DNA from: an uncultured bacterium
GTDB taxonomy: Bacteria; JAGRBM01; JAHCIT01
Direction: 5' to 3'
Assembly (NCBI GenBank): GCA_964565925.1
Contig: CAZMGV010000005.1
Span: 64,100-128,099, forward strand
DNA length: 64,000 nucleotides
The notes beneath the pieces were generated by a model. The model worked only from the letters and a program-made list of their open reading frames with translations. It did no database searches and was not told the DNA's origin. The translations under genes were made by a program, and so were the position numbers. Below are positions 1 through 64,000 of the stretch, piece after piece (within the stretch, counting starts at the first letter, position 1; each line of letters begins with the position of its first letter).

Positions 1-1206
1 GAAGGGATTGCCGCGGTAGACTACCGGTTTGCGGGTGGTTGACGTCACAAATGCGGCCTTGAAGCGGGCTTTCAGGCTCGCGTCGATGCGTTCCTCGCCT
101 ATAGGTGACAGACAGTTGGACGGCGGTGCCATGAGCTTGGCAGCCTGCATGGCTTTAAACAGCGCTTCCACCTGGTGAGCATCCAGATCCCGTGGCTTGC
201 GATTGCTCTTCACACCCGCATGGGAGCACATCTCTTCGGCGGCGGCGTCCGAAACTCTGGAGAAGTCATTCTTCAGGGCGGTCTTCACGGACGTGGCGGA
301 CGTATCCTGCAGCATCTTGATAAGCATGCCCAGTTCTATGCCGTGCGGATGAGGCTTGATCTCGAGTGCCTCGATCGGGAGTTCCTCGGAGGCACGTTCA
401 TAAACGATCGGAGCCGAACCTGGTGCGCGGAAGGTCAGCTTCACGTGCGGGTTCGAGACGGCCGTCAGCATCAGGTATTCGTCGACCGACCGGCGGCCTT
501 TCTTGTACAGGCCGCTCAGTTCGATTTCGACCCGCGTGCCGTGGGGCTTGTCGAAGCCGGCATCTTCCGTCTCGTTCGACATTTCCGGCTGGTTCAGACG
601 TGTGTTGAGCGTAACGTCGAGCGCCACGGCGGGACGGCCTTTGCCGGTCCGGGAGACGACATGGACCGGTTTCCCGGTAGTGAGCTGGCCATACATGCCC
701 GCCGCCGAGATGCCGATACCCTGCTGGCCGCGGCTCTGCTTCAGGCGGTGGAACTTGGAGCCGTAAAGCAGCTTGCCGAACACCTTGGGGATCTGCGCCT
801 TGGGAATGCCCGGGCCGTTGTCCTCGATGGCGATCCGGTAGCGGCCTTCGGCTTTCTCGACGATAGTCACTTCGATATCGGGCAGAATGCCGGCCTCTTC
901 GCAGGCATCCAGCGCATTGTCGACCGCTTCCTTGATAGCCGTAAGCAGCGCCTTCTGGGCGTTATCGAATCCGAGCAGATGGCGGTTCTTGGTGAAGAAT
1001 TCCGAGACCGAAATCTCGCGCTGCTTCTTGGCCATGTCCTCGGCAGAGGCACGGCGTTGCTGCTTCTTCGGCTCGGCTGGACGTGCTTCCACCGGCTCCG
1101 GCGGTTTCTTGGGTTCTGCTTTGGGAGCGGCCTTTTGCGTGGGCTTGGCAGCCATCAGATCGAGTTGTTTATCGGAAGCGGGCTTTTTCGTTTTCTTGTT
1201 GGCCAT
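1..1206 (-). CDS. top6B: DNA topoisomerase VI subunit B (GHKL ATPase plus start of transducer domain). The N-terminal ~400 aa are in the window; the gene continues past the left edge.
   Basis: The minus-strand frame is open from an ATG (plus-strand 'cat' at 1204-1206) down to position 1. It is absent from the ORF track because there is no in-window stop; the listed 175..1317 + ORF is its antisense shadow. My translation reads MANKKTKKP...[53 protein letters not shown]...DNGPGIP...[22 protein letters not shown]...[17 protein letters not shown]...[16 protein letters not shown]. This carries the Bergerat-fold motifs (ELVxNALDA, DNGxGIP, GxxGxG-like GIGIS) and the conserved KPHPxG and TRKPxxYxGxPF segments of archaeal Top6B. 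Confidence 0.8.
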
Positions 1207-1357
1207 GAACGTTCACACACTGACGGATGCGCGGAGCCCTCACCGAACGCGCTGAACCGTCACTTCGTATCCGGCTATGTTGCACGAAAGCGGGGCCGAC
1301 GTCCAATCCGCTGGTAGATACTCTTACGTAAGTGGAAGCGGGCGGAAAGAACCCGTT

Positions 1358-2716
1358 TCAGCCGGGATCGGGGTTGTCGAGAACCAGGGCCGTGTCGAAC
1401 TTTTTGAAGAAGGCCTTCTCATCGCCGGGGACGAACTGGTCCGTCACGATCACGAAATTCTTTATCTTGAAGCTGGTGGCGAAGACATTTTCCCAGTTCC
1501 GGATATTGAAATAGAGGCCCGGCACCGCCCCCGGCTGGTACTCCGGCGGATCGTTCAGGCCGGGGTCGTCTACGAGGTAAATGTCCGGAATGAGCGGCAC
1601 ATCCTTCGGGGTGATGATCCGTGTGAGGAAATACATGTCACGGTGCTTTACCGCGACGAATCCGGTGGAATATCCGCCGGCATTGACCGCTTCGAGATCC
1701 TTCGAGCCGGCCACCCCGGTCACGACGTAGGGTTTGGGGAAACCAGTCGAATAGATCTCCGCGCCCCGCAGGTCCATGAAGTCCACACCACCGATCAGGC
1801 TGAACTTGCTCGTGACCTTGCCGATAGGGAAGGGCGTCTTGACGTCGAAGTCGTACGAGAGCGCATAAGGGTAGAAGAATGTGTAATTCCATAGTTTGGG
1901 CGACTGGAGAAAGGCGACAAGACGCACACTCATGCCCGAATACTTGATTGCCCGAACAGGGCCGTCGATCCATCCACCCCGCTTGCTGCTGAAGTCGGTC
2001 TGGTCGCGGGTCAGGTCGAATCCGAGCACCTTGGCGTTCATCCGGATCTTCATGATGTCCACGCTGTTTTCGCTGAAGCTGCCGTCGGCAAGCCGGGTCC
2101 GGACCGTCTTGATGGCGAACTTCAGCTTCTTGTCGAACCCCAGCGAGAAAGTGCGGGTGCGGCCCTCGTCGGCCTCCGGGTCGTAGGTCACGTAATCGAC
2201 CGGACTGGGCGCCGGAGGCGTACCTCCGAAGAGAAACAGGTAGGCATAGGCCCGCTTGCCGTCGACCGGGTCCCGGATAATCAGCTCTTTACGGAACAAG
2301 ACTTCGGGCAGGTCATCCCCGCTGGTCATCCGTTCACCAAGGTCACTGGCCATGAATACGAGTTCGTCGTTGGCATCGAGCAGGCCCTTGTCCTCATCCT
2401 TCGACTTCTCGGGACCGCTGGTCAGAACGTATTCGTCGTCCTCATTCTTTTCGTCAATCTGGTAGGGGATCGGAACAAGCTTGCCCTCACGCACGGAATA
2501 GATCCGCATACTGGCAATCGGCTTACCGGCAAAGGTGTGGAGCTGACTGCCCGGAATAATGACCGGGTCTATCGGCCGGTCGAGGCCGCCCGGAACCGGC
2601 GGCGACTGCCAGGGCTTGAGCGGAACGGCGGTTTCGGCACTCGCCGAATTTGCAAAGGCGCCGGCCCAGAGGGCCGTCGCCAGTGCAAATGCGAAGGCCG
2701 ACTGCCGGCTGGTCAC
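1358..2716 (-). CDS. Secreted protein of unknown function (paralog A of a tandem pair), with an Sec signal peptide
   Basis: 452-aa ORF. The N-terminus MTSRQSAFAFALATALWAGAFANSASA-ETAV is a typical signal peptide with an AXA cleavage site. It aligns along its length with the C-terminal ~430 aa of the upstream gene through shared blocks (IPYQIDE.N.D.EYV, DANDELVFMA.DLGE, WIDGPVR, SPK.WN.T.FYPY.LSY, LIDDP, PGAVPG.YF). I recognise no named family. Confidence 0.6.
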   Translation of the reverse strand: MTSRQSAFAFALATALWAGAFANSASAETAVPLKPWQSPPVPGGLDRPIDPVIIPGSQLHTFAGKPIASMRIYSVREGKLVPIPYQIDEKNEDDEYVLTSGPEKSKDEDKGLLDANDELVFMASDLGERMTSGDDLPEVLFRKELIIRDPVDGKRAYAYLFLFGGTPPAPSPVDYVTYDPEADEGRTRTFSLGFDKKLKFAIKTVRTRLADGSFSENSVDIMKIRMNAKVLGFDLTRDQTDFSSKRGGWIDGPVRAIKYSGMSVRLVAFLQSPKLWNYTFFYPYALSYDFDVKTPFPIGKVTSKFSLIGGVDFMDLRGAEIYSTGFPKPYVVTGVAGSKDLEAVNAGGYSTGFVAVKHRDMYFLTRIITPKDVPLIPDIYLVDDPGLNDPPEYQPGAVPGLYFNIRNWENVFATSFKIKNFVIVTDQFVPGDEKAFFKKFDTALVLDNPDPG

Positions 2717-4575
2717 TTGGGCTCCAGTTTGTCGGGATTTTCCATTGTCACGGGCCTGTCCATCCTGCCGATAAAGGATTTCTCCTGTCCGGGCTGGAAG
2801 GTATCCGTGACGGTCACGGTCGTAACGATCGAGAACTTCTTCTGCTGCACTTTCAGCCAGTCGTCGATCTGGAAATACATGCCCGGCACGGCGCCCGGGA
2901 ACCGTTCCGGCCCGTCGACGTAGTTGGGATCATCGATCAGATACGTGTTCACCTTGAGCGGAATCTCGGGCGGAATCTGGATGCGCATGATGAAATAAGA
3001 ACCTGCCCAGCCGATGGCCGCGAAGCGGTTTTCGTCCGGATTGGCATTGAGGGCCGCCAGTTCCGGGCTGTTGGGATTGCCCGTGATCGTGATCGGCTTG
3101 CTCATGCCGTTTGTGTAGAACGTACCGCCACGAAGATCGCGGAAGTCCATTCCGGAGAACATCTCGAACTTGGAGAAGATCGATGGAATCGAGAACGGCG
3201 TGATGACGTCGATCCCGTAGGAAAGGCCATAGGGGTAGAAGATGGTGTCGTTCCAGATCTTGGGCGACTGGATGCCCAGGATCATGCGGACACTGATGCC
3301 CTTGTGCAGGATTGAGCGCACAGGTCCGTCGATCCAGGCGGCGGTTTTGGCGCCGAAGTCATCCTGATTGCGGTTGAATGAGTAGAACCCCCAGATCGTC
3401 GACTTCAGTCTGACTTTCAGGATGTCCACGCGGTTATCGGAGAACTTTCCGTCGGAGAGTCGGATCATGGAACGGTCGATGGCGAACGGCGTTTCCTTGT
3501 TGAAGCCGACGGCAAACGATGTGGCCTCGACCAGATCTTCGGCAGACTTGTAGTTCACGTAGTCGGTCTTGCTCGGTGTGGGAGCGTCGCCGGACCAGGA
3601 GGTCAGGTAGGCGTAGCCCCGCTTCCCGTCGATCGGGTCCTTGATTACGATCTCCTTGAGGACCGCCGGTTTGGCACCCTTGAACGTCGGGTAGGCGGAT
3701 ATGTCCTCCATCTGTTCACCGAGATCGCGGGCCATGAAAACCAGTTCGTCATTCGCGTCGAAATTGTCCTTGTCGAAATCCTTCTCCCGGTAGTCGTCCT
3801 TGTCGGGACCAGCCGTAAAGACATAGTCATTGTCCTTGTTGCGCTCGTCGATCTGATAGGGGATCGGCTCAAGTCCGTTGGCGCGGACGGCGGACAGGCG
3901 GATGCTCGCATTGGATTTGCCGAGGAAGGTTTTCAGTTGTGCGCCGGTGAGAATGACCGGGTCCACGTCTCGGGAGAGCGGACGGCTGAACGGCTTTTTC
4001 GGTGCCGCTGGCACAGCAGGTGCCGCTTCAACGGTTTTGGTCTCGACCGGTTTCGCTTCGGCGACAGGTGTAGCGGGTTTTGCCTCCGCCTTGGCTTCTG
4101 TCTTCGGCTCAGGTTTCGTTTCCACCACTTTTACCGGGGCCCGTTCAGACTTGGTAACTGTTTCCGGCGGCGCTTTTCCGGCTGGTTTCGTCGCAAACTC
4201 CGGCTGGGGCGGCGGTGCGGGGACAGCCGCCGGAATACTTTCCGGTGACGGCGGCAACGGAGGTGCTTCCTGAGCGACTGGTATATCAGCCGCCGGGGGG
4301 GGCTGCGATTTGGCTGCTACAGGTGCGGGAGACGCGGGCTCCAATTGCGCGGGCGCGGGGATGGGCTCTGCGGCGGCAACCGGGGCGGCCTGCGCCGGGG
4401 AATCGGGCGGTGCAGACTCCATCGGTGACGGGGGCGCCATATCTTCCCATTTGGGATCATTCTCCGAATGGCTGGAAGAATCCGAAAACCACGAGCAGGA
4501 AGCCAGGGCGAGTGCGGCACCGACGGATGCCAGCAGTCTGATAATGCCGGTTTTGTTCGTTTCTGCTTGGAGCAA
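2713..4575 (-). CDS. Lipoprotein of unknown function (paralog B). It has a ~150-aa Pro/Ala/Glu/Lys-rich low-complexity linker, then a domain homologous to paralog A.
   Basis: 620-aa ORF. The N-terminus MLQAETNKTGIIRLLASVGAALALAS-C matches a lipobox (LASC). A long PAPAQLEPASPAPVAAKSQPPPAADIP...KPEPKTEAKAEAKPATPVAEAKP linker follows, then the conserved ~430-aa domain. The stop overlaps the paralog A start by 4 bp (ATGA), indicating translational coupling. Confidence 0.6.
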   Translation of the reverse strand: MLQAETNKTGIIRLLASVGAALALASCSWFSDSSSHSENDPKWEDMAPPSPMESAPPDSPAQAAPVAAAEPIPAPAQLEPASPAPVAAKSQPPPAADIPVAQEAPPLPPSPESIPAAVPAPPPQPEFATKPAGKAPPETVTKSERAPVKVVETKPEPKTEAKAEAKPATPVAEAKPVETKTVEAAPAVPAAPKKPFSRPLSRDVDPVILTGAQLKTFLGKSNASIRLSAVRANGLEPIPYQIDERNKDNDYVFTAGPDKDDYREKDFDKDNFDANDELVFMARDLGEQMEDISAYPTFKGAKPAVLKEIVIKDPIDGKRGYAYLTSWSGDAPTPSKTDYVNYKSAEDLVEATSFAVGFNKETPFAIDRSMIRLSDGKFSDNRVDILKVRLKSTIWGFYSFNRNQDDFGAKTAAWIDGPVRSILHKGISVRMILGIQSPKIWNDTIFYPYGLSYGIDVITPFSIPSIFSKFEMFSGMDFRDLRGGTFYTNGMSKPITITGNPNSPELAALNANPDENRFAAIGWAGSYFIMRIQIPPEIPLKVNTYLIDDPNYVDGPERFPGAVPGMYFQIDDWLKVQQKKFSIVTTVTVTDTFQPGQEKSFIGRMDRPVTMENPDKLEPK

Positions 4576-4606
4576 CTTCGTCTACCTCTTTCGAATGATC
4601 ACGGAA

Positions 4607-5466
4607 CTATTTACCGCCCTTGTCGTCTTTGGGCGGTTCAGGGTCTGAATTATCGCTGGGGTCCTTGCCGTCGTAGACGCAGCGGAAGCCGACGTCCGGC
4701 CGGGCCATGTCGGGCGCGAGCGGACTTTTCGCCGCAGCCCGGTATGGGTTCGGAGCAGTCTCGGTCACGACTGTCCGGTATGAGCCGCCTTTAATGACTT
4801 TCTGCTGTCCCCAGGGAGGCCCCTTGGGAGACTGGCTCGGCGAGCGGCCGTAGTAACCAGCGTCGAACCAGTCGCCGACCCACTCGGCGAGATTTCCGGC
4901 GAGATCCACAATCCCGGATTCGGTCGCTCCGGCCGGGAACGATCCCGGCGGGGCCACTTCCTCGAAATGGTCTTCGTGACCGAATTCCCCCACTGGGCCG
5001 TCGGCGAAATTCCCTCTGGACCACGCGAATTCGTTACCCCAGGGGAATTTGAGCGCGGCGGTTGTACGAGCGGATGCTTCCCATTCGGCTTCGGTCGGGA
5101 GTCTGCCTCCCCACCACAGGCAGAAGTCCCGCGCCTGGAACCACGATACTCCGGCAACGGGAAGGTCAGGCCTCCGGCGATCGGTGTAGTCGCGGGTTTC
5201 GGTGCAGACGCCGTCTTTGACGCACAGGATGTATTCCGAATTGGTCACTTCGGTGCGCTTGATCTGGTAGGGGGATAAAGTAACACGCCGGATAGGCCGC
5301 TCGCCGGAGCCGCCTTGGGCATCGCCAGTTAGATAGGTGGAGCCCTTGATCGCGACGAGTTCGGTTGAGGGTGGTACACGGGGACGGAATGCCGCGTCCG
5401 GCGGGGGCTCGGCCGCCACAGCCAGAGGGAACGCCATAAGCGCGATAATGGATAGAATGAGACGCA
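4607..5466 (-). CDS. Formylglycine-generating-enzyme (FGE/SUMF1)-sulfatase-domain protein, secreted
   Basis: I take the internal Met as the start: MRLILSIIALMAFPLAVAA reads as a signal peptide, and this removes the overlap with the divergent Nudix gene that the 353-aa track ORF creates. The body shows the FGE fold signature: RGGSW/GGSYRT-like segment, VAGVSWFQARDFCLWWGGRLPTEAEWE, and the terminal GFRCV. Confidence 0.6.
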
Positions 5467-5530
5467 TTTCCGGGTGGCGTGGATCATCGGCATCCGCACG
5501 TCGGGAGTCAAGATATTTGAGGGCTAAATC

Positions 5531-6304
5531 TTGACCGATAAACCGCAACGAAAACCGGCAGTTCCGCAGCCCGCATCGACCACTATCATGGTCCGCGATT
5601 CTCCGCGGGGGCTGGAAACATTCCTGACCGGCAGACCGCTTACGATGGAGTTTGCTCCCGGCTTCCATGTGTTTCCCGGCGGCCGTGTCGATCCGGAGGA
5701 TTCACACACGGAACTGCTGGCCCGGCTCACGTCGTTTGACACGGAACAGGCCCGTCAGGAGGTCGACTCTGGACCGCTTGAACCGGGTGCTTACTGGGCT
5801 GGCGGATTCCGCGAGATGTTCGAGGAGTCGGGGGTAATTCTTGCCAGCCGGTCAGGGCAGCCGCTCACCCCGGTCGAAATGATAGAGCTTGACCGGGATT
5901 ACCGGATGAAAGTTCAGGGCGGGGATCTCTCGTTCCGGGAGTTCTTGGGCCGTACAGGTCTGGAGCTGCCAGCGCCGCGGCTGCGCTTTTTCGACCACTG
6001 GGTGACGCCCGATACCCAGCCCCGGCGGTTCGATACCCGTTTCTTCCTGGTGGTGCTGCACGAACCGGTCGAACCCGTGCACACGCCAGGAGAGGCGGTC
6101 AGTTCGCTCTGGATTCGGCCGAAGGCCGCACTACAGGCTTTTCAGGACGAAGAACTGAAGCTGCTCCCGCCCACCTACCGGTGTCTGGTCAGGCTGTCAC
6201 ATTATTCAACTACCGATGAACTCCTTAAGGGTTTCCCGTCCGACGAGTTCGCCCGGTCACTGGAACAGCGCCGTGCGGCCCGTCAGGGCCCCAAAATCGG
6301 ATAA
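5531..6304 (+). CDS. NUDIX hydrolase (CoA pyrophosphatase-like)
   Basis: The Nudix box is recognisable: FPGGRVDPEDS...GGFREMFEESGVIL (GX5EX7REUXEEXGU). The start may instead be the internal Met at about 5588. Confidence 0.6.
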   Translation: MTDKPQRKPAVPQPASTTIMVRDSPRGLETFLTGRPLTMEFAPGFHVFPGGRVDPEDSHTELLARLTSFDTEQARQEVDSGPLEPGAYWAGGFREMFEESGVILASRSGQPLTPVEMIELDRDYRMKVQGGDLSFREFLGRTGLELPAPRLRFFDHWVTPDTQPRRFDTRFFLVVLHEPVEPVHTPGEAVSSLWIRPKAALQAFQDEELKLLPPTYRCLVRLSHYSTTDELLKGFPSDEFARSLEQRRAARQGPKIG

Positions 6305-6363
6305 TCCAGTAGATCATTGAGTCAGCCGGTGACGCCGCCGGTCCGGCGTGTTAGGTTCCTGCA

Positions 6364-6675
6364 ATGCACGCAGCGCTTCCCACCGGCTACTGCCGTCACT
6401 GCCAAGACGAAGAAATCGTCTGGTCCCGGTTGCGGGCCGGGCGGGTTGTGCGTTTCTGCATGGGATGCGATGAGCCGGTGGAGAACTATTCGGCACCTGT
6501 CCGTTACCGTTCCGAGAGCGAACTGAGCAGGCTCGGCTATTCGTTCGCCGAAGCGGTTCCTCCGGAAACCGGGCGTTCGTGTGGCTCGGGGAGTTGTGGC
6601 TCAGGTTGCGGCTGCTCTACCGGCGGTGGCTGCTCGACCTGCAGCAAGGTCGATACCTGTCACAAGATTCACTGA
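6364..6675 (+). CDS. Small Cys-rich zinc-ribbon protein (FmdB-like) with a C-terminal Gly/Cys/Ser tail
   Basis: 103 aa. Two CxxC pairs (CRHC...CMGC) are followed by a tail SCGSGSCGSGCGCSTGGGCSTCSKVDTCH. This resembles FmdB-family zinc-ribbon proteins, which often end in Gly/Cys-rich tails. The family assignment is from memory, not a search. Confidence 0.45.
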   Translation: MHAALPTGYCRHCQDEEIVWSRLRAGRVVRFCMGCDEPVENYSAPVRYRSESELSRLGYSFAEAVPPETGRSCGSGSCGSGCGCSTGGGCSTCSKVDTCHKIH

Positions 6676-6686
6676 TCAGTTGATCG

Positions 6687-8339
6687 CTATTTGCCGGCGG
6701 CAATTGCGCTGGCGCCACCGCTTGAGAACAGCAGCGGCTTCATGTCGTCGTCGGTAAATGCGATACCGCCGCCCGCGAACGGGACCGGCTTCTTGGCATC
6801 GTTGAGAATATCTTCGACACCGGCGGTCAGGTAGAAGTACTTCCAGAAGTCGAACTGTACGCGTGAACGGTAGTTGGGGTTCATCCGTTTGCCGAACGAA
6901 CCCTTGCGCGTGAAGTCGAATACTTCGTTTTCCCAGTAAAGATTGTGGAACTCGTCGGGGCTGAGCCGGAACCCGACGCCGCCGGTGCTTTCCAGAATAC
7001 CACCATATGCTTCGATCCAGTCCCATCGCTTGCCGATACCGAGCGAGAAACGCAGGCCGATCTGGTTCTGGGACGTGGCTGTCGAGACATTGGATCCTGG
7101 CAGCAGCGGGGTGGGCGACGTGTTCGTCTGTTCTGTGACGACGGTCTTCTGGCGGCCCCCGCGGGGGTCCGCGACAATCGAGGCGAAATAGAACTTGTCC
7201 GGGCGGGGACGGATCGTAAGGTTGACGTAGCTCTTCAGCCCGTCACCGTTCTTGATCTGCTCTTCGCCGCGGTACCCCACGATCAGCTGGATCTGGTTGG
7301 CATAGTCCAGAAACGAGTTGATGTTGGAAACCGCCTTGTTGACCTCTTTGACCGTCGTGTCGTCGTTGACGAGCTTGCCGATAGTGCCTTCGCCGCGATT
7401 GACCTTGTCGGTGATCTGCCGGGTATTCTCGATCGTCTGGTCGAGCTTGTCAGCGGATTCCTTGAACTTCACCAGTACGTCGCGCACGTCGTCGCCCCGG
7501 GCTGCCACCTGTTCGTCCACGCGGCGGACCAGACGCTGTACATCGTCGATGACAACCGGGAGTTTGCCGCGAAGCATGGCGGTGAGCTGTTCAACGTTAT
7601 CGGCGATGCGGCCGACACGTTCGTCGTTCTGATCGACCATGTCCTTGAGCTTCTCGGTCAGCTGGGCGACGGACGTCAGCGTCTTCTGGAGGTTCTCGCT
7701 GCCGCCCTGCTGGCCCTTCAGGGTCATCTTGATGATGCGGGTGATCTCTTCGAGGTTGTCGGCGACTCGGCTCAGTTTCTCGAACAGTTCTTCGCTCGTT
7801 CCACCCTCGTCGGCGTAGATTACCTGTGGGCCGTCGGCACGCAGTGTCAGCTGGGCATGCTCTTCAATCCGGGTGATTCGCTGCTGGTAGGCGGCCTCGG
7901 CGGCATCGCTACCGGCCGATGAGCTTTCAGAATCCATGGTGCGGGTGCCGCCGTCTGCGCTGAACTCCTCGGGGGTCACGCGCGTGCGGCTCTCGGGCTG
8001 TTTGGACGGAATGATCTCAAGATAGCGTTCGCCAAGCATACCTTTGCTGCGGACAACGACACGCGTGTGCTCGTCCATCGGTATGTCGCTACGGATCGTG
8101 ACGGTCAGCTTCGCCATCCGGCCGTCCAGTTCGATCTTCTTGATCATGCCGACCTTGACGCCGGCCATCCGGATTCCGGTGCTTTCAAAAAGCCCTTCGG
8201 CGGACTCCATGTAGACGATAACGTCGCGGGTGGAGGTGAACGACAGTGGGCGGAGTTTGACAGAAGCGAACGTTAGCATCGCAAGCACGCTGGCGGCGAA
8301 CAGGCCGACCTTCACGTTGTTGTTAAGTGCTTTTGACAC
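6687..8339 (-). CDS. mlaD: MlaD/MCE-family protein (outer-membrane lipid asymmetry / lipid transport substrate-binding component) with a long coiled-coil extension
   Basis: The N-terminal TM helix is followed by an MCE domain (VIVYMESAEGLFESTGIRMAGVKVGMIKKIELDGRMAKLTVTIRSD...). A ~250-aa helical region and a C-terminal beta region follow. It lies immediately downstream of mlaF and mlaE on the same strand. Confidence 0.75.
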   Translation of the reverse strand: MSKALNNNVKVGLFAASVLAMLTFASVKLRPLSFTSTRDVIVYMESAEGLFESTGIRMAGVKVGMIKKIELDGRMAKLTVTIRSDIPMDEHTRVVVRSKGMLGERYLEIIPSKQPESRTRVTPEEFSADGGTRTMDSESSSAGSDAAEAAYQQRITRIEEHAQLTLRADGPQVIYADEGGTSEELFEKLSRVADNLEEITRIIKMTLKGQQGGSENLQKTLTSVAQLTEKLKDMVDQNDERVGRIADNVEQLTAMLRGKLPVVIDDVQRLVRRVDEQVAARGDDVRDVLVKFKESADKLDQTIENTRQITDKVNRGEGTIGKLVNDDTTVKEVNKAVSNINSFLDYANQIQLIVGYRGEEQIKNGDGLKSYVNLTIRPRPDKFYFASIVADPRGGRQKTVVTEQTNTSPTPLLPGSNVSTATSQNQIGLRFSLGIGKRWDWIEAYGGILESTGGVGFRLSPDEFHNLYWENEVFDFTRKGSFGKRMNPNYRSRVQFDFWKYFYLTAGVEDILNDAKKPVPFAGGGIAFTDDDMKPLLFSSGGASAIAAGK

Positions 8340-8405
8340 GCATCCTGCCTTCAGGGTCCCTATGAGTGGATATTATAAACATATCCTATGGTATTTCCGC
8401 AATGA

Positions 8406-9173
8406 TTACACAGAGATGGGGCCAACCCGTTTGCCATCCAGAAACTGGCGCACGAGGGGGTCCGTTGAATGCCTCAGATCGTCAATCGTGCCTTCCAGAT
8501 GAATCCGGCCCTTATAAAGCATGGCGATCCGGCTTGCGATCTTATAAGTCGCCTCCACATCGTGGCTGATGACGACATTTGTGGTCTTATATTCAGACTG
8601 CAACTCGTTAATGAGGGCCATGATCACGTCGGTCATGACGGGATCCAGCCCGGAACTGGGTTCATCCAGAAGCAGAATCTGGGGCCGCAGTGCCATTGCC
8701 CTGGCCAGGCCGGCACGCTTGCGCATGCCGCCGGACAGTTCCGACGGTGCCTTGTGCCCATGCTGGCCGAGTCCCACCTGTGTCAACACTTCGTTTACAC
8801 GCGAGGAAATTTCGTCCTTGTGCATCGTTGTGTGTTCGCGCAGCGGCAGGGCCACATTCTCGAATACGGACATGGAGTCGAGCAGGGCGCCGTCCTGAAA
8901 CAGGAAGCCGAATTTCAGCCGGACTTTATACAGGGGGTCACCCTCGAGCCGGGTGACGTCTTCTCCGTCGACAAAGACCCGTCCTTCGTCCGGCTTCAGA
9001 AGCCCGATCATGTGCTTGAGCGTGACACTCTTGCCCGCGCCGGACAGCCCCATGATCACAGTTGTTTCCTGGGCCGGGATATCCAGCGTCATATGATCGA
9101 GGACGGTCTGCTGGCCGAACCTTTTGACCAGTCCTTCCATGCGGATCATGGGTTGCAGGGCGGCCGGGGTCAT
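8406..9173 (-). CDS. mlaF: ABC transporter ATP-binding protein, MlaF type
   Basis: Walker A is GLSGAGKS, the ABC signature is LSGGMRKRAGLARA, and Walker B is LLLDEP. I placed the start at MTPAALQPMIRMEGL; that start codon overlaps the mlaE stop by 4 bp (ATGA). The 410-aa track ORF has a spurious N-terminal extension. Confidence 0.85.
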   Translation of the reverse strand: MTPAALQPMIRMEGLVKRFGQQTVLDHMTLDIPAQETTVIMGLSGAGKSVTLKHMIGLLKPDEGRVFVDGEDVTRLEGDPLYKVRLKFGFLFQDGALLDSMSVFENVALPLREHTTMHKDEISSRVNEVLTQVGLGQHGHKAPSELSGGMRKRAGLARAMALRPQILLLDEPSSGLDPVMTDVIMALINELQSEYKTTNVVISHDVEATYKIASRIAMLYKGRIHLEGTIDDLRHSTDPLVRQFLDGKRVGPISV

Positions 9174-9967
9174 TGGCGCGACCCTCCAATGCCAAGGTTG
9201 AGCAGCAATGACGTGATGAAGTAGTCGCCGACCAGGACCAGCACCGACGCCGTGACAACGGCGGAAGTCGTCGACCGCCCAACGCCCCGCGCGCCGCCTG
9301 ACGTGAAAAACCCGACGTAACAACCGACCGTCGAGAGCACGAATCCGAAAACCGTGGACTTGATCCACATGTTGTTGAGGTCGCCCCAGTCGATGAACTC
9401 GATCACGTTCTGCCACCAGGTGCCCGGCGAGATCTGGAGCACTACGGTACAGACGAAATAGCTGCCGATCCCGCCAACAAAGACGAACAGCAGCGTTAGC
9501 ATCGGGACGACCAGGGTTGTCGCGATCACTCTCGGCACAACGAGATATTTCACCGGATCTATCGCCATGGCACCCAGCGCATCGATCTGCTCGGTCACGC
9601 GCATGGTGCCCAGTTCGGCCGCCATTGCGCTTCCGCACCGGCCGGTGACCATGAGGGCGGTGAGTACCGGGCCCAGTTCACGGATCAGCGCAAGCATCGT
9701 CGCGCCGCCGATCAGTCCCTCCGCGCCGAACCGCTGGAACGCATTCCCGAGCTGCAGGGAAAAGACCATCCCGGTAAACATGCTGGTCAGCAGAATAATG
9801 ACGCTGGAGTTCACGCCGACAATAACCGATTGTTCGATGATCATCGCTGCCCTGAACGGGCGTTTAAAGGCGAATCCGACGGACGCACCCGCGAGCCGCG
9901 TGTAGCGGCCGAGGATTTCGAGCAGGTGCAGTATATACCCGCCCAGCGCATCCAGCATGATCACCAT
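9170..9967 (-). CDS. mlaE: ABC transporter permease, MlaE type
   Basis: 265 aa from MVIMLDALGGYILHLLEILGRYTRLAG, with multiple TM segments and the conserved MlaE-like EQIDALGAMAIDPVKYLVVPRV segment. The longer track ORF overlaps alr and is a frame artefact. Confidence 0.8.
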   Translation of the reverse strand: MVIMLDALGGYILHLLEILGRYTRLAGASVGFAFKRPFRAAMIIEQSVIVGVNSSVIILLTSMFTGMVFSLQLGNAFQRFGAEGLIGGATMLALIRELGPVLTALMVTGRCGSAMAAELGTMRVTEQIDALGAMAIDPVKYLVVPRVIATTLVVPMLTLLFVFVGGIGSYFVCTVVLQISPGTWWQNVIEFIDWGDLNNMWIKSTVFGFVLSTVGCYVGFFTSGGARGVGRSTTSAVVTASVLVLVGDYFITSLLLNLGIGGSRQ

Positions 9968-11100
9968 GGCGCGGCCATCCCGATATGTACCCGCGGGACC
10001 CGGCGGGAGACGTTCGTGAATACTTCGTAGGTAATCGTACCCAGGCGTTCCGCCCATTCTTCGGCAGAGATCGCGGCGCTCCCGTCCGCCCCCAGCAGCA
10101 CGGCGGTGTCGCCCGCTTTGGCGGCGGGGACTTCCGTCACATCGGCCATGATAAGGTCCATGGAAACGCGGCCCACAATGGGCACGCGCTTCCCGCCGAT
10201 CACGACTTCGGTGCGGTTGGTGAGCGAGCGGACAAACCCGTCTGCATATCCTACGGCCAGAACCGCGATCCGCGAATCCCGTACGGCAGTCCACACTCCA
10301 CCGTACCCGACGGCGTCACCCGCATTGACCAATTTCACCTGACGGATACGTGCCTTCCAGACGAAGGCCGGCTCCAGAAGGATGTCGGTCCGGGTAGACG
10401 GAGACATATGGGCTCCATAGAGCATAATGCCGGGGCGGACGAGATCGTGCTGGGCCGCCGGAATCAGAATGGCGGCAGTCGAATTCGACAGATGACGGAA
10501 TAATCGCTTCTCAGAGATAGCCTCCACAAGGGTTACGGCCTCCCCGAAAACTTTGAGCTGTTTTTGGGTCAGGTCGGAGCCGGGTTCATCGGCCGCCGCC
10601 AGGTGGCTCATGATGCCTTCAAGCGACAGCCCTTCGCTCGCCATGATCTTTCGCGTGATGCGTTCCAGGTCTTGCGGGAGTACACCGAGCCGGTGCATGC
10701 CGGTATCAACTTTCAGGTGAACATGTACCCTGCGACCCCATTTGCGGCCTTCATAATCCAGCTTCTCGATCAGGTCCTCGTTGTACACCGCACACTGCAG
10801 GCTGAATTCGCGCACGGCCTCGGCTTCCTCCGGTTCGGCTCCGCCAAGCAGCAGAATTGGGGCCTGGATTCCGCCCATGCGGAGTTCAACGCCTTCTTCA
10901 AGGCGCGCCACACCGAGCCATTCGGCTCCGGCGCCAACCAGCGTTCGCGCTACCGGCACGGCACCATGGCCGTAGGCGTCCGCTTTGACGATACCCATGA
11001 CGGATACGCCGGGGGCCATACGGTCCCGGATGCGGTGGTAGTTGTTGAGGATCGCCCGCAGGTCGATCTCGACCCAGGTGGGGCGGGGCATCTCTTCCAT
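9961..11100 (-). CDS. alr: Alanine racemase
   Basis: The PLP-binding N-terminus is VKADAYGHG (the Lys-PLP motif). Typical downstream blocks include VSMD.IMADVT and a C-terminal ...NVSRRVPRVHI. The start is at MEEMPRPTWVEIDL (about 11100), or possibly 11121. Confidence 0.8.
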   Translation of the reverse strand: MEEMPRPTWVEIDLRAILNNYHRIRDRMAPGVSVMGIVKADAYGHGAVPVARTLVGAGAEWLGVARLEEGVELRMGGIQAPILLLGGAEPEEAEAVREFSLQCAVYNEDLIEKLDYEGRKWGRRVHVHLKVDTGMHRLGVLPQDLERITRKIMASEGLSLEGIMSHLAAADEPGSDLTQKQLKVFGEAVTLVEAISEKRLFRHLSNSTAAILIPAAQHDLVRPGIMLYGAHMSPSTRTDILLEPAFVWKARIRQVKLVNAGDAVGYGGVWTAVRDSRIAVLAVGYADGFVRSLTNRTEVVIGGKRVPIVGRVSMDLIMADVTEVPAAKAGDTAVLLGADGSAAISAEEWAERLGTITYEVFTNVSRRVPRVHIGMAAPW

Positions 11101-11263
11101 AAGATTGCAATAGAATACCACCGGACAGAGGGCGAGTGGTGTACCGAAATCATCCGGACATAGCCGGCGCGCGAGGCTAAATAAGAACCGATTTCAGCAA
11201 CCCGCCTTTGGTTCCATATGGCCATAGAACAGCTAGAATGATCACTGATCCGTCGGAAAGAGA

Positions 11264-13435
11264 TTGTTGGGGACAGTGCGAGCGCTCGTCGTCACCGGAA
11301 ACATCAGGCTTTCGGCCAAGTTGGCCGAGGTGCTCCAGCCGTTTGCGCCGCAAGTCGACCAGTGTGCCGATGGGGAGGCCGCCCTGCTCAGTTTTGAGCG
11401 TAATGACTATCAACTGCTGGTAACCGACCTGGCGCTTCCGAAGGTTGCGGGGCCCGAATTTATCCGCCGAATCCGGAGTCTGGACCGGGGGAAATCGGTC
11501 CCGATACTGTTCATGAGCCCGCCGCTGAAGGACAAAGGCTTGCCGCAACGACTGGCCCGTACCTATTCACTGAGTGCCTATCTTGAAATGCCGTTCCCGT
11601 TTCCGCGGTTTCTCGACGCTGCAAAGAAGGCAGTCGAAACGAATGGCCAGTCCCCTCGACCAGCATCCGGGCAGGTTTCGGCTTCTGTGCAATCAACGTC
11701 ACAGGCGCCTGGCCTGCAGCAGGTCCAGTCGGCCGTAGTCCCGGTAGCCGCGCCTCAACCGTTGCGGCCCGCTTCCGGACCCAGACAGATTTCCTGGGGT
11801 GTCGCGGGACCGGGTGTGCTGCCCAATCTGGAAGAGGTAATGCTACTCGTCCGTAACGAGGGCTTCACCTGCAAGGGCCGCCTGACCGGCGGGGGGAAAA
11901 TCGTTCCGGTCAATTTTCACAAGGGACTTCCGATGGCGGAGTTTACCGGTGCCGGGCATCCGATTCTGGAAGACCTGAACAAGTCCCAGGTGATCACTCC
12001 TCAAGAATTTGAACGCTTGCGAAAGATTTCGCCGCCCGCCGAAGTTGAACGGCTGCTTGTCGGTGCGGGTGTGCTGGCTCCGGGCGATCTCGCCAAACGG
12101 CGTGTGGAAATACTTGGTACGAGGCTTGGCGAGGCGCTCCGCTGGCCGCAGGGCGTTCTGACCGTGGAACCTCAGTCGGCCGATGCCGGACCGACCGAGC
12201 GCCTCTACGGCGAACTCGCTCTGGCCCATGCGGTTGCTCATGACGTGCGGGCGTCTACCAACCCGCTCAAGCTGGGCACGCTGCAGAACCAGCTTAAGAC
12301 AGCCTGGCTGGCACCCGGCAAGGAACTTCCGTATTTCGCGAGGCTTCTGCCACTGGATGCCGACGAGGAGCGGATCGTCGATCAGGTACAACGGCCTGTC
12401 GCCGTGCAGTCGATCGTGCAGAGCGTTCGTGACCCGGATACCGCCTGGAACGTGATCCGCATTCTGCTCGCGCTCCGGCTCGTGACCCGGCACGCGCAGA
12501 TGCCGCATGGCGTGACCGTCGAGTTCCCTCTTTCACTCAGGACCCTTCACAAGCCGAAAACGTCGGCAGAGGCCCGGAAAAATGTCGGCGATGATTCATT
12601 GGAGCTGATTGATATCTCCGGGGATCTTGCCGACGACCTGAACGATATTGTCGGCGACATCCGCCAGAAGGCGGCGCCGGCCGTTCCTGCGGCGGGCGGG
12701 CAGCAGTCGGATCTCCAGAAACTCGAGAACGAGCTGTTCGATGAGCTCGAGAAGGCCAAGAAGCTCAACTATTACGAACTGCTCGGCACCAAGAAAAACG
12801 GCTTCAGCTTTCAGGACGCCAAGAAGCGGTATTTCGAGGTTCAGCGCAAGTTCTCGCCCGACAAGTTCATCATGTCGTCCGGGGATGTCATGGGAAAGGC
12901 GCAGGAACTGCTCGAAAAGCTATCGGCCGCATTTGAGACGCTGTCGGATATCAAGAAGAAGGAGGCCTACGACCAGAAGCTCTCGCAGCAGAAGCTGATG
13001 AGCGGCGAGGGCGCCTCGGGCGGCAAGACGATTCAGGCGGACGTGGCCTACCAGAGCGGGCTTGCCTTGATGGAAGCGGACGAATGGGATTCTGCCATCA
13101 AGCAGTTCGAACTGGCCCGAAAAATACAGCCCGGTATCACGAACCACGAGGTTAACCATGCATGGGCGTTGTATAAAAATCCGAAGAACAAGGGCAATAC
13201 CACCGTTCTGGCCGAGGTGAAGAAAATGTTGAATGCGGCGGTCGTGCGCGATCCCCGGTGCGCCATCGGTTTCACCTATCGTGCGTGGCTACTTGTGGAC
13301 GAGGGCAAGGTCGATATTGCCGCCATGGAGTTCAGCAAGGCACTCCGGATTGATGCGAACCTGAAGCTGGCGCAGCAAGGCCTCCAGAAAGTGGAAGCGA
13401 TCCGCAAGACCCAAAAGAAAGGTCTGTTCGCGTGA
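11264..13435 (+). CDS. Multidomain protein: degenerate receiver-like N-terminal domain, central region of unknown function, J-like domain with a degenerate HPD motif (SPD), and C-terminal TPR repeats
   Basis: The N-terminus RALVVTGN...LLVTDLALPKVAG is receiver-like but lacks the acidic pocket. The J-like segment is KKLNYYELLGTKKNGFSFQDAKKRYFEVQRKFSPDKF. The C-terminal QADVAYQSGLALMEADEWDSAIKQFELARKIQP...AMEFSKALRIDANLKLAQQGL matches TPR. The start is TTG at 11264 or GTG at 11276. The stop overlaps the next gene by 4 bp. Confidence 0.55.
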   Translation: MLGTVRALVVTGNIRLSAKLAEVLQPFAPQVDQCADGEAALLSFERNDYQLLVTDLALPKVAGPEFIRRIRSLDRGKSVPILFMSPPLKDKGLPQRLARTYSLSAYLEMPFPFPRFLDAAKKAVETNGQSPRPASGQVSASVQSTSQAPGLQQVQSAVVPVAAPQPLRPASGPRQISWGVAGPGVLPNLEEVMLLVRNEGFTCKGRLTGGGKIVPVNFHKGLPMAEFTGAGHPILEDLNKSQVITPQEFERLRKISPPAEVERLLVGAGVLAPGDLAKRRVEILGTRLGEALRWPQGVLTVEPQSADAGPTERLYGELALAHAVAHDVRASTNPLKLGTLQNQLKTAWLAPGKELPYFARLLPLDADEERIVDQVQRPVAVQSIVQSVRDPDTAWNVIRILLALRLVTRHAQMPHGVTVEFPLSLRTLHKPKTSAEARKNVGDDSLELIDISGDLADDLNDIVGDIRQKAAPAVPAAGGQQSDLQKLENELFDELEKAKKLNYYELLGTKKNGFSFQDAKKRYFEVQRKFSPDKFIMSSGDVMGKAQELLEKLSAAFETLSDIKKKEAYDQKLSQQKLMSGEGASGGKTIQADVAYQSGLALMEADEWDSAIKQFELARKIQPGITNHEVNHAWALYKNPKNKGNTTVLAEVKKMLNAAVVRDPRCAIGFTYRAWLLVDEGKVDIAAMEFSKALRIDANLKLAQQGLQKVEAIRKTQKKGLFA

Positions 13436-14163
13436 TATCGATTGTTATCCCGGCGTACAATGAGGAGTCCCGGCTGCCGCCGACGCTGGACAGTTTCCTG
13501 GCGTATTTCAGGCAGCGGGGCGAACCATTCGAGCTGATTGTTGTGAATGACGGATCTAAGGACGGAACTGCGGACTTGGTACGAAGCCGAATGAAGGAAG
13601 CTCCTGAACTGCGGCTCGTCGATCAGCCAAAGAATGGCGGCAAGGGAAGTGCGGTGAAGGCGGGGTTGCTTGCGGCAAAAGGTGAGCTTTGGCTGTTCAG
13701 CGATGCCGATGAATCAACACCCGCAGAAGATTTCGCTGCTCTGAAGACGGCAATAGACGGCGGTGCGGATTTGGCGATGGGTTCCAGGGCGATCAAGGGA
13801 TCGAAACTCGAAATCCGGCAGTCGATTTACCGCGAACTGCTCGGCCGCTGCTTCAACCTGGTCGTGAGGATCATTCTCTGGGTCCCGTTCCGCGACACCC
13901 AGTGTGGGTTCAAGGTTATGCGAGCGGTGACAATGCGGCCGGTGATCGAGCAGCTTCGCACTCCGCACTTCGGGTTCGATTTCGAGATTGTCTACCGGGC
14001 ACACCGGAGAGGGCTGCAAATCGTCGAAGTGCCGGTCACCTGGCGTGATCGAGCCGGCAGCAAGGTGAATGTACTGCGCGACGGCATGATCATGGTGGGC
14101 AGTCTTTTCCGGATCCGGCAGATGGTCCGCCATGAACTGAAGGCGGCTCCTGAAAAGCGATGA
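13432..14163 (+). CDS. GT2-family polyprenyl-phosphate glycosyltransferase (DPM1/ArnC/GtrB/CsbB-like)
   Basis: MISIVIPAYNEE...ELIVVNDGSKDGT...LFSDADESTP (DXD) ...MGSR. This is the classic dolichyl/undecaprenyl-phosphate sugar synthase architecture. It is coupled by ATGA overlaps on both sides. Confidence 0.8.
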   Translation: MISIVIPAYNEESRLPPTLDSFLAYFRQRGEPFELIVVNDGSKDGTADLVRSRMKEAPELRLVDQPKNGGKGSAVKAGLLAAKGELWLFSDADESTPAEDFAALKTAIDGGADLAMGSRAIKGSKLEIRQSIYRELLGRCFNLVVRIILWVPFRDTQCGFKVMRAVTMRPVIEQLRTPHFGFDFEIVYRAHRRGLQIVEVPVTWRDRAGSKVNVLRDGMIMVGSLFRIRQMVRHELKAAPEKR

Positions 14164-16919
14164 CTCCCGGTACCGATCCTGCTCCCATGCAGGCCTCCGA
14201 ATTCGAGGCAATGGCGGCCGTTGAGGACCGCCATTGGTGGTTCCGCGGAAAACGAGAAATTGTCACGCACCTGCTGCGCAAGGCTGGCGTAACCGGAAAA
14301 ATCCTCGACGCGGGATGTGGCACTGGCGGAAACCTGCCCGCCCTGATGGAGTTCGGCGAAGCCGTTGGAGTTGAGAAAGATCCGGTTGCACTTGAATTCG
14401 CCCGTCGGAAACATGGCGGACAGGTTGTCCAGGGTGAAATGACGGCGCTGCCGTTCCTGGACAGCGAGTTTGACGGGATCATCACCACCGACGTGCTGGA
14501 ACATGTCCCCGATGACCGCAAATCGCTGTCGGAACTGGTCCGGGTGCTGAAGCCGGGCGGGACGCTGCTGCTTACGGTCCCGGCGCATCCGTTCATGTGG
14601 ACGGGCCATGATGTCGTGCTGGGGCATGCGCGGCGATATACGATCGAGAGCTTTCGGGCGCTACTCGCGACGTCGAGGGACGTCGACATCGAGAACGTCT
14701 CTTATATGAACTGTGCTGCGTTCCCAGCCGCGGCTGTACAGCGGTGGAGGCGGGCAAGGCGGGAGCATGCTGTTGGCAAACCGGATCTCACCAGCGACAC
14801 AGCCGATGTGCCGTCCGCTGCTGTGAACGAACTCGCCTTCGGGCTCTTTGCCGCGGAACGGTGGGTCCTCCCGCACTTTTCGCTTCCCTTCGGCGTGTCG
14901 ATTGTTGCCGTATTGCGGAAAAAAAAGGCAGTCGAGACGGAATACCCCGAAGCACACGGAGAGCCGTTACCCTTCGGCTGGCTGATGATAGCCGCTGCAA
15001 TGATGTTGCTATGCGCGCCAATCCTGACAGGCGAGTGGCTAAGCGGGCACGAAGGTCCGGCCTATCTGTTCCGTGCGGCCGAGTTTCATCGCCTGTTTGA
15101 GCAGGGTGCGTGGTATCCCAGATGGTGCGTCGATTTTTATTGGGGATATGGCTACCCGTTTTTTGTGTTCTACCCGCCAGGAGTTTTTTATCTGGCCTCC
15201 TTGTTTATGACGTTTGGTGCCGGTGCGGCGGCGGGCATACATATTGGAGCTGTAATCTCGAACCTGTTGATGGTGGTCGGCAGCTATCGCTTCGCATCAC
15301 TATTCACCCGGTCGCGTAGCGTTGCATTGGCTGCTGCCTTTGTAGCCTGCCTGGCAACATACCGTTTCGTCCAGTTTCACGTACGGACGGACTATGCCGA
15401 AGCTCTCGCGACCGGAATTCTACCATGGGTTCTGGTCGAAGCGACCATTCTGTGCCGTCGAAGCGATTTGCGGTCGGCAGGCCGGCTCGCGTTTCTTCTG
15501 GCGGCCGTATTTTACTCACACACTATCACTGCGGTGATCACTAGTGCCTGTTTGGGATTGATGGGATTGGCGATGATTTCCCGGCGCCGGCCCGCCGGGT
15601 TCTGGCGGATCGGGTTGGCTTCTGCGGCCGGGCTTGTGCTGGCCGCTGCATACTGGGTCCCGGCAATGCTGGAACAGAAATATGTCAATGCGGAAAAGTT
15701 GATCGAAAAATCCTCTGTCATCAACTACGACTACGCGGATCACTTCCTTTATTTAAGCCAGCGGTTCAAGGGTGACTTTCTATATGGGGTATCGGTATCT
15801 GGACCAAACGATACAATGCCGTTCTCGAGTTCATGGCTCTTCTGCTCATTGGGGGGGGCGGCCATTTTCATGCTGCTGTTCCGGCCGGAATGGCGCCGTA
15901 AACACTGGCCGGTTGTAACCAGCTGGCTGATGGCCAATTTCATGATGTTCGAGCCATCCATCTGGCTTTGGAGACATCTGCCGCTATTGAAATTTTTCCA
16001 GTTTCCCTGGCGCTTTCTGCTCCTGGATGCGGTGATGGCGGCTCCACTAACTGCCATCGTTTTGGATGAGGCGATTCGGTGGAAAAAGCCTGACCGGATA
16101 GTCGTTGGACTGTTATGGACGTGCCTCATAATTGCGGCTGGATTTTATTTCAGCTTTGCGGTCAGGGACACGTTCTGGATTGCCTTTTCAGGCGTACACC
16201 GGAACTCCACCGTGGTCGGCTGGTATTGGCCGTGGGTGTCATGCGCTGCTCTATTCGCAATGCTCGTCATCTTTTTGCTGGGTTCCGGGCATGTTCATCA
16301 TTATCTCCGGATCGTGGTGATCGGAGCGTTCCTGTTCGCGCTGCCCTGCTCGGTCTCGTCACTGCTCAAGGCGATGTACACGCCCATGAAAATAGACAAT
16401 GATCTCGCGCAGGCAATAGAAGAGCCCCTGTATATGCAACGCTATGGCGTCGTAACGCCTCTGGGTAATATCGTCCCGGTCGTTACTGCCGCGCAGGATG
16501 AATATCTGCCGAAGACGGCACATGTTGATCCTGCAGTCCCTCCCAAAGCGCCTGCACGGATCGCATCGGGTTCCGGAACAGCCGTAATGGATAACCAATA
16601 CGGGGATCGGCGGATATACAACGTTAATATGGAAACTCCCGGCCGGTTCGAGGCGGCTTATTTTTACTATCCGGGAGTTCGCTTGAGTGCGGACGGAGTT
16701 GAGAGGGAACCGGAGATTGGACCAGACGGATCCGTAATGACCGATCTGGATGCCGGTCCTCATCGCATCGAGGTTTGGTATCAGGGTTCAAGGATACAGG
16801 CGATTTCCGGGGCAGTCAGCCTGGTCGGGTTTATTTGCGTTTCCATAATGTATTTCTTGAAGTTCTACGGATCGAAATATCGGTCATCTCCGAATGTCGA
16901 CGGAGATTCGGATCAATGA
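14160..16919 (+). CDS. Fusion protein: N-terminal class I SAM-dependent methyltransferase (~230 aa) plus a large polytopic GT-C-like (YfhO/PMT/ArnT-like) membrane glycosyltransferase domain
   Basis: The methyltransferase motifs are ILDAGCGTGGNLPAL (motif I), DGIITTDVLEHV and LKPGGTLLLTVP. More than 10 predicted TM helices follow, with a first-loop motif HEGPAYLFRAAEFHRLFEQGAWYPRWCVDFYWGYGYPFFVFYPPG that is conserved in the downstream paralog. The C-terminal soluble region is ~250 aa. Confidence 0.6.
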   Translation: MTPGTDPAPMQASEFEAMAAVEDRHWWFRGKREIVTHLLRKAGVTGKILDAGCGTGGNLPALMEFGEAVGVEKDPVALEFARRKHGGQVVQGEMTALPFLDSEFDGIITTDVLEHVPDDRKSLSELVRVLKPGGTLLLTVPAHPFMWTGHDVVLGHARRYTIESFRALLATSRDVDIENVSYMNCAAFPAAAVQRWRRARREHAVGKPDLTSDTADVPSAAVNELAFGLFAAERWVLPHFSLPFGVSIVAVLRKKKAVETEYPEAHGEPLPFGWLMIAAAMMLLCAPILTGEWLSGHEGPAYLFRAAEFHRLFEQGAWYPRWCVDFYWGYGYPFFVFYPPGVFYLASLFMTFGAGAAAGIHIGAVISNLLMVVGSYRFASLFTRSRSVALAAAFVACLATYRFVQFHVRTDYAEALATGILPWVLVEATILCRRSDLRSAGRLAFLLAAVFYSHTITAVITSACLGLMGLAMISRRRPAGFWRIGLASAAGLVLAAAYWVPAMLEQKYVNAEKLIEKSSVINYDYADHFLYLSQRFKGDFLYGVSVSGPNDTMPFSSSWLFCSLGGAAIFMLLFRPEWRRKHWPVVTSWLMANFMMFEPSIWLWRHLPLLKFFQFPWRFLLLDAVMAAPLTAIVLDEAIRWKKPDRIVVGLLWTCLIIAAGFYFSFAVRDTFWIAFSGVHRNSTVVGWYWPWVSCAALFAMLVIFLLGSGHVHHYLRIVVIGAFLFALPCSVSSLLKAMYTPMKIDNDLAQAIEEPLYMQRYGVVTPLGNIVPVVTAAQDEYLPKTAHVDPAVPPKAPARIASGSGTAVMDNQYGDRRIYNVNMETPGRFEAAYFYYPGVRLSADGVEREPEIGPDGSVMTDLDAGPHRIEVWYQGSRIQAISGAVSLVGFICVSIMYFLKFYGSKYRSSPNVDGDSDQ

Positions 16920-18886
16920 TATCCGGCAAGGATGTCGTGAACGTTGGCCAAGGAGTTTCTGGCGAGTTGCCTGAGCATGCTCTCCTCTTGCGGATACTTT
17001 TGGTCGGCTTACTGATTTTAACAGCGGCGATCCCTTTCCTCTGCTGTGCCTGGTACGAAACGCATGACGGGTTGACGTACGCAGTGAGGGCCGCCGAGTG
17101 GTCTTACCAGTTTCAGAGCGACGGCGTTTACCCCCGGTGGGCATCGAACTTTTACTGGGGATTCGGATATCCGGTTTTCAACTACTTCCCTCCGCTCGCG
17201 TACTTTCTCGGTCATCTCGTCATGCTCTCGGGACTGACGGCACCGGCAGCCATCAGATGTATCGAGCTCGCGGCTTTTCCGCTCGCGTTTTTCGGATTGT
17301 TCAGGCTTTGCCGCCTGTATGTCGACTCACAGAGCGCTTTTGTCGCATCGGTCGCCGGAATGCTCGTCCCGTACCGGCTCGTTGATGTCTACGTCCGCGG
17401 GGATCTGGCGGAGTCTCTTGCGTTCGCACTGTTCCCGTTCGTGCTGGCGGAAGCGGTTCTCTGTTCCCGTCGTTCCCATATCCGGGACGGTTTCAGGCTG
17501 GCCGTATCGCTTGCTCTCGTTTTCTATGCTCATACGCTCACGTCATTCATGTGCTCAATCGCGCTGGCGGTATTCGGTCTCTATCAATTGCGGTTTCGCC
17601 GTTGGGGCGGCTTCTTCCGGATCGGTGGCTGGAGCGCAGTGGGGCTGTGCCTGTCAGCGGCCAGCTGGAGTCCGGCTGTCATTGAACGCAAATACGTCAA
17701 TGTAAATGTGGCCACGCATGCACGCGAATTCTATTCTTACTTCTGGGGCGATCACTTCCTCGAATGGTGGCAACGATTCGATCCTTCATTCGGTTTCGGG
17801 CCGTCCGTGGCAGGACCGGCCGACCAGATGAATTTCATGATCAGCTTTGTGATCCTGGGGGCGCTGATCTGGGCCATAATATCCCTGAAGACGCCTGAAG
17901 GCCGGAGCCGGTACGGCGTATTGCTCGCCGCATTTGCTGCAGTTCAGTTAATGATGCTTGGGATCTCACGTCCTCTGTGGGCACACGTTCCATTTTTCCC
18001 TTTTTTCCAGTTCCCCTGGCGTTTCCTGATTCTCGACTCAATTCTGGGCACGCTGGTTCTGGCAAAAGTTCTGGAAGAACTTTCTCCCGGGAGATGGCAG
18101 ACGCTTTATCTGGCACCGGTCATGGCCACCGGCGTGGGTATTGCGGCTGTCATTTTCAAAACGCCATGGACCGGTCTGTCCGGAACACCTGCGGTCTGGC
18201 TCGGAGCGATCGCGGCGGTGGCAGCCGTGCTGACGGTAGTTCGATATAAGGGGCTGGATCGCTGGGCGCTTCTGGCGCTATGGGCGATTACGGTCCCGGT
18301 GATGGCAAGTGTCGTCGGGCACGCACAGAAAACGGAATTTCCGTCGGCGGTGATCTGGCATAATCCGAGTTTTACCGACCCGGTAATTAGGGAGCAGACT
18401 ACGCTTCGCCGCCGCGACGGCGTGATGGAGCCCCTTCAGACGACCGGCACGAACGAGTTCCTTCCGCTTACAGCCGATCCTCCGCCGATTGAAGCCATGC
18501 GCGCCGTTGTACAATTCGAAGGGCAATTGGAGGGCGCTGCATACAAGCTGGTGGAACGGACTGGTACCAGGAGGATGTGGGAGGTCGTCACACCATCGAC
18601 CCAGATGGTGCTGCTACCGATATTTTTCTTCCCCGGCATGTCAGTCGAACTGAACAGTCAGGCAGTTGCTCCGCTGCCGGGAAAATACGGGCTGCTCCGG
18701 GTCTCGGTTCCTCCCGGGCTCAACCAGGTGGCTGTTCATTACGACGGAACCGCTGTGCAGCATCTGAGCGAACTGGTGTCGCTGGTATCGGTCATTCTGC
18801 TGGCGGGATTGTGGGTGCTGGTGCGGATACGCGAGCGGGTCCAGGGCGAGGTGGATGGTTCGAGTCAGGGAGTGGCGGGGAAGTAG
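16916..18886 (+). CDS. GT-C-like polytopic membrane glycosyltransferase (paralog of the membrane domain of the upstream fusion protein)
   Basis: Shared motifs with 14160..16919 include HDGLTYAVRAAEWSYQFQSDGVYPRWASNFYWGFGYPVFNYFPPLAYF and FFQFPWRFLILD. The start (MISGKDV...) overlaps the upstream stop in an ATGA. The 703-aa track ORF begins 141 nt earlier, inside the upstream gene. Confidence 0.6.
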   Translation: MISGKDVVNVGQGVSGELPEHALLLRILLVGLLILTAAIPFLCCAWYETHDGLTYAVRAAEWSYQFQSDGVYPRWASNFYWGFGYPVFNYFPPLAYFLGHLVMLSGLTAPAAIRCIELAAFPLAFFGLFRLCRLYVDSQSAFVASVAGMLVPYRLVDVYVRGDLAESLAFALFPFVLAEAVLCSRRSHIRDGFRLAVSLALVFYAHTLTSFMCSIALAVFGLYQLRFRRWGGFFRIGGWSAVGLCLSAASWSPAVIERKYVNVNVATHAREFYSYFWGDHFLEWWQRFDPSFGFGPSVAGPADQMNFMISFVILGALIWAIISLKTPEGRSRYGVLLAAFAAVQLMMLGISRPLWAHVPFFPFFQFPWRFLILDSILGTLVLAKVLEELSPGRWQTLYLAPVMATGVGIAAVIFKTPWTGLSGTPAVWLGAIAAVAAVLTVVRYKGLDRWALLALWAITVPVMASVVGHAQKTEFPSAVIWHNPSFTDPVIREQTTLRRRDGVMEPLQTTGTNEFLPLTADPPPIEAMRAVVQFEGQLEGAAYKLVERTGTRRMWEVVTPSTQMVLLPIFFFPGMSVELNSQAVAPLPGKYGLLRVSVPPGLNQVAVHYDGTAVQHLSELVSLVSVILLAGLWVLVRIRERVQGEVDGSSQGVAGK

Positions 18887-19152
18887 TAGACAATTTCGCC
18901 GGGCTTCACCATCCCGAGATCATCCCGGGCAATGGTTTCCACATATGTCATGTCATTCTTGAGGCGTTCGCGTTCGCGGTCGAGCGAGGCTATGCGCTCT
19001 TTCATGGAGCCGACACGTTCTTCGACCCGGCGCAACTCCCGTCGTTCGTAAAACAGCTCGGAACCGTTACGCGCAAGGTGCCAGAATAACGCCAGCGAAC
19101 CGAGCGTTCCGACCGATACCATGATCCAGCGTCGCCACATCGTAGAAATCAT
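18865..19152 (-). CDS. ftsB: Septum formation initiator family protein (FtsB/DivIC-like)
   Basis: A single TM helix is followed by a coiled coil and the typical C-terminal YVETIARDDLGMVKPGEIVYYF. Its stop is convergent with the GT-C gene's and overlaps it by ~22 bp. Confidence 0.6.
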   Translation of the reverse strand: MISTMWRRWIMVSVGTLGSLALFWHLARNGSELFYERRELRRVEERVGSMKERIASLDRERERLKNDMTYVETIARDDLGMVKPGEIVYYFPATP

Positions 19153-19309
19153 CTTTATCAGTTTCCGGGATTCACCGTCAAGTGTTTGATTTAATTGGGA
19201 GATTCCCGTTTCTTATGGAGTCGGTTATGGAGACGGGCTATCGTGGGGTTTACGCCTCTCCAATGGACGGGTATAAAGCCGTTGATCTGGATCAGTTGGA
19301 GGAGCCGCC

Positions 19310-19861
19310 TTGAGCGAGGAACAGTCATTCGTGAAACGCCGCCACATGTTCATCGAGCCCCAGGAGCAGACCGTATTTATGGTTCGTGCCTGGATATATT
19401 GCCTCATATTCTTCGGCGTGGCCTTCACGATCATCTACCACCCAGGCCCCCAGTGGCAGCTTTCGGACGCCCAGCGGGCGACCAACCAGTTCCTTTTCTA
19501 TCACGCAGACAAATGGCCGTGGCTGATCCTTCCGTTCGCATTGGTCGGACTGGTATCTGTTATCGGCAGCCACCGGATATTCGGACCGGTACTGGGTCTC
19601 AAGAATACGATCCGGCGCGTGCTGGACAAGGACCTGTCGGTACACTTCAGCGGCCGGCCGGGCGATCATTTCGAGGAGCTGGCCATTCTGGTGAACCAGC
19701 TGGTCGATCAGAACCGTAACGACATGAAAACCCTCAAGAACATCTCGCAGCAGGTCAAGACGGATCTGGCAGCCGGGCGCACGGCCGAAGCCGCGGCCGG
19801 GGTCAACCGGCTGGTTGACGAACTCGCCAAGTACCGCCTAGAGTTCAAGCAAGATGGCTGA
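19310..19861 (+). CDS. Hypothetical membrane protein (two TM helices plus a HAMP-like helical cytoplasmic tail)
   Basis: 183-aa ORF. Two hydrophobic segments (WIYCLIFFGVAFTIIY, WLILPFALVGLVSVIG) are followed by amphipathic helices. I recognise no family. Confidence 0.4.
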   Translation: MSEEQSFVKRRHMFIEPQEQTVFMVRAWIYCLIFFGVAFTIIYHPGPQWQLSDAQRATNQFLFYHADKWPWLILPFALVGLVSVIGSHRIFGPVLGLKNTIRRVLDKDLSVHFSGRPGDHFEELAILVNQLVDQNRNDMKTLKNISQQVKTDLAAGRTAEAAAGVNRLVDELAKYRLEFKQDG

Positions 19862-19989
19862 AACGCTCAACATCTCCGTTCTTCTCCGCTGGTGGCCCGC
19901 CCGGGCCTGACCAACTCGCGTTCATTACGCACAAGTTTAAATCCAATGTCCGTACCTCCGGCGCCACGCAGCCCCGGTGACAATCACTG

Positions 19990-20009
19990 ACACCTGAGTT
20001 AGTTCAGGT
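19990..20009 (+). promoter_or_regulatory. 7-bp perfect inverted repeat (CACCTGA-gttagt-TCAGGTG) in the trpE 5-prime leader
   Basis: Read directly from the sequence, ~50 bp upstream of the trpE start. No Trp-codon leader peptide was found, so an attenuator role is speculative. Confidence 0.2.
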
Positions 20010-20057
20010 GCCGGTTCCCAAAGGCGTACCGGCCCGGTCCGCCAGAAACGGTTTCGT

Positions 20058-21545
20058 ATGAACCAGATCCAGCCTGATTTTACCGCTTTTGAACGGCTTG
20101 CCCGTTCCGGCGACGCAAAACTGATCCCGCTGTACCGCCAGATGGTGGCCGATCTCGACACGCCGCTCTCGGTCTACCGCAAGCTCGCCAGCGAAAAGCC
20201 GTCGTTCCTTTTGGAGAGCGCCGAGGGTGGGGAGCGCTGGGGCCGGTATTCGATCATCGGCGTGGGAGCCCGCGAGATCGTCCGCTGCAAGAACCGAAGG
20301 GTGGAGATTATCCGTGGTGACGGCCGCGAAATCCGCGACGTGGAGGGCAACCCGCTCGATATCGTTCGGGAAAAGCTGCTCAAGAGCCCGTTCGCCCAGG
20401 TCCCGGGCCTGCCGAAATTCTTCGGCGGTGCTGTGGGTTATCTGGCCTACGATTCGGTTCGCTATTTCGAGAAGCTTCCGGACAAACTGCCGGACGATCT
20501 AGAATGTTACGACTTCGAGTTCATCTTTACGAACCGGATCGTCGTGTTCGACAACGTCACCCGCCAGATGACGCTCGTGACGGTGGCCGATCTGGACGCT
20601 CATCCGACGCCGGAGCGGGCGCGTGCCGTCGCCGCCGAAGAGCTGATGGAGATGGTGGCCACAGTGAAAGGTCAGCTTCCTGAACTGCCCGACGCGCCGG
20701 GCGGGGAGCTTACCGTTCATCCCAACACGCCGCAGGCCGACTACGAGCGGGCTGTCCGCATGTCGAAGGAATACATCGCCGCCGGAGATATTTTTCAGGT
20801 GGTGCTGTCGCAGCGGTTTACGGCGAACGTCGAAATGGACGCGTTCCAGCTCTACCGGGCGCTCCGGGTCGTGAACCCGTCGCCGTATCTGTTTCTGCTC
20901 GAGTTTGACGGCTATGCGCTGGTAGGCTCATCACCGGAAGTGCTGGTCCGGCTTGATGGCGACGAAGTCACGGTCAGGCCGATCGCCGGGACTCTCCCCC
21001 GCGGCAAGACGCTCGAAGAAGATCTCTCGAACGAGAAGAAGCTGCTGGCCGATCCCAAGGAACGGGCCGAGCACATCATGCTGGTGGACCTCGGCCGAAA
21101 CGACGTGGGCCGCGTGGCCGCTCCGGGTTCCGTGAAGGTGAGCGATCTGATGGTGATCGAGAAATACAGCCATGTGATGCATATCGTCTCGAACGTCATC
21201 GGCAAGCTGGCACCCGGGAAAGATGCCTTCGATGTGCTCACGGCGGCGTTCCCGGCCGGGACGCTCTCGGGTGCACCCAAAATCCGCGCGATGGAGATCA
21301 TCGACGAGATGGAACGTTCGCGCCGCGGCTGGTATGGCGGTGCGGTCGGGTATTTCTCCCCGACCGGCGAGATGGATTTCTGCATCGCGATCCGGACGTT
21401 CTACCTTTCCGGAAAGCAGGTCCACTGGCAGGCGGGGGCGGGGATCGTCGCCGACTCCGTGCCTGAGAGCGAACACAAGGAATGTCTGGCCAAGTCGGCT
21501 GCGCTTCGCCGCGCCCTCGAGATGGCGATGAAAGGTCTGTCATGA
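20058..21545 (+). CDS. trpE: Anthranilate synthase component I
   Basis: Chorismate-binding enzyme blocks are present: [50 protein letters not shown]. Confidence 0.9.
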
Positions 21546-22132
21546 TCCTTCTGATCGATAACTACGATTCGTTTACGTACAATCTCTTTCAGTACCTCTC
21601 CGAACTCGGCGCGGAGGTGAAGGTCGTCCGCAACGACCAGATCACCGTCGAGGAGATCGAGAAGCTGAAGCCGCAGGGCATTGTCGTCAGCCCCGGCCCC
21701 TGCACGCCCAACGAAGCGGGTATCAGCCTGGGTGTGTTCGAGAAACTGGCTGGCAAATATCCGGTCTTCGGTGTGTGTCTCGGCCATCAGTCGATGGGGC
21801 AGGCGTTCGGCGGCAAGGTGATCCGGGCGAAACTCCCCATGCACGGAAAGGTGAGCGAGATCCATCACGACGGGAAGGGCGTATTCGCCGGACTTCAGAA
21901 CCCGTTCCCGGCGACCCGCTATCATTCGCTGGTTGTGGAGAAGGGCTCGCTCCCGCCCACTCTTGAAGTGAGCGCCTGGACCGACGACGGAGAGATCATG
22001 GGCCTGCGCCACAAGGCACTGCCGGTCGAAGGGGTCCAGTTCCACCCTGAGTCGATCCTCACGACCGAGGGGAAGAAGTTGATCGCCAACTTCCTGAAGA
22101 CCTGCGGCGTGGATCTGCGCAAAACCGCCTGA
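21542..22132 (+). CDS. trpG: Anthranilate synthase component II (glutamine amidotransferase)
   Basis: Starts [19 protein letters not shown], in an ATGA overlap with the trpE stop. The GATase triad context is GVCLGHQ...HPES. Confidence 0.9.
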
Positions 22133-22274
22133 AAATCCGGCCAAAAGCCCGGTCGGGAGAATATTTCGCAGGTCCTGTAATAATGGCCGGTCACGCGACC
22201 TAACAGGGGGAGGGCGGTAAAATCGCCGCCTGAAACCCCTTAAACCCCCGGTCACCGGGAGAGGTCACGCGATC

Positions 22275-22835
22275 ATGCCTGAAATCCATGCGAACCAGTC
22301 CGCCAATACGCCCGCTAATCCCCTTGGCACAGCCCGCCAGCGTACCTTTGATTGGATCGACCCGAAGTCGATCCAGGCCAAGGTCCCCGGAAAGACCGGC
22401 CTCGAGTTCCTGAAGTCGCTCGACCCGGCCCATTCGGCGCCCATTGCCGAGTGTCTCGATTTCCAGTTAACCGAGGTCGAGAACGGCCGGGTCGTGTTCG
22501 AAATTACCCCGGCCGAATACCACTACAACCCGATGGGCTCCATGCACGGTGGTGTCATGTGCACGCTGTGCGATTCCGCCACCGGCGCGGCGGTACACTC
22601 CACACTGGCGGCAGGCATGGCCTACACGTCGCTTGAGGTGAAGGTGAACTTCCTGAAAGCCGTGACCTCGAAGACCGGCAGGCTCCGGTGCGAAGGGAAA
22701 GTCGTCTCGTCGGGAAGCCGAGTGGCCGTTTCGGAAGCCCGTTTGACCGACGCGAGCGGCAAGCTGTACGCAACCGCAAACAGCACCTGCCTGATCTTCG
22801 AGATGGGCGCCGGGACGGGAAAGCCAAATGGCTAA
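22275..22835 (+). CDS. Hotdog-fold thioesterase (PaaI/YbgC-like)
   Basis: The MHGGVMCTLCDSATGAAVHS core segment resembles PaaI-family 4HBT thioesterases. The stop overlaps the ECF sigma gene by 8 bp. Confidence 0.55.
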   Translation: MPEIHANQSANTPANPLGTARQRTFDWIDPKSIQAKVPGKTGLEFLKSLDPAHSAPIAECLDFQLTEVENGRVVFEITPAEYHYNPMGSMHGGVMCTLCDSATGAAVHSTLAAGMAYTSLEVKVNFLKAVTSKTGRLRCEGKVVSSGSRVAVSEARLTDASGKLYATANSTCLIFEMGAGTGKPNG

Positions 22836-23433
22836 AGCAGCAAAGGTATCGAAATCCCGGACGGCGAAGGCCGCTCATGCGGCCCACGCCGCACACGCCG
22901 ACGGCAAGTTCCTGGAATGGGTGACGCGCCTCGTGCATGAACATCGGGCACGCCTCATCCGGCTGGTTCGTAAGGAAGGCCTGCGGGCGGAGGATGCGCT
23001 GGATTGCGTGCAGGAGGCATTTCACACCTTTCTGCTGCTCCCAAGGGCGCGCCAGCTCCTCGAGGTGCCCGACGATTCCGCCAAGCTGCTTACCGTCATC
23101 GCCAGGAACGCCGCCCGTAACCGCCGCAAGAAGCACGACCGCGCGAGGGATCATATGTCGGACGAAAATACGCTCGGAGAGCTCATGGACCCGTCAGCTG
23201 GAGTGGAAAGCCTCATTGAACAGGCCGAGGCGTTTGCGATGGCCGTAGGTTGCGTAGGGCATCTCGGCGAATTGCAGCGGAAAGTCGTGACGTTAAGGCT
23301 CGTGGACGATGTGCCCGGCGACGACGTGGCGAAACTGCTGGGAGTCAGTCCCGTTCATGTGGCTGTGCTGCTCCACCGCGCCAAGCAGGAGCTTCGCCAG
23401 TGCATGATCTCGGCGGGGTATCCGGCGAAGTAG
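22828..23433 (+). CDS. ECF-type RNA polymerase sigma factor with an unusual Lys/Ala/His-rich N-terminal extension
   Basis: Region 2 (ALDCVQEAFHTFLL...) and region 4 (KVVTLRLVDDVPGDDVAKLLGVSPVHVAVLLHRAKQELRQ) are recognisable. The N-terminus is MAKAAKVSKSRTAKAAHAAHAAHADGK. Confidence 0.7.
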   Translation: MAKAAKVSKSRTAKAAHAAHAAHADGKFLEWVTRLVHEHRARLIRLVRKEGLRAEDALDCVQEAFHTFLLLPRARQLLEVPDDSAKLLTVIARNAARNRRKKHDRARDHMSDENTLGELMDPSAGVESLIEQAEAFAMAVGCVGHLGELQRKVVTLRLVDDVPGDDVAKLLGVSPVHVAVLLHRAKQELRQCMISAGYPAK

Positions 23434-23440
23434 CTGAAAA

Positions 23441-24541
23441 CTATTCGTCCTTGAGTTCGAACCGGCCGAGTGCCAGCACCGTCATGACGAGCTGGCGGCG
23501 GTCGAAAGGTTTGGCGAGGAACGCGTCGGCGAACAGGGTACCGGTGACGATCTGGCGGTTCACCTCGGTATCGGAACCGGAGAGGACGAGGATCTTCGTG
23601 TTACTCGTCTTTTCGTGCTCTTTCAGTTTCTGGCACGCCTCAAAGCCGTTCATCTTCGGCATGGCGAGGTCGAGAATAATGAGGTCGGGGCGCTCTTTGA
23701 GCGCCGTGCGGAACCCTTCCTGCCCGTCGTAGGCGTGAATAATCTCCGCCTTCACGTTGGCGAGGGAATGTTTAACCAGCATGTGCATCGGCTCTTCGTC
23801 GTCGATGTGCAGAATCTTTGGCAGTTTGGTGGCCGGATGCTTGTCGGCTTTCTTGAGCGCATCGGTGAAGGCCCGGGCGACGCCCGCTTCGAGGTTGTCA
23901 TCCACCCAGGCGCGCAGACGCGGGGTGAGTTCCACGTCCGAATAGATGATCCGCACGATCGACTTGAAGCTCTGCATCTTGCGCAGGAACTCCATGACGC
24001 CCTCGTGCGGGCGGAAGGTGTCCGATTTTCCCTGCCCGATGGCGTCCAGCATATTGGACACCTGATCGTGCGAGAGACTCTCCAGCTTGCCGAACCGGGC
24101 GCCGAGCCCCAGCGAGTTGGACCACCGGGCGATCAGCGATCCCTTGTGCGACCGTATTTCGCAGGCGACGGGCCGGTCGTCCAGCGCCACGGCGATCTGG
24201 CTGAACAGCTCCGACATCCCCATCTGAAAGCGGTCGAAAAACGCTTCGTAGGGAATATCGACGGTATGCTCGGGGGCTTTCTGGTCCCGGCGGAACTTGA
24301 ATACGCCGCGGCGGAACTGGATCAGGTTGTAGGCGACCTCGCGGCCCTGGTGCTTGCCGCTGGAGGCGTGGACGAGCCGCCCGCCCTCGAAGAAGAATTT
24401 CGCCACCCGGTCGTCATCCCAGACGTCGAGTTGCACGTTCGCCTTCGTCTGGCAGATCGGTTCGACGATCTCGAGAATGGATCCGTCTTCCATCATCCCG
24501 AGCAGTTCGCCCGGGGTCGTGGTCTTGGTCACTACAGCCAT
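23441..24541 (-). CDS. Response regulator with an N-terminal DUF4388 (PATAN-like) domain and a C-terminal receiver domain
   Basis: The C-terminal REC domain is KILHIDDEEPMHMLV...DLIILDLAMPKMNGFEACQKLK...KILVLSGSD...FLAKPFD. The N-terminal ~250 aa resemble DUF4388, which is common in Myxococcota/Planctomycetota regulators. Confidence 0.7.
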   Translation of the reverse strand: MAVVTKTTTPGELLGMMEDGSILEIVEPICQTKANVQLDVWDDDRVAKFFFEGGRLVHASSGKHQGREVAYNLIQFRRGVFKFRRDQKAPEHTVDIPYEAFFDRFQMGMSELFSQIAVALDDRPVACEIRSHKGSLIARWSNSLGLGARFGKLESLSHDQVSNMLDAIGQGKSDTFRPHEGVMEFLRKMQSFKSIVRIIYSDVELTPRLRAWVDDNLEAGVARAFTDALKKADKHPATKLPKILHIDDEEPMHMLVKHSLANVKAEIIHAYDGQEGFRTALKERPDLIILDLAMPKMNGFEACQKLKEHEKTSNTKILVLSGSDTEVNRQIVTGTLFADAFLAKPFDRRQLVMTVLALGRFELKDE

Positions 24542-24701
24542 AGGGTCACCAGTATAGTCCGGTTACGGAAAAGGTGTGCAAATTCGGGGGGTTCGGAAAA
24601 ATCGGATTCCTTTGTAACCTTCCGGGCTCCCGGGACGTGATAGTTACAGAGGCCGCCTTGGCTTGGGTAAGGTGGGGTGGTTGAGGCTAAAGGAGACGGT
24701 C

Positions 24702-26015
24702 ATGGCAGAACAGCAGAAACAGGCGGTTGTGGTGGGAAGCGGGCTCGCGGGGCTCACAGCGGCGAACTATCTCGCCAAAGGCGGCCGCAAAGTCACGGTA
24801 TTCGAGAAATCGTCGCACCCGGGCGGCCGGGCCGTCACCAAAGAACAGGACGGCTTCTATCTGAATCTCGGACCCCACGCCCTTTATTGCCTGGGCGAAG
24901 GCGTAAAGGTTCTGGACGAGTTCGGAGTGCAATTCTCGCGCAAGATCCCATCGGCGGCGGGAGCCGCCGCTGTCCGGGGCGGAAAGCGGTTCAAACTGCC
25001 CGCCAGCCTGACGTCGATCCTGTTCAATCCGATGTATTCCTGGCGGGAGCGGTTCGGATTCCTTATCGCCCTGTCGGCCGTTTCGGCCACGGCGAAACCG
25101 GAGGCGCTGGAGAAGATTTCACTTAAAGACTGGCTGGACGGCCGCAGGGCGTCCGCCGCCGTCAGGCAGTCGGTGGAAGCGCTCTGTCGGGTGGCAACGT
25201 ACAGTAACTCTCCTGAACGAATCAGCGCCGGTTCGGCGATCCGGCAGATGCGGCTCGCCTTCAAGGGTAACGTTTATTACCTCGACCACGGCTGGCAAAC
25301 GATCGTGGGCGGATTGCGCAGTTCGGCCGAGAAAGCTGGTGTGACCTTCGTGACAGGCGAAGAAGTTATTGCCGTTGAGACTGAAGACGGAGCGAGCACC
25401 GGAGTTCATCTGGCAAGCGGCCGGATGGTGCCGGCGACTTCCGTAATCCTCGCCACCGGTCCGGCCGATGCCGCCAAGCTCGTGGACGGCGGAAAGAATG
25501 CAACTCTGAATGGCTGGGCGGCATCGAGCGTGCCGGTGAAGGCGGCCTGCCTCGATCTGGGCCTCGCGTCACTACCGAACCCGGATGTGAAGTTCGCCCT
25601 GGGGATCGATGCATCGCTCTACTATTCGGTCCATTCGGCAACGGGTAAATTCGCACCCGAAGGTGCGGCGATGGTCCATATAGCGAAATATCTGGATCCG
25701 TCCCGTGAATCGGATGCTGCCAGCGACCAGAAGGAGCTGGAAAGCCTGATGGATCTGCTGCAACCCGGTTGGCGGAAGCTGGTGAAAGTGCAGCGCTATC
25801 TGCCGAAGCTTGTTGTCACCCATCGGCTCGTCACGTCCGACGATGGCGGCGTGACTGGCAGGCCAGGCCCGGCAGTTCCCGGAATTGAAAGCCTGTTTGT
25901 CGCGGGCGACTGGGCGGGCACGGAAGCGATGATCGCAGATGCCGCATTCGCCAGCGGCCGCCAGGCTGCGGTTCTGGCACTGGGCAGTGTCGTGGTATCG
26001 CGAAAAGCAGCCTGA
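24702..26015 (+). CDS. FAD/NAD(P)-binding oxidoreductase (amine-oxidase / phytoene-desaturase-like)
   Basis: Rossmann dinucleotide motif VVVGSGLAGLTAANYLAKGGRKVTVFEKSSHPGGR. The C-terminal FVAGDW segment is typical of the family. The start is taken at MAEQQKQ. Confidence 0.7.
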   Translation: MAEQQKQAVVVGSGLAGLTAANYLAKGGRKVTVFEKSSHPGGRAVTKEQDGFYLNLGPHALYCLGEGVKVLDEFGVQFSRKIPSAAGAAAVRGGKRFKLPASLTSILFNPMYSWRERFGFLIALSAVSATAKPEALEKISLKDWLDGRRASAAVRQSVEALCRVATYSNSPERISAGSAIRQMRLAFKGNVYYLDHGWQTIVGGLRSSAEKAGVTFVTGEEVIAVETEDGASTGVHLASGRMVPATSVILATGPADAAKLVDGGKNATLNGWAASSVPVKAACLDLGLASLPNPDVKFALGIDASLYYSVHSATGKFAPEGAAMVHIAKYLDPSRESDAASDQKELESLMDLLQPGWRKLVKVQRYLPKLVVTHRLVTSDDGGVTGRPGPAVPGIESLFVAGDWAGTEAMIADAAFASGRQAAVLALGSVVVSRKAA

Positions 26016-26953
26016 GCCTTGCCGTCGGTAGCTACCGGAACGTTCAGAGCAGGTAGGTCGGACCACAGGCAGGTCCACAGAGCCGACGGTTTCACAGGAT
26101 CGTCGTCATCGGTCACCAGCCACAAGCGGGTTCCCGGGCCCTCTGACTCTGCCCATAACCCTTCGACCTTGAGCGGCGGCGATAGCCAGTGCAGTGCGGT
26201 GACGGCGTGGCCATCGAGAATGCCGATGGCGGAACCGCTCACGGCACCGTCCTCATAGGTGCTGGCTGAATTTTCCGCGACGGCGGTAAAGAGCAGACGT
26301 CCTCCCGGCAGGGCGAATCCGTCGGTGAACGACAGCGGGCCTTTATCCTCCGGCAGCTTCACCGCTTCCGACTGGACGAGGCAGTTTCCGGTCACTCGTC
26401 CGCTCGCAGCCTCCGATCTGAACCGGTTCAGGTCCAGATGCAGCAGGCCGTTTTGGCCGGCCCGGCCGTTACCGCGCTGAAACAGGATCAACCGGTCGTC
26501 ATGGACGGCCGCCCCTTCGATATTGAGTTCGGGGAACTGCCGGGCTGCCGAGATATAGAGTTCTGCCAGCTCCACCTGATGGATTCCGGTTGGTTCGCCG
26601 CTGGCATCGAGCCGGACCAGCGCTGCGCGGGTGCGGCTCGGGGTGGAGCCGGACGGGATAGCCAGCAGCTCCGAATTGCCGTTCGGCAAGGGCAGGAGTG
26701 CGAGCGCTTCCAGGTCGGGCTTGCGGCGTTTGCGGTCCCGCTTGTCCAGCGGCAGTTCGCCCTGAAGGATACGGAACCCCCGGCCCGGAGCGGAGCCTTC
26801 ACGGGGAAACACCCCCAGATGCAGCTCGTCGTCGGCCACGACGTATATGTGCGACCGGGTCATGGCGAGTCCGCTCGCGGCCGAAATAAACGGACGCCGC
26901 CCGGCCGACATCGGCTGGGTCAGATCGAGCAGACGAAGGCGGACAGGGTTCAT
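25796..26953 (-). CDS. Hypothetical protein (possible beta-propeller). It is third in the adenylate-cyclase operon. The 3-prime boundary is uncertain.
   Basis: The start overlaps the cyclase stop (ATGA at 26950-26953). The N-terminal two-thirds look protein-like (SHIYVVADDELHLGVF, LLAIPSGST, AAVHDDRLILFQRGNG). The last ~70 aa are low-complexity and overlap the convergent oxidoreductase by ~220 bp, so the true stop may be earlier or there may be a frameshift. Confidence 0.35.
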   Translation of the reverse strand: MNPVRLRLLDLTQPMSAGRRPFISAASGLAMTRSHIYVVADDELHLGVFPREGSAPGRGFRILQGELPLDKRDRKRRKPDLEALALLPLPNGNSELLAIPSGSTPSRTRAALVRLDASGEPTGIHQVELAELYISAARQFPELNIEGAAVHDDRLILFQRGNGRAGQNGLLHLDLNRFRSEAASGRVTGNCLVQSEAVKLPEDKGPLSFTDGFALPGGRLLFTAVAENSASTYEDGAVSGSAIGILDGHAVTALHWLSPPLKVEGLWAESEGPGTRLWLVTDDDDPVKPSALWTCLWSDLPALNVPVATDGKAQAAFRDTTTLPSARTAAWRPLANAASAIIASVPAQSPATNRLSIPGTAGPGLPVTPPSSDVTSRWVTTSFGR

Positions 26954-28650
26954 GACGCGGGCAGGGTGACGCCTTCGATAAACGCCACAACCTCTCTGGG
27001 TATTGAGGTGAACCGGATTTCGTGAAGACCACTGCTATTTCCGTCGGATACCGGCATGACCTTGGCGTAGATGTCTAGCCGGTCCAGATGACTGCTGACT
27101 TCATGCAGGTTCAGCTTGAGGTTGCTAAGTGTTTCCATTTTTGAGTCTGAACGTACCGTCACAGCCTGCGCGGAGATGGCAATGATCTCAAGATGAAACC
27201 GGTCGTCGTTAACCGTCTTCCCGTCTACCAGCGAGGCCACAAAGCGTAGCGGACGGACTGGCGGACGTGGTGTGGTGGTGTGACGGTTCAGGACACAGCT
27301 GAATTCGCCGCCCACGCCGCCGATCTCATAGATGGCGAGCGGGTGGCTGGCTCCTTTGGGCATGATTTCCATCCGGCCATCGATTCTGATCAGTCCCTTA
27401 GATTCATCAATTACAGACTGGGAAGCCAGAATCTGCCCGCCCACCGTATAGGATTCGATCCGGCTTGCCATATTCACGCCGCTACCGACGACTGTATATT
27501 TGCTCCGGCGGCTGGATCCGATATTGCCTACCACGACTTCTGCGTCGTTTATTCCAATACCCATCTCCAATGCGGGAAGCCCGTTCGCCTCGTTCCGCTG
27601 GTTCACAGCCGCCATGGCATTCTGCATTTCAACGGCGCAGGCGGTGGCCCTGAGCGCCCGGTCGGGCATCTCATGGGGCGCTCCGAAGATGACGAGCAGG
27701 GCGTCACCGATGATTTCGTTTACAGTTCCGTGATGCCTGAAGACGACTTCCACCATAATTTCATAATAGTCATTCAGCATACGGACGAAGGTTTCGGCGG
27801 GAATCCGTTCCGCAAGTGCGGTGAATCCGCGCAGGTCAGTCATCAGGATGCTCACCCGCCGGCGATGCCCGCCCATTTCAAGGGCGGCCGGGTTTTCGAT
27901 CAGCGCGTGCATGACTTCGGGAGCCAGATACCGTCCGAACATCTTCTTCAGGAATCCGGAGAGTTCGGTTACCTGTTCCTCGCGTTCCTTCCAGCGGGCG
28001 AAAATATAGGAACTCACCAGGATAATGGCAGCGGAGAGTGTCACCGGGACCAGGAAGATGACCACCGTGCCGGCTGGTGGAATGAGAAGGTGTCCGTCCT
28101 CAAATGGTGCACGCCGCAGCCAGGGCGCATAGGGAATCCATCCGGCAATCTGCGCCACGGTGGTGCCTGTCAGGATGATCAGGGCAGTGAGGCCGCTCAG
28201 GAGCACCGGTCGTAAGCCGAACATGAGGAGGCTGATTGAGAGGCCTCCCAGGGCGACGACCCAGACAGGTGTAGTGATCGTGCCGGTGAAATAGATGACG
28301 AGCCCCGTATGAACCGCCGTCCCTTGTAGAAACAGGTGGAGCACTAACGGGTTTTCCGGGTCCCGCCTGCGAAGCAGAAGCCCGGCCACAATGACCGTCG
28401 CCATGAAAATACTGGTGATCGCATAAAACGGTTTAAGAATCTGCTCAGCGAATTCCCAGTTTACGAGGTCGCTGAAATAGGTGGCTTCGCTTCCCTTCCA
28501 CACGATGAGCCAGCCGGCCACAACCCACGGAAATGCGATGCTTGAGCAGAGTACGCACCGGTCCACCAGCGGCCAGTCAAGCGGGTTAAAGAGCCATGAT
28601 TTGCGGCCCGCTGCCATGCCCGGCTGAACTGGATGGATGGAAGCCGCCAC
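26950..28650 (-). CDS. Membrane-anchored class III adenylate/guanylate cyclase (6 TM + CHD catalytic domain + C-terminal domain of unknown function)
   Basis: ~6 N-terminal TM helices. The cyclase homology domain is VSILMTDLRGFTALAE...GTVNEIIGDALLVIFGAP...VGIGINDAEVVVGNIGSSRRSKYTVVGSGVNMASRIES. A ~150-aa C-terminal extension follows. Confidence 0.8.
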   Translation of the reverse strand: MAASIHPVQPGMAAGRKSWLFNPLDWPLVDRCVLCSSIAFPWVVAGWLIVWKGSEATYFSDLVNWEFAEQILKPFYAITSIFMATVIVAGLLLRRRDPENPLVLHLFLQGTAVHTGLVIYFTGTITTPVWVVALGGLSISLLMFGLRPVLLSGLTALIILTGTTVAQIAGWIPYAPWLRRAPFEDGHLLIPPAGTVVIFLVPVTLSAAIILVSSYIFARWKEREEQVTELSGFLKKMFGRYLAPEVMHALIENPAALEMGGHRRRVSILMTDLRGFTALAERIPAETFVRMLNDYYEIMVEVVFRHHGTVNEIIGDALLVIFGAPHEMPDRALRATACAVEMQNAMAAVNQRNEANGLPALEMGIGINDAEVVVGNIGSSRRSKYTVVGSGVNMASRIESYTVGGQILASQSVIDESKGLIRIDGRMEIMPKGASHPLAIYEIGGVGGEFSCVLNRHTTTPRPPVRPLRFVASLVDGKTVNDDRFHLEIIAISAQAVTVRSDSKMETLSNLKLNLHEVSSHLDRLDIYAKVMPVSDGNSSGLHEIRFTSIPREVVAFIEGVTLPAS

Positions 28651-28661
28651 CGTTATCCTGC

Positions 28662-30455
28662 TTACGGTTTCGCGATCTGGACGTATTCGGGGTGCTTCTT
28701 GAGAATCTCGGCAAACACCGGAGCGAACACCGGCATGGCGACCTCGCTGGCGGATTTTTCCGGAACCACCATCTTGCAGACGTCGATCACGATCCCGATC
28801 GCCCTCAGAAACATCAGATTGTCCTGCGGCGTCTTGAAGGTTTTCACCTGCTTCAGCGCCTCGTCCATCGCGGAGAAGAGCTGTTTCATGTCTCCCTCCT
28901 TGCGGATGTCGTGATCAAAAATGGCACTTCGCATGGCCGGATCGGCAAACATCTTGCCGGCAAACCCTTCCAGGAACTCCCGGTCCGGTTCCCCGACGGC
29001 GCCTTTTTCGATCAGCCCGTCCACATAGAGACGCGGATTGTTGAAGAAGCCGCCGAAGATCTCTTTCATCAGGCCGTTACGCACGTTATCGGGGAGTTTC
29101 TTCACCATCCCGAAGTCGAGCATGGCGAGCCCGCCGGCCGGCGTGCAGAACACGTTGGCCGGGTGCGGATCGGCGTGAAAGAACCCGCCGAAGAATGCCT
29201 GCTGAAGGAACGACCGCATGTAGGTTTGCATCAGTTTCACGCGGTCCACGTTCCAGGCCTTGAGCTGGTCGAGGTTGTCGACGTTCGTTCCCTCGATAAA
29301 CTCCAGCGTCAGTACGCGGCGTGTGGTGTATCGCCAGTGGACCTTGGGGACTTTGACCCCGAACGGCGCCAGTTCCTTTTCCATCTGTTCGGTGGCGCGG
29401 CCTTCACGGGTCATATCCAGTTCATGCCGGAGCGGTTCTTCGTATTCCTTGTAAATCTGCATGAGGTCCACGCGTTTGACGATCTTGGAGAACCCCTTGA
29501 TGAGCAGACGGGTCAGCCAGAGATCGATGGCGACGCTCTGTTCGAGTCCCGGGTGCTGCACCTTCACGACGACCTTTTCGCCGGTGGGGAGTTTGGCCAC
29601 ATGAACCTGCCCCATGGAGGCGGCGGCGATCGGGGATTTCTCGAAGTCGGCGAACAGCTCCAGCGGCCCCACGCCGAACTCGCTCTGGATGAGTCCAGCC
29701 ACCAGCGAGTAGTCGGTCGCGGGTACGCGGTCCCGCATTGCCTTGAACTCCTCGATGTACTCTGGAGGGAGCAGGTGCATTTGCATGCTCGCCACCTGAC
29801 CGGCCTTGATATTGGCGCCCTTGAGACGGAATGCCGTCTCCTTGAACCGGATCGCGTTCTCCCGGTGGATGCGCGACATCTCCTCGGGCGTCTGCGGCCA
29901 GCGGAGCAGTGTCCGGCGAACCCATACCCAGAGGTAGGACAGCAGCAGCCGAGTCTGCATCCAGGCGAGGCTCGACAGGTGCTTGATCGCTCCCGTCCGG
30001 TCCTGAATCTCCAGCGCGCGGGCGAACTTGCGGTCAGACTCCGAGAGGCGGTTGGAGAGCGCCTGCAGGAAGGACCAGAGCACCTTCCGTCCGATGACCG
30101 GTTCCCGTTCGATCAGCTCCAGAAACCGGTCGCGGGGAATAAACAGGCACTGGGTCTCTCCTTCCGCACGGACCGAGGCTGAAGTGGGCCGGTCCGTCAC
30201 CAGGCTCATCTCGCCGAAATGGTCGCCTGCGAAGAGCTCGTTGATCCGCTGTTGTTTTTCCCCGCGAACGCTCTTGAAGACGTGAACCTTCCCGGTGTTC
30301 ACGATAAACAGTCCGGGACCGTGGATCCCTTCGTCGATAATCTTTTCATTGTCCCTGTAACGCCGCTCCTCGCAGACCGAGGCGACCAGCCGGGTTTCTT
30401 CGGATGTTAACGATTTGAAAACGGGCAGCCCACGCATGGCTTCGGCACGGTCCAT
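28662..30455 (-). CDS. Fusion of a cyclic-nucleotide-binding (cNMP/CAP-effector) domain and a UbiB/ABC1-family atypical protein kinase
   Basis: The N-terminal cNMP-binding domain has the phosphate-binding cassette FGEMSLVTDRPTSASVRA. The ABC1/UbiB kinase core follows: AAASMGQVHVAKLPTGEKVVVKVQHPG...HADPHPANVF...AMLDFGMV. An 11-bp gap separates it from the cyclase gene downstream on the same strand. Confidence 0.75.
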   Translation of the reverse strand: MDRAEAMRGLPVFKSLTSEETRLVASVCEERRYRDNEKIIDEGIHGPGLFIVNTGKVHVFKSVRGEKQQRINELFAGDHFGEMSLVTDRPTSASVRAEGETQCLFIPRDRFLELIEREPVIGRKVLWSFLQALSNRLSESDRKFARALEIQDRTGAIKHLSSLAWMQTRLLLSYLWVWVRRTLLRWPQTPEEMSRIHRENAIRFKETAFRLKGANIKAGQVASMQMHLLPPEYIEEFKAMRDRVPATDYSLVAGLIQSEFGVGPLELFADFEKSPIAAASMGQVHVAKLPTGEKVVVKVQHPGLEQSVAIDLWLTRLLIKGFSKIVKRVDLMQIYKEYEEPLRHELDMTREGRATEQMEKELAPFGVKVPKVHWRYTTRRVLTLEFIEGTNVDNLDQLKAWNVDRVKLMQTYMRSFLQQAFFGGFFHADPHPANVFCTPAGGLAMLDFGMVKKLPDNVRNGLMKEIFGGFFNNPRLYVDGLIEKGAVGEPDREFLEGFAGKMFADPAMRSAIFDHDIRKEGDMKQLFSAMDEALKQVKTFKTPQDNLMFLRAIGIVIDVCKMVVPEKSASEVAMPVFAPVFAEILKKHPEYVQIAKP

Positions 30456-30655
30456 GAAATCCCCTTTTGATAACCCCTGACTCTGATTTCAGGGTATTTA
30501 TAACATGTAGAGTCCGGTTCCGGTAACCGCATGCGGGAGGTCGCCTACGAACCGGACCGGAAGGAAACAGTGGGACAGCGAAAAATCCTCTTGTCGGTAT
30601 CCGGGACCTACTGTAGTCTCCACTGACACCGGAGTCATTTTCCCGGATTTCCCCG

Positions 30656-32881
30656 ATGCAGGCCGTTCAGGAGAGCCCCATGACAGAAACGAAAACCACC
30701 TTTTGCCGTATCTGCGAGGCCGCCTGCGGCCTTGAAGTGACCGTCGAGGACAACCGGATCGTAAAGGTCGAGCCGGACCGGAATCACGTGGTGACGCAGG
30801 GCTATGTCTGCATCAAGGGGATCAAGTTCGCCGATGTGCACCATTCACCGGACCGCATCCGCCACCCGATGAAGCGGGTGGGCGACGAGTGGGTGCGGAT
30901 CACCTGGGACCGGGCGTTCAGCGAGATTGGCGCCAAGGTGAAGGAGCTTCGTAAGGCCCACGGAGCCAACTCTATTGGCATGTACATGGGAAATCCGGCG
31001 GCTTTCAGCGGAACGCACCCGGTGTTCAGCCAGGCGTTCCTGACCGGCATCGGGAGCAAGAACTTCTTCTCTGCCGGGTCGCAGGACTGCAACAACAAGT
31101 TCGCCGTGACCAAGCGGATGTTCGGGCATCCGACCATCCAGCCGATACCCGATGTCGATCACACGGAATGCATCATTATCGTGGGCTCGAACCCGGCCAT
31201 CTCGCAGATGAGCTTCGTGAGCATGCCGAGGCCCATTGAGCGTCTCAAGGAAGTGGAAAAGCGGGGCGGCAAAGTCATCTGGATCAATCCGCGCCGGACC
31301 GAATCGACGCGCGGCCTGGGCGAACACCTGTTCGTGCGGCCGGATACGGACGTCTACTTCCTGCTGTCGTTCCTGAACGAACTGATCGCCAGCGGCGGCG
31401 TGAAGCAGGAGACCGTCCGCAAGTACATGAAAAACTGGGAGGGCGTCGAAAAACTCGCCCGCCAGTGGACGCCTGAACATACGGAAAGGATTACCGGCAT
31501 CGCGCCAGACCGGCTCCGGGAGATCGTTGCCCACTACCGCAAGGCCAACGGAGCCGCACTTTACTGCTCGACCGGCGTCAATATGGCGAAGAACTCGACG
31601 CTAGCCTTCTGGATCCTGAACGTCATCAATGCGGTTTCAGGCAATCTCGACAGACGCGGCGGCATGCTCGTCTCGCGCGGCCTGATCAACAACGCCCCGG
31701 CGTTTGCCAAGCGGGCCGGTGTCGGCATGCGGAAGACCCGGTCTCGGATCGGCGACTTCGAGAGCGTCATGGACAGCTATCCCGCCGGCGTGCTGCCGGA
31801 CGAGATTCTCACCCCCGGCCAGGGCCAGATCCGGGCGCTGTTCGTGTCGGCGGGCAATCCGCTGCTCTCCTGTCCCAACGGCGCGCGCATGGAAGAAGCG
31901 CTCAAGAAGCTCGAACTGATCGTCAGCGTGGACATGTTCCGCAATGAGACCGGCAACCTCGCCCACTACATCCTTCCAGGGCTCTCGTTCTTCGAGCGTC
32001 CGGACATCCCCATGCCGACGATGGGGTTCCAGCCGATCCCCTACATTCAGTGGACCGACGCAATGGTGGCGCCCGACGGCGAACAGCGCGACGAATGGTG
32101 GATCTATACGGAACTCGCGCGCGCCTGCGACGTGGACATTTTCGGTGCAAAGCCGGCCCGGTATTTCTTCGGCCTGAACCGGCTGATCTCTAAGCTTCCG
32201 CTGATCGGGAAGCGCATTTCGTTCCGGCCCGAGTGGGCGCTCGAGATGATGACCCTTGCGTCACGGCAGGTGACTCCTGCGAAACTCAAGAAGCATCCTC
32301 ATGGCCTGCTGCTGCGGGAAAATCCCGAAAAAGATTTCCTCGGCAAGCGCGTTCTGACAGACGACGGCAAGGTGGATCTGGCGCCGCCCGAATTCACTGA
32401 CGAGGCGAGAAACCTGGTCAGGGGTTATGCCGAAGAACTGGCCGCCCGCGACAGTCTGAAACTGATCTCCAAGCGCGAGCGCTTTACGCACAACTCATGG
32501 ATGCACAACCTGGAGGAGTTCGTAAAGGGCGAGCGAAAGACCAACTACCTCTACATGCATCCCGAAGACGCCCGTCGCGCTGAACTGGAAGACGGCGATC
32601 TGGCCGATATCACGTCGGCCACGGCCACCGTGTCGGCGCCGGTCAAAATCACCGACGAGATGATGCCCCGGGTCGTGGCGCTGCCGCACGGATGGGGCCA
32701 CGGCAAAGCGGATGGCCTCAAGGTGGCCAGTCAGACGACCGGAGCGAACGCCAACCTGCTGGCGGCCGACGGCCCCGAGGCGCTCGAACGGTTCGCCGGC
32801 ATGGCCCACCTGAACGGCATCCAGGTGGAGGTCCGGCGAGCCCCCGACAAGCCGGCGGAGAAGTTCCGGGAAGCCGTCTAA
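30656..32881 (+). CDS. Molybdopterin-dependent oxidoreductase, MopB superfamily (FdhF/YdeP/BisC-like catalytic subunit); no partner subunit is adjacent
   Basis: The N-terminal [4Fe-4S] motif is CRICEAACGL...C. The MopB domains run throughout, ending in a C-terminal molybdopterin-dinucleotide-binding region (DADRRAELEDGDLADI...VALPHGWGH). The start may be at MTETK (about 30680). Confidence 0.75.
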   Translation: MQAVQESPMTETKTTFCRICEAACGLEVTVEDNRIVKVEPDRNHVVTQGYVCIKGIKFADVHHSPDRIRHPMKRVGDEWVRITWDRAFSEIGAKVKELRKAHGANSIGMYMGNPAAFSGTHPVFSQAFLTGIGSKNFFSAGSQDCNNKFAVTKRMFGHPTIQPIPDVDHTECIIIVGSNPAISQMSFVSMPRPIERLKEVEKRGGKVIWINPRRTESTRGLGEHLFVRPDTDVYFLLSFLNELIASGGVKQETVRKYMKNWEGVEKLARQWTPEHTERITGIAPDRLREIVAHYRKANGAALYCSTGVNMAKNSTLAFWILNVINAVSGNLDRRGGMLVSRGLINNAPAFAKRAGVGMRKTRSRIGDFESVMDSYPAGVLPDEILTPGQGQIRALFVSAGNPLLSCPNGARMEEALKKLELIVSVDMFRNETGNLAHYILPGLSFFERPDIPMPTMGFQPIPYIQWTDAMVAPDGEQRDEWWIYTELARACDVDIFGAKPARYFFGLNRLISKLPLIGKRISFRPEWALEMMTLASRQVTPAKLKKHPHGLLLRENPEKDFLGKRVLTDDGKVDLAPPEFTDEARNLVRGYAEELAARDSLKLISKRERFTHNSWMHNLEEFVKGERKTNYLYMHPEDARRAELEDGDLADITSATATVSAPVKITDEMMPRVVALPHGWGHGKADGLKVASQTTGANANLLAADGPEALERFAGMAHLNGIQVEVRRAPDKPAEKFREAV

Positions 32882-33016
32882 TCTGCCGGAGTTGCTGGGG
32901 TTTCCGCCACGCTTATTTCCGGCGAAAACCCATTTACTTGACCGGAAAAACTGGCTACCAATGCGCGTCCATTCCGGCGCTTCCCGTGCCGGACATGTGA
33001 CGCGGACCCCGCGTTT

Positions 33017-33092
33017 GCCGTGGTAGCTCAGTTGGTAGAGCAGTGGATTGAAAATCCACGTGTCGGCGGTTCGAATCCGCCCCTCGGCACCA
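33017..33092 (+). tRNA. tRNA-Phe (anticodon GAA)
   Basis: Manual cloverleaf: acceptor GCCGTGG/CCTCGGC (one U-U mismatch), D-arm GCTC-AGTTGGTA-GAGC, anticodon stem GTGGA/TCCAC with loop TTGAAAA (GAA), T-arm GGCGG-TTCGAAT-CCGCC, discriminator A, CCA encoded. It closely resembles canonical bacterial tRNA-Phe. Confidence 0.8.
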
Positions 33093-33106
33093 TTCTTTTC
33101 GGGCAC

Positions 33107-33163
33107 GCAGCCAGCCTCAGCTCTAGCAGCCAGCCTCAGCTCTAGCAGCCAGCCTCAGCTCTA
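33107..33163. repeat. Perfect tandem direct repeat, 3 x 19 bp (GCAGCCAGCCTCAGCTCTA), starting 15 bp downstream of tRNA-Phe
   Basis: Read directly from the sequence: gggcac[gcagccagcctcagctcta]x3 tacgat. Confidence 0.9.
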
Positions 33164-33265
33164 TACGATATGACCGTTCCGAAAATCTAATATAGGCGCC
33201 TTCTTAAGGACTCTGCCCGCATGCGCATTGGTAGCCGGTGACAGAACCGCTATCCTTCCTCGGTA

Positions 33266-33751
33266 ATGGCCAATCCACCCGCACACGAATTTCGATGCAA
33301 GCTGACCTGGACCGGTGCGCCCGGAACGGCTGGCGCGGCGCCGTTCACCTATGACGGGTTTTCCCGGGATCTGAAGATCGAGATCGACGGAAAGCCGCCG
33401 GTGCTCGCAAGCGCAGCACCCGGTTACAAGGGCGATCCGTCCCGGCACAACCCGGAAGACCTGCTGATCACGTCGCTCGCGGCCTGCCACTGCCTCACCT
33501 ATCTGGCGATCTGCTCGCTGTCGAAGGTGAAAATCGTCGGGTATGAGGACGAGGCCACCGGGACCCTGGAGAAGGCCGGCGACGTGATGAAGTTCACCGG
33601 TGCGACGCTCCGGCCCAAGGTGACGCTGGCGAGCGGCGACGACGAGGTCCGCGCCTTGTCGCTGCATGATAAAGCACACAATCAGTGCTTTATCGTGAAC
33701 TCCGTGAACTTCCCCGTAAAAGTGGAGCCGAAGATCGTCATCTCCGGGTGA
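33266..33751 (+). CDS. OsmC/Ohr-family peroxiredoxin-like protein
   Basis: Both conserved Cys are present in an OsmC-like context (LLITSLAACHCLTY...AHNQCFIVNSV). Confidence 0.75.
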   Translation: MANPPAHEFRCKLTWTGAPGTAGAAPFTYDGFSRDLKIEIDGKPPVLASAAPGYKGDPSRHNPEDLLITSLAACHCLTYLAICSLSKVKIVGYEDEATGTLEKAGDVMKFTGATLRPKVTLASGDDEVRALSLHDKAHNQCFIVNSVNFPVKVEPKIVISG

Positions 33752-33761
33752 GGGTGACCGG

Positions 33762-34172
33762 ATGGGACGGGATCAAAGCGGACGGGGGATCGCCGGAATC
33801 GGCGTCGATCTGGTCGATGCCGGCCGGATACGCGAATCGATCCTGAAACGCCCGGCCTTCCTGACCACGGTTTTCACGCCGCCGGAACTCCGCCGGGTTC
33901 AGAAAAGACCCGAACGGGTCCGGTTCGAAAAACTGGCTGCCTGCTTCGCCGCCAAAGAGGCGTTCTACAAGGCGCTCGGCAGGAACCAGCACGGAATCGG
34001 CTGGAAGGATATCGCGCTTGCCGGGAAACCCGGAAAGCCGCCAGAATTGGTAATTTCAGCTAAGGCCCGGCGCATCCTTGAGAAACTGCAGATCGGTCGC
34101 GTCCATGTGTCTATAACCGACGAAGGGGGCTTTGCGGCCGCTTTCGTGATCCTTGAGCGGACGGGCGGCTGA
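33762..34172 (+). CDS. acpS: Holo-[acyl-carrier-protein] synthase (4'-phosphopantetheinyl transferase, AcpS type)
   Basis: GIGVDLVDAGRI...FTPPELRR...LAACFAAKEAFYKALG...HVSITDEGGFAAAFVILE is the typical ~125-aa AcpS. Confidence 0.75.
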   Translation: MGRDQSGRGIAGIGVDLVDAGRIRESILKRPAFLTTVFTPPELRRVQKRPERVRFEKLAACFAAKEAFYKALGRNQHGIGWKDIALAGKPGKPPELVISAKARRILEKLQIGRVHVSITDEGGFAAAFVILERTGG

Positions 34173-34283
34173 TTCCAGTCGGCGGTTAAATAGGCCGGGT
34201 ATCTGATCTGGGTCATGTAATGCCCTTTCCGGTGGCGGTACGCTTTTCCTGATAGATTTGAGGGAGGGGGCCTTCGGCTCATT

Positions 34284-35321
34284 ATGCTGCGCAAACCGAT
34301 CCGGACAACAGCTCGAAGCGGCAGCCGAAAGCGCCGGACCCCTCCGCCGGTCACGCGTGAGCACGGCCTCTTGCTTGTTCACGACATGCTGCTGATCCGC
34401 CGGTTCGAAGAGAAGGCCGACGAGCTGTACAGTCTGGGCAAGATCCGCGGCTTCCTCCATCTTTATATCGGCGAAGAGGCGGTGTCCGCCGGCGCCATGC
34501 GGGCGTTCACGGCGGACGATTCGATCGTCGCCACCTACCGCGAGCACGGACATGCGATCATGCGCGGGATGCCGCCGGGGTCGGTCATGGCGGAGATGTA
34601 CGGCAAGGCGAACGGGTGCAGCCGGGGGCGCGGCGGGTCGATGCACCTCTTCGATGCCGGACGCAAGTTCTACGGCGGCCATGCCATTGTCGGCGCCGGT
34701 ATCCCGTTCGCGGTCGGCGTGGCGCTGGGCGACAAAATGTCCGGCCGTCCGCATGTGACCGCCTGCTTCTTCGGCGACGGGGCGGTGGACGAGGGCGAGT
34801 TCCACGAGTCGATGAACATGGCGGCGCTCTGGAAGCTGCCTATCCTCTTTATCTGCGAGAATAATCTTTACGCGATGGGCACGGCGCTTGAGCGCCACGA
34901 GTCGGTCCACGACATCACCACCCACGCCCGGTCCTACGGGATTCACGCCGATAAAGTGGACGGGATGGACGTGCTGGCGGTCGAAGCCGCCGTCCGACAT
35001 GCGGCCGGCGCCGTGCGCAAAACCGGCGCCCCGAGGTTCCTCGAGATTATGACTTACCGGTTCCGGGGCCATTCGATGGCCGATCCGGTTCTCTACCGCA
35101 GCAAGGAGGAGGTCGCCGAGTGGCAGACCCGCGACCCGGTCTCCTCATTCATGCTGAAAATGCGCGGGTGGGGGCTGCTGACGGACGCCGACGTGGTGGA
35201 ACTGGAAAAATCGGTTGCCGCCGAGATCAGCCAGGCAATCGACTTCGCCGAAAAGGGCGAGTGGGAACCGGTGGAGGACCTCGCCCGGGATGTTTATACG
35301 CCGGCGGGGGTGCGGCCATGA
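34284..35321 (+). CDS. pdhA: 2-oxoacid dehydrogenase E1 component alpha subunit (pyruvate/acetoin dehydrogenase type, TPP-binding)
   Basis: YREHGH, the GDG(X)nN TPP motif ([39 protein letters not shown]), and the phospho-loop region are present. Confidence 0.85.
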
Positions 35322-36298
35322 AGCTCACTTACCGCGAAGCGGTCCGCGACGGCATGCGCCGGGCGATGCAGAACGATCCGAGGGTGTTCCTCATGGGCGA
35401 GGACGTGGGCCGCTACGGCGGTGCCTTCGCCGTGAGCAAGGGGTTGCTGGAAGAGTTCGGCCCGGAGCGCGTGCGCGATACGCCGCTCTCGGAGTCGACC
35501 TTCTCCGGTGCCGGGATCGGCGCGGCGGTGGCGGGGATGCGGCCGATCGTCGAGGTGATGACGGTCAACTTCAGCATGCTGGCGCTGGATCAGTTCGTGA
35601 ACTCGGCGGCGGCGCTCAGGCACATGTCCGGCGGGCAGATCAGCGTGCCGCTCGTGGTCCGGATGGCGACGGGCGGGGGCCGTCAGCTCGCTGCGCAGCA
35701 CTCTCATAGTTTCGAGGGCTGGTACGCCCATGTGCCCGGGATCAGGGTGCTGGCACCCGCCACGGTCAATGACGCGCGCGGGATGGTGCTCGCCGCCATC
35801 GAAGACCCCGATCCGGTATTCATCTTCGAGCACGCAACACTTTATCCGGTCGAAGGCGAAGTCGACGATCCATTCAAGCCGGTGGATATTTCCCGGTCCG
35901 TAATCCGCCGGCCGGGAAGCCATGTGACGCTGATGGCCTACGGCGGCTCGCTCGGGAAAACGCTTCAGGCCGCCACTGAACTGGCGGCCGAAGGGATCGA
36001 GGCCGAGGTGATCGACCTCAGGGTGCTGAGGCCTATCGACGACGAAACGATCCTGGAATCGGTCCGGCGTACGCACCGGGCGGTCGTTGTGGACGAGATG
36101 TGGCGGACGGGAAGTTTCGCGGGCGAACTGAGCGCCCGGATCATGGAAGGTGCCTTCTATGACCTCGACGCGCCGGTGGCCCGCGTTTGCAGTGCCGAAG
36201 TCCCGATGCCCTATGCGAAACAGATGGAAAACGCCGCGCTGCCGCAGGCGGCCGATATCGTGAAAGCCGTACGGGGGTTGTTCGGACGCCATGGCTGA
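35318..36298 (+). CDS. pdhB: 2-oxoacid dehydrogenase E1 component beta subunit
   Basis: Starts [37 protein letters not shown], in an ATGA overlap with the pdhA stop, and carries the transketolase-like pyrimidine-binding and C-terminal domains. The 392-aa track ORF is N-terminally over-extended. Confidence 0.85.
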
Positions 36299-37547
36299 TT
36301 TCGTCATGCCGAGTCTCGGCGCCGACATGGGCGAGGGCAAGCTCATCGCCTGGCGCAAGAAGGTGGGCGACGCCGTTCACCGCGGCGAGATCATCGCCGA
36401 AGTCGAGACCGACAAGGCCGCTGTTGACGTGGAGTGCCATCTGGACGGGGTGATCGAGAAGTTTCTCGTCGAACCGGGCCAGAAGGTCCCGATCGGAACT
36501 CCGCTCGCCGTCATCCGCACCGGCAAGGAGGGCGAAGCGCCGCCTCCGGGCGTACCTCCACCGTCCAAAACTGCCGAAGTCACTGTAGCGCCGAGGGCGG
36601 TTGCGCCGGTGGCCGCTCCGCCCAGAGCAGCGATCCCGGTTGCCGCCCGTCCGGGTGCGGTCCGCACAGCTCCCGCAGAGGGCACACGGATCCGGATCTC
36701 TCCCTATGCAGCGCGTCTTGCGCTGGAACTGTCGACCGAGATCAAGGGGCTTACAGGCAGCGGACCTGACGGGGCGATTTCGTCGCAGGATGTGCTTGCG
36801 GCTGCAGAGGCGAAAAAGGCAGTCGTGCCGACGGTGTCTCCGGCAACTGCCGTGCCTGTACCGGCCGAGGAAGACGCTCCGCAGGCACGGATGCGCCGCG
36901 CGATTGCCGCTTCCATGGGGCGGTCGAAGCGCGAAATTCCGCACTACTATCTCGTGCATACGGTAAGCCTCGAAAAAACTCTTGTGTGGATGGCCGCCGA
37001 GAACACGAAACTTCCGGTGGAGAAGCGGCTCATCACGGCCGTCTTGCTGATCAAGGCGACGGCGCTCGCCCTGAAAGAGGTTCCGGAACTGAACGCCCTG
37101 TGGGAAAACGGCCGGCCGGTCACCAAAGAGCGGATCAACGTGGGTGCCGCCATCTCGCTTCGGGGCGGGGGGCTGATCGCGCCGGCGCTTCACGATACGG
37201 ATAAAGCCGAACTGGGCGATCTCATGGTGCGGTTCCGGGATCTCGTGAAGCGGGGCCGCGCCGGAAAACTCAAGAGTTCGGAGATGACCGACCCGACCGT
37301 TACGGTGACCAGTCTCGGGGACCAGGGCGTCGACGGCCTGATCGGTGTGATCTACCCGCCGCAGGTGGCCATCGTCGGATTCGGAACCCCGGCGGAGCGG
37401 CCCTGGGTCGTCGACGGAAAAGTCGCTCCGCAGCGGACGATCCTCATGACGCTCTCGGGCGATCACCGCGTGACGGACGGTCACCGGGGCGCGCAACTGC
37501 TTGGCGCCATCGAACGGCTGCTTCAGGAACCGGAGAAACTCAGATGA
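36291..37547 (+). CDS. Dihydrolipoamide acyltransferase E2 component (lipoyl domain + E3-binding domain + catalytic domain)
   Basis: The lipoyl-lysine motif is [13 protein letters not shown], the peripheral subunit-binding domain is [33 protein letters not shown], and the catalytic motif is DHRVTDG. Confidence 0.85.
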
Positions 37548-37798
37548 CTACGGACGAGATCAGGAAAACGGTTTTGAAGTCCCTCGGTGACGTGGCCCCG
37601 GACGCGGACCTGGGTTCGCTCAAACCCGACAAGGATATCCGCGAAGAGCTGGACATCGATTCGATGGATTTCCTGAACTTCATGGTGGCCCTGAAAGAGG
37701 CGCTCGGCGTCGAGGTGCCGGAGGCCGACTACGACAAGGTCGGATCGATCAACGCCTGCGTGGACTATCTCGCCAAACGGCTCGCCGGGGAGGGGTAA
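37544..37798 (+). CDS. Stand-alone acyl carrier protein-like protein (phosphopantetheine attachment site DIDSMDF)
   Basis: 84-aa acidic four-helix-type sequence with [21 protein letters not shown] around the conserved Ser. The start overlaps the E2 stop (ATGA). Confidence 0.6.
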
Positions 37799-37802
37799 GC
37801 GC

Positions 37803-39587
37803 ATGATCGAGGGCTACCAGGCTATCCTCAAATCCGGTTCCGACCGCGCCGGCGCAAATATCAAGGATTATGCCGACGCACGCCGGACTTTTACCTGGGA
37901 TGAGGCGAAATCCTGGGTGACGGGGCTTCCGGGCGGCAAGGGGCTGAATATCGCCTATGAAGCGGTGGACCGCCATGCGACGGGTGAGAGAGCGGGCCGG
38001 GTGGCGATCCGCTGGCTCGGCAAGCACGGCGGTTCGAAAGACATAACCTACTCGGAACTCTCCAGGCTCACGAACCGGTTTGCCGGTGCGCTGGGGGCTC
38101 TCGGCGTCCAGAAGGGCGACCGGGTGTGCGTGCTGCTCGGACGGGTGCCCGAGCTCTACGTCGCCGCGCTCGGGACGCTCAAGCACCGGGCCGTCTTCTG
38201 TCCGATGTTTTCCGCCTTCGGACCAGAGCCGATCCGGACCCGTCTCGAAATCAGCGAGGCGGCCGCGCTCGTTACGAGCGAAAAGCTGTACCGCCAGAAG
38301 GTGGCCCAGCTCCGCGAGAAACTCCCGAAACTCAAATACGTCATCCTCGTGAACGAGGAAGGCGGAGAGGCTGGCGATCCAACGCCGTCCGGCCCCGGGA
38401 TTGTCGGTTTTAACGACCTGATGGCGAAAGGGTCCGACCGTTACGAGATCGGCCCGACCGATCCGGAAGACCGGGCCATCCTGCATTTCACGAGCGGCAC
38501 CACCGGCACGCCCAAGGGTGCGATTCACGCGCATCAGGCGGTGGTCGTTCACCAGATGACCGGCAGGTTCGCCCTCGATCTGCACCCTGATGACATCTTC
38601 TGGTGCACGGCCGATCCGGGCTGGGTGACGGGGACCTCGTACGGGATCATCGCGCCGCTCACGCTCGGAGTCACCAATATCATCGACGAGGCGGATTTCT
38701 CCGCCGAGCGGTGGTACGGAATCCTGCAGGACCAGAAGGTCACGGTCTGGTACACGGCGCCCACCGCCATCCGTATGCTGATGAAGGCGGGCGAGGAGCC
38801 CGTGAAGAAGTTCAATCTCTCGTCGGTGCGGTTCATGGGAAGCGTGGGCGAGCCGCTCAATCCCGAGGCGGTCGTCTGGAGCCACCGCGTGCTCGGGCGG
38901 CCGTTCCACGACAACTGGTGGCAGACCGAAACGGGCGGCATCATGGTCGCCAACTACGCCTGCATGGAGATACGGCCCGGGTCCATGGGCCGACCGCTGC
39001 CGGGGATCGAGGCCGCCGTCGTGAAGAAACGGGAAGACGGGCACCTGGACGTGGTGACCCAGCCGGGGGTGCAGGGCGAACTGGCACTCAGGCCCGGCTG
39101 GCCGTCGATGTTCCGCGGATACCTTAACAACGATGAGCGGTACAAGAAGTCGTTCGTCGACGGCTGGTACCTCTCAGGTGATCTCGCCACCATCGATGCC
39201 GACGGATATTTCTGGTTCGTCGGCCGCGCCGACGACGTGATAAAGACGGCCGGGCACCTGATCGGTCCGTTCGAAGTGGAAAGCATCCTGATGCAGCACG
39301 AAGCGGTCGCCGAAGCGGGCGTGATCGGCAAACCCGATCCGGTCGCCATGGAAGTGATCAAGGCGTTCGTCACGCTTAAAAAAGGCTTCACGGCGAGCGA
39401 TGAACTCAAGCGTGACCTCATGGGCTTCGCCCGCAAGCGGCTGGGCGCCGCCGTGGCGCCGCGCGAGATCGAGATCCGCGACTGGCTGCCCAAGACCCGC
39501 AGCGGCAAGATCATGCGCCGGCTGCTCAAGGCCCAGGAACTGGGCCTCCCGCTCGGAGACACCTCGACGCTTGAAGAGCAGAGCTGA
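37803..39587 (+). CDS. AMP-forming acetyl-CoA-synthetase-family ligase (Acs/AcsA-like)
   Basis: Adenylate-forming motifs [12 protein letters not shown] (A3), WWQTETGG (Acs-characteristic), [38 protein letters not shown] (A8) and GKIMRR (A10 Lys). It starts 5 bp after the ACP gene. Confidence 0.75.
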
Positions 39588-39864
39588 CGTCCGGAATCGG
39601 GAATCACCTGCTTTGTTTCGGATCGACCCTAAAGGGCGGTAATCGTAATTGTGCCTCAATTGTGCCTGAACCACCCGAAACCATCGGAAACTACCGGTCA
39701 CCATTCTTTTCTGGGATTGAGGCTTGCCGTTCCGTACAACCAATATCGTCTTTATGCGTTCCGGCTCCCTGCGGATGTCCCGGGCACTGTTCAATTTCAC
39801 TTCTCCAAAAGCATCGGGGCCGGTCTTGCGACCGGCCCCGGGGAGGAGGAGTAGGGAGGAGAGA

Positions 39865-40476
39865 TCAGTTCAGTTCGTGGCTCACCGGGACCCCGGCGGA
39901 GGCGATCCGCTGTTCGGAGGTGTTGCGGTTACTGCCCGGGGTCAGGAACTCCGGGTTCACGAAGAGGCGGGCCACCGGCATCCGGGTGAGCGTGCCCTTC
40001 GGAGTGAGCGCCGCGGTGAAGGGGCCGGATTCGGTCACATGGTGATCCAGCCAGATCAGGTGGAGGGCTTCCAGCCGGGCCACCGCATCCATCACTTCGG
40101 TGCGGGTCAGTTTGCTGTCGCGGGCGAATTCGCGCAGGCCGGCCTGGCCGCGCCGGTCGAGCACCGCCAGCAGCTTCACGTCATTGCGCGTGATCCTGGC
40201 CCCGACCTGTGCCGAAAGTTCCTCGGCCGCCTGGTCCAGTTTCGCATATTCTTCCTGCTTCGCTTTCGGGGTGGCGAGCCCGTCGAAAAGTCCCGTGTGG
40301 GCGGCCGAGTCGGCAGCCACCGGCATGGCGACGGTTGATGCAGCCAGTGTTACCGGATGAACGACGAGGGCTCCGACGAGCATCGTCTCTCCTCCGGCGC
40401 AGGCCTGCAGCATCAGGCAGCTGGCGGCGATGGCGGCTAAGGGTATCGGGAGCTTTATGTTCTGGTGGTTCTTCAT
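39865..40476 (-). CDS. Hypothetical lipoprotein with a C-terminal winged-helix-like segment
   Basis: 203-aa ORF with a signal peptide and lipobox-like LQAC. The ELSAQ...LREFARDSKLTRTEVMDAVARLEALHLI segment resembles a MarR/HTH-like helix. I recognise no family. Confidence 0.35.
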   Translation of the reverse strand: MKNHQNIKLPIPLAAIAASCLMLQACAGGETMLVGALVVHPVTLAASTVAMPVAADSAAHTGLFDGLATPKAKQEEYAKLDQAAEELSAQVGARITRNDVKLLAVLDRRGQAGLREFARDSKLTRTEVMDAVARLEALHLIWLDHHVTESGPFTAALTPKGTLTRMPVARLFVNPEFLTPGSNRNTSEQRIASAGVPVSHELN

Positions 40477-40732
40477 GGTCCTATCCTCCTGGTGACTGGC
40501 GGTTTCCTTGGCCGCCGTGTCGTAACTGGAGGTCTTATTACAAGCCCCGTGCCACGGAGCAGGGCCACTTGAAAATCAGCGAATCGGGTGTTTTTGACGG
40601 AAATCCCGCTGAAAATGTGACTTTGAAGCGGTGGCCTGGGGAGAAGCGGAGCTTCCCACCGGTTTCCGGTGAGTTCTCGTGGTCAGGGGGGACCCGGCAG
40701 AGTTCGCCGGTGACTCATGGATCTTCAGGAGT

Positions 40733-41152
40733 TCAAGCGGTTCTGAGCTGGGGGATGCGGCGGGCGGGAATGCCACCAGGAGCTATACAGCGAGTCGCTT
40801 CGGCGATACGCAGGGCCACATCCGCCGGAGAAGCAGTCTTGTGGCTGGCAAAAGCAATCTTCAGGTGGGCGTTTGTCTTATGAATGGTGGCGGGGTCGTC
40901 CCAGAACGGAAGCAGGAGACCGGCCGGCGACGTCACGCCGGATTTGCGGATCGCCTGGAGCCAGCCCAACCCGTTTGCGCCGGGCAACTGGGTGTCGAGA
41001 AGGATCAGGTCGAATTCGACCTTCTGGAGTGAGCTCTCGGCCGCGCCGGCATTGGCGACGGGGACCACCAGGGCGCCCCGTGCCTTCAGGATCGGCGCCA
41101 GGCGGCGCATGAAGAAGTGGTCGTCTCCGGCCAGCAGCAGTTTAGAGGTCAT
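40733..41152 (-). CDS. Single-domain response regulator (CheY-like receiver)
   Basis: LLLAGDDHFFMRRL...DLILLDTQLPGANG... has the receiver layout, but the conserved T/S and K are atypical (LLPFW). Confidence 0.6.
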   Translation of the reverse strand: MTSKLLLAGDDHFFMRRLAPILKARGALVVPVANAGAAESSLQKVEFDLILLDTQLPGANGLGWLQAIRKSGVTSPAGLLLPFWDDPATIHKTNAHLKIAFASHKTASPADVALRIAEATRCIAPGGIPARRIPQLRTA

Positions 41153-41165
41153 GGTCGTCTCTCCC

Positions 41166-41627
41166 TCAACTCCGTGCGGCGGGTGCCCGCAGCCAGTGTA
41201 CCGCCGCTTCCAGGAACTGCTCCCGGTGAAAAGGCAGCGTGAGAATGCTCTCCATCCGTTCCCGGATCTCCGGAGGCGGCTCCGGCAGTTCGCGGCGGGT
41301 GATCCCGATCGCAGGAACCCTGTTGCGACTGTTCAGCTGTGCGAACAGGCCGCCCGCCTGATTGCCGGCCATGGCGCCGGTCAGTTCCGGCCCGAATGCC
41401 AGATCCAGAACAATGAGATCCGGCCGGCAGTTGCGGATGATCCGGTCGAACATGTGCGCATCGCTCAGGGACACAATGTCGCAGTCAGTGGCTTCCTTCA
41501 GGATATCGCCCAGCACATCGCATCCGTCGGGTTTGTGCAGGACCACGACCAGCTTGGCCGGAGCCATGGCTTTCAGCGTGTTCCGCATGAGGGGTTCTCC
41601 CGCAATTTCCTGTATCCGGATACTCAT
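41166..41627 (-). CDS. Receiver-like (possibly degenerate) single-domain protein
   Basis: KLVVVLHKPDGCDVLGDILKE...DLIVLDLAFGPELTG...AIGITRR shows a receiver-like alternation but lacks the N-terminal DD pair. Confidence 0.45.
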   Translation of the reverse strand: MSIRIQEIAGEPLMRNTLKAMAPAKLVVVLHKPDGCDVLGDILKEATDCDIVSLSDAHMFDRIIRNCRPDLIVLDLAFGPELTGAMAGNQAGGLFAQLNSRNRVPAIGITRRELPEPPPEIRERMESILTLPFHREQFLEAAVHWLRAPAARS

Positions 41628-41628
41628 C

Positions 41629-42096
41629 TCAGCAGGCCACCTTGATGGGTTCGGCCAGGTTTTCGTTCAGAAGTTCGGGGAACTCGCCCATATCCGGGTC
41701 GAGCACTTCGCGCCGGGTCTTGGGCAGACATTCCGCGCGAAGGAGCTTGTTGTCGATCAGGTACATAAGGTCGTTCTTCGACATGTACAGGTCCACGCCG
41801 AAGTCGGCCGCATGGAAGGGGTCGGGCGACTCGGGATTGGCCGTGGCGACGATCGTGAACGGATTGTGATCCGCGCCGAACGGAGGCCGGAGCCGGCTGC
41901 ACAGTTCGATACCGGTCATTCTCGGCATGAACTCGTCGGCGATCACGAGGTCGGGGCGCAGCAGCGACGCAATCTTGATTGCGTCGTGGCCGTCTGTGGC
42001 CGTCCACACCTCGTAGCCCTCCCTCGAGAGCTGCTGGTCGATGATCTTCTGGAAAAACGGGTTGTCATCCGCGACTAATACTTTGAACTTTTTCAT
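41629..42096 (-). CDS. Single-domain response regulator (CheY-like receiver)
   Basis: MKKFKVLVADDNPFFQKII...DLVIADEFMPRMTGIELC...TIVATAN has the canonical DD, D, T and K positions. The start is at the internal Met of the 166-aa track ORF. Confidence 0.7.
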   Translation of the reverse strand: MKKFKVLVADDNPFFQKIIDQQLSREGYEVWTATDGHDAIKIASLLRPDLVIADEFMPRMTGIELCSRLRPPFGADHNPFTIVATANPESPDPFHAADFGVDLYMSKNDLMYLIDNKLLRAECLPKTRREVLDPDMGEFPELLNENLAEPIKVAC

Positions 42097-42298
42097 GGCT
42101 GCCTCCTGCTCACGGAAGCAGTAACGCAAAAGCAGTGCCGAAATGGCGCTGTCGTGAAAAATGCGAATTCGGCCCGAATATGGGCAAAAACAGGCTTTTT
42201 TTGTTGTTAAAAAGGCTCACCGGGGTGGTGATATTTGGAGGTGGCAGGGGTGTCCCCGGACTCCGGGGTAAAATCCGACCCGGGGTTTGGGGCCGTAT

Positions 42299-43738
42299 TC
42301 AGGACTCTTTCGGGGGGTCTTCGGAGTCTTCCGGGAGCGTGCTACCCGACTGGAATTTCTGGTACAGGCGGCGAAAATTGCTGCGGTCCATCCCGGCTAC
42401 CTCGGCCGCCTTGGTCATGCTGTTGCCTGTAAGCTTCATGACGTGTTCGATATACGCGAGCGTGATCCGGGCAAGGTGGCGGTCCTTCACGTCCTGGTAG
42501 GGACCGTCGAGGTTTTCCGCGGTGCCGGTGCCATTGCCGCCTGAACCGGAAGCCGGAACGCGAACGGTCCCCTGGAAATCGACGAGATTGCTCTTTGAAA
42601 GCACGACGGCCCGTTCGACCGCGTTCTTGAGTTCGCGGATATTGCCGGGCCAGCTGTGCGACAGCAGGAAGTTCAAGGCGTCGGGGCTGAACCCCTCCGC
42701 CCGTTTCTGGTACTTGCGGGCAAACTGGTTCAGGAATACATGGGCGATCAGCTCCACGTCGCCGGGTCTTGAACGCAAGGGCGGCACTTCGATGCGGATG
42801 ACGTTGAGCCGGTAGTAGAGGTCCTCCCTGAACCGCTTTTCCTTTACCTCCTTCTCGAGGTTCCGGTTCGTCGCGGAGATGATCCGTACATCTACCTTGC
42901 GGGTGTCGGAACTGCCGACCCGGCGGATCTCCCCTTCCTGGAGGGTGCGCAGCAGTTTGGCCTGCATTGGAAGCGGCAGTTCGCCCATTTCGTCCAGAAA
43001 CAGCGTACCGCCGTTCGCGGTTTCAAAGAGCCCGGCGCGGGCCCGGTCGGCGCCGGTGAACGAACCCTTCTCGTGGCCGAACAGTTCGGCTTCAAAGAGC
43101 GTTTCCGTGAAAGCCGAACAGTTGGCGACAACGAAGGGGGCGGATTTGCGGTTGGACCGGTCGTGCAGCGCACGGGCGATCAGTTCTTTCCCTGTGCCGC
43201 TCTCGCCCGTGACCAGGACCGGTACATCGGTGGGGCCGGCCACTTCGATCAGACTGCGGATTTCCTCGATGGCCGGGCTCTGTCCCAGCAGGATCGAGGC
43301 GACGGTCGAGCCGCCCCGCTCCAGCTCCACGGCCTTGCGCCGCAGATGAACGAGTTCGGCCGCCCGGTGCAGAACCATCAGAAGCCGCTCATTGTCGAAC
43401 GGTTTCATGATGTATTCGTAGGCACCCTGACGCACCGCCTTCACGGCTTCCGGTACGTCACCATGAGCCGTGATGAAGATCACTTCCGGATCACCGGGCA
43501 GGCGCCGGTAGTCGTTCAGGGCATCAAGACCCGTCCGCCCTGGCATGGAGACATCCGAAATAATCACATCCGTCTGAAGGTTCGCCAATCCCTGCAGGGC
43601 GTCGGCGACGGACGAGAACGTGTGTGTCTCGTAGCCGTTGGCATCCAGCACGCGCTTGTACAGGCCCAGAATCGCCTTCTCGTCGTCGATAAGCGCCACA
43701 ATTGTAGGGGAAGCGTTCTCCGGCACCTTCATCTCCAT
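42299..43738 (-). CDS. Sigma-54-dependent transcriptional response regulator (NtrC family: REC + AAA+ + Fis-type HTH)
   Basis: REC is IVALIDDEKAIL...DVIISDVSMPGRTG. The sigma54-interaction domain has GESGTGKELIARALH, GAFTGA and ESELFGHEKGSFTGA. The C-terminal HTH is YIEHVMKLTGNSMTKAAEVAGMDRSNFRRLYQKF. The start is at MEMKVPEN. Confidence 0.85.
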   Translation of the reverse strand: MEMKVPENASPTIVALIDDEKAILGLYKRVLDANGYETHTFSSVADALQGLANLQTDVIISDVSMPGRTGLDALNDYRRLPGDPEVIFITAHGDVPEAVKAVRQGAYEYIMKPFDNERLLMVLHRAAELVHLRRKAVELERGGSTVASILLGQSPAIEEIRSLIEVAGPTDVPVLVTGESGTGKELIARALHDRSNRKSAPFVVANCSAFTETLFEAELFGHEKGSFTGADRARAGLFETANGGTLFLDEMGELPLPMQAKLLRTLQEGEIRRVGSSDTRKVDVRIISATNRNLEKEVKEKRFREDLYYRLNVIRIEVPPLRSRPGDVELIAHVFLNQFARKYQKRAEGFSPDALNFLLSHSWPGNIRELKNAVERAVVLSKSNLVDFQGTVRVPASGSGGNGTGTAENLDGPYQDVKDRHLARITLAYIEHVMKLTGNSMTKAAEVAGMDRSNFRRLYQKFQSGSTLPEDSEDPPKES

Positions 43739-43852
43739 CAGAGGTTCAGTGATACGGACACATGCATACTCGGCAACAGCAGTATTCAGCGACCGCATGA
43801 TCTTAGCCAGTTAAATTCGGGAGTGGCGAGAAATCAGCTAAAAAATTGAATT

Positions 43853-43879
43853 ACAACGGATAACCGCAATATCCGTTGT
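43853..43879. promoter_or_regulatory. Perfect 10-bp inverted repeat ACAACGGATA-n7-TATCCGTTGT in the AT-rich divergent intergenic region between the NtrC-type regulator and the CHASE3 kinase gene
   Basis: Read directly from the sequence. The surrounding 43800-44050 stretch is markedly AT-rich relative to the window. Confidence 0.4.
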
Positions 43880-44051
43880 AGTTGTTAGGCAATGCCCAAA
43901 TGCGTCAAAATGGTTCCTTATTGGCACATATTCGTGATTTGCAGAGGGTCATCCTTTGAATTCAATTTCCAGGAATACGAAAAACCGCTATTATATCTGA
44001 ACTTTTCGATAGACCTTAGATACGGGTTGCAGGTGAAGCGGGGACATTTCG

Positions 44052-45836
44052 TTGGCAAGGCGATGGCATGTAGAGCGCAACGTGACGATTGCGCTGGTAG
44101 CCGCGTTCGCGGTTACCGGTGTCGCCGGGCTTGAAGCGTACCGCAATGCCGCCGAGTTCGTTTATACCAACCGCATCGTTAATCACACGCACGAAGTCCT
44201 GGTTTCCATTTCAAAAGTGATGGGCTCCGCCCGTGATCTTCAGTCGGATCTGCGGAGCTACGTTTTGATCGGGGACGAGAAGTTTCTCGACGCATATTTC
44301 AAGTCACGCCAGCGTGCGCAGGTTGACCTGGACGCACTGGAAGCGCTGACTTCGGATAACTCCCACCAGACGGCCCGGGTCGGGGAGATCCGGAAGCTGA
44401 TCACCACCCGTATCGAATACGATGATGAGGTGATGAAGGCCCTGCGGACCGAGGGTTATGAAGCTGCCCGTAAAATAATCGCATCCGGCCGGGGCGCTGC
44501 GATTACGGACCAGATCCGGAAGGTGGTCGTTTCCATGGAGGATGAAGAGACCGGTCTGCTGAAAACCCGCAGTGACCTGTCGAACGTCTCGGAAGCCAAT
44601 CTCCGGTTGAAATTCATATTCCTGACGGCACTCGGACTCATGGTTATCGGCGCCACGTTTTCCATCGTTAACCGGGATGCCGGGGCCCGGAGTTTTGCCG
44701 AACAGGCGCTACGTGAAAACGAGGAACAGCTTCAGAGCATGCTCGATAACACGTCGTGGGTGATCTCCATGCGGGATCCGGACGGCCGGTTTCAGATGAT
44801 CAACCGTCAGTTCGAGAAAACCTTCGGCCTGTCCAGAGAGAAAGCCCGGGATATGACTGTCGCAGAGCTGTTTCCCGGCCAGGCAGAATCGATAGACATT
44901 CACGACCGTATGGCGATCGAACGCGGCGGGCCTGTCGAGTATGAAGAACGCACACCGCTGCCGGACGGAATGCATACCTGGTCGGTGACGAAGTTTCCTA
45001 TCTGCAATCCGGACGGCTCTCTGAGAGCCCTGTGCGCCATGTCAGTCGATATCACAGACCGCAAGAAAGCGGAGGAACAGAACCTCCTGCTGAACAGCCA
45101 GCTGGCGGCGACGAATAAAGAGCTGGAGGCTTTCAGCTATTCGGTATCCCACGATCTGCGGGCTCCGCTCCGCAGCATCGACGGGTTCAGTCAGGCACTG
45201 GTCGAGGATTATGCCGGGAAACTTGATTCTGAAGCCCGTGACTATCTGGACCGTATCCGTGCCGGCGTCGGGCGTATGGCTCAGCTGATCGACGACCTGC
45301 TGGATTTGGCCCGCGTAGGACGTACGGAAATGAACGTCGCCCGGGTGGATGCCTCGGCGATGGCAAACGCGGTCGTAGCCGATATCCGCGGGCGCGAGCC
45401 GAACCGGCAGGCGGAGATACTCGTGCAGAACGACCTGTCTGCGTTTGCCGACGCCCGGCTGCTCCGGGTGGTGCTGGAAAATCTGGTCGGCAACGCCTGG
45501 AAATTCAGCTCCCAGCGGGAACGGGCGCGGATAGAGCTGGGTCAGGAACACCTCCCGGACGGCACGCCTTATTTTTTTGTGAAAGATAACGGGGCCGGTT
45601 TCGATATGGCCTATGCGGGGAAGCTGTTCGGCATCTTTCAACGGCTCCATGCGATGAACGAATTCGAGGGGACCGGTATCGGACTCGCGACGGTGCAGCG
45701 GATAGTTCACCGGCACGGCGGGAAAATCTGGGCCGAAGGTGCGGTGGGCAGGGGAGCGAAGATCAGCTTCACGTTCCCGCCGCTGGGCGATGATAGAGGC
45801 AGCGAGCCGCCGGAAAGTCATAGTGCAACGGCCTGA
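44052..45836 (+). CDS. Sensor histidine kinase with a periplasmic CHASE3 domain, PAS domain, HisKA (phytochrome-like) and HATPase_c
   Basis: The CHASE3-like N-terminus is TNRIVNHTHEVLVSISKVMGSARDLQSDLRSYVLIGDEKFLDAYF...). The H-box is FSYSVSHDLRAPLRSIDGF. The N/G1/G2 boxes are LVGNAWKF...DNGAGFD...GTGIGLATV. Confidence 0.75.
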   Translation: MARRWHVERNVTIALVAAFAVTGVAGLEAYRNAAEFVYTNRIVNHTHEVLVSISKVMGSARDLQSDLRSYVLIGDEKFLDAYFKSRQRAQVDLDALEALTSDNSHQTARVGEIRKLITTRIEYDDEVMKALRTEGYEAARKIIASGRGAAITDQIRKVVVSMEDEETGLLKTRSDLSNVSEANLRLKFIFLTALGLMVIGATFSIVNRDAGARSFAEQALRENEEQLQSMLDNTSWVISMRDPDGRFQMINRQFEKTFGLSREKARDMTVAELFPGQAESIDIHDRMAIERGGPVEYEERTPLPDGMHTWSVTKFPICNPDGSLRALCAMSVDITDRKKAEEQNLLLNSQLAATNKELEAFSYSVSHDLRAPLRSIDGFSQALVEDYAGKLDSEARDYLDRIRAGVGRMAQLIDDLLDLARVGRTEMNVARVDASAMANAVVADIRGREPNRQAEILVQNDLSAFADARLLRVVLENLVGNAWKFSSQRERARIELGQEHLPDGTPYFFVKDNGAGFDMAYAGKLFGIFQRLHAMNEFEGTGIGLATVQRIVHRHGGKIWAEGAVGRGAKISFTFPPLGDDRGSEPPESHSATA

Positions 45837-45861
45837 CGGCCGAGAGGACAGGGGAGTTTTT

Positions 45862-46296
45862 ATGTCAGGTGGAACCATTCTGCTCGTCGAAGATAATCCC
45901 GACGACGAAGCGCTCACATTGCGGTCGTTGAAGAAGAACCACATCGCCAATGAAGTCTATGTGGTGCGCGACGGTGCGGAGGCGCTCGACTATCTGTTCG
46001 GGACGGGGCCATTCGCTGCCAAGCGGCCTCCGCTGCCGCAGGTTGTCCTGCTGGACCTGAAGCTTCCCAAGGTCGACGGATTCGAGGTGCTCAGGCGGAT
46101 ACGGGAAACCCCGGCGACGAAACTCCTTCCGGTGGTCATCTTCACCTCGTCGAAGGAGGAGCGCGATATTGCCGAAGGGTATGCCAAAGGCGCCAACAGT
46201 TATGTGCGGAAACCTGTCGACTTCAAGGATTTCGCAGAAGCGGTGGCCAGCCTCCAGCTCTACTGGCTGGTGACAAACGAGCCTCCCAAGATATGA
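45862..46296 (+). CDS. Single-domain response regulator (Rcp1/CheY-like)
   Basis: ILLVEDNPDDEALT...VVLLDLKLPKVDGFEVLRRIR...VVIFTSS...YVRKPVD. The start is at the internal Met of the 185-aa track ORF. Confidence 0.75.
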   Translation: MSGGTILLVEDNPDDEALTLRSLKKNHIANEVYVVRDGAEALDYLFGTGPFAAKRPPLPQVVLLDLKLPKVDGFEVLRRIRETPATKLLPVVIFTSSKEERDIAEGYAKGANSYVRKPVDFKDFAEAVASLQLYWLVTNEPPKI

Positions 46297-47822
46297 GCGG
46301 TGCATCAAGTATAGCCGGTGACCTGAGGGTCCTCTTTGTGGAGGATTCCGAGGACGACGCCCTCCTTCTGACCCGGACGATGGTGAAGGCCGGGTACAAA
46401 ATCGTCTCGCACCGGGTCGAGACGGCCGAAACGCTCAGGGAAGCGCTGCTCAACCAGTTATGGGATCTGGTGATTTCGGATTTCCAGATGCCGGCTTTCA
46501 ACGGCGCGGCCGCACTGGCGATGGTTCGGGAGATGATGCCCGACCTCCCGTTCATCGCGGTTTCGGGGACCCGGGGCGAGGACTATGTCGTCAAGGCAAT
46601 GCACGACGGCGCGACGGACTTTCTGGTCAAGACGAATCTCGCGCGGCTGGTACCGGCCGTCGAGAGGGCCCTGAAAGAAAAAGCGATCAGCAGGGCGAAG
46701 GTGGAACTGGAGCGGCAACTGGCGGTCGCGCAGAAAATGGAAGCGGTCGGCCGTCTGGCGGCCGGGGTTGCTCACGACTTCAACAACCTGCTCGTCATTA
46801 TCAACGGCCATGCACAGATGGCTCACGCCGAACTGAAACAGCGTGATCCGGTAATGGCGGGAGATATCCTCAATATCCTCCGCGCGGGCGAGCGGGCGGC
46901 CGACCTCACTCGACGCCTCCTGACGTTCAGCCGGAGCAAAATCGCGATGGTCCGGGTATTGAAGCTGAACGGCGCCGTCTCGGACATGGAAAAGCTGCTC
47001 CGCCGCCTGATCCGGGAGGACGTGACCGTTAAGACGGTGCTGTGCGCGGACCCGTGGCCAATCGAAGCGGATCCGGGGAACATCGACCAGGTCATCCTGA
47101 ATCTGGTGGTGAACGCCTCGGATGCCATGTCGAACGGCGGTACGCTGACCATCGAAACCGCGAACGAGATCGTGGACGGGGTGCGCTTCGCGGTTCTGAA
47201 GGTCGTTGATACCGGCACCGGGATGAGTCCGGAAGTTCAGGCGCGCATATTCGAACCGTTTTTTACCACGAAAGAGGTCGGTAAAGGCACCGGGCTCGGG
47301 CTCCCGACGATTTACGGGATCGTTCAGTCCCACGGCGGATCGATCGAGGTGCAAAGCGCCGAAGGCGCGGGAACGACTTTTACGGTGCGGTTCCCGGTTA
47401 CGGAGAAGGGCGCTGTCCCGAAGGATTCCAGGTCTGAACCGGTACGTGGCGGTAGCGAAACCATTCTCATCGTCGAGGACCAGCCCGAGGTATCCAGGGT
47501 AGCCGTCCGGGTGCTCGGCAATTTGGGTTACCGGCTGATGGAAGCCAGAAACGGGATCGAGGCCGTCGGACTTTCCGATACCGAACTGAACAAAATCGAC
47601 ATGCTGCTGACCGATGTCGTGATGCCGCATATGAACGGTACCGAGGTCGCCGAACGGCTGCGTCGCCGGAAACCCGGTCTGAAGGTGCTGTTCCTGTCGG
47701 GCCATGTGGCCGATGTGACGGAGGGCTTCGGTCTGGATTCGGCGGGGCTGGAGTTCCTGCGGAAACCGTATGCGATCGAGGATCTGGCGCTCAGGGTGAG
47801 GGTGATCCTCGATCGTAAGTGA
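46293..47822 (+). CDS. Hybrid histidine kinase (REC-HisKA-HATPase_c-REC)
   Basis: The N-terminal REC is VLFVEDSEDDALLL...VISDFQMPAFNG. The H-box is AAGVAHDFNNLL, HATPase is GTGLGLPTIYGIV, and the C-terminal REC is ILIVEDQPEV...LLTDVVMPHMNG. Confidence 0.8.
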   Translation: MSGASSIAGDLRVLFVEDSEDDALLLTRTMVKAGYKIVSHRVETAETLREALLNQLWDLVISDFQMPAFNGAAALAMVREMMPDLPFIAVSGTRGEDYVVKAMHDGATDFLVKTNLARLVPAVERALKEKAISRAKVELERQLAVAQKMEAVGRLAAGVAHDFNNLLVIINGHAQMAHAELKQRDPVMAGDILNILRAGERAADLTRRLLTFSRSKIAMVRVLKLNGAVSDMEKLLRRLIREDVTVKTVLCADPWPIEADPGNIDQVILNLVVNASDAMSNGGTLTIETANEIVDGVRFAVLKVVDTGTGMSPEVQARIFEPFFTTKEVGKGTGLGLPTIYGIVQSHGGSIEVQSAEGAGTTFTVRFPVTEKGAVPKDSRSEPVRGGSETILIVEDQPEVSRVAVRVLGNLGYRLMEARNGIEAVGLSDTELNKIDMLLTDVVMPHMNGTEVAERLRRRKPGLKVLFLSGHVADVTEGFGLDSAGLEFLRKPYAIEDLALRVRVILDRK

Positions 47823-47844
47823 GCCGGGCGGGTCTGTCCGGGGT

Positions 47845-48417
47845 TTAGAGCGCGACCCCCAGGTTCGCCTGGGATTTCACGCCATACATCGACCATTCGC
47901 CGTCGTTGCGTTCCGCATCCGTGCGAACCACCCGGGAGAGATCGACTTGGGCATGGGCATCGAATACCGCTCCGCGGATGTCGGCACCGGCCAGTTTGGC
48001 ACCGGCCAGTTTGGCGCCTCTCAGGTCGGCTCCCCGAAGGTCGGCAAACGAGAGATCGGCGTTTTCCAGGTTGGCTTTACGAAGGTCGGCTCTGACCAGC
48101 TTCGAGCGGCTCAGGTTTGCCTGGCTGAAGTTGGTGGCCGTGGCGTTTACCTGGTTCATCACCGTGAACCGCAGGTCTGCGGAGGCGAAGTTCTTCTGGG
48201 AGAGATCGGAGCCGGAAAGGTTCCGGGCCGCGAGCCGGATTCCCGAACAGCTGGAGGCCGCCTGCGACTCCACGCATCCGGTATTCCGGCTGGCGGTGTT
48301 GTAGTCGACGCCGCGAACTTCGGCCGCGCATCCCGATCCGAGCAGCGCGGAGGCCAGAATCAGGCAGCCTGTCGCCGCCATATTGAGGATCATCTTGGTT
48401 TCGATGCTGGTTTTCAT
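47845..48417 (-). CDS. Pentapeptide-repeat lipoprotein
   Basis: Signal peptide plus lipobox (LLGSGC). Tandem A(D/N)LxxA pentapeptide repeats follow (LSGSDLSQKNFASADLRF...ANLSRSKLVRADLRKANLENADLSFADLRGADLRGAKLAGAKLAGADIRGA). Confidence 0.65.
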   Translation of the reverse strand: MKTSIETKMILNMAATGCLILASALLGSGCAAEVRGVDYNTASRNTGCVESQAASSCSGIRLAARNLSGSDLSQKNFASADLRFTVMNQVNATATNFSQANLSRSKLVRADLRKANLENADLSFADLRGADLRGAKLAGAKLAGADIRGAVFDAHAQVDLSRVVRTDAERNDGEWSMYGVKSQANLGVAL

Positions 48418-48776
48418 GACTGTTCTCCCTTGACGGGAGTTACAAAGCAAACCCGGTGCCAAATGCCAGAACTGCCGGTTTCTCCCCGATTTCGATCCCA
48501 ACGCCACCGTAATATAGGGATTTATGCCCGAACCGGTGACGGATCTCGTGAGTTCCGTAGTCCGCAGATACCCGGCCGCCCCAGGGCGGGGTCTTTGGTG
48601 ACTTCGACTGGTGGCGGGCGGCCGGTCGGGTTTGAAATTCGTGTGCGGCTTACTGGCTGTTATTGCAGGGGTTTTCGCAAATATCCGGGGTGTTCCTGGG
48701 ACGGCACATGGTTTGCGTATGGATACCCAGTGGCTGAGAGGCCCGAGTGTATTCCATATCCAAAGGGAGGTCCGTC

Positions 48777-49775
48777 ATGAACAGTTCAGCAAAGAAGGCA
48801 CCCAAGGTGTCTGCCGAAAAGAAGCGTCCGGCGGCCGTCCGCCCGGTAGTTGCGCGGAAAGCCGCCGTTGAAAAGAAAGCGGTGGCGAAGAGCCCGGTCA
48901 AAACCCGCCGTGCGGTGGTAGCGAAGAAACCGGTGGCACGCCGTCGTACTAGTACGAAGGTGAGCACGGAAAAACCGAGCGTCGCGGAGCTCATTGAAAA
49001 TCCGATGGACTACGCAATCCCGCTGATGGCTTCGGCGGTCGCCCATGAAACTCACGGGCCAGAGATGGCAAAAACCCAGGGCACGCGAGCCGATGGCGGA
49101 AGCCGCCGGAAAGTGAGCGCGACGTCGGTTCTGTTGATGACGGTCTGTGCTGCGGCACTGATCGCTGGGGGATCGATTGCCATCGGATCGTCTGGCAGGA
49201 CTCATCAGCCAGCGCCGTCGAAGACCCAGTCCTACGAACCGGCAGCGTCCGGAGCGGGCCATGCGAATCGCCCGGCATTCATCGAACCGGTCGCCGCCAT
49301 TGGTCCGGCGGTTCAGCATCCGGTCCAGCCGGCAGTCCGGGTCATGCCGCTGCGGTCGGCTGCGGGTTCGGCGCAGGATGTCAGCTGGGCGAATGAAATT
49401 ATCCAGGGGCGAATGAACCGCATTGCGGGTCTTTACTCCCTGTTTCGTTCGGCCGGGCCAGAGCTGACCGGAACGCTGGCGGCTCATCTTGAAGTGGAAC
49501 CCGACGGTCATGTCGGCCGGGCCTGGCTGGAAACCGACTCGATTAACAACACGGAGTTCAGCCAGAAGGTGATCCGGGAACTGATCACCGCCCGGTTCGC
49601 ACCGACCGGCATGACCGGACCGGTCGGACTGATCGTTCCGATCGGGTTCGGAAATGCCGGGACGAAACTGATGGCGGTAGCGGCCCACAACGCACGGATG
49701 CCTGGCGACACCGCCGTGCCCGGTACCGACACGTTCGCCGGTGCCGCGACTTCCGAGACACAGCGGAACTCCTGA
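48777..49775 (+). CDS. Membrane-anchored protein with a Lys/Ala-rich histone-H1-like N-terminus and a C-terminal AgmX/PglI- or TonB-C-like domain
   Basis: The N-terminus MNSSAKKAPKVSAEKKRPAAVRPVVARKAAVEKKAVAKSPVKTRRAVVAKKPVARRR is followed by a TM segment (VLLMTVCAAALIAGGSIAI). The C-terminal ~90 aa (VGRAWLETDSINNTEFSQKVIRELITARFAP) are TonB-C/AgmX-like. This family call is from memory. Confidence 0.45.
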   Translation: MNSSAKKAPKVSAEKKRPAAVRPVVARKAAVEKKAVAKSPVKTRRAVVAKKPVARRRTSTKVSTEKPSVAELIENPMDYAIPLMASAVAHETHGPEMAKTQGTRADGGSRRKVSATSVLLMTVCAAALIAGGSIAIGSSGRTHQPAPSKTQSYEPAASGAGHANRPAFIEPVAAIGPAVQHPVQPAVRVMPLRSAAGSAQDVSWANEIIQGRMNRIAGLYSLFRSAGPELTGTLAAHLEVEPDGHVGRAWLETDSINNTEFSQKVIRELITARFAPTGMTGPVGLIVPIGFGNAGTKLMAVAAHNARMPGDTAVPGTDTFAGAATSETQRNS

Positions 49776-49899
49776 AATTCAAAGGCAGCGGGGTGATGGC
49801 TTTCCCGGGCGACCGAAAGGTTTCCCTGGAAAGCCGCTTTCGGGCAGCGTTTTGCCGGGTTCCCGGTTGTCACAAAATGGTTCGATATATGGACATCTG

Positions 49900-52800
49900 A
49901 TGCAGAAATGCGAATTGCGCGTGGACAGCTTCCGCAGCTCGGATATAAGCTGGAGCACACACCATTATGAAAGTCCGGCCGGCAGGGGCGGCGGGCGACT
50001 CACAGGCGGCGGGCAATTGGACGAAATACGCGCTGCAAATACCTCCTCGGGGCGCAGGCTGCTTCTGCTCCAGTTCGCTGCGGCGGCGCTGGCAGTGGCG
50101 GCCGGACTGCTCGGTCCGCCAGCCAGCGAGGTCGCACTTGCGCTTCTTCTAGGAGTGCTGGTTCTTTCCGGCTGGCTGATAGTTCGTAATCCCGGCGGCC
50201 GCGGAGCTGCGATAAAATCCGCCGGAATGCGAATCGACGAACTGGAACGGTCCCTCGGCATTCTCCGCGAGGGTGAGGCCAGATACCGCCGGATACTCGA
50301 TGTCTCGGGAGTGATCGGCTGGCAGGGCCGCCCGGGCTCTCTGGATATGGAATACGTGGTTGGACGGCCGGATGCACTGCTGGGATACAGCGCCGACGAA
50401 TGGTGCAGCCCGGACTTCTGGTTAAACCATCTCCACCCGGAAGACCGGGAAACCGCGAAAGAACTCTGCACTTACTACACCTCCCGGGGCGAAGATCACC
50501 AGTTCGACTACCGGATGGTTGCCGCCGATGGCCGGATCGTCTGGCTCCGTGACCACGTTACCGTCCACTGGAAAGACGGAAAGCCGGACCTGCATACGGG
50601 TGTGATGGTCGACATCAGCAAGGCCAAGCAGGTCGAGGAGCAGTTCCGGATTCTCGAGGCCGCGATCCACAGCAGCCACGACGAAATCATCATCACGGAT
50701 ACGGAGACCGAGGGTGCCGGACCGAAGATCCTCTATGTGAATACGGGCACCTGCCGCAAGACCGGATATCTGCCGGCCGAGATCATCGGTCAGCCCCTGT
50801 CTGTTTTTCACGGTCCGCTGACCGATGCGACGACCGGACGGCAGATCAGCGAGGCCCTGAAGCAGCGCGAAACCTATTCGGGCGAAGCCGTGCTGTACCG
50901 GAAGGACGGAACGCCTTACTTTGCCGAATACCGGGTGTCCCCGGTGCTGGATAACCAGGGCAGGGTGATCAACTTCATCGGCATCCGGCGGGATATTACC
51001 GAGCGGCGGTTTGCCGAGAACGCCTTGCGCGAGAGCGAGGCCAAATACCGCCAGTTCATCGAATCGACGAGCGAGGGGGTCTGGAGTCTCGATTCGAAGC
51101 TGAACACCGTATTTATCAATCGCCGGCTGGCCGAGATGCTCGGCTACTCGGTCGACGAATTCATCCGCCGGCCCGTGCAGGAGTTCTTCGCCCCGGAAGA
51201 CCGGGAGATGCTTCAGAAGGAACTGGAAAACCGGAAGCTAGGGAGGGCGGGTCACTACGACTGCCGGCTGATCCGCAAAGACGGAACGATCCTGTGGGCG
51301 AGCTTCGCCGCAAACCCGATTCTGGACGAGACCGGCACGTTCAAAGCTTCTGTCGCACTGGTCACCGATGTCACCGAGCGCAGGCAGGCGGAAGACGAGA
51401 TCCGGAGGTCCCGCTATTTTCTGCAGAACAGCCTGGACGCGCTGCCTTCCAGTATCGCGATACTCGACGAAAAGGGTGTGGTCATTTCGGTAAACTCGGA
51501 ATGGAACCGCTTCGCCGCCGGCAATGGCGGGTCGCTTGAGAAATGCGGGGTGGGCGCCAGCTACCTGGAAGTCTGCGACAAGGCGCAGGCCGGGGGATGC
51601 GACGAGGCGGCGGACGTCGCCCGTGCGATTCGCGGGATTATCGCCGGCCGCCACGATCCGTTCCAGATCGAATATCCATGCCACGGCGACGGCGTAAAAC
51701 GCTGGTTCAGCATGTCCATGACGGTCTTTATGGACAACGGCGTACCGCGAATTGTCGTGGAACACGCCAACGTTACGGAGAGAACCCTGGCCGAGCAGGC
51801 GCTCAAACAGTCGCTCTCCCGGATCGAAGAGGGCAAGTACGAATGGGAGGCGAGTGTGGATGCGCTCCCCCAGGCGGTCTGTCTCCTGGACACGACGGGG
51901 CGTATCGTCCGGGTGAACCGGACCATCGAAGCCTGGGACCTCGGGCGGGTGGAGACCATTGGCGGTATCGAATTCCGCAAGATGCTCGCCCAGCTGGAAC
52001 TCGACGAGCTTGCGAAGCCGAAACTCGAATCGGCCTGGGCCGCACTGTCCGAAGGAAAGAGCCCCGTTATCGAACTGGCCGAACTGGGCACGAAAGGGCG
52101 GCGGTTCCGGGTGAATATGCATCCGATCATCCAGCAGGTCCGGCTGGACCGGACGGAAGGCACGCAGCCCTATGCGGTTGCGGTGATCTCCGATATTACG
52201 GAGCAGGTCCAGGCGGATGAGCGCCGGAACCAGCTCGAAGAGCAGCTTCTGCAGGCGCAGAAGATGAACGCCGTCGGCAAGCTGGCCGGCGGCATAGCGC
52301 ACGACTTCAACAACCTGCTGGTCGTCATCAACGGATATGCGCAGGTCCTGCGCGGGTCGCTGCCCGAGGGTTCACGGGAACGGGAAGACGTGACCAGTAT
52401 CCTCGATGCGGGGGAACGTGCCGCCGGCCTCACGCGGCAGCTGCTGGCTTTCAGCCGCCAGCAGCCGTCGGCGCCGAAGATCACTTCGGTGAACAAGTCG
52501 ATCGGCGGGCTGGAAAAACTGGTCAGGCGGTTGATCCGGGAGAATATCAAGCTCGATTTCCGGCTGACCGATTCGCCATGGAATGTGCTCGCCGACGAGG
52601 CGCATCTGGAACAGGTGCTGATGAACCTGGCGCTGAACGCGCAGGACGCGATGGCCGACGGCGGCTCGCTGGAGATCGTGACGGAGAACGTGCCGGTTAC
52701 CGTGGACAGTCCGCACTATTTCCGGGGTGTCGACCCGGGCGACTATGTGCTCCTGATCGTCAACGATACCGGTACCGGAATGAGCGAAGAGGTGCAGGGC

Positions 52801-53376
52801 AGGGCATTCGAACCGTTCTTTACCACCAAGGATGTCGGCAAGGGCACGGGGCTCGGACTTTCCGTCGTCTACGCCCTCATCCAGAACATGCACGGGCACG
52901 TCCGGATCGAAACCGCACCGGGGCACGGCACCAGTATTTTTGTGTATATCCCGGCGGTACGGTCGGGCGATGTGGACAGTTTCGCGGCGGATGTGGCCCC
53001 GGCTGGCGGGACCGAAACCCTTCTGGTGGTGGAAGATGAAGAGGCGGTCCGGGGAGTCGCCGTCAGGTCGCTCAAGGCGAGCGGTTACCGGATTCTGGAG
53101 GCCGCCAATGCGGACGAGGCGTTGGGTGTTTCGGATTCGTTCCCGGGCACGATCGACCTGCTGCTGACCGATGTCGTAATGCCCGGTATGGACGGAACGA
53201 AACTCGCGGAAGAACTCCGGCGGCGCCGTCCCGGGATCCGGGTCCTGTTCATGTCAGGTTATCCCGGCCGCTCGGTCTCGCTCATCGACACCATCGAACC
53301 GGACCGGCTCATCAACAAGCCGTACGACATCCAGTTCCTGTCACGTAAAGTACGGGAGACGCTGGACAGGCGCTGA
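49900..53376 (+). CDS. Large multi-PAS hybrid sensor histidine kinase (TM anchor, ~5 PAS/PAC modules, HisKA, HATPase_c, C-terminal REC)
   Basis: Repeated PAS/PAC signatures (e.g. GRIVWLRDHVTVHWKDGKPDL, GRVINFIGIRRDITERR, TFKASVALVTDVTERRQAE). The H-box is AGGIAHDFNNLL, HATPase is GTGLGLSVVYALI, and the C-terminal REC is LLVVEDEEAVR...LLTDVVMPGMDG. The start is uncertain, in the 49741-49900 range. Confidence 0.8.
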   Translation: MQKCELRVDSFRSSDISWSTHHYESPAGRGGGRLTGGGQLDEIRAANTSSGRRLLLLQFAAAALAVAAGLLGPPASEVALALLLGVLVLSGWLIVRNPGGRGAAIKSAGMRIDELERSLGILREGEARYRRILDVSGVIGWQGRPGSLDMEYVVGRPDALLGYSADEWCSPDFWLNHLHPEDRETAKELCTYYTSRGEDHQFDYRMVAADGRIVWLRDHVTVHWKDGKPDLHTGVMVDISKAKQVEEQFRILEAAIHSSHDEIIITDTETEGAGPKILYVNTGTCRKTGYLPAEIIGQPLSVFHGPLTDATTGRQISEALKQRETYSGEAVLYRKDGTPYFAEYRVSPVLDNQGRVINFIGIRRDITERRFAENALRESEAKYRQFIESTSEGVWSLDSKLNTVFINRRLAEMLGYSVDEFIRRPVQEFFAPEDREMLQKELENRKLGRAGHYDCRLIRKDGTILWASFAANPILDETGTFKASVALVTDVTERRQAEDEIRRSRYFLQNSLDALPSSIAILDEKGVVISVNSEWNRFAAGNGGSLEKCGVGASYLEVCDKAQAGGCDEAADVARAIRGIIAGRHDPFQIEYPCHGDGVKRWFSMSMTVFMDNGVPRIVVEHANVTERTLAEQALKQSLSRIEEGKYEWEASVDALPQAVCLLDTTGRIVRVNRTIEAWDLGRVETIGGIEFRKMLAQLELDELAKPKLESAWAALSEGKSPVIELAELGTKGRRFRVNMHPIIQQVRLDRTEGTQPYAVAVISDITEQVQADERRNQLEEQLLQAQKMNAVGKLAGGIAHDFNNLLVVINGYAQVLRGSLPEGSREREDVTSILDAGERAAGLTRQLLAFSRQQPSAPKITSVNKSIGGLEKLVRRLIRENIKLDFRLTDSPWNVLADEAHLEQVLMNLALNAQDAMADGGSLEIVTENVPVTVDSPHYFRGVDPGDYVLLIVNDTGTGMSEEVQGRAFEPFFTTKDVGKGTGLGLSVVYALIQNMHGHVRIETAPGHGTSIFVYIPAVRSGDVDSFAADVAPAGGTETLLVVEDEEAVRGVAVRSLKASGYRILEAANADEALGVSDSFPGTIDLLLTDVVMPGMDGTKLAEELRRRRPGIRVLFMSGYPGRSVSLIDTIEPDRLINKPYDIQFLSRKVRETLDRR

Positions 53377-53545
53377 AGCGGGTTTATTCGAAATAGGGTA
53401 GGGGCAGCGGAAAATATGAGTAGTTGCCAGTTTCTATCAAGTTGGGATTGAATAGCTCCTACTGCACCACGGTCTGCTCAGCCCCCGAGTAATCACGGGC
53501 AGGGGAAACTGCGCCAGATAACCGATTGCCCGGTATGACTCCGAT

Positions 53546-55960
53546 ATGGCGAAGCCGTCCCTTATTTCCGTTTTTTTTGCCGCACCCGTGCTGGATACGG
53601 AAGAGAGGACGTTTCAGGCCATACGGTTCTTTCGTGCCTTATGGGCGATTGTTTCCGTCGTTTCATTTTTCCTTTGCCTGCTGATTTTCGCGCAGCCTGA
53701 AACAGCCGTCCGGCGTCTGGTGACGGTATTCATCCTTTTCGTGATGGGGATGGCGTTGCTGCTGGTGAATCGCGCAGGCCGCACCCGGTTGGCGAGCTGG
53801 GTTCTACTGCTCGGATTGACCGCGCTGCTCACCCAGCGGACCTATACTTCCGGCGGTATCGGAGCGTCGGCGACGGCGCTTTATGCCGTTCTGGTCATGC
53901 TGGCTGGGCTTCTGTTGGGTGAGTCCGGCGGCGCGGCGATCGCCGCGCTGTCTATTGTCATCAACTACTGGCTAATGCGCGAAACCGTCGCCGGTAAGCT
54001 GCCGCCCACCGAGCTCCACTATACGCCGCTGACGATGCTGCTGTACATCGTGATGGCTGTCTGCTGGACCGTCACTATCCAGCAACTGGTTTCGTGGTCG
54101 TTGCGCTGGACTCTCAAGCGCGTGGCCGACGAAGCGGACGAAAGAAAAAGGGCGCAACTCCGGCTCCGGCTCGCGCTCGATGCCGGAAGTATCGGCGTGT
54201 GGGACTGGAACCTGTCCACGGCGCTCATCACGGCGGACGAGAGAACCTTCCGCCTGCATGGGCTGCCGCACGCCGACGGGGCCCAGATTCCGATTGAACG
54301 GTGGATGGAAACCGTGCACCCGGATGACCGCGAGCGGGTTCGAACGTCCATTACTCGCGTGGGACAGGACAGGTCCGAACTCAAGTGCGTATTTCGTGTC
54401 ATCCAGCCGGACGACGCAGTCAAATATCTCGAATGTGCCGGTATCGGCGAAACCGATGGCCGGGGCAACCTGATTCGGGTGGTCGGGACACACAGGGACA
54501 TCACCGACCAGAAGGACGCCGAACGGGAAAAAGCGATTCTGCTCTATAACCTGACCGAGCGGTTGAAGGAGCTGAGGCTGCTGCATCAGGCGGCCCGGCT
54601 GTTCCAGCAACGGAAGCCGTCGCTCGAGGCGTTAATGCATGAACTGGCGGATCTTATGCCTCCTGCGTGGCAATTCCCCGAATGCTGCCAGGCGCGGATC
54701 GTTTTTGGCGATATAGACGCGCGCACGTCCGGCTGGACCGATTCGGAGTGGCGACAGGAGGTGCAATTCTCCACCAGCTACGGCAAGGGAAGTATCGAGG
54801 TCATTTATACCGAGGCCAAACCGGACTTTGCCGAAGGGCCGTTCCTGAAAGAAGAACGTGCGCTGCTTGAATCACTGGCGGAATATCTGGTTTCCCATAT
54901 CGAACTGCATAACTACCAGCGGGGGCTGGAATCGCTGGTCGACATACGGACCGCCGAACTCCAGGCCGCCAAGGAGGCGGCCGAAAGTGCCAGCCGCGCC
55001 AAGAGCGAGTTTTTTACAAATCTCAGTCACGAGATACGCACGCCGATGAACTCCATCCTCGGGTATGCGCAGATACTCTCTGCCGACGAGGCGCTCGGCC
55101 GGGAAACCCGCCGGAAACTGGACGCGATCCGTTCGAGCGGAGATCATCTTCTGTGCCTGATCAACGACATTCTCGAAATGTCGCGGATCGAGGCGGGACG
55201 CACGACGCTGATCGAGACCCAGTTTAACCTTGTGTCCCTGCTGGATCAGGTGCACTCGATGTTTGCAGGGCAGGCGCAGACTCGCGGCCTGAGCTTCGAG
55301 ATTGTAAAGACCCCTGATCTGGCCGGCAATCTGGTAGGCGATCCGGGGAAAATCAGACAGGTGCTGATCAATATCGTCGGAAACGCGATCAAGTTTACCG
55401 AAAAGGGCGGTGTCACGATCAAGGCCGCATCGCATCCGGTGGCCGATTCTGACCGTCTCGCCGTCACTATCGAGGTTGCTGATACCGGTCCGGGAATGTC
55501 GATAGAAGACCAGGAGCGGATATTTACCGCCTTCGGGCAAACCCGCCAGGGTGAACGCAAGGGCGGTACGGGGCTCGGACTCGTTATTAGCCGGAATTTT
55601 GCACGGATGATGAATGGCGACGTCTCTGTTTGGAGCGAACCTGGTGCCGGATGCACCTTTGCATTCAGATTCGAGGCGGTACCGGTGGCCGGTGAAAATC
55701 AGGCGGCCATATATGCGCCTTCGCCGGTCCGGAAGCCGGATTCGATCGGCAATTCGGCGACAGACCTCCAGGCGGTATTCGGAGCTTTGCCCAAGGAGAT
55801 GGCGGACAGGTTGCGAGAGGCCGCCCGGGCGGGCCGCGCGGTGGGGCTGATGAGACTGGCGGATCAGGTGGCGGCATTTTCCCAGCCTGCGGCGGAAGCC
55901 ATCCGCCGGGCGGCGGGGGATTACCGCTATAAGGATATCGTGAGGGCACTCGACAGATGA
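53546..55960 (+). CDS. Sensor histidine kinase (polytopic membrane N-terminus, PAS, GAF-like region, HisKA, HATPase_c, C-terminal helical extension)
   Basis: ~6 N-terminal TM helices. The PAS is GSIGVWDWNLST...HPDDRERV. The H-box is FFTNLSHEIRTPMNSILGY, and HATPase is GNAIKFTEKGG...GTGLGLVISRNFARMM. Confidence 0.75.
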   Translation: MAKPSLISVFFAAPVLDTEERTFQAIRFFRALWAIVSVVSFFLCLLIFAQPETAVRRLVTVFILFVMGMALLLVNRAGRTRLASWVLLLGLTALLTQRTYTSGGIGASATALYAVLVMLAGLLLGESGGAAIAALSIVINYWLMRETVAGKLPPTELHYTPLTMLLYIVMAVCWTVTIQQLVSWSLRWTLKRVADEADERKRAQLRLRLALDAGSIGVWDWNLSTALITADERTFRLHGLPHADGAQIPIERWMETVHPDDRERVRTSITRVGQDRSELKCVFRVIQPDDAVKYLECAGIGETDGRGNLIRVVGTHRDITDQKDAEREKAILLYNLTERLKELRLLHQAARLFQQRKPSLEALMHELADLMPPAWQFPECCQARIVFGDIDARTSGWTDSEWRQEVQFSTSYGKGSIEVIYTEAKPDFAEGPFLKEERALLESLAEYLVSHIELHNYQRGLESLVDIRTAELQAAKEAAESASRAKSEFFTNLSHEIRTPMNSILGYAQILSADEALGRETRRKLDAIRSSGDHLLCLINDILEMSRIEAGRTTLIETQFNLVSLLDQVHSMFAGQAQTRGLSFEIVKTPDLAGNLVGDPGKIRQVLINIVGNAIKFTEKGGVTIKAASHPVADSDRLAVTIEVADTGPGMSIEDQERIFTAFGQTRQGERKGGTGLGLVISRNFARMMNGDVSVWSEPGAGCTFAFRFEAVPVAGENQAAIYAPSPVRKPDSIGNSATDLQAVFGALPKEMADRLREAARAGRAVGLMRLADQVAAFSQPAAEAIRRAAGDYRYKDIVRALDR

Positions 55961-57102
55961 ACACGGATTTCAAACCGGATGCTACGGTCAGCATCATGCT
56001 GGTGGATGACACCGCCGAAAATCTGCGGCTGCTGGCGGATCTCCTGGATGTGCGCGGGTACGATGTGAGGCCGTATACGAGCGGAGCCGAAGCGCTGGAG
56101 GGTGTTGCCCATACGCCGCCGGACCTCATCCTGCTGGACATCACGATGCCCGGCATGGACGGCTTCGAGGTCTGCCGCCGGCTGAAGGAGGATTATCGCT
56201 GGCAGGACATTCCTGTAATCTTCCTCACGGCGCTCAACGATGTCGAGAACAAGGTGAAGGGGTTCTCCGCCGGCGCGGTCGATTACATCACCAAACCGTT
56301 CAATCGCGACGAAGTGCTCGCCCGGGTGGCCACACATATCGCCCTGCGGCGTGCGCACCAGCAACTGGCAGAGAATCTGGAGCGGCTGAAAGATCTGGAA
56401 AGGCTCCGCGATGATCTCGTGAATATGATTATTCACGATATGCGGTCGCCGCTCACAGTGATGTCCGGCTATCTGCAGATTCTGCGGCTGAGCGTGCGGG
56501 GCGATGACGCGTCGGTGCTCGGGCACGCTATATCCGGTACCGAACAGTTGCGCCAGATGACGAACACGCTGCTCGACGTCAGCCGGTTGGAGGCCGAACG
56601 GATGCCGATCGAATTGGCGTTGTGCGATGTCGCTGCGCTTGCCGATTCAGTACGGACCTCCCTGCATGCGATGGAACCGGGCCGTGTCATCGTTTTAAAC
56701 GCGCTTGGCTCTTTCAAGGTTCATTGCGACAGCGGCCTGATCCGGCGTGTGCTCGAAAACCTGGTCAGCAACGGAATCAAGCACACGCCTCCTGGCGAAC
56801 CGATCCTTATCAAGCTGAAATTGCTGCCGGACCGGGTGCGGGTTGCAGTCCGGGATCAGGGCGCCGGGGTGCCGCCCGAACTCCAAAAACGGATTTTTGA
56901 GAAGTTCGGTGCCGTGAGGGCGCGCAAGGACAAGGCGTACCATTCGGCAGGTCTTGGACTTGCCTTCTGCAAGCTCGCAGTCGAAGCCCACGGCGGTTCA
57001 ATCGGTGTAGACAGCGTCCAGCCTAATGGGAGCGAATTCTGGTTTGAGCTGCCGCTCTCCGGGCCTGCGACGGACAAAACAAAATCACCCCCATTGGAAT
57101 GA
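55957..57102 (+). CDS. Response-regulator/histidine-kinase hybrid (N-terminal REC followed by HisKA + HATPase_c)
   Basis: REC is IMLVDDTAENLRLL...LILLDITMPGMDGFEVCRRLK...DYITKPF. The H-box is MIIHDMRSPLTV, and HATPase is VSNGIKHT...DQGAGVP...GLGLAFCKL. Its start overlaps the upstream kinase's stop (ATGA). Confidence 0.8.
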   Translation: MNTDFKPDATVSIMLVDDTAENLRLLADLLDVRGYDVRPYTSGAEALEGVAHTPPDLILLDITMPGMDGFEVCRRLKEDYRWQDIPVIFLTALNDVENKVKGFSAGAVDYITKPFNRDEVLARVATHIALRRAHQQLAENLERLKDLERLRDDLVNMIIHDMRSPLTVMSGYLQILRLSVRGDDASVLGHAISGTEQLRQMTNTLLDVSRLEAERMPIELALCDVAALADSVRTSLHAMEPGRVIVLNALGSFKVHCDSGLIRRVLENLVSNGIKHTPPGEPILIKLKLLPDRVRVAVRDQGAGVPPELQKRIFEKFGAVRARKDKAYHSAGLGLAFCKLAVEAHGGSIGVDSVQPNGSEFWFELPLSGPATDKTKSPPLE

Positions 57103-57138
57103 CGGTTTCACTCTATCGGTCCGTTGTAAGGGGAAAAG

Positions 57139-57215
<77 letters not shown>

Positions 57216-57295
57216 GTAGAACTGGTCCGTTTTCAGGCCCGCCTGGACGGCGGTTTGAACGGATCAGGTCGTGGGTCCCGGTGCCAGAGTCCATT

Positions 57296-57371
57296 TGGTG
57301 GGCGGTACAGGGCTCGAACCTGTGGCCCCCGCCGTGTAAAGGCGATGCTCTACCAACTGAGCTAACCGCCC
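57296..57371 (-). tRNA. tRNA-Val (anticodon UAC)
   Basis: The reverse complement folds as GGGCGGT-TA-GCTC-AGTTGGTA-GAGC-A-TCGCC-TTTACAC-GGCGG-GGGCC-ACAGG-TTCGAGC-CCTGT-ACCGCCC-A-CCA, with a TAC anticodon. Confidence 0.8.
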
Positions 57372-57446
57372 GGGGTGCGCTTTCCTACCTGTGAGCGGTG
57401 GTAACTGTCAATATCGCGGGAACGATTAGATAATAATTTCCCGCAT

Positions 57447-58007
57447 TCAGATGCGGGTAGAGCCCCAGGCGGCCCCTTGCCAGGATTTCACGTCGAAATC
57501 TCCGGAGATGCGGATATAGATCGCGTGCGTCTGGCCCTTGTCGTTGTGAATGTAAATGAGGCCCGGAAAGCCGGTAAGCAGCCCTTCTTCGAACACGATT
57601 TCGTCGTTCTCGAAGGTGACGCCGTCATCGGTGGCGGCCAGATCCGTCCCGTTGGGGAGCTTGAGGCCCGGGTAGGGAGTGACGGTGCCCAGATAGCCGA
57701 ACTTCAGGCCGCCCGGGAGCGTGTATTTTTCAACTTCGGTGGTGGAGCCGGCCGGTCCTGCCTGCAGGCTTAACTGGCGGCTGGCGGTGCTGATCCGGAT
57801 GACCGCACGGCCCTTGTCGACCGACGCCTTGCGCGCCGCGACAACCAGCTGACCGATATGGGAGGACGCCTGCTCAAGGGCGGCTCCGGGCGCGAACGAC
57901 AGGTAGTTCGGCAGCGTGAAGGCGACCAACGTAGCGAAGATCAGGATCGGGGCCACGATTTCCAGCGGGTGGAGTCGTGCTTTGTTCGCAACAGCGGCGG
58001 TTTCCAT
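57447..58007 (-). CDS. Hypothetical protein with an N-terminal hydrophobic helix (possible pseudopilin/GspH-like or signal-anchored protein)
   Basis: 186-aa ORF. The N-terminal LEIVAPILIFATLVAFTLP hydrophobic helix is followed by a beta-rich domain. There is no canonical prepilin G-F/M-xxxE motif, so the pilin call is weak. Confidence 0.3.
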   Translation of the reverse strand: METAAVANKARLHPLEIVAPILIFATLVAFTLPNYLSFAPGAALEQASSHIGQLVVAARKASVDKGRAVIRISTASRQLSLQAGPAGSTTEVEKYTLPGGLKFGYLGTVTPYPGLKLPNGTDLAATDDGVTFENDEIVFEEGLLTGFPGLIYIHNDKGQTHAIYIRISGDFDVKSWQGAAWGSTRI

Positions 58008-58145
58008 GTTCGGGGGAAATAACTACCGGATTTCGGGTAGTTTTGTAAACCCGTTTAGGCATTTTCAGCGTTTTTTTTGAGATCCCCCGTATCCGTTGTG
58101 TGGCCATGCAGACCGCGGACCGGTGCCGGAACCTGAAAATGGAAA

Positions 58146-58167
58146 GGGCCGCAAGGCGGCCCTTTCT
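58146..58167 (-). terminator. Rho-independent terminator-like hairpin (GGGCCGC-aag-GCGGCCC followed by a T-rich tract on both strands), immediately downstream of the small basic protein gene
   Basis: Read directly from the sequence: aaagGGCCGCaagGCGGCCCtttctgg, with the reverse complement followed by TTTCCATTTTC. Confidence 0.5.
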
Positions 58168-58249
58168 GGAAATCTGTAACTTGGGTTCAGGTGTGAAGGC
58201 TCGTTGCAGGACCCATGTGTGCGTTCCTGCCGAGGCTCAGGTGACTTGG

Positions 58250-58441
58250 TCAGGAAGCGGCGAGCTCCGAGCCGGTTTCGGCAAGGCCATCCCGGTCCGG
58301 TCCGCCAGTGACGGCCGCCTTCAGCTTCTCGCCTGCCTGCTTGCATGCGGCTTTGCGGTTGCGCTCGCGTGCCTGGGTGTATCGTACGAACCTGTCTCGG
58401 TAGTTGCGTACCGGCTTTGTCTTGTTCGTAGCCATGTCCAT
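58250..58441 (-). CDS. Small basic hypothetical protein (63 aa)
   Basis: ORF MDMATNKTKPVRNYRDRFVRYTQARERNRKAACKQAGEKLKAA..., with a GGAGA Shine-Dalgarno 4 nt upstream of the ATG and a strong terminator downstream. I recognise no family. Confidence 0.4.
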   Translation of the reverse strand: MDMATNKTKPVRNYRDRFVRYTQARERNRKAACKQAGEKLKAAVTGGPDRDGLAETGSELAAS

Positions 58442-58921
58442 AGGTCTCCTCATTTCAGGTCCGTCCGACGGGTCCGCCTTTTATCGACAGGCGGGAGTCT
58501 CAACAGGCCTTGCTGGGTTCCATTCAGCACAAGCAGTGCCAAGCCCAGTCAGAGAACAGTCGTCAAATATAACTATCTGAAATTACAGCAAAAAATATAA
58601 GTAATGCGACTCACGTCACATACGGATAGGCGGTTTTAGTCAACACTTTGAGCTCGATTGTGCAATAGATCACGGCCGAAATTCGCCAAAGCGGTGCAAG
58701 GCTTGCGCGTACCGCAAAGGAGGGTCCGGTTGCCCTCAGCTTGGGCGGCGAGATCCGACCCAGGTGCCGTCCGCGACGAAATTGGAATAAAACGTTTGTC
58801 AGAGCATTTTTTACTTGCGCCACGCCTTATAACGCAGTAAGTCAATCCCGTGGTCTAGCGCGTTTAATGAAACGCCGTTTGATACCCCGTTTTCGATACC
58901 CAAGGAGTGAAAAGAATCTAC

Positions 58922-59287
58922 ATGGCAACCAAGAAGGCACCTGCGAAGAAGAAACCGGCTGCGAAGAAGGCTCCGGCCAAGAAGTCCGCCCCCAAGAAAG
59001 CCGCCCCCAAGAAGGCGGCAGCGAAGGATCCGCGCCACGCCCTCGAATCGCAGATCAAGGGACTCGAGAAGTCGCTGCACGATCTCCGCGGCGAGCTGAC
59101 CCATTTCCAGGGCACCGTCGTCTCGTCGTCCCGCAATCTGGTTCACGCGTTCTCGGGCTTCCGCGATGCGCTGTCGTTCCAGAACAACCCGGCTGCCGAC
59201 GGCGTTCGTCAGGCGGCGACCCGGCTGGTGGACGGTTTCAACCACTATATCCAGCAGCTCCAGACCCGCGTCCGCAAGATCGGCTGA
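58922..59287 (+). CDS. Histone H1-like / AlgP-like lysine-alanine-rich nucleoid-associated protein with a C-terminal helical domain
   Basis: MATKKAPAKKKPAAKKAPAKKSAPKKAAPKKAAAKDP is followed by a coiled-coil-like ~80 aa. The start is ATG at 58922, or GTG at 58907. Confidence 0.55.
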   Translation: MATKKAPAKKKPAAKKAPAKKSAPKKAAPKKAAAKDPRHALESQIKGLEKSLHDLRGELTHFQGTVVSSSRNLVHAFSGFRDALSFQNNPAADGVRQAATRLVDGFNHYIQQLQTRVRKIG

Positions 59288-59417
59288 TATTTCCGGCTTG
59301 CTCGCGACCGATTTCCGGAGCGGTGCCCCAAGGGCCCGCTCCGGTTTCGCTTTTTGTATCGCGGCTCTCCTGTTACCTTGGTTACTGCTACCGGGTTCAT
59401 GCACGAGGAGAGACGCG

Positions 59418-60098
59418 TTGAGGGACAGCGGACCGTTCCCCTTTCACTACCGGATCATGGAACCCCGGTCGCTTGCGGCGGCCCCGGCCGGGAGCCGTCC
59501 GCCGCTCGTATTCTTCCTTCATGGCATCGGCGCAGACGAGAACGACCTGCTCTCGATCGGACGGGTGCTGGACCCGTCGCTGAAAGTGGTGAGCCTGCGC
59601 GCGCCGCACGACTACTACACCGGCCATTCGTGGTTCCATATCGACTTTAAACCGGACGGCTCGGTCATCCCCGACCGGGCGCAGGCGAGGGCAAGTCTGG
59701 TCGACCTGCTCACGGCGGTCCGGATGGCTCCGGCGGCGTTCGGAGCGGACCCGGAGCGGATTTACCTCCTCGGGTTCAGCCAGGGCGCCATGATGAGCCT
59801 GGCGGCGCTTCAGAGCTCGCCGGACAGCCTCGCTGGCGTCATGGCGCTTTCGGGCCGTTACAACCCGGACGTGTTCGACCGGTCCGCCCCGGACTCCGAA
59901 ATCGCCGGCGTCCCGCTGCTCGTCGCTCACGGCACGATGGACGAGGTGCTCCCGGTCGTGAACGGCCGCCAGACCCAGGCCGCATTTGAAAAGGTGTCGA
60001 AGGATTTCACCTACCGGGAGTTCCCCATCGGTCACGGCATCAGCCAGGACGAAATCGAATGGGTCTCCGACTGGCTGGAAAAACGGCTGCAGAGATAG
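59418..60098 (+). CDS. Phospholipase/carboxylesterase-family alpha/beta hydrolase
   Basis: PPLVFFLHGIGADENDLL...GFSQGAMMSL (GxSxG nucleophile elbow) ...AHGTMDEVLP...GHGIS gives the catalytic Ser/Asp/His order of the family. The start is uncertain (TTG about 59418 or ATG 59457). Confidence 0.7.
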   Translation: MRDSGPFPFHYRIMEPRSLAAAPAGSRPPLVFFLHGIGADENDLLSIGRVLDPSLKVVSLRAPHDYYTGHSWFHIDFKPDGSVIPDRAQARASLVDLLTAVRMAPAAFGADPERIYLLGFSQGAMMSLAALQSSPDSLAGVMALSGRYNPDVFDRSAPDSEIAGVPLLVAHGTMDEVLPVVNGRQTQAAFEKVSKDFTYREFPIGHGISQDEIEWVSDWLEKRLQR

Positions 60099-60192
60099 GG
60101 TCCCTCAAAATAGACACGGCGTGTCTTTGGTGTCCGGTATTTGCGGTATAATGCGCGCCGGTTTCGATGAGGGACCGGAAAAGGCGAATGCG

Positions 60193-61722
60193 ATGAGCAA
60201 ACAGGCAAACAACCAGGATTTTGACGTTCTGATCATTGGCGCGGGGATTTCCGGCATCGGCGCCGCCTGCCATATGAGCCGGGAATGCCCGAACAAGCGC
60301 GTGGCCATTCTCGAGCGGCGCGATGCCATCGGCGGCACCTGGGACCTGTTCCGTTATCCGGGGATCCGCTCCGATTCGGACATGTACACCTTCGGGTTCA
60401 ACTTCCGTCCGTGGACGCAGCCCAAGACGCTGGCCGACGGCCCGTCGATCAAGAACTACGTCATCGACACCGCCCGTGAATACGGCGTCGACAGGAAGAT
60501 CCACTTCGGCGTGAAGGTGACCGGCGCCAGCTGGAGCAGCGAGGCCTGCCAATGGACACTGCAGACGCAGAACGAAAAGACCGGCGAAAAGGGGACGTGG
60601 ACCTGCAACTTCCTGATGATCTGCACCGGCTACTACAACTATGACAAGGGCTACCAGCCCGACTTCCCCGGCCTGAAGGACTACAAGGGCCAGCTGATTC
60701 ATCCGCAGCACTGGCCGGAAGACCTCAACTACGCGGGCAAGAAAGTCGTCATTATCGGCAGCGGTGCGACGGCCGTCACGCTGCTCCCGGCCATGGCGGG
60801 CGAGACCGCGCACATCACCATGCTGCAGCGCTCTCCCACCTACATGATGTCGCTGCCGTCAAAAGACCCGATGGCCTCGCGCCTGCAGGGCAAACTCCCC
60901 GATATGGCGGTCTACCGGCTGATGCGGACGCGCAACATCGCGGTGCAGCGCTGGTCGTTCGAGGCGTCGCGCCGTTTCCCGGACGCCGCCCGCAAGCTGA
61001 TACTGCGCCTCGCCCGCAAGCAGCTGGGTGACAGGATCGACATGCGCCACTTCACCCCGGACTACAACCCCTGGGACCAGCGCCTGTGCGCCATGCCCGA
61101 CGGGGATTTCTTCAAGGCGATCCGATCGGGCCGCGCCTCGATCGAGACCGACCGGATCAAGACCTTTACTCCGAAGGGAATCCGGCTGGAATCGGGCAAA
61201 GAGCTGGAGGCCGACATCGTCATCTCCGCGACAGGACTCGATGTCCAGATGATGGGCGGCATGAAGCTCTCCGTCGACGGCAAGATGCACACGGCCAGCG
61301 ATTCGATGCTCTACAAGAGCGTACTTCTCGAGAATATTCCCAATGCCGGGGTGGTGATCGGCTACACCAACGCCTCCTGGACCCTGCGGGCCGATCTGGC
61401 GGCCGAATACGTCTGCCGGCTGCTCAACCATATGGACAAGAAGGGCTACGCCGTGGTGAAGCCCGTGGACCGGGAAGGGTGCCGGACCGACGAGACGGTC
61501 ATGGGTACGCTGCGTTCCGGCTACGTGATGCGGGCCGCCGACCGGATGCCCCGGCAGGGCTCCCACGGCCCCTGGAAGGCTACGCACGACTATTACCGCG
61601 ACATCCCGATGCTTCGGGCCGGGAAGATCGAGGACAAATACCTCGAGTTCAAGGGGCCTGCTGCCCGCACCGGCAAGGCGGTCGCCGGTAAAACCGGGCA
61701 CGCCTCCAAGCAGGCGTCCTGA
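60193..61722 (+). CDS. Flavin-containing (Baeyer-Villiger/FMO-type) monooxygenase
   Basis: FAD motif VLIIGAGISGIGAA, FMO motif FxGxxxHxxxW-like (YKGQLIHPQHW), and NADPH motif VVIIGSGATAV. The start is at MSKQANNQDF. Confidence 0.75.
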   Translation: MSKQANNQDFDVLIIGAGISGIGAACHMSRECPNKRVAILERRDAIGGTWDLFRYPGIRSDSDMYTFGFNFRPWTQPKTLADGPSIKNYVIDTAREYGVDRKIHFGVKVTGASWSSEACQWTLQTQNEKTGEKGTWTCNFLMICTGYYNYDKGYQPDFPGLKDYKGQLIHPQHWPEDLNYAGKKVVIIGSGATAVTLLPAMAGETAHITMLQRSPTYMMSLPSKDPMASRLQGKLPDMAVYRLMRTRNIAVQRWSFEASRRFPDAARKLILRLARKQLGDRIDMRHFTPDYNPWDQRLCAMPDGDFFKAIRSGRASIETDRIKTFTPKGIRLESGKELEADIVISATGLDVQMMGGMKLSVDGKMHTASDSMLYKSVLLENIPNAGVVIGYTNASWTLRADLAAEYVCRLLNHMDKKGYAVVKPVDREGCRTDETVMGTLRSGYVMRAADRMPRQGSHGPWKATHDYYRDIPMLRAGKIEDKYLEFKGPAARTGKAVAGKTGHASKQAS

Positions 61723-61743
61723 GCCGGCGCCCGGCCGGCGTAC

Positions 61744-62370
61744 TTACTTGCCCGCCGGGCTCTTCTGCGTGCCGTCGGGCTTCTTGCCGCCCGTGTAGAG
61801 CTTGGGGTTCATGCCCGGAGGCGGTTCCTGATCATTGCCGAAGATGAGCGGGGGCGGCAGCACCGGTTGGCTCTGCTGCGGCGCCTTCAGCCTTGAACGT
61901 TTCTTGCCCGCCTTGAACGACTTCTTGAGGGCCTCCCGCTTTTCCTTTTCACGGGCTTCCATTTTGGCAATGTCGCCTTCGTCGTCAGGTCCGGCGCCGG
62001 CGTCCGATTGCGGGCGGCTGGCCAGCCAGGCTGCCCGCTCCCTGGCTCCGTCGGCCGCTTCCCGCTTCTCTTCCTCCTGGATTTCCTTCTGGTGCGCCTC
62101 GTATTTGAGTTTGGATTCTTTACGGGTGCTTTCGGGGTCGAAGGCGCCGGTGTGAACTCCAGCCGGAATACCGGCCGGCGGTTCATCCGGCTGAGGCAGG
62201 GTTTGCGGCTCAGGCGCTGGCGGTTGCGGCGGGATGTAAGCGGGCGCCGGCCGGGAGACTGCCGCCGGAGCGGGCGAAACGCCCGGTTTGCTCCTGAGCG
62301 TGGTCCACCACAGTACGGCTCCGAGAAGAATGACCCCGGCGGCGACGAGCCAGAGATTGCGCTTGTTCAA
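61744..62370 (-). CDS. Hypothetical signal-anchored proline-rich / charged coiled-coil protein
   Basis: 208-aa ORF. The N-terminal TM (LWLVAAGVILLGAVLWW) is followed by a Pro-rich segment, a KE-rich helix and a Pro-rich C-terminus. Confidence 0.4.
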   Translation of the reverse strand: MNKRNLWLVAAGVILLGAVLWWTTLRSKPGVSPAPAAVSRPAPAYIPPQPPAPEPQTLPQPDEPPAGIPAGVHTGAFDPESTRKESKLKYEAHQKEIQEEEKREAADGARERAAWLASRPQSDAGAGPDDEGDIAKMEAREKEKREALKKSFKAGKKRSRLKAPQQSQPVLPPPLIFGNDQEPPPGMNPKLYTGGKKPDGTQKSPAGK

Positions 62371-62516
62371 TGGAGGTGTCCTTCAGCAGTCCCTATAGCG
62401 TACGGCGCATCGGAGTTGGACCTGTTCCGATGCCAAAACAAGCGGGCCGGGTGAAATCACCCGGCCCGCCTGGCTGTATTCCCGAAGGCCCTTTCAGACC
62501 TCAGGAACCGGTTCGA

Positions 62517-64000
62517 TCAGGGGAGCACAACGTCGAACGACACCTGGCCGTTCGAGTCGGGGAGCAGCCCGAAGCCGCCCACCTGAACACCGCCGAAGCT
62601 GCCGTCGTAGCCGCTGCCGTGACCGGCGCCGCCCGCAACGGAGGCCGATCCGGTGACATCGGGGGACTCTTCCGAAGAGTAGTCCAGCTCGATGTAGCCG
62701 CCGTCAGCACCGTTTCCGTCGCCCAGGCTGGCCGTGCCGCCATTGCTGGTCAGTACGCCGCTGTGGGTCAGCGTCCGGGCGGTCAGGTAGATGCTGCCGC
62801 CAGGAGAAGAGGCTGAAGCCGTAGCCGTGTTGCCGCCGTTGCAGGTGAGGTCGGCCTCATTGACAAGGGTGCCCTCGGTCACCAGATCGATGTCGCTGCC
62901 GTCACCGGCGCAGTAACCGCCGTTGCCCGTCACCGAGGATCCGCCGCTGGCGTCCATGGCGCCCGTATTAACCAGCAGAGTGTAGGCATACATGTAGATG
63001 CCGCCACCGTTGCCGGCCGTGTTGTCCGTGCCGTCGCCGCCCTGGACGTCGATCGCGCCCGAGTTGGTCACGCTGGCGTCATAGGGGGGCGTAGGTTCGG
63101 TGGCGTCCCCGCACGAATCCGTGAGGTAGGTGGACAGGTAGATGCTGCCGCCGCTGCCGCCGCTGCCGCTGCCTTCGCCGCCCAGGGACGAATCGCCGCC
63201 CTGCGCGACAAGGTTCGCTTCGTTAACCACGTTGCCCGGTCCGAAATAGGTGCTGTTGTAATCATATGCACCGTCGGAATTGTCGGTTTCGATATCGATA
63301 TTGTCCGCGCTGCCGCCGCTGTAGAGGCTGTCGCCGCCGGAGGTGTCGATCGTGTCGTAGCCGACGAAGTAGATCGGGCTTTCGCCGGGGTAGTCATAGC
63401 CGTCGCAGTTGCAATAGGCGCGCACCCGGATCTGGCGGGCGCTGCTGCCCGATCCGTCAAGGGCGTCGCCGCCGCTCGCGTCAATGTCAGCGCTGGAGTA
63501 GATGCCGCCTGACGCCGCACCGGGGGCGTCGGAGTAGTTGTCCACGTAGGATTCAAGGCGCACGGTCCACCAGTTTTCGTAACCGCCGCCGTTGCCGCCA
63601 TTGGGGCCGCCATTGCCAGCCTTGGCAGTGATCGAACCGGAAACCCGGATCGTGCCGACGTTGGTGTACAGACTGATGGTGTTGGGACGGCCGCCGTTGG
63701 CGCTGTCGGTGGAGTCGCCGCCGGAAGCGTTAAGCGCGCCGCTGCTGATTACAGTGCCCATGAAGTCGGCGCTGAGATTGATCCAGCCTGCGTCGCCGGC
63801 CCACGTCGAACCGTCGCCGCCGCGGGTCGACAGGTTGCCCGAGTTATATACGCCGCCCGAGCCGCCTTCTTCGCTGTCGGCGCGGAGCTCGATCTTGTAA
63901 CCACCGTCGCCGCCGCAGCCGTCGTCGGCGATGCCGCCGTTGGCCGTGATGTTACCGGTGTTATAGACGGAGTAGTTGCCGGAGTAGATCGTCACATGCC
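62517..64000 (-). CDS. Gly/Asp/Ser/Asn-rich repeat protein (probable beta-helix/beta-solenoid surface or secreted protein). The C-terminal ~490 aa are in the window; the gene continues past the right edge.
   Basis: The ORF is open to the window end. It carries a quasi-periodic ~25-30-aa repeat of the form N.G.I...GGDG...G.GG.I.L, with few charged residues other than Asp. Confidence 0.5.
   Translation of the reverse strand, partial: HVTIYSGNYSVYNTGNITANGGIADDGCGGDGGYKIELRADSEEGGSGGVYNSGNLSTRGGDGSTWAGDAGWINLSADFMGTVISSGALNASGGDSTDSANGGRPNTISLYTNVGTIRVSGSITAKAGNGGPNGGNGGGYENWWTVRLESYVDNYSDAPGAASGGIYSSADIDASGGDALDGSGSSARQIRVRAYCNCDGYDYPGESPIYFVGYDTIDTSGGDSLYSGGSADNIDIETDNSDGAYDYNSTYFGPGNVVNEANLVAQGGDSSLGGEGSGSGGSGGSIYLSTYLTDSCGDATEPTPPYDASVTNSGAIDVQGGDGTDNTAGNGGGIYMYAYTLLVNTGAMDASGGSSVTGNGGYCAGDGSDIDLVTEGTLVNEADLTCNGGNTATASASSPGGSIYLTARTLTHSGVLTSNGGTASLGDGNGADGGYIELDYSSEESPDVTGSASVAGGAGHGSGYDGSFGGVQVGGFGLLPDSNGQVSFDVVLP

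Follow-up and report, generated by a model that had tools for sequence, protein, structure and literature searches.

What might be made by a locus in which a methyltransferase is built into a membrane-embedded sugar transferase, and in which the first gene encodes a degenerate signal receiver? The question is raised by four consecutive plus-strand genes, g1 to g4, in a 64,000-nucleotide stretch of DNA from an uncultured bacterium (the window; all coordinates refer to it). Their ORFs are all found in the sequence and together span 11264-18886. An earlier note, made from the letters alone, had joined them by ATGA overlaps at three junctions. A 4-nt start/stop overlap is present at each, and reads ATGA at 14160-14163 (g2/g3) and 16916-16919 (g3/g4), but the g1/g2 junction at 13432-13435 reads GTGA, so that g2 starts with GTG. 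(A technical note: g1 is 723 aa long, while its public annotation begins 4 codons downstream, giving 719 aa; in the mechanical ORF list g4 begins further upstream, with a TTG at 16775; a GGAG stands 10 nt before the ATG at 16916, and g4 orthologs start 8-56 nt from the g3 stop.) Overlaps of 4 nt are frequent in bacterial operons and are evidence for co-transcription only. The overall reading of that note (a lipid-linked sugar synthase, a pair of GT-C transferases and a fused methyltransferase) is supported by the analysis, and g1-g4 probably constitute one operon for extracytoplasmic glycosylation of the "multi-component transmembrane glycosylation" kind.

Table 1. Features of the g1-g4 locus (window coordinates; res, residues)
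Feature	Position	Strand	Basis or detail
g1, putative cytoplasmic scaffold or regulator	11264..13435	+	pseudo-receiver, middle domain, J-like domain, TPR
g1 receiver-like domain, res 5-128	11276..11647	+	alignment A3, motif coordinates, Foldseek
g1 middle domain, res 174-413, possibly PATAN/PatA_N-like	11783..12502	+	aligned with homologs' PF14332 region
g1 J-like domain, res 480-578	12701..12997	+	Pfam DnaJ; FSPDKF at 12851-12868
g1 TPR region, res 585-720	13016..13423	+	Pfam TPR_2, TPR_14, TPR_16
g2, TM-less GT2, putative polyprenyl-phosphate hexose synthase, 243 aa	13432..14163	+	Pfam, solved relatives
g2 motif IPAYNEE	13447-13467
g2 motif NDGSKDGT	13546-13569
g2 motif DAD, in SDADES	13699-13716
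g3 N-terminal class I SAM methyltransferase domain, res 1-257	14160..14930	+
g3 methyltransferase motif I, LDAGCGTGG	14304-14330
g3 methyltransferase acidic residue, in GVEKD	14367-14381
g3 methyltransferase, other motifs	14484-14507, 14547-14570
g3 GT-C membrane core, res 272-740	14973..16379	+	~13 TM helices
g3 first outside loop	15045-15179
g3 core motif YRFVQFHVRTDYAE	15360-15401
g3 core motif FFQFPWRFLLLD	15993-16028
g3 C-terminal beta-sandwich, res 741-875 (predicted periplasmic), last TM res 878-908, short tail	16380..16919	+
g4, second GT-C paralog, 656 aa	16916..18886	+	PF10131, identity to g3
g4 loop	17060-17194
g4 motif YRLVDVYVRGDLAE	17372-17413
g4 motif FFQFPWRFLILD	18002-18037

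The assignment of g2 to the DPM1/ArnC type of GT2 enzyme holds: it matches Pfam Glycos_transf_2 at 97.7 bits, retains the DAD motif, has its best solved relatives in the Pyrococcus Dol-P-Man synthase (5mlz; E 5e-19, residues 2-211) and ArnC, and counts Dol-P hexose transferase and AglJ among its top NCBIfam matches. By its sequence it fits the polyprenyl-phosphate sugar synthase type of GT-A/GT2 protein. No hydrophobic segment is found in g2, and TM helices that would anchor the GT-A domain are likewise lacking in 12/12 cleanly delimited g2-like partner ORFs of other loci (243-285 aa; a 13th, L001, was set aside as an over-extended ORF). As a peripheral, DPM1-like enzyme, g2 would load a hexose from a nucleotide sugar onto polyprenyl phosphate at the cytoplasmic face of the membrane.

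The proposed paralogy of the next two products is borne out: the C-terminal part of g3 and g4 are 31% identical over 655 columns (E 7e-77), far above chance, and g4 orthologs are 45-66% identical. The motifs singled out in both, H-(E/D)-G, RAAE, PRW and FYWG(Y/F)GYP in the first loop (g3 residues 296-340, g4 residues 49-93) and FFQFPWRFL (g3 612-623, g4 363-374), are real and are invariant, or almost so, in 27 family members. Placement by HMM is less uniform: g4 belongs to PF10131 (PTPS_related, GT-C clan CL0111; 33.9 bits against a gathering cut-off of 26.4), but the suggested YfhO family (PF09586) is missed (17.9 bits against 28.5), and the C-terminal part of g3 taken alone scores below both cut-offs (8.8 bits for PF10131, 9.6 for YfhO). 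The GT-C part of g3 has ~14 helices in total, as does g4, and residues 741-875 of g3 form a beta-sandwich in the AF2 secondary structure. The soluble methyltransferase precedes TM1 and all K/R-rich loops lie on its side of the membrane; helix parity and the positive-inside rule therefore agree in placing the conserved motifs and the beta-sandwich outside and, as anticipated, the methyltransferase in the cytoplasm. The outcome is a polytopic, GT-C-fold putative transferase with its catalytic loop outside.

Might g3 and g4 merely have the shape of GT-C enzymes, and no glycosyltransferase role? In PF10131 no member has been assayed and no structure solved, and the C-terminal part of g3 has no Pfam match above cut-off; yet the GT-C fold is predicted at high confidence, acidic and basic residues are invariant in the first outside loop, where GT-C active sites are located, and GT-C genes of this kind are recurrently linked to a lipid-sugar-synthase-like GT2. 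We consider the proposition very improbable. Use of some other donor (a polyprenyl-diphosphate oligosaccharide, for example), or action as polymerases, with g2 employed in another step, is also decidedly unlikely: GT-C genes of this family consistently have as partner a monosaccharide-loading GT2 of DPM1 type, a Pfam scan of neighbouring ORFs gave no Wzx, Wzy or phosphoglycosyl transferase, the window holds no small polytopic ORF, and the invariant columns of alignment A1 include no WWDXG-type motif. As glycosyltransferases supplied by g2, g3 and g4 would transfer sugar to a periplasmic or outer-membrane acceptor, and would either each serve a different position or pair up as a heterodimer in the manner of Pmt1-Pmt2 or EmbA-EmbB.

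How would the loaded sugar reach them? In the whole 64-kb window no small ORF with at least 3 TM helices, as expected of a GtrA- or Wzx-type flippase, is found. Flippase genes are frequently unlinked, so the missing gene leaves the mechanism possible; the flippase would be encoded outside the window. Acceptor, sugar-nucleotide and polymer-export genes are absent from the neighbouring ORFs that were scanned.

The N-terminus of g3 has a Rossmann-type fold, a GxGxG motif I and an acidic residue after strand 2. That a class I SAM methyltransferase is fused in-frame to a GT-C protein is thus confirmed, with SAM-binding motifs intact; since these are conserved throughout the fused clade, catalysis is argued for. 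Held at the cytoplasmic face beside the first helix of the transferase, the domain would most likely methylate the lipid-linked sugar ahead of flipping, which is the weakest link of the scheme. One can also imagine, more tentatively, that its substrate is something else close to the membrane (the polyprenyl carrier, a phospholipid head group, or an acceptor awaiting export) or that it serves mainly to dock g2. Its structural matches are generic class I enzymes, phosphatidylethanolamine/phosphoethanolamine N-methyltransferases as well as sugar O-methyltransferases (RebM) among them, and no curated family was reached; g2 has no anchor, and GacI/GacJ provide a precedent for a soluble GT-A that requires a membrane partner (PMC8035078). 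Both alternatives sit less easily with the conservation of the SAM-binding motifs and with the Pirellulales locus L058, in which methyltransferase, GT2 and GT-C are three separate adjacent genes; the fusion, moreover, puts the methyltransferase just where the lipid-linked donor is produced. Methylation of that donor is the reading retained below.

How general is the arrangement? The four-gene order recurs in 4-5 independent assemblies (49-75% protein identity), as a single system would have it, but four syntenic relatives also have the upstream alr-mlaEFD in common, and the conserved order is therefore partly phylogenetic inertia. Of 105 long loci (each at least 12 kb) with PF10131-type GT-C genes, 58 have a g2-like GT2 no more than 8 kb away: the GT2 plus GT-C module is not rare. 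The methyltransferase-GT-C fusion is: in a set of 1.84 billion representative proteins, a single cluster at 50% identity spans both parts. Methyltransferases like that of g3 occur in ~9 more loci beyond the window's clade, a co-occurrence of ~9% that amounts, by rough estimate, to a modest excess over chance, this methyltransferase family being abundant.

The architecture of g1 was read correctly: Pfam matches (Response_reg, 37 bits; DnaJ, 32.5 bits against a cut-off of 27.8; TPR_2) and alignment A3 agree on a degenerate receiver, a J-like domain of SPD type and TPR repeats. No TM helix or signal peptide was noted in g1. The AF2 model has pLDDT 70-93 by domain, with an all-helical TPR region (pLDDT ~90), and the receiver fold is CheY-like (Foldseek TM 0.88). 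The active site has been altered: Asp55 (VTDLAL) and Ser85 are kept, TGN replaces the DD pair and Met109 (YLEMPF) replaces the Lys, changes that are common to g1 and three close orthologs. With the acidic pair and the Lys missing, the receiver is, as judged from these residues, non-phosphorylatable. Three distant homologs (P0114, P0115 and L009) retain DD, D, S and K. The J-like domain carries FSPDKF in place of the HPD tripeptide, as do its close orthologs, and activation of Hsp70 is unlikely; in alignment A3 HPD is retained by P0114 only. An HMM search of g1 itself with PF14332 gives no match and hhalign only a weak one to PATAN (21.7% probability, E 1e-3); the three distant homologs match PF14332 in the region aligned to the middle domain (best E 1.6e-21). 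Such a protein is probably neither a response regulator nor a co-chaperone of the classical kind, and would rather regulate or position the machinery.

Does g1 belong to the glycosylation system at all? Its orthologs (60-72% identity) stand at the equivalent position in 4 related contigs. Possibly it is a scaffold for polarity or signalling, of the type of the PATAN receivers, that is merely co-transcribed with g2-g4, a view on which we would put rather less than even weight: g1-like genes are present in only 8 of the 105 long GT-C loci, a g1-like REC-PatA_N-TPR protein (L170) has GlnE and OmpA-type genes but no GT-C in its neighbourhood, and PATAN receivers with a described role work on the divisome and on the motors of type IV pili. 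The 4-nt overlap with g2 speaks for the functional connection, as does the recurrence of the pairing in a second, high-GC lineage (L009, L173, L174), where REC-PatA_N-DnaJ(-TPR) genes overlap an operon upstream of GT-C genes like the C-terminal part of g3, although the middle gene and the flanking genes are different. Operon linkage of g1 is thus a matter of observation, and its part in glycosylation would be regulatory or positional.

Which known system does the locus resemble? In CsbB/GtcA/YfhO and GtlA/GtcA/GtlB of Bacillus, Listeria and S. aureus, teichoic acids are modified by multi-component transmembrane glycosylation (PMC8035078). Common to these systems and, by prediction, to this locus are a GT-A/GT2 enzyme that makes a C55-P-sugar and a polytopic GT-C protein that transfers it outside; the YfhO match of g4 is weak, and for some relatives (P0138, P0206) the C-terminal region of YfhO brings the score above the cut-off of that family. 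In contrast, TM helices are lacking in g2, the surroundings hold no GtrA-type flippase gene, g3 and g4 miss the YfhO cut-off and belong with PF10131, and neither a methyltransferase nor a g1-type partner is part of those systems. Teichoic acid is an unlikely acceptor here because the host is Gram-negative, as its Mla system indicates. The closest precedent for an anchor-less g2 is GacI/GacJ/GacK/GacL, which builds the GlcNAc side chain of the S. pyogenes group A carbohydrate: a soluble GT-A requires a membrane partner, and GT-C transfer follows (PMC8035078). The window, however, has neither a GacJ-like small membrane protein nor a Wzx gene, its GT-C proteins are of another family, and a fused methyltransferase is found in g3 and not in Gac.

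Other systems also invite comparison. ArnC, of the lipid A aminoarabinose pathway, has C-terminal TM helices, unlike g2; arnA, arnB, arnD, arnE and arnF are absent here, and identity to ArnT is 11-15%. With DPM1/Ppm1 and PMT of eukaryotes and actinobacteria there is no PMT or PMT_2 Pfam match and no MIR domain, g3 and g4 ending instead in a beta-sandwich and a terminal helix. TfpW, a pilin arabinosyltransferase, was compared alongside these PMT protein O-mannosyltransferases. SAM-dependent methylation of sugar on a polyprenyl carrier at the cytoplasmic face is known from Haloferax AglJ/AglP/AglS and E. coli WbdD; there the methyltransferase is a protein of its own and its substrate an oligo- or polysaccharide, whereas that of g3 is fused to GT-C and its donor is probably a monosaccharide. 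With PATAN response regulators (PatA, PixG/PixH, TaxP) the distant g1 homologs share REC plus PatA_N (PF14332); the differences are the order (REC, then PATAN), the added J-like and TPR domains and, in g1 itself, the lack of a PF14332 match and of the receiver DD pair and Lys.

Most likely, g1-g4 are a variant of known multi-component transmembrane glycosylation, its unusual part being a methyltransferase fused to a transferase. A bolder version would have a monosaccharide methylated on polyprenyl phosphate by the GT-C-fused enzyme and delivered pre-methylated to an envelope target, with a REC/PATAN-like/J-like/TPR scaffold switching or positioning the machine and so linking glycosylation of the envelope with signalling for polarity or motility. 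It is rather unlikely as a whole, although it is consistent with the location of close GT-C relatives within a flagellar export operon or beside an outer-membrane beta-barrel-like protein. The practical value is moderate, the host being uncultured and the logic of lipid-linked sugar to GT-C already well established. What the operon offers for PF10131, a large GT-C family, is testable hints on how its members work: 1) the donor probably comes from a small, TM-less DPM1-like GT2; 2) a methyltransferase may modify that donor; 3) the g3 fusion settles the membrane topology. With its REC-PATAN-J protein the operon adds a candidate regulator of a glycosylation machine, a role not known to have been described. 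PF10131 genes form tandem arrays in Patescibacteria and are common in Chloroflexi, Planctomycetes and Myxococcota-like MAGs.

The four plus-strand genes g1 (receiver/J-like/TPR protein), g2 (GT2 enzyme), g3 (methyltransferase-GT-C protein) and g4 (second GT-C protein) form an operon, bordered upstream by a divergent alanine racemase gene and downstream by a convergent ftsB/divIC gene. The earlier note had joined all four by ATGA start/stop overlaps: read directly, the junctions at 14160-14163 and 16916-16919 are just that, but the one at 13432-13435 is GTGA, so that g2 must start with GTG. Overlaps of 4 nt are frequent between bacterial genes; they indicate co-transcription, not function. A consensus scan of 10900-19400 for promoters and terminators yields no operon boundary, since its counts are no better than those for shuffled sequence. 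No glycan-related genes were found around the operon in a Pfam scan of neighbouring ORFs, the matches there (FGE-sulfatase, MlaD, DivIC, amine oxidase, adenylate cyclase) being of the housekeeping kind.

Coordinates of the operon genes and of the ~230-aa protein gene of a second g1/GT-C lineage
Feature	Sequence	Coordinates	Strand	Remark
g1 ORF	window	11264-13435	+	
g2 ORF	window	13432-14163	+	start codon GTG
g3 ORF	window	14160-16919	+	
g4 ORF	window	16916-18886	+	
~230-aa protein	L009	7334-8026		between REC-PatA_N-DnaJ and GT-C genes, overlapping both
~230-aa protein	L173	6334-7026		between REC-PatA_N-DnaJ and GT-C genes, overlapping both
~230-aa protein	L174	6277-6963		between REC-PatA_N-DnaJ and GT-C genes, overlapping both

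Two features of the surrounding DNA can be mentioned here. G+C falls to its window minimum (0.552 vs ~0.60, with strongly negative AT skew) at 16001-18000, where g3 ends and g4 begins; because the locus is syntenic in relatives, this is probably an effect of membrane-protein codon composition rather than a sign of foreign DNA. Signalling genes are abundant: tblastn finds at least five more receiver-domain genes (near 41797-42096, 43397-43699, 47454-47816, 53011-53370 and 55990-56328), and an adenylate/guanylate cyclase gene lies at 26953-28650.

The assignment of g2 as a DPM1/ArnC-type GT2 enzyme holds: its Glycos_transf_2 match (97.7 bits) passes Pfam, it has a DAD metal-binding motif, and its best solved relatives are the Pyrococcus dolichyl-phosphate-mannose synthase (E 5e-19, residues 2-211 aligned), then ArnC. 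The best NCBIfam matches (Dol-P hexose transferase, AglJ) are all far under their cut-offs, and g2 contains no hydrophobic segment. The in-frame fusion claimed for g3 is equally clear. Residues 1-257 form a class I SAM methyltransferase domain (Methyltransf_11, 76 bits) in which motif I and the acidic residue are intact, and the remainder, which like g4 has the GT-C fold, is a paralog of g4 (31% identity over 655 columns, E 7e-77), as had been supposed. By its Pfam score (33.9 bits; cut-off, 26.4) g4 classes as a member of PF10131, a family of the GT-C clan whose function is unknown (PMC7801869). The families suggested for g3 and g4 are thus right in part: g4 falls within the GT-C clan, but neither protein reaches the cut-off for YfhO, and neither is a YfhO member by Pfam criteria; the C-terminal part of g3 alone is below every Pfam cut-off (PF10131, YfhO). 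There are no solved structures among the sequence relatives of the GT-C parts, whether sought with single sequences or with a profile of the GT-C family alignment, and the literature yielded no functional study of PF10131, its PTPS-related name or methyltransferase/GT-C fusions.

The first-loop motif that g3 and g4 share extends to the family: H-E-G, RAAE, PRW and FYWGYGYP are invariant or nearly so in 27 members that include both paralog lineages, and g3 and g4 are accordingly both likely to be active, to judge by these residues. From an alignment of 53 sequences, AlphaFold2 models the membrane part and the C-terminal domain of g3 with pLDDT >90; its methyltransferase part is modelled poorly because few of the aligned sequences cover it. 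The methyltransferase requires SAM and must therefore be cytoplasmic, so that the loop which follows the first helix and bears these conserved residues lies outside, as the earlier note had predicted. In the modelled topology that follows, every K/R-rich loop lands on the cytoplasmic side, and the FFQFPWRF loop and a C-terminal beta-sandwich (residues 741-875), followed by the last helix, land outside.

The prevalence of this arrangement can be gauged from 169 loci fetched around relatives of the GT-C domain in species-representative genomes and metagenomes, with counts made on the 105 that span 12 kb or more. A g2-like GT2 gene lies within 8 kb of the GT-C gene in 58 of these, and tandem GT-C paralogs (two to four) are present in 78, above all in Patescibacteria/Microgenomates. 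Of thirteen sampled partner ORFs of the g2 type, the 12 that are cleanly delimited encode TM-less proteins of 243-285 aa (the script over-extended the other, at L001, upstream). On these grounds, a small anchor-less DPM1-like GT2 with one or more PF10131 GT-Cs is a widespread unit, and the operon in the window is one version of it. Tandem arrays of two to four PF10131-type GT-C paralogs occur at L018-L089 and L095-L169 (e.g., L020, L027, L028, L069), in Patescibacteria/Microgenomates and other MAGs, usually a few kb from one or two GT2 genes of the TM-less g2 type.

Beyond the window's clade, about nine loci have a methyltransferase like the N-terminal domain of g3 in the vicinity. On a Pirellulales contig (L058, 4683-8540), three adjacent genes on one strand encode such a methyltransferase (33% identity), a GT2 and a GT-C of PF10131-like type: an unfused counterpart of g2-g3 in which the order of the first two genes is reversed. 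By a HMMER scan of 1.84 billion representatives, free-standing methyltransferases of this kind are very numerous, and the ~9% co-occurrence exceeds chance, by rough estimate, only modestly; the methyltransferase link is supported by it but not proved.

The fusion itself is rare. In 5.8 billion proteins searched with a word index, methyltransferase-GT-C proteins number only four: that of the window and three others at 49-58% identity. When 1.84 billion cluster representatives are scanned exhaustively with HMMER, a single cluster spans both parts of g3, all other matches covering residues ~270-900 or ~10-255, never both. The fusion is not an assembly artefact, being present at that level of divergence in independent NCBI, Logan and JGI assemblies. 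The conserved neighbourhood anticipated for it exists, with a reservation: all fusion-bearing contigs have the identical four genes in identical order, the g2/g3 overlap included, but they also have alr-mlaEFD upstream in common, so that this conservation partly reflects simple relatedness. The fusion is limited to one small uncultured clade. An unfused GT-C (L093, 1805-5214) is 49% identical to the C-terminal part of g3, as close as the fused orthologs, and the fusion may consequently have been gained or lost recently; upstream of that gene there is no methyltransferase, GT2 or g1, and a thermolysin-type M4 peptidase gene is found instead. The longer relatives of the methyltransferase domain (P0143, P0149, P0150, P0176 and P0212; 450-540 aa), candidates for further methyltransferase-GT fusions, proved to be tandem methyltransferase-methyltransferase proteins.

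The description of g1 as a degenerate receiver joined to a J-like domain and TPR repeats is confirmed by Pfam matches to Response_reg, DnaJ and TPR. Aligned with its relatives, the receiver retains the phospho-acceptor Asp, with TGN in place of the acidic pair and Met in place of Lys; the J-like domain has SPD for HPD. Distant homologs retain the acidic pair and Lys, HPD being kept in P0114 only, and have a PatA_N/PATAN domain (PF14332) in the region aligned with the middle domain of g1. The hhalign match of that middle domain to PATAN is weak (21.7%), and Foldseek matches to the g1 model are of CheY type only, none of PATAN type.

A second lineage, beyond the window's clade (L009, L010, L015, L017, L173, L174; ~72% GC, different flanking genes), has g1-like genes (REC, PatA_N and DnaJ, in some cases TPR too) immediately upstream of genes for GT-Cs like that of g3 and overlapping the operon. 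The middle gene there is not a GT2 but one for a conserved ~230-aa protein, 53-67% identical between loci, that has no Pfam match and no homolog in the window. With its signal peptide, beta-barrel-like alternating pattern and C-terminus (...QIRY/QVRY) ending in Y, it is a candidate outer-membrane partner or acceptor. That g1 is functionally linked to the glycosylation genes is close to an even bet. Against the link, one g1 homolog, P0115, which was considered as a GT-C neighbour, has no GT-C beside it. At L170 (8001-16477), a REC-PatA_N-TPR gene, glnE, a second PatA_N-DnaJ-TPR gene and an OmpA-domain gene stand in a row, with no GT-C; the PATAN/J/TPR proteins of that genome are paralogous and clustered.

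How might the operon work? 1) g2 would make a polyprenyl-phosphate hexose. 2) An unlinked flippase would move the lipid-linked sugar across the membrane. 3) g3 and g4 would transfer the sugar to an acceptor outside. 4) Most tentatively, the fused methyltransferase might methylate the lipid-linked sugar; AglP and WbdD, methyltransferases that act on lipid-linked glycans, are precedents for such a step. ArnC/ArnT and DPM1/PMT are among the systems that supply the logic of this scheme. So are CsbB/YfhO and GacI/GacL-type systems (PMC8035078). The classical three-component transmembrane glycosylation system has an anchored GT-A and a linked flippase, whereas g2 has no anchor and the 64-kb window holds no small polytopic ORF as a flippase candidate; the GacI-type variant fits g2-g4 better. 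The core logic is already known; the methyltransferase-GT-C fusion and its g1 partner are new.

GT-Cs closely related to that of g3 also turn up in quite different settings. The gene for P0005 (38% identity) is flanked by flhB and flhA within a flagellar export operon (L005/L006, 8001-9956; L013, 8001-9752) with the order fliOP, fliQ, fliR, flhB, GT-C, flhA, ParA-family ATPase gene (likely flhG), sigma-70-family sigma factor gene (likely fliA); at L013, a FliO-FliP fusion gene lies upstream of the GT-C. This placement suggests that, in the lineage concerned, glycosylation in the periplasm is tied to the flagellar apparatus. Another close relative lies within a radical-SAM/epimerase/PMT_2 cluster. 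At L014 (5012-9881), the gene for a 990-aa Ser/Thr protein kinase-AAA_16 (STAND-like) protein overlaps the start of the GT-C gene: another signalling protein coupled to this GT-C subfamily.

Follow-up and report, generated by a model that had tools for sequence, protein, structure and literature searches.

A CNB-ABC1 kinase fusion gene beside a six-transmembrane Glu-type class III cyclase gene: a possible bacterial cGMP signalling pair

UbiB/ABC1 proteins, known as COQ8A/B in human disease, ABC1K in plastids and UbiB in bacteria, are ancient and widespread, and their activity and regulators are debated. To our knowledge, they have not been described with a natural allosteric sensor domain, and we know of very few bacterial cGMP effectors (CgrA of R. 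centenum and XC_0249 of Xanthomonas). In Xanthomonas, the adjacent genes XC_0250, for a guanylate cyclase, and XC_0249, for a CNB-GGDEF protein, form a cGMP pathway (PMC3770947). Cya2 of Synechocystis is a guanylate cyclase that the E488K substitution alone turns into an adenylate cyclase (PMC5995499). In the PKA-R of Trypanosoma, where the PBC arginine is changed to Thr or Asn, cAMP is no longer bound and nucleosides are bound instead, and restoring the arginine alone gives only a weak response to cyclic nucleotides (PMC10959531).

We compared with these systems a locus found in a window of 64,000 nucleotides, which is the whole stretch of bacterial DNA that was analysed. The pairing of a cyclase with a CNB effector is of a known kind, and what is new here is the ABC1 output and a CNB domain without the PBC arginine. 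Like XC_0250 and XC_0249, the two genes are adjacent and chromosomal, and they are predicted to encode a class III cyclase making cGMP and an N-terminal CNB domain controlling a fused enzymatic output. This output is a GGDEF domain in XC_0249 and an ABC1/UbiB atypical kinase here, while XC_0250 is a soluble protein that carries TPR repeats and has its Asn/Arg substituted, and the cyclase of the window is Cya2-like, with six transmembrane segments (6TM) and intact Asn/Arg. The pair described here also differs in that its CNB domain lacks the PBC arginine, that the pairing is kept in a minority of relatives and that it is known from sequence.

The three minus-strand genes reported by the initial annotation, encoding a 597-aa fusion protein, a 6TM class III cyclase and a third product, were found as described, and so were the 11-bp gap before the cyclase gene and the overlap of its stop with the start of the third gene (ATGA) (Table 1). 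The TAA stop of the fusion gene is followed by 11 nt and by the GTG start of a 566-aa open reading frame, with an SD-like AGGA located 5 nt before the GTG; public gene callers, those of NCBI and Logan, start the cyclase at an ATG 33 nt downstream of it, which makes a protein of 555 aa. Between the fusion and cyclase genes, we saw no site resembling a promoter or a terminator. The region upstream of the fusion gene contains TTATAAATA, an inverted repeat CCCTGA-N8-TCAGGG (30475-30494) and an SD sequence GGGGA, and presumably holds the promoter of the fusion gene. The three domains that had been proposed for a search were all matched, PF00027 and PF03109 in the fusion protein and PF00211 in the cyclase.

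Table 1. Positions in the window of the genes and sub-features of the locus
Feature	Position	Strand	Details and basis
CNB-ABC1 fusion gene	28662..30455	-	597 aa; Pfam, NCBIfam, PDB alignments, AF2 model, Foldseek, hydropathy
Sub-feature, PBC start (Phe80) to end of KxGQ-to-catalytic-Lys region	29184..30218	-	Residue numbering
PBC codons; Thr91 codon	~30165-30218; ~30183-30185	-	Residue numbering
Intergenic spacer	28651..28661	-	11 nt, gcAGGAtaacg; between fusion gene and cyclase gene
6-TM class III nucleotidyl cyclase gene	26950..28650	-	566 aa from GTG; 555 aa from ATG at 28617
DUF6929/DUF6910 beta-propeller gene	25796..26953	-	Start overlaps cyclase stop (ATGA)
Divergent intergenic region upstream of fusion gene	30456..30655	.	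200 bp; sequence features alone

The results of our Pfam searches showed that residues 240-467 of the fusion protein match ABC1 (E 7e-69, 232 bits against a cutoff of 22.9), and the kinase core with its KxGQ N-extension spans residues ~190-590. The KxGQ motif (K217..Q220), the A-rich loop AAAS (277-280), K298, HADPHPAN (D429/N434) and DFG (D447) were invariant in 32 homologues and align with the motifs of COQ8B, which places the protein in the ABC1/UbiB atypical kinase family (PF03109). The catalytic Lys and Asp residues to which the initial annotation had tied its kinase assignment are present (K298, D429 and D447). The fusion protein shares the PF03109 fold, the KxGQ motif, the Ala-rich loop and the catalytic Lys/Asp/Asn/DFG with COQ8A/ADCK3, bacterial UbiB and MABP-1 (Rv3197 / MSMEG_1954), and Foldseek gave a TMt of 0.64-0.75 to COQ8A and MSMEG_1954, with 0.75 for the kinase fold on COQ8A. 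Unlike the fusion protein, however, COQ8A, UbiB and MABP-1 have no fused ligand-sensor domain.

UbiB was the best NCBIfam match of the kinase domain, but the scores were below both equivalog cutoffs (TIGR01982 / NF003404, 233.7 versus 487.55 bits and 173.3 versus 667 bits, respectively), and the MABP-1 cutoff was missed as well. Bacterial UbiB (E. coli) has C-terminal TM helices, whereas our hydropathy scan found no TM segment in the fusion protein, the only TM-grade stretch being a helix at residues 546-565 that probably lies inside the kinase C-lobe; a mitochondrial anchor is also lacking. Because the UbiB equivalog cutoff was missed (234 versus 488 bits), the kinase is, judged by its scores, an ABC1-family paralogue and not the ubiquinone UbiB, so that the complete ABC1-family core of the proposed "UbiB/ABC1 kinase" stands while the assignment to UbiB proper does not. 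The fusion protein would be a soluble atypical kinase or ATPase of the ABC1/UbiB family.

The N-terminal part of the fusion protein matches cNMP_binding (PF00027; residues 30-117, E 2.3e-21, 76 bits against a gathering cutoff of 27.5). The AF2 model of the whole protein (pLDDT 84) has a CNB beta-barrel at residues ~29-107, with the PBC at F80-A97 and the PBC helix at 82-85, and Foldseek aligned this domain with PKG CNB-B at a TMt of ~0.8. A single continuous helix of residues 119-183 joins the barrel to the UbiB N-extension in the model. The Gly-Glu pair that contacts the ribose 2'-OH is present (G81-E82), and the ribose-binding Glu82 and Ser84 were unchanged in all 52 fused proteins, which suggests that the pocket is under selection. 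The position at which trypanosomatid PKA-R carries its Ala202 to Glu change is a Ser, a residue that also occurs in cNMP-binding CNG channels.

The cyclic phosphate is bound in PKA RIa and CAP by a PBC arginine, R209 and R82, respectively. Alignment with PKG/PKA (drPTSAS in the fusion protein, dePRSAT in the latter) showed that Thr91 occupies the place of this residue, and the same column across the 52 fused homologues contained T (26), A (18), I (5), V (2) and S (1), R and K being absent. Since the fusion protein and its whole family lack the PBC arginine expected of a functional cAMP or cGMP receptor, the binding of a cyclic nucleotide cannot be assumed. The "canonical" CNB domain of the initial annotation therefore keeps its PF00027 fold but not a canonical PBC, and the arginine on which that annotation had made its claim depend is missing. 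Two other arginines were considered as substitutes and rejected: R89, that of "DRP", lies two residues away from the aligned position and is not conserved, being basic in only 28 of the 52 proteins, and R96 lies at a position where Lys or Arg is common even in canonical CNBs with a PBC arginine.

The product of the second gene has about six hydrophobic segments at residues 31-219 (hydropathy), a Guanylate_cyc match at residues 265-433 (E 4e-25, Pfam), a CTE motif FGRYL and a C-terminal extension of ~115 aa. Pfam searches with E up to 10 gave no match in the membrane domain or the C-terminal extension, and the PilZ-like domain that we had suspected from the sequence of the extension found no support there. 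The metal-binding Asp residues in LMTD and IGDA and the Asn and Arg of VNMASR all align with Cya2 (PDB 2W01), to which the catalytic domain is 50% identical (E 1.6e-57); the CTE motif FGRY and a C-terminal extension are also shared. In Cya2, a TM segment is combined with an extracellular CHASE2 sensor (PMC5995499), whereas the cyclase of the window has a compact 6-TM N-terminus.

We took as the mark of an adenylate cyclase a Lys located 4 residues before the second metal Asp and paired with Asp or Thr, and as that of a guanylate cyclase a Glu at this purine-specifying position with a small or polar partner (Cys, Ser, Gly and the like). Specificity for GTP is mainly set by the contact of Glu with guanine N1/N2, and the partner residue of adenylate cyclases is given as "Asp (or Thr)" (PMC7384201). 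The cyclase of the window has Glu (NEIIGD), aligned with E488 of Cya2, and its partner is Thr, where Cya2 has Gly. Thr is also the residue of class IIIb adenylate cyclases, so the product assignment depends on the Glu by itself. As the catalytic residues are intact and the purine-specifying residue is Glu, the enzyme most likely converts GTP to cGMP, on a signal that its membrane domain would sense. The CHD residues, named by the initial annotation as a way to settle product specificity, are therefore guanylate-like and not adenylate, and of its "6-TM class III adenylyl cyclase" all but "adenylyl" was retained. Of the 120 members listed for the 6TM cyclase family, among them that of the window, 118 have Glu, with A, T, S or G as partner. 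This family is large, uncharacterised and Cya2-like, with proteins of ~580 aa conserved along their full length, mostly from "Deltaproteobacteria"/Thermodesulfobacteriota; its range is much wider than that of the fusion, without which it mostly occurs. For the one other member checked, the neighbouring genes encode an MCP and a histidine kinase, and a CNB protein was not seen in the vicinity.

Glu-type cyclases are a minority in bacteria. A cyclase gene adjoins that of the fusion in 4 of the 22 distinct fused loci; by our count these make up three independent arrangements, and all four cyclases are Glu-type at the Cya2-E488 position. No cyclase was found in 145 loci of non-fused ABC1 genes (1.70 Mb), so chance would hardly produce such an enrichment beside fused genes. 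Comparison of the four loci showed that only two have same-strand, tightly spaced pairs. The Bdellovibrionota orthologue L006 (fusion protein 70% identical) has the same order, the fusion gene followed by a 6TM cyclase gene whose product is 52% identical over its full length, and in both L006 and the window the pair is operon-like; that of the window has an SD sequence and no terminator between its genes. The cyclases of L014 and L017, which represent two further lineages, have different architectures and lie 0.1-1.5 kb from the fusion gene, convergent to it and not co-transcribed with it, and close relatives of these two fusion proteins have no adjoining cyclase. An adjoining cyclase was also lacking in the other 18 fused loci, including that of the closest relative (86% identity), so the pair is not an obligate two-gene module. 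The "self-contained" synthase-kinase module proposed initially is consistent with the tight coupling here and in L006 but not with an obligate pairing in the family, and the co-occurrence in related genomes that had been suggested as a check is enriched over the background (4 of 22 versus none in 1.7 Mb) but far from universal.

The CNB-ABC1 fusion family is rare and spread across about six phyla. The subfamily is ancestrally fused, and the sensor domain has been lost repeatedly; it is degraded in locus L018. A scan of metagenomes yielded at least one new fused locus (L090) among the matches listed, and the co-occurrence statistics were not improved. Our literature search for a CNB-ABC1/UbiB fusion found nothing relevant, in agreement with the remark of the initial annotation that no cNMP-regulated UbiB was familiar; the fusion is uncharacterised.

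The third gene, described initially as beta-propeller-like, encodes a DUF6929/DUF6910 protein (E 3e-66), and its AF2 model (pLDDT above 90 for residues 1-300) matched beta-propellers in Foldseek, which confirms this description. A PDB sequence search with the protein gave no matches, so that the fold comes from AF2 and Foldseek. Its last ~80 codons form a non-homologous tail overlapping a convergent gene. The third gene is probably co-transcribed with the cyclase gene, but it is not conserved in the fusion-cyclase arrangement, and its product would be a lineage-specific passenger.

The reading that we tentatively prefer, without calling it probable, is that of a chromosomal signalling pair in which a cGMP-type cyclase feeds an unusual CNB-gated ABC1 ATPase/kinase. 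Its main rival, which has a real though lesser-than-even likelihood, is that the CNB-fold domain is not a cNMP receptor and that its linkage to the cyclase is coincidental. The domain would bind an uncharged ribose-containing or other small ligand, such as a nucleoside, or serve as a ligand-free regulatory or dimerisation module, the phosphate-binding arginine having been lost in the ancestor of the family, and the cyclase would signal elsewhere, its adjacency being opportunistic. The absence of the PBC arginine in 52/52 proteins with an invariant ribose-contacting Glu fits this rival well, and so do the 18 of 22 fused loci without a nearby cyclase, the repeated loss of the CNB domain with its degradation in L018, and a cyclase family mostly found without the fusion. 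TbPKAR gives it a precedent, with Thr318 and Asn442 in place of the arginines in a nucleoside-binding, cAMP-blind protein that, like the one proposed here, has a CNB domain controlling a kinase, a PBC Arg to Thr change (T318, site A) and a conserved Gly-Glu ribose contact (PMC10959531). The trypanosomatid enzyme is, however, an AGC kinase, while the kinase here is of the ABC1 type and in cis, and the trypanosomatid switch also needs the change of Ala202 to a Glu that clashes with the phosphate (PMC10959531), a position where the present family has an invariant Ser. Three independent juxtapositions with Glu-type class III cyclases, versus none in 1.7 Mb of non-fused loci, and the operon-like pairs of the window and L006 are also against coincidence, and POPDC proteins, whose PBC is divergent, bind cAMP all the same (PMC6726836), which we count in favour of the preferred reading.

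The initial version, in which cAMP made by the cyclase gates the fusion as a UbiB kinase that regulates ubiquinone biosynthesis, appears improbable. The Thr at the second specificity residue is that of class IIIb adenylate cyclases (PMC7384201), prediction of the substrate from two residues is imperfect, and UbiB is the best NCBIfam match. Nevertheless, this cyclase has Glu at the Lys position, as do 118 of the 120 members listed for its family, and Cya2, its closest relative among solved structures, is a guanylate cyclase that gains adenylate cyclase activity when its Glu is changed to Lys. The UbiB equivalog models were missed widely (234 versus 488 and 173 versus 667 bits), and the fusion protein has neither TM helices nor the PBC arginine. 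A Pycsar-like anti-phage system, in which a phage infection would prompt the cyclase to form a cyclic (pyrimidine) nucleotide and a CNB-ABC1 ATPase effector would cause abortive infection, shares the two-gene logic of a cyclase and a CNB-containing effector, and PADLOC matched the cyclase to PycC models (best E 1.2e-20) and the CNB domain to the CNB part of PycTIR (E 9e-9). These matches are at the domain level only, and the cyclase matches Cya2 much better (E 1.6e-57); its architecture is 6TM, its predicted product is a purine nucleotide, and its large family has one other checked member in a signalling-gene context. TIR or TM effector domains are lacking, the pairing is missing from most fused loci, and the surroundings of the pair are biosynthetic and central-metabolism genes, with no signs of a defence island or of mobile elements among the window genes examined. 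We therefore rejected the Pycsar reading on architecture and context, and consider it extremely unlikely.

Under the preferred cGMP reading, the membrane cyclase would sense a signal and convert GTP to cGMP, and the cyclic nucleotide would enter the CNB pocket, where Gly81-Glu82 would hold the ribose 2'-OH and further contacts would come from backbone amides and, in place of the arginine, from the hydroxyls of Ser84, Thr91 and Ser92. Binding may then shift the C-helix and the ~65-residue linker helix and reposition the KxGQ lid, an extension that covers the active-site cleft in COQ8A, so that an ATPase or kinase activity on a lipid or prenylquinone-related target would be switched in one direction or the other. 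It is more doubtful that the CNB-ABC1 family as a whole represents a novel type of cGMP receptor in bacteria, binding through Ser/Thr hydroxyls and backbone amides without a PBC arginine, and the first UbiB/ABC1 protein set by a second messenger.

The replacement of the PBC arginine throughout the family makes it a test case for either arginine-independent binding of cyclic nucleotides or, as seen in trypanosomatid PKA, a change to another class of ligand. Through its ancestral fusion to a ligand-binding domain, the family provides a natural on/off switch for studying the function of the ABC1 domain. If the cGMP pair is real, a kinase-type effector and a large unstudied family of 6TM Glu-type cyclases would widen bacterial cGMP signalling, and, if the fusion family is a cGMP receptor, signals sensed at the membrane would be tied to lipid or quinone homeostasis and the field would gain a ligand-switchable UbiB protein. 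Cyclic-nucleotide gating, if true, would be a new mode of control for a poorly understood kinase family.

A domain search showed that the cNMP_binding domain (residues 30-117, 76 bits, E 2.3e-21) and the ABC1 domain (residues 240-467, 232 bits, E 7e-69) both pass the Pfam thresholds in one ORF, in agreement with the initial annotation. The complete kinase core with its conserved Lys and Asp catalytic residues was likewise borne out: across 32 aligned fused homologues, KxGQ (K217, Q220), the Ala-rich loop (A277, A279, S280), the catalytic Lys298, Asp429 and Asn434 of HADPHPAN and Asp447 of DFG are invariant, and the motifs line up with their equivalents in human COQ8B. An AlphaFold2 model was built from this alignment (mean pLDDT 84, pTM 0.68), and its kinase region matches COQ8A (TMt 0.75) as well as MSMEG_1954 and Rv3197, two mycobacterial ABC1 proteins. 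The designation UbiB did not hold, the protein being far under the NCBIfam UbiB equivalog cutoffs (234 vs 488 bits and 173 vs 667 bits). Because these cutoffs were failed and no TM-grade segment was found in the fusion, we filed it as a putative ABC1-family paralogue and not as UbiB itself.

The phosphate-binding cassette (PBC) of the cNMP-binding-type (CNB) domain, FGEMSLVTDRPTSASVRA, had been quoted as canonical, and its arginine had been named beforehand among the features whose failure would refute this reading. That arginine is absent. Alignment to the solved PKG and PKA domains pairs 'd-r-P-T-S-A-S' of the fusion with 'd-e-P-R-S-A-T' and therefore places Thr91 at the position of the cyclic-phosphate-binding arginine; the Arg of 'DRP' is offset from it by two residues. 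The homologues listed include 52 fused proteins, which have T (26), A (18), I (5), V (2) or S (1) at this position; not one of them has R or K. Glu82 and Ser84 are invariant across these proteins, and a basic residue stands at position 89 in only 28 of them. The Glu82-type residue of CNB domains contacts the ribose 2'-OH. In fold, the sensor half is a CNB domain, but its PBC is non-canonical. In the model, the barrel (residues 29-107) gives way to one continuous helix (residues 119-183) leading into the UbiB N-terminal extension, a geometry through which a conformational change could be relayed to KxGQ.

The cyclase had been described as a 6-TM class III adenylyl cyclase. Its Guanylate_cyc domain (residues 265-433, E 4e-25), preceded by about six hydrophobic segments (residues 31-219), agrees with the class and the topology, but the adenylyl assignment conflicts with its specificity residue. 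Among solved structures, the catalytic domain is closest to Synechocystis Cya2 (2W01, E 1.6e-57, 50% identity) and to a phytochrome-Cya2 chimera. In Cya2, a guanylate cyclase, the E488K substitution alone suffices to give an adenylate cyclase (PMC5995499). The window cyclase carries Glu exactly at the E488 position (tvnEiigd vs tidEfmgd), keeps the two metal-binding Asp and the Asn and Arg of VNMASR, and has Thr at the second specificity position; structural work on RhGC argues that GTP specificity comes mostly from the Glu contact to guanine N1/N2, the second residue being variable (PMC7384201). Glu is found in 118 of the 120 cyclase-family members listed, with A, T, S or G as the partner residue. 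We predict that the enzyme is guanylate-type, not adenylate-type.

The cyclase family, whose members are about 580 aa long and 42-52% identical across 97% of the length, is conserved full-length in 'Deltaproteobacteria', Thermodesulfobacteriota and Desulfobacula, and neither its membrane domain nor its 115-aa C-terminal extension has a Pfam match. An N-terminal NPLDWP motif is strongly conserved, and the C-terminal extension, of about 110 aa, has conserved positions; Cya2 likewise requires its uncharacterised C-terminal extension for activity (PMC5995499). One Glu-type homologue, P0127 (loci L173-L175, 'Deltaproteobacteria' lineage), is encoded directly after dCache-HAMP chemoreceptor (MCP) and REC-histidine kinase genes, which suggests that the family also works with other signalling partners.

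The three minus-strand ORFs are arranged head-to-tail. As originally claimed, 11 nt (gcAGGAtaacg) separate the TAA of the fusion from the GTG of the cyclase, and the TGA of the cyclase overlaps the ATG of the third ORF (ATGA). The AGGA located 5 nt ahead of the GTG could plausibly serve as a Shine-Dalgarno sequence. In the public gene calls of NCBI and Logan, the cyclase begins at an ATG 33 nt downstream of the GTG (555 aa instead of 566); the two genes are closely packed whichever start holds, and a consensus scan found no promoter-like or terminator-like site between them. The genes around the cluster are ordinary chromosomal genes, and no further CNB or cyclase gene is present elsewhere in the window. 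An AT-rich TTATAAATA box and the Shine-Dalgarno sequence of the fusion flank an inverted repeat, a candidate operator or 5'-UTR hairpin.

Features of the window and of one related locus
Feature	Position	Strand	Remarks
CNB-ABC1 fusion ORF	28662..30455	minus	597 aa; Pfam cNMP_binding and ABC1
Cyclase ORF	26950..28650	minus	Guanylate_cyc domain and about six hydrophobic segments
Cyclase membrane domain	28000-28617		No Pfam match
Cyclase C-terminal extension	26950-27300		
DUF6929/DUF6910 ORF	25796..26953	minus	E 3e-66 and 4e-56
DUF6929 ORF tail	25796-26030	minus	About 80 extra C-terminal aa (residues 308-385)
Inverted repeat	30475-30494		CCCTGA-N8-TCAGGG
FAD amine-oxidase/phytoene-desaturase-like gene	24663-26015	plus	Convergent; redox/detoxification neighbour
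Redox/detoxification neighbour	30656-32881		
Molybdopterin oxidoreductase gene			Divergent neighbour
DUF4388-REC response regulator	23441-24541	minus	Unusual; just downstream of cluster
Anthranilate synthase, 2-oxoacid dehydrogenase complex, acyl-CoA synthetase			Further neighbours
REC and DnaJ J-domain response regulator	11264-13435	plus	723 aa; unusual architecture
CNB remnant in L018 (Deltaproteobacteria MAG)	L018 10001-10352		Upstream of ABC1 core

The pairing was examined at 22 distinct fused loci, and a class III cyclase adjoins the fusion gene at four. The window and L006, the locus of a 70%-identical Bdellovibrionota orthologue, share gene order and strand, with cyclases 52% identical; a multi-TM cyclase lies convergent and 125 bp from the fusion gene at L014 (Schekmanbacteria), and a cyclase with an N-terminal extracytoplasmic-looking region lies convergent and 1.5 kb away at L017. 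All four cyclases have the Glu, although they represent three different architectures. Within the sequence available, the cyclase is absent at the other 18 loci, among them those of the 86%-identical relative and of proteins closely related to the ones at L014 and L017. When every ORF in 170 sources was searched with phmmer, the four fused loci were the only ones with cyclases; the 145 non-fused ABC1 loci (1.70 Mb) had none. If one cyclase per 200 kb, a deliberately high background, is assumed, about 0.6 adjacencies are expected by chance in 22 loci, and by our own calculation the probability of three independent ones is about 0.02, a figure that leaves aside the all-Glu-type pattern. Cyclases are enriched beside fused genes over this background, but most fused loci have none. 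We read the functional linkage as real but facultative, and not as proof that the CNB domain binds the cyclase product.

Redox or detoxification genes immediately beside CNB-ABC1 genes recur across unrelated lineages (AhpC-AhpF and GST at locus L170, GST at L176, FMO at L004 and L005, rhodanese at L006), and could point to a role linked to oxidative stress or quinones, of the kind proposed for plant ABC1K proteins.

The account that we tentatively prefer is that the membrane cyclase would produce cGMP, that the arginine-less CNB pocket would take it up, and that the long helix would carry the change to the KxGQ lid, thereby switching the ABC1 ATPase/kinase. The closest characterised system, the Xanthomonas guanylate cyclase XC_0250 with the adjacent CNB-GGDEF protein XC_0249 (PMC3770947), shares this logic but differs in its output domain and cyclase. 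POPDC proteins bind cAMP despite a divergent PBC (PMC6726836). The main alternative, only slightly less likely, is that the CNB domain has switched to another class of ligand or works without one, and that the placement of the cyclase beside it is opportunistic. The corresponding Arg has given way to Thr318/Asn442 in trypanosomatid PKA-R, where an Ala is also changed to Glu, and the domains concerned bind nucleosides, not cAMP; restoring the arginines alone gave only a weak cIMP response (PMC10959531). The trypanosome Ala202 position holds a phosphate-clashing Glu, however, whereas the fusion has Ser at the equivalent position. The cAMP-to-UbiB pathway of the initial annotation is improbable, being at odds with both the cyclase Glu and the failed UbiB equivalog test, and a Pycsar-like defence system, to which PADLOC matches point at the domain level only, is very improbable indeed.

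Both Pfam domains were present in about 55 of the best 120 matches from a search of a 5.8-billion-protein collection. The fused proteins form a group of about 600 aa and one of about 760 aa, the latter with a conserved extra C-terminal region. A one-genome-per-species scan (185,579 species) gave 491 confirmed relatives, and only about 14 of the 80 loci listed are fused, under the labels Bdellovibrionota, 'Deltaproteobacteria', Schekmanbacteria, Myxococcales, Solibacteraceae and Gemmatimonadales. A distance tree of the kinase parts places the 760-aa fused group at the base and non-fused Polyangiales-type proteins among the fused ones, which makes the CNB domain ancestral to this ABC1 subfamily, with several later losses. 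The CNB remnant of L018, which matches in two separate pieces while the called protein (P0028, 517 aa) lacks PF00027, is an example of sensor-domain decay. The 760-aa subfamily (P0027, P0029, P0032, P0037, P0041 and others; loci L003 and L019-L021) occurs in Gemmatimonadota and Acidobacteriota; its conserved extension of about 160 aa has no Pfam annotation, and no cyclase lies near its genes at the loci examined. At L003, the CNB-ABC1 gene is preceded by three tandem Ser/Thr-kinase plus Tricorn/PD40 genes.

The third gene was treated as a passenger. Its homologues (about 300-310 aa) are widespread (Rhizobium, Burkholderiales, Terriglobales, Bdellovibrionota), no other fused locus has it, and at L006 a short-chain dehydrogenase gene follows the cyclase in its place. 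The AlphaFold2 model (pLDDT above 90 for residues 1-300) matches beta-propellers (WD40, NHL, PAL, glutaminyl cyclase) at modest TM-scores, which supports the beta-propeller-like fold first suggested. The C-terminal tail, missing from about 120 homologues and disordered in the model, overlaps the 3' end of the convergent gene by 220 bp in antisense and has the look of read-through or of a stop codon that was lost; the exact 385-aa product is recorded only in Logan, not in NCBI.

Our literature search found no paper on a CNB-ABC1 protein, and database annotation of the members is generic ('AarF/UbiB family protein' or 'cyclic nucleotide-binding domain-containing protein'). The system is of interest mainly because UbiB-family regulation is unsettled and because a PBC without its arginine is an oddity that lends itself to a clear-cut test; that interest is tempered by the patchy fusion-cyclase linkage and by functional roles that are predicted.

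Follow-up and report, generated by a model that had tools for sequence, protein, structure and literature searches.

A widely conserved operon pairs a pyruvate dehydrogenase-type E1/E2 and an acetate-activating ligase with a dedicated acyl carrier protein

Genes for a pyruvate dehydrogenase (PDH)-type E1 and E2, a small acyl carrier protein (ACP) and an AcsA-type ligase form a real and widely conserved operon, one version of which lies in the window (the whole 64,000-nucleotide stretch of DNA from an uncultured bacterium analyzed here). The ACP is supported as a conserved, dedicated partner of the 2-oxoacid dehydrogenase and the ligase, and the arrangement suggests that acetyl groups go to a protein-bound arm instead of, or besides, free CoA. 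The preferred reading, to which a probability of about 0.45 is assigned, is that a five-gene operon, widespread and horizontally mobile, occurs in the window in a form particular to its lineage, and that the operon's private ACP receives acetyl groups from E2, from the ligase or from both. Its core would consist of the AcsA-type acetate ligase, E1 alpha, E1 beta, the lipoyl-E2 and the E2-coupled ACP, and in the window's lineage the ligase would have moved behind the ACP, with a holo-ACP synthase (AcpS) and an OsmC-like gene added in front. No published description of this operon was found in the literature.

Organization of the operon in the window

An earlier note on this DNA had described a co-directional cluster of genes for AcpS, E1 alpha, E1 beta, E2, an ACP and an Acs-family ligase, and all six genes are confirmed by family matches at the positions given there (Table 1). 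The catalytic motifs are intact in the translations, namely GDG...NN for ThDP binding in E1 alpha, the TDKA lipoyl-lysine motif and DHRVTDG in E2, which is composed of a lipoyl, a peripheral-subunit-binding (E3/E1-binding) and a catalytic domain, and NWWQTETGG in the ligase. As read from the sequence, the ATGA overlaps noticed before join E1 alpha to E1 beta at 35318-35321 (the true start of E1 beta being the ATG at 35318) and E2 to the ACP at 37544-37547, while 8 nt are common to the E1 beta and E2 genes. The ligase does follow soon after the ACP, although 4 nt, rather than the 5 reported previously, separate the ACP stop from the ligase start. The layout is, as had been remarked, not canonical for pdh or aco operons. 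A hairpin of 11 pairs between the ligase stop and a convergent gene (39865-40476) likely marks the end of the operon, a suggestion from position in a scan that was overall not enriched over shuffles.

Table 1. Features of the operon region in the window.
Feature	Position	Strand	Match or support
OsmC-like thiol peroxidase gene	33266..33751	+	PF02566, 56.9 bits
AcpS-type phosphopantetheinyl transferase (holo-ACP synthase)	33762..34172	+	PF01648; TIGR00516, 67.8 bits vs cutoff 59.8
PDH-type E1 alpha, ThDP-binding	34284..35321	+	TIGR03182 PDH_E1_alph_y, 443 bits vs cutoff 393.85
E1 beta	35318..36298	+	NF006667, 408 bits vs cutoff 321; PF02779, PF02780
Lipoyl-E2 dihydrolipoyl acyltransferase	36291..37547	+	PF00364, PF02817, PF00198
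Dedicated 84-aa ACP	37544..37798	+	PF00550, 36.3 bits; DIDSMD
AcsA-type acetate-activating ligase	37803..39587	+	NF003313 acetate--CoA ligase, 914 bits vs cutoff 729
GC-rich hairpin, 11 pairs	39815..39840	none assigned (scan reports -)	terminator-like scan

Distribution and genomic context

The order ligase-E1 alpha-E1 beta-E2-ACP is found in 49 of 53 loci, among them plasmids of cultured Rhodococcus, Cupriavidus, Burkholderia, Sinorhizobium, Methylocystis and Desulfotalea; the names assigned by PGAP are acsA, pdhA, beta subunit and dihydrolipoamide acetyltransferase. In each of the six annotated examples from cultured bacteria, acsA and pdhA share 4 nt, and in the window and two further loci (L003 and L009) the ligase gene has been relocated to just 3' of the ACP gene. 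Its place in the order, these overlaps and the relocation next to the ACP make the ligase an integral part of the operon. Neighbor clustering revealed no sixth conserved gene, and the ACP must therefore find its partners within the set of E1, E2 and ligase. Chemistry on phosphopantetheine thioesters is common to E2 and the ligase.

Recurrent neighbors of the operon are Usp, Hsp20, phosphoribosyltransferase, PolX and OsmC genes, joined in Rhodococcus by DosRS-like regulators, and many related loci contain tandem Usp, Hsp20, phosphoribosyltransferase, cation ATPase, Lon-like protease and pfkB genes. In the relatives, the operon is thus found in stress islands and its context looks like one of stress or dormancy; the window itself contains none of the recurrent Usp/Hsp20/regulator set. 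This bears on the function proposed by the earlier note, namely starter-unit supply for specialized lipids or secondary metabolites; on this reading the acyl-ACP would be a starter or building block for such a lipid, a polyketide or another secondary metabolite, and the consuming enzymes would be encoded elsewhere. The combination of a phosphopantetheinyl transferase (PPTase), E1, E2 and ACP does match the layout of the glycolicacyl-ACP systems of quinocarcin, naphthyridinomycin and scleric acid (discussed below), and in one locus (L027) a distant homolog of the ACP lies 3' of a ketosynthase. However, with the exception of L027, which has no E2 there, no FAS, PKS, NRPS or acyltransferase gene recurs beside the operon in ~90 loci, none is present among the window ORFs scanned (~24.6-32.9 kb and 39.9-48.5 kb), and the module moves on plasmids as a five-gene unit. 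Because no FAS, PKS or NRPS gene recurs and the neighbors are stress or dormancy genes instead, the context argues against lipid or secondary-metabolite supply, and a starter-unit function is considered decidedly unlikely.

The carrier protein

The ACP is not a chance ORF. Its family is present in at least 558 species genomes from >12 phyla, and an 11-residue motif that includes the phosphopantetheine-site serine (Ser40) is invariant in 20 of 20 diverse members. E2 is encoded immediately 5' of the ACP in 67 of 70 informative related loci, hence the link between the two is far beyond chance, and 66 of 80 measured E2/ACP pairs, drawn from >12 phyla, overlap by 4 nt. The AF2 model (pLDDT 90) shows the four helices of an ACP fold and places Ser40 where helix II begins, and the protein falls below the cutoff of all NCBIfam ACP models, those for housekeeping ACPs included. 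Together with the recruitment of a PPTase, the invariant motif, the modeled fold and the sub-cutoff scores predict a functional and specific carrier. The proposal of a dedicated carrier, put forward before from the window, thus holds across the related loci, with their conserved serine, E2/ACP overlaps and five-gene order. The PPTase that was counted as part of the same set fares differently: AcpS precedes the cluster in the window, but elsewhere it occupies this position only in L003 (45% identity to that of the window), hence it is limited to the window's own lineage and is not part of the conserved core. The ACP is also encoded away from the operon, as in L059, where it stands alone in a stress island.

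E1, E2 and the re-oxidation of the lipoyl arm

Judged by scores and closest structures, a comparison that the earlier note had called for between PDH, acetoin and branched-chain enzymes, E1 alpha is PDH-type. Its closest solved relative is human PDH E1 alpha (257 bits, compared to ~130-145 bits for branched-chain E1 alpha). The closest solved relatives of E2 are mammalian PDC E2 proteins (226 bits), yet E2 stays under every NCBIfam E2 equivalog cutoff (e.g., 253 vs 445). An acoABC locus is ruled out, as E1 alpha passes the PDH equivalog model and is closest to the human enzyme, and E2 aligns to the AcoC model in its lipoyl part alone, scoring 82.6 bits where the cutoff is 307. In three loci of the Nitrospira lineage the operon includes a pyruvate kinase-like gene, and a fourth locus has such a gene close by; a malic enzyme gene adjoins the operon in four loci. 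The substrates fit together, in that the PDH-type E1 alpha, these neighbors and the retained acetate pocket of the ligase (see below) are compatible with pyruvate and acetate.

As observed previously, the cluster encodes no E3. With the genuine dihydrolipoyl dehydrogenase of L035 as query, tblastn found no homolog in the whole 64-kb window, and a Pfam scan of nine other neighboring ORFs found no E3 family match; the sole FAD enzyme encoded close by (24663-26015) is of the amine-oxidase type. L035, in which the dihydrolipoyl dehydrogenase gene follows that of the ACP, is the one locus in 90 with an E3, and in Desulfotalea a lipoate-protein ligase gene follows the ACP. Given these two genes, the lipoyl and E3 chemistry is real.

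An alternative means of re-oxidizing the dihydrolipoyl arm of an E3-less E2 would be an OsmC-type thiol peroxidase, in those lineages that carry one, including that of the window, so that pyruvate oxidation would drive hydroperoxide reduction. Lipoylated proteins serve as reductants of Ohr/OsmC peroxidases, and Mycobacterium tuberculosis couples its PDH E2 (DlaT) to AhpD/AhpC. In the window, an OsmC-like gene ends 10 nt 5' of acpS, OsmC-like genes flank the module in eight other loci of several phyla, and one protein (P0154) is a natural ACP-OsmC fusion, although it might have arisen by reading through two neighboring genes in an assembled metagenome. The OsmC-like gene is, however, an accessory neighbor outside the conserved core, and such genes are found in only ~9 of 90 loci; moreover, the E3 of L035 indicates normal re-oxidation in at least one lineage, and the ACP and the ligase are left unexplained. 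A peroxidase-linked re-oxidation, which would complement rather than exclude ACP acetylation, is therefore regarded as quite unlikely.

The ligase

All sequence tests applied identify the ligase as an acetyl-CoA synthetase. Among solved structures it is closest to Bacillus subtilis AcsA (PDB 9g79, 594 bits), and the acetate-pocket equivalents of Salmonella enterica V310, T311, V386 and W414, together with the catalytic Lys, are kept in 55-57 of 57 module ligases, the pocket Trp, which limits Acs enzymes to acetate and propionate, in all 57. An AasS-like acyl-ACP synthetase, one of the two options that had been raised for this enzyme, is thus rejected in favor of an AcsA-type, acetate-activating ligase. 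The module ligases form a distinct subfamily: all 57 have FTSGTTG in the P-loop, Asn before WWQTE, and Leu (48) or Met (9) at the position of S. enterica Arg526 in the thioester-forming SGxR loop. Other residues occupy those positions in B. subtilis AcsA, S. enterica Acs and 8rpk, all three of which have the Arg. The equivalent of S. enterica R584 is invariant in the module ligases and that of R194 is Lys; in S. enterica Acs both are basic residues contacting CoA.

The acetate pocket also bears on a role in cofactor assembly, in which the ligase would load octanoate onto the ACP as the octanoyl donor for lipoylation of the operon's own E2. Lipoylation normally begins from octanoyl-ACP, and an often plasmid-borne operon must function in new hosts. 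However, the restricting Trp is kept in every module ligase, no LipB, LipM or LipA gene recurs nearby, and the sole cofactor gene seen is that for lipoate-protein ligase, which needs no ACP, making this role extremely improbable.

More weight is given to conventional chemistry, although it too is judged somewhat unlikely: an ordinary CoA-dependent PDH and an ordinary acetyl-CoA synthetase, with E3 supplied in trans and the ACP as an accessory structural, assembly or regulatory partner of E2. The PGAP names are those of such enzymes, the ligase scores above the cutoff of the acetate--CoA ligase equivalog and retains the R584 and K194 equivalents, both E1 subunits pass PDH models, E2 keeps its peripheral-subunit-binding domain with no obvious loss of CoA use, and a true E3 gene follows the ACP in L035. 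Furthermore, no fusion to E2, the ligase or another catalytic domain occurs among the 150 top-ranking representatives of the carrier family. The CoA site of the E2 core opens inward, and an ACP would need to reach the core interior. On the other hand, a role without the prosthetic group leaves the invariant Ser and motif as well as the recruitment of AcpS unexplained, as it does the locking-in of the ligase by 4-nt overlaps and the invariant changes in its P-loop and thioester-forming loop, and E2 scores well under every E2 equivalog cutoff.

Proposed route of the acetyl group

For the preferred reading, the acetylated private ACP, we infer the following route, including the acetylation itself and the enzymes that would load and unload the carrier. 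AcpS would convert the ACP to the holo form. E1 would decarboxylate pyruvate and reductively acetylate the lipoyl arm of E2, from which the acetyl group would pass to the phosphopantetheine thiol of the ACP, replacing or alongside CoA, by analogy to transfer from QncL to QncM. The AcsA-like ligase would interconvert acetyl-S-ACP and acetate plus ATP, any direction of flux being conjecture, and the dihydrolipoyl arm would be re-oxidized by an E3 encoded elsewhere. If the ligase reaction ran toward acetate, the set would be self-sufficient, leading from pyruvate via acetyl-ACP to acetate and ATP (from AMP and PPi).

Comparison with known systems

The closest precedent, by published part list, is QncN/QncL/QncM of quinocarcin biosynthesis, with its naphthyridinomycin homologs and SclQ1-4 of scleric acid biosynthesis, which make glycolicacyl-S-ACP (PMC6335953). 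Their parts are a ThDP-binding alpha-like protein, a pyrimidine-binding/transketolase-C beta-like protein, a lipoyl and 2-oxoacid-dehydrogenase acyltransferase protein and a small ACP, and the scl cluster also holds a PPTase, SclP (PMC6335953). The part list is the same as that of the operon, and the channeling from E1/E2 to an ACP suggested earlier thus has a published precedent, in which an E2-type acyltransferase delivers a lipoyl-bound acyl group to an ACP (PMC6335953). In contrast to the operon, these systems lie inside NRPS clusters, use ketose phosphate substrates and have no adenylating ligase, whereas the operon has a PDH-type E1 (by equivalog score and closest structures), an obligatory AcsA-type ligase, no assembly-line genes nearby and a stress-island or plasmid context across >12 phyla.

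With the PDH complexes of the heterotetrameric-E1 type (mitochondrial, alphaproteobacterial and Gram-positive), the operon shares E1 subunits that pass PDH models and an E2 with the same domains and DHRxxDG, but it lacks an E3, its E2 is sub-equivalog, and the ACP is translationally coupled to E2, as is the acetate ligase to E1 alpha in most members. B. subtilis AcsA (NF003313; 9g79) has in common with the ligase the equivalog pass, acetate pocket, catalytic Lys and adenylation motifs, but not the invariant substitutions in the P-loop, WWQTE flank and SGxR loop, and no acuABC-type regulators are found near the operon. AcoA/AcoB/AcoC(/AcoL) systems likewise group E1 alpha, E1 beta and lipoyl-E2, sometimes without E3, and linkage of an acs gene to acetoin utilization genes is known from B. 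subtilis; unlike the operon, Aco systems are not known to include an ACP, and neither acoR, acoL nor acoX was seen at the operon.

Citrate lyase and malonate decarboxylase, the proteins of which are unrelated to those of the operon, may be likened to it in logic only, in that within a catabolic complex a CoA-like arm on a private ACP replaces free CoA and a dedicated, ATP-dependent ligase loads acetate. Their prosthetic group is 2'-(5''-phosphoribosyl)-3'-dephospho-CoA, not phosphopantetheine, and CitC is not an ANL enzyme. The mycobacterial DosR-type dormancy regulon and the low-oxygen-activated (lxa) locus of Burkholderia cenocepacia share the neighbor set (Usp, Hsp20 and others) with many related loci, though not with the window, a likeness in gene content; the main text of the lxa paper mentions no pyruvate dehydrogenase, ACP or acs gene (PMC3721108). 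In Rhodococcus sp. DK17, genes for a GAF histidine kinase and a NarL-family regulator lie beside the operon.

Gene Content and Order

The block was read by ORF listing and translation together with Pfam and NCBIfam scans, and it encodes a holo-ACP synthase (AcpS), E1 alpha, E1 beta and lipoyl-E2 subunits of pyruvate dehydrogenase (PDH) type, a small carrier protein (ACP) and a ligase. The scans bore out the co-directional arrangement on the plus strand described in the earlier note, and the ATGA overlaps at the E1 alpha/E1 beta and E2/ACP junctions were read in the sequence, along with an 8-nt overlap between E1 beta and E2 and a gap of 4 nt between the ACP stop and the ligase start. The cluster lacks an E3 gene, as had also been noted, and tblastn with a genuine dihydrolipoyl dehydrogenase found no match in the whole 64-kb window.

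Positions and database matches of features in the window and in related loci that bear an ACP homolog (L-numbers)
Sequence	Feature	Positions	Strand	Match or description
Window	385-aa protein	25796-26953	-	DUF6929 (224 bits), DUF6910 (191 bits)
Window	Cyclase and kinase fusion	26950-30455	-	
Window	tRNA-Phe	33017-33092		
Window	OsmC-like	33266-33751	+	PF02566
Window	AcpS	33762-34172	+	TIGR00516, 67.8 bits (cutoff 59.8); TIGR00556, 73.2 bits (cutoff 45.35)
Window	E1 alpha	34284-35321	+	TIGR03182, 443 bits (cutoff 393.85)
Window	E1 beta	35318-36298	+	NF006667, 408 bits (cutoff 321)
Window	E2	36291-37547	+	PF00364, PF02817, PF00198; TDKA and DHRVTDG
Window	ACP, 84 aa	37544-37798	+	PF00550, 36.3 bits (cutoff 20.8); DIDSMD
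Window	Ligase	37803-39587	+	NF003313, 914 bits (cutoff 729)
Window	TGGCAC-N5-TTG-like site	40539-40554	-	1 mismatch
Window	Receiver-type genes and sigma-54-type activator	40733-43798	-	
L027	ACP after beta-ketoacyl synthase-like gene	2717-4302		Lentisphaeria MAG
L035	E3	7162-8565		Dehalococcoidia MAG; TIGR01350, 509 bits
L040	Pyruvate kinase-like	6796-8718		
L059	ACP alone	9848-10261		Chloroflexota MAG
L068	Pyruvate kinase-like	6451-8385		
L083	Ligase, E1 alpha stub, ACP	81-1943		Burkholderiales MAG, 2.6-kb contig
L085	Pyruvate kinase-like	2921-4864		
L089	Lipoate-protein ligase	10336-11346		Desulfotalea psychrophila LSv54, large plasmid; TIGR00545, 379 bits
L091	Usp, GAF histidine kinase, NarL-family response regulator	13308-16741		Rhodococcus sp. 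DK17, pDK1

Gene order, scored by searching every locus with the window proteins (tblastn), is conserved: E2 immediately precedes ACP in 67 of the 70 loci having enough upstream DNA, the order ligase-E1 alpha-E1 beta-E2-ACP is kept in 49/53 loci, and the 4-nt overlap of E2 stop and ACP start recurs in 66 of 80 E2/ACP pairs measured. Median identities to the window proteins (E1 beta 71%, ligase 66%, E1 alpha 63%, ACP 54%, E2 51%) are high for hosts so distant. The layout of the window, with AcpS in front and the ligase behind ACP, was found with long flanks only in a close relative (L003), hence AcpS is a lineage-specific addition; the ligase also follows ACP on one short contig (L009).

When one genome was scanned for each species, ACP was recovered from at least 558 genomes, the best 80 of which are MAGs from Nitrospirota, Acidobacteriota, Planctomycetota, Chloroflexota, Methylomirabilota, Binatia, Gemmatimonadota, Actinomycetota, Proteobacteria, Myxococcota, Verrucomicrobiota, Desulfobacterota, and Bdellovibrionota. 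Among cultured bacteria, the operon is carried on plasmids of Desulfotalea psychrophila LSv54, Cupriavidus sp. USMAHM13, Rhodococcus sp. DK17, Burkholderia sp. JP2-270, Methylocystis rosea, and Sinorhizobium fredii. In all six annotated cultured regions, 4-nt overlaps join acsA to pdhA and pdhA to pdhB; E2 and ACP share such an overlap in five. PGAP names the genes acsA, pdhA, alpha-ketoacid dehydrogenase beta, dihydrolipoamide acetyltransferase family and acyl carrier protein, and pipeline labels such as acsA, pdhA and “acyl carrier protein (fatty acid biosynthesis)” obscure the operon as a unit.

Incomplete versions also occur. In L083 only a 40-aa stub of E1 alpha separates the ligase from ACP, with E1 beta, E2 and the remainder of E1 alpha missing, which could reflect real decay or an assembly artifact. 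E2 is frameshifted in L081 and present only as a remnant in L030, while the ACP of L059 has neither E2 nor ligase within 10 kb and is surrounded by tandem universal stress protein (Usp), BON-domain, LonC-like and eRF1-like genes.

Dehydrogenase Subunits

Both E1 subunits score above the cutoffs of curated PDH models, and the best solved relative of E1 alpha is human PDH E1 alpha (257 bits), with branched-chain enzymes scoring much lower. The E2 contains lipoyl-lysine, subunit-binding and catalytic (DHRxxDG) domains, is closest to mammalian PDC E2 and has intact catalytic motifs; its best equivalog match, to the E2p model TIGR01349, reached 253 bits (cutoff 445), and it stayed under the cutoffs of the other E2 models as well. 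An acetoin dehydrogenase (AcoABC) was rejected, as NF011457 gave 82.6 bits (cutoff 307) from the lipoyl region only, and aco genes were not seen in the flanks of the window operon or in the six annotated cultured regions.

The Ligase

The ligase is of the Bacillus subtilis AcsA type (594 bits to the solved AcsA, 9g79), passes the NF003313 cutoff and carries the adenylation motifs and the catalytic lysine. When 57 operon ligases were aligned with three solved Acs enzymes (9g79, 2p2f, 8rpk), the equivalents of K609, T416, E417, D500, and R515 were kept in 56-57 of them. The acetate pocket (V310, T311, V386, and W414 in Salmonella enterica) reads V/T/V/W in the window and is retained in 55-57/57, hence these residues predict acetate, or an acid about as small, as the acyl substrate. 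Because the pocket is acetate-sized, a role of ACP and ligase in octanoyl-ACP supply or lipoylation was set aside.

Three further positions, Arg526, Arg584, and Arg194, are ones that we take to be significant in S. enterica Acs. Arg526 of the SGxR thioester-forming loop is Arg in all three solved enzymes; the window ligase lacks this arginine and has Leu, as do 48/57 operon ligases, with Met in the other 9/57. The counterpart of R584 does not vary, and Lys takes the place of R194, a combination that is compatible with CoA binding but is not proof of it. The operon ligases also invariantly carry FTSGTTG instead of YTSGSTG, Ala at V274 and Asn at T412, and they form a distinct subfamily.

The Carrier Protein

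A protein search returned 442 relatives of ACP. In an alignment of 20 diverse members, an 11-residue motif that includes the serine is invariant, as is Cys72 of helix IV. The AF2 model has a confident four-helix fold (pLDDT 90.4) in which helix II (40-54) begins at Ser40, so that fold and serine position are those of the carrier-protein superfamily (PF00550). All curated NCBIfam ACP models remained below cutoff for the window protein (TIGR00517, 34.9 bits against 70.45), hence it is not considered the housekeeping AcpP, and it adjoins the E2 and ligase genes instead of fab genes. The invariant serine, together with the AcpS of the window lineage, identified as holo-ACP synthase by both of its models, indicates that the holo form of ACP matters.

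A Rosetta-stone search with an ACP profile, covering 1.84 billion representatives, found no fusion of ACP to E2 or ligase among the 150 best. The matches are stand-alone proteins of ~85 aa, plus one ACP-OsmC fusion, the metagenomic protein P0154 (239 aa), in which an N-terminal ACP of the operon type is joined to a domain homologous to the window OsmC-like protein; it may be a genuine fusion or the product of read-through. A redox-active ACP, in which Cys72 and the phosphopantetheine thiol would substitute for E3, was also considered and set aside, because Cys72 lies in helix IV and aligns, in a manual alignment, with Ala68 of Escherichia coli ACP, a buried pocket residue.

Genomic Neighborhood

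Flanking-ORF clustering and iterative searches over 90 loci found tandem Usp genes most often (33 loci), followed by Hsp20 and phosphoribosyltransferase-like (PRTase) genes (14 each), NMD3-like zinc-ribbon (10), PolX (9), OsmC-like (8) and LonC-like genes (6). On the Rhodococcus sp. DK17 plasmid pDK1, the operon is accompanied by Usp and by a GAF-domain histidine kinase with a response regulator of the NarL family, with pfkB, ppsA, and otsB also nearby, and these surroundings resemble the mycobacterial DosR regulon; the kinase and regulator have a DosS/DosR-like architecture. The frequent Usp, Hsp20, and DosRS-like neighbors suggest that the operon helps cells to survive hypoxia or dormancy. 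A DosR/lxa-like island with adjacent Usp, Hsp20, PRTase, and similar genes was not found in the window, where the OsmC-like gene is the sole member of the neighbor set, and the operon genes are not mentioned in the main text of the lxa-locus paper (PMC3721108).

Individual loci carry additional metabolic genes. In three Nitrospira-lineage loci (L040, L068, L085) E1 beta and E2 are separated by an inserted gene for a pyruvate kinase-like protein of ~640 aa, which has a long N-terminal extension; in a fourth locus such a gene lies near the operon. On the conjugative plasmid of D. psychrophila, a strict anaerobe, a lipoate-protein ligase gene comes right after ACP. Here the operon seems to come with a lipoylation enzyme of its own.

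The recurrence of OsmC-like genes, which are present in nine loci when the window is included and lie just downstream of ACP in L013, L041, and L049, has suggested a further link, in which dihydrolipoyl-E2 would reduce the OsmC-like peroxidase; the single fusion P0154 is in keeping with it.

The earlier note had suggested, as an example, that acyl-ACP supplies starter units for specialized lipid or secondary-metabolite synthesis, and this is unsupported by gene context. No fab, PKS, or NRPS genes were among the scanned window ORFs, and genes of FAS, PKS, or NRPS type, or for lipid or secondary metabolism in general, do not recur beside the operon in the ~90 loci. The sole exception is a distant, 49%-identical ACP homolog (L027), which follows a beta-ketoacyl synthase-like gene and has no E2; the ACP family, followed out this far, thus extends to a fatty-acid or polyketide-type context as well.

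Proposed Function and Relation to Known Systems

Both PDH and Acs are classic CoA-dependent enzymes. The most economical reading of the operon would be that E2, the ligase or both acetylate ACP, because only E1, E2, and the ligase are co-conserved with it, and E2 and ligase both handle phosphopantetheine thioesters. If E2 loads ACP and the ligase unloads it, the five genes would be self-sufficient in converting pyruvate to acetate with formation of ATP from AMP and PPi, and such a set would fit a mobile unit of stress islands. In the boldest form of this reading, the private phosphopantetheinyl ACP would replace CoA as acetyl acceptor of E2, as a second swinging arm, and the AcsA-derived ligase would run in reverse on acetyl-S-ACP, AMP, and PPi to yield ATP and acetate. 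The outcome would be CoA-independent substrate-level phosphorylation (pyruvate to acetate, CO2, and ATP) in more than 12 phyla, often encoded on plasmids and in Usp/Hsp20/DosR-type islands, that keeps cells energized in hypoxia or dormancy. We regard this full scheme as improbable as it stands, at roughly one chance in five.

Its main rival is that E2 and the ligase both use CoA and that ACP is an accessory. The ligase came out as an Acs in every test applied, ACP is never fused to E2 or ligase among the 150 best representatives, and one locus of 90 (L035) carries an E3 gene directly 3' of ACP, in the order ligase-E1 alpha-E1 beta-E2-ACP-E3; all three speak for this rival.

A PDH-like E1/E2 acting with an ACP is of an already known kind, since in QncN/L/M and in SclQ1-4 with SclP a PDH-like E1/E2 loads an ACP (PMC6335953). 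The part list of the Qnc/Nap/Scl systems, namely a ThDP E1-like protein, a lipoyl/acyltransferase E2-like protein, an ACP and a PPTase, is present here (PMC6335953). However, those systems sit in an NRPS or assembly-line cluster that consumes the acyl-ACP, whereas no such genes were found among the scanned window ORFs, and none recur in the ~90 loci. The operon is further distinguished by its obligatory AcsA-type ligase, its PDH-type E1 and its very wide distribution outside secondary metabolism. A kinship closer to QncN/L/M than to the PDH of primary metabolism and a ketose-phosphate substrate are argued against by an E1 alpha that exceeds the PDH equivalog cutoff, Qnc and Scl being compared here by their published description. 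Full-text literature searches found no description of the operon.

If the acetyl-ACP reading is true, a conserved operon that adds ACP (and here a PPTase) to PDH and Acs would perform central acetyl-group chemistry on a protein-bound arm, which to our knowledge has so far been seen only in a handful of antibiotic clusters (Qnc/Nap/Scl), with citrate lyase as an analogy. The reach of the operon includes abundant uncultured Nitrospirota, Acidobacteriota, Methylomirabilota, Chloroflexota, and Planctomycetota of soil and groundwater, and since it is also found in the cultured, genetically tractable Rhodococcus sp. DK17, Cupriavidus, S. fredii, and M. rosea, its function is directly testable.

Surroundings of the Operon in the Window

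The genes around the block encode signaling proteins, a molybdopterin oxidoreductase and tRNA-Phe, the last 170 nt upstream of the OsmC/AcpS/PDH genes. In scans for promoters, terminators and sigma-54 promoter patterns around the operon, no signal exceeded chance, and neither did the TGGCAC-N5-TTG-like site in a window-wide scan. Three small proteins of receiver-domain or receiver-like type, followed by an NtrC-like activator, are encoded just downstream of the operon. G+C is 0.63-0.64 at 34001-42000 and 0.58-0.62 in the flanks, a weak hint that the block is an acquired island. On the other side lie a gene for a protein with domains of unknown function (DUF6929, DUF6910) and adjacent genes for an adenylate/guanylate cyclase (566 aa) and a fusion of a cyclic nucleotide-binding domain with an ABC1 atypical kinase (597 aa), which may form a cNMP signaling pair.
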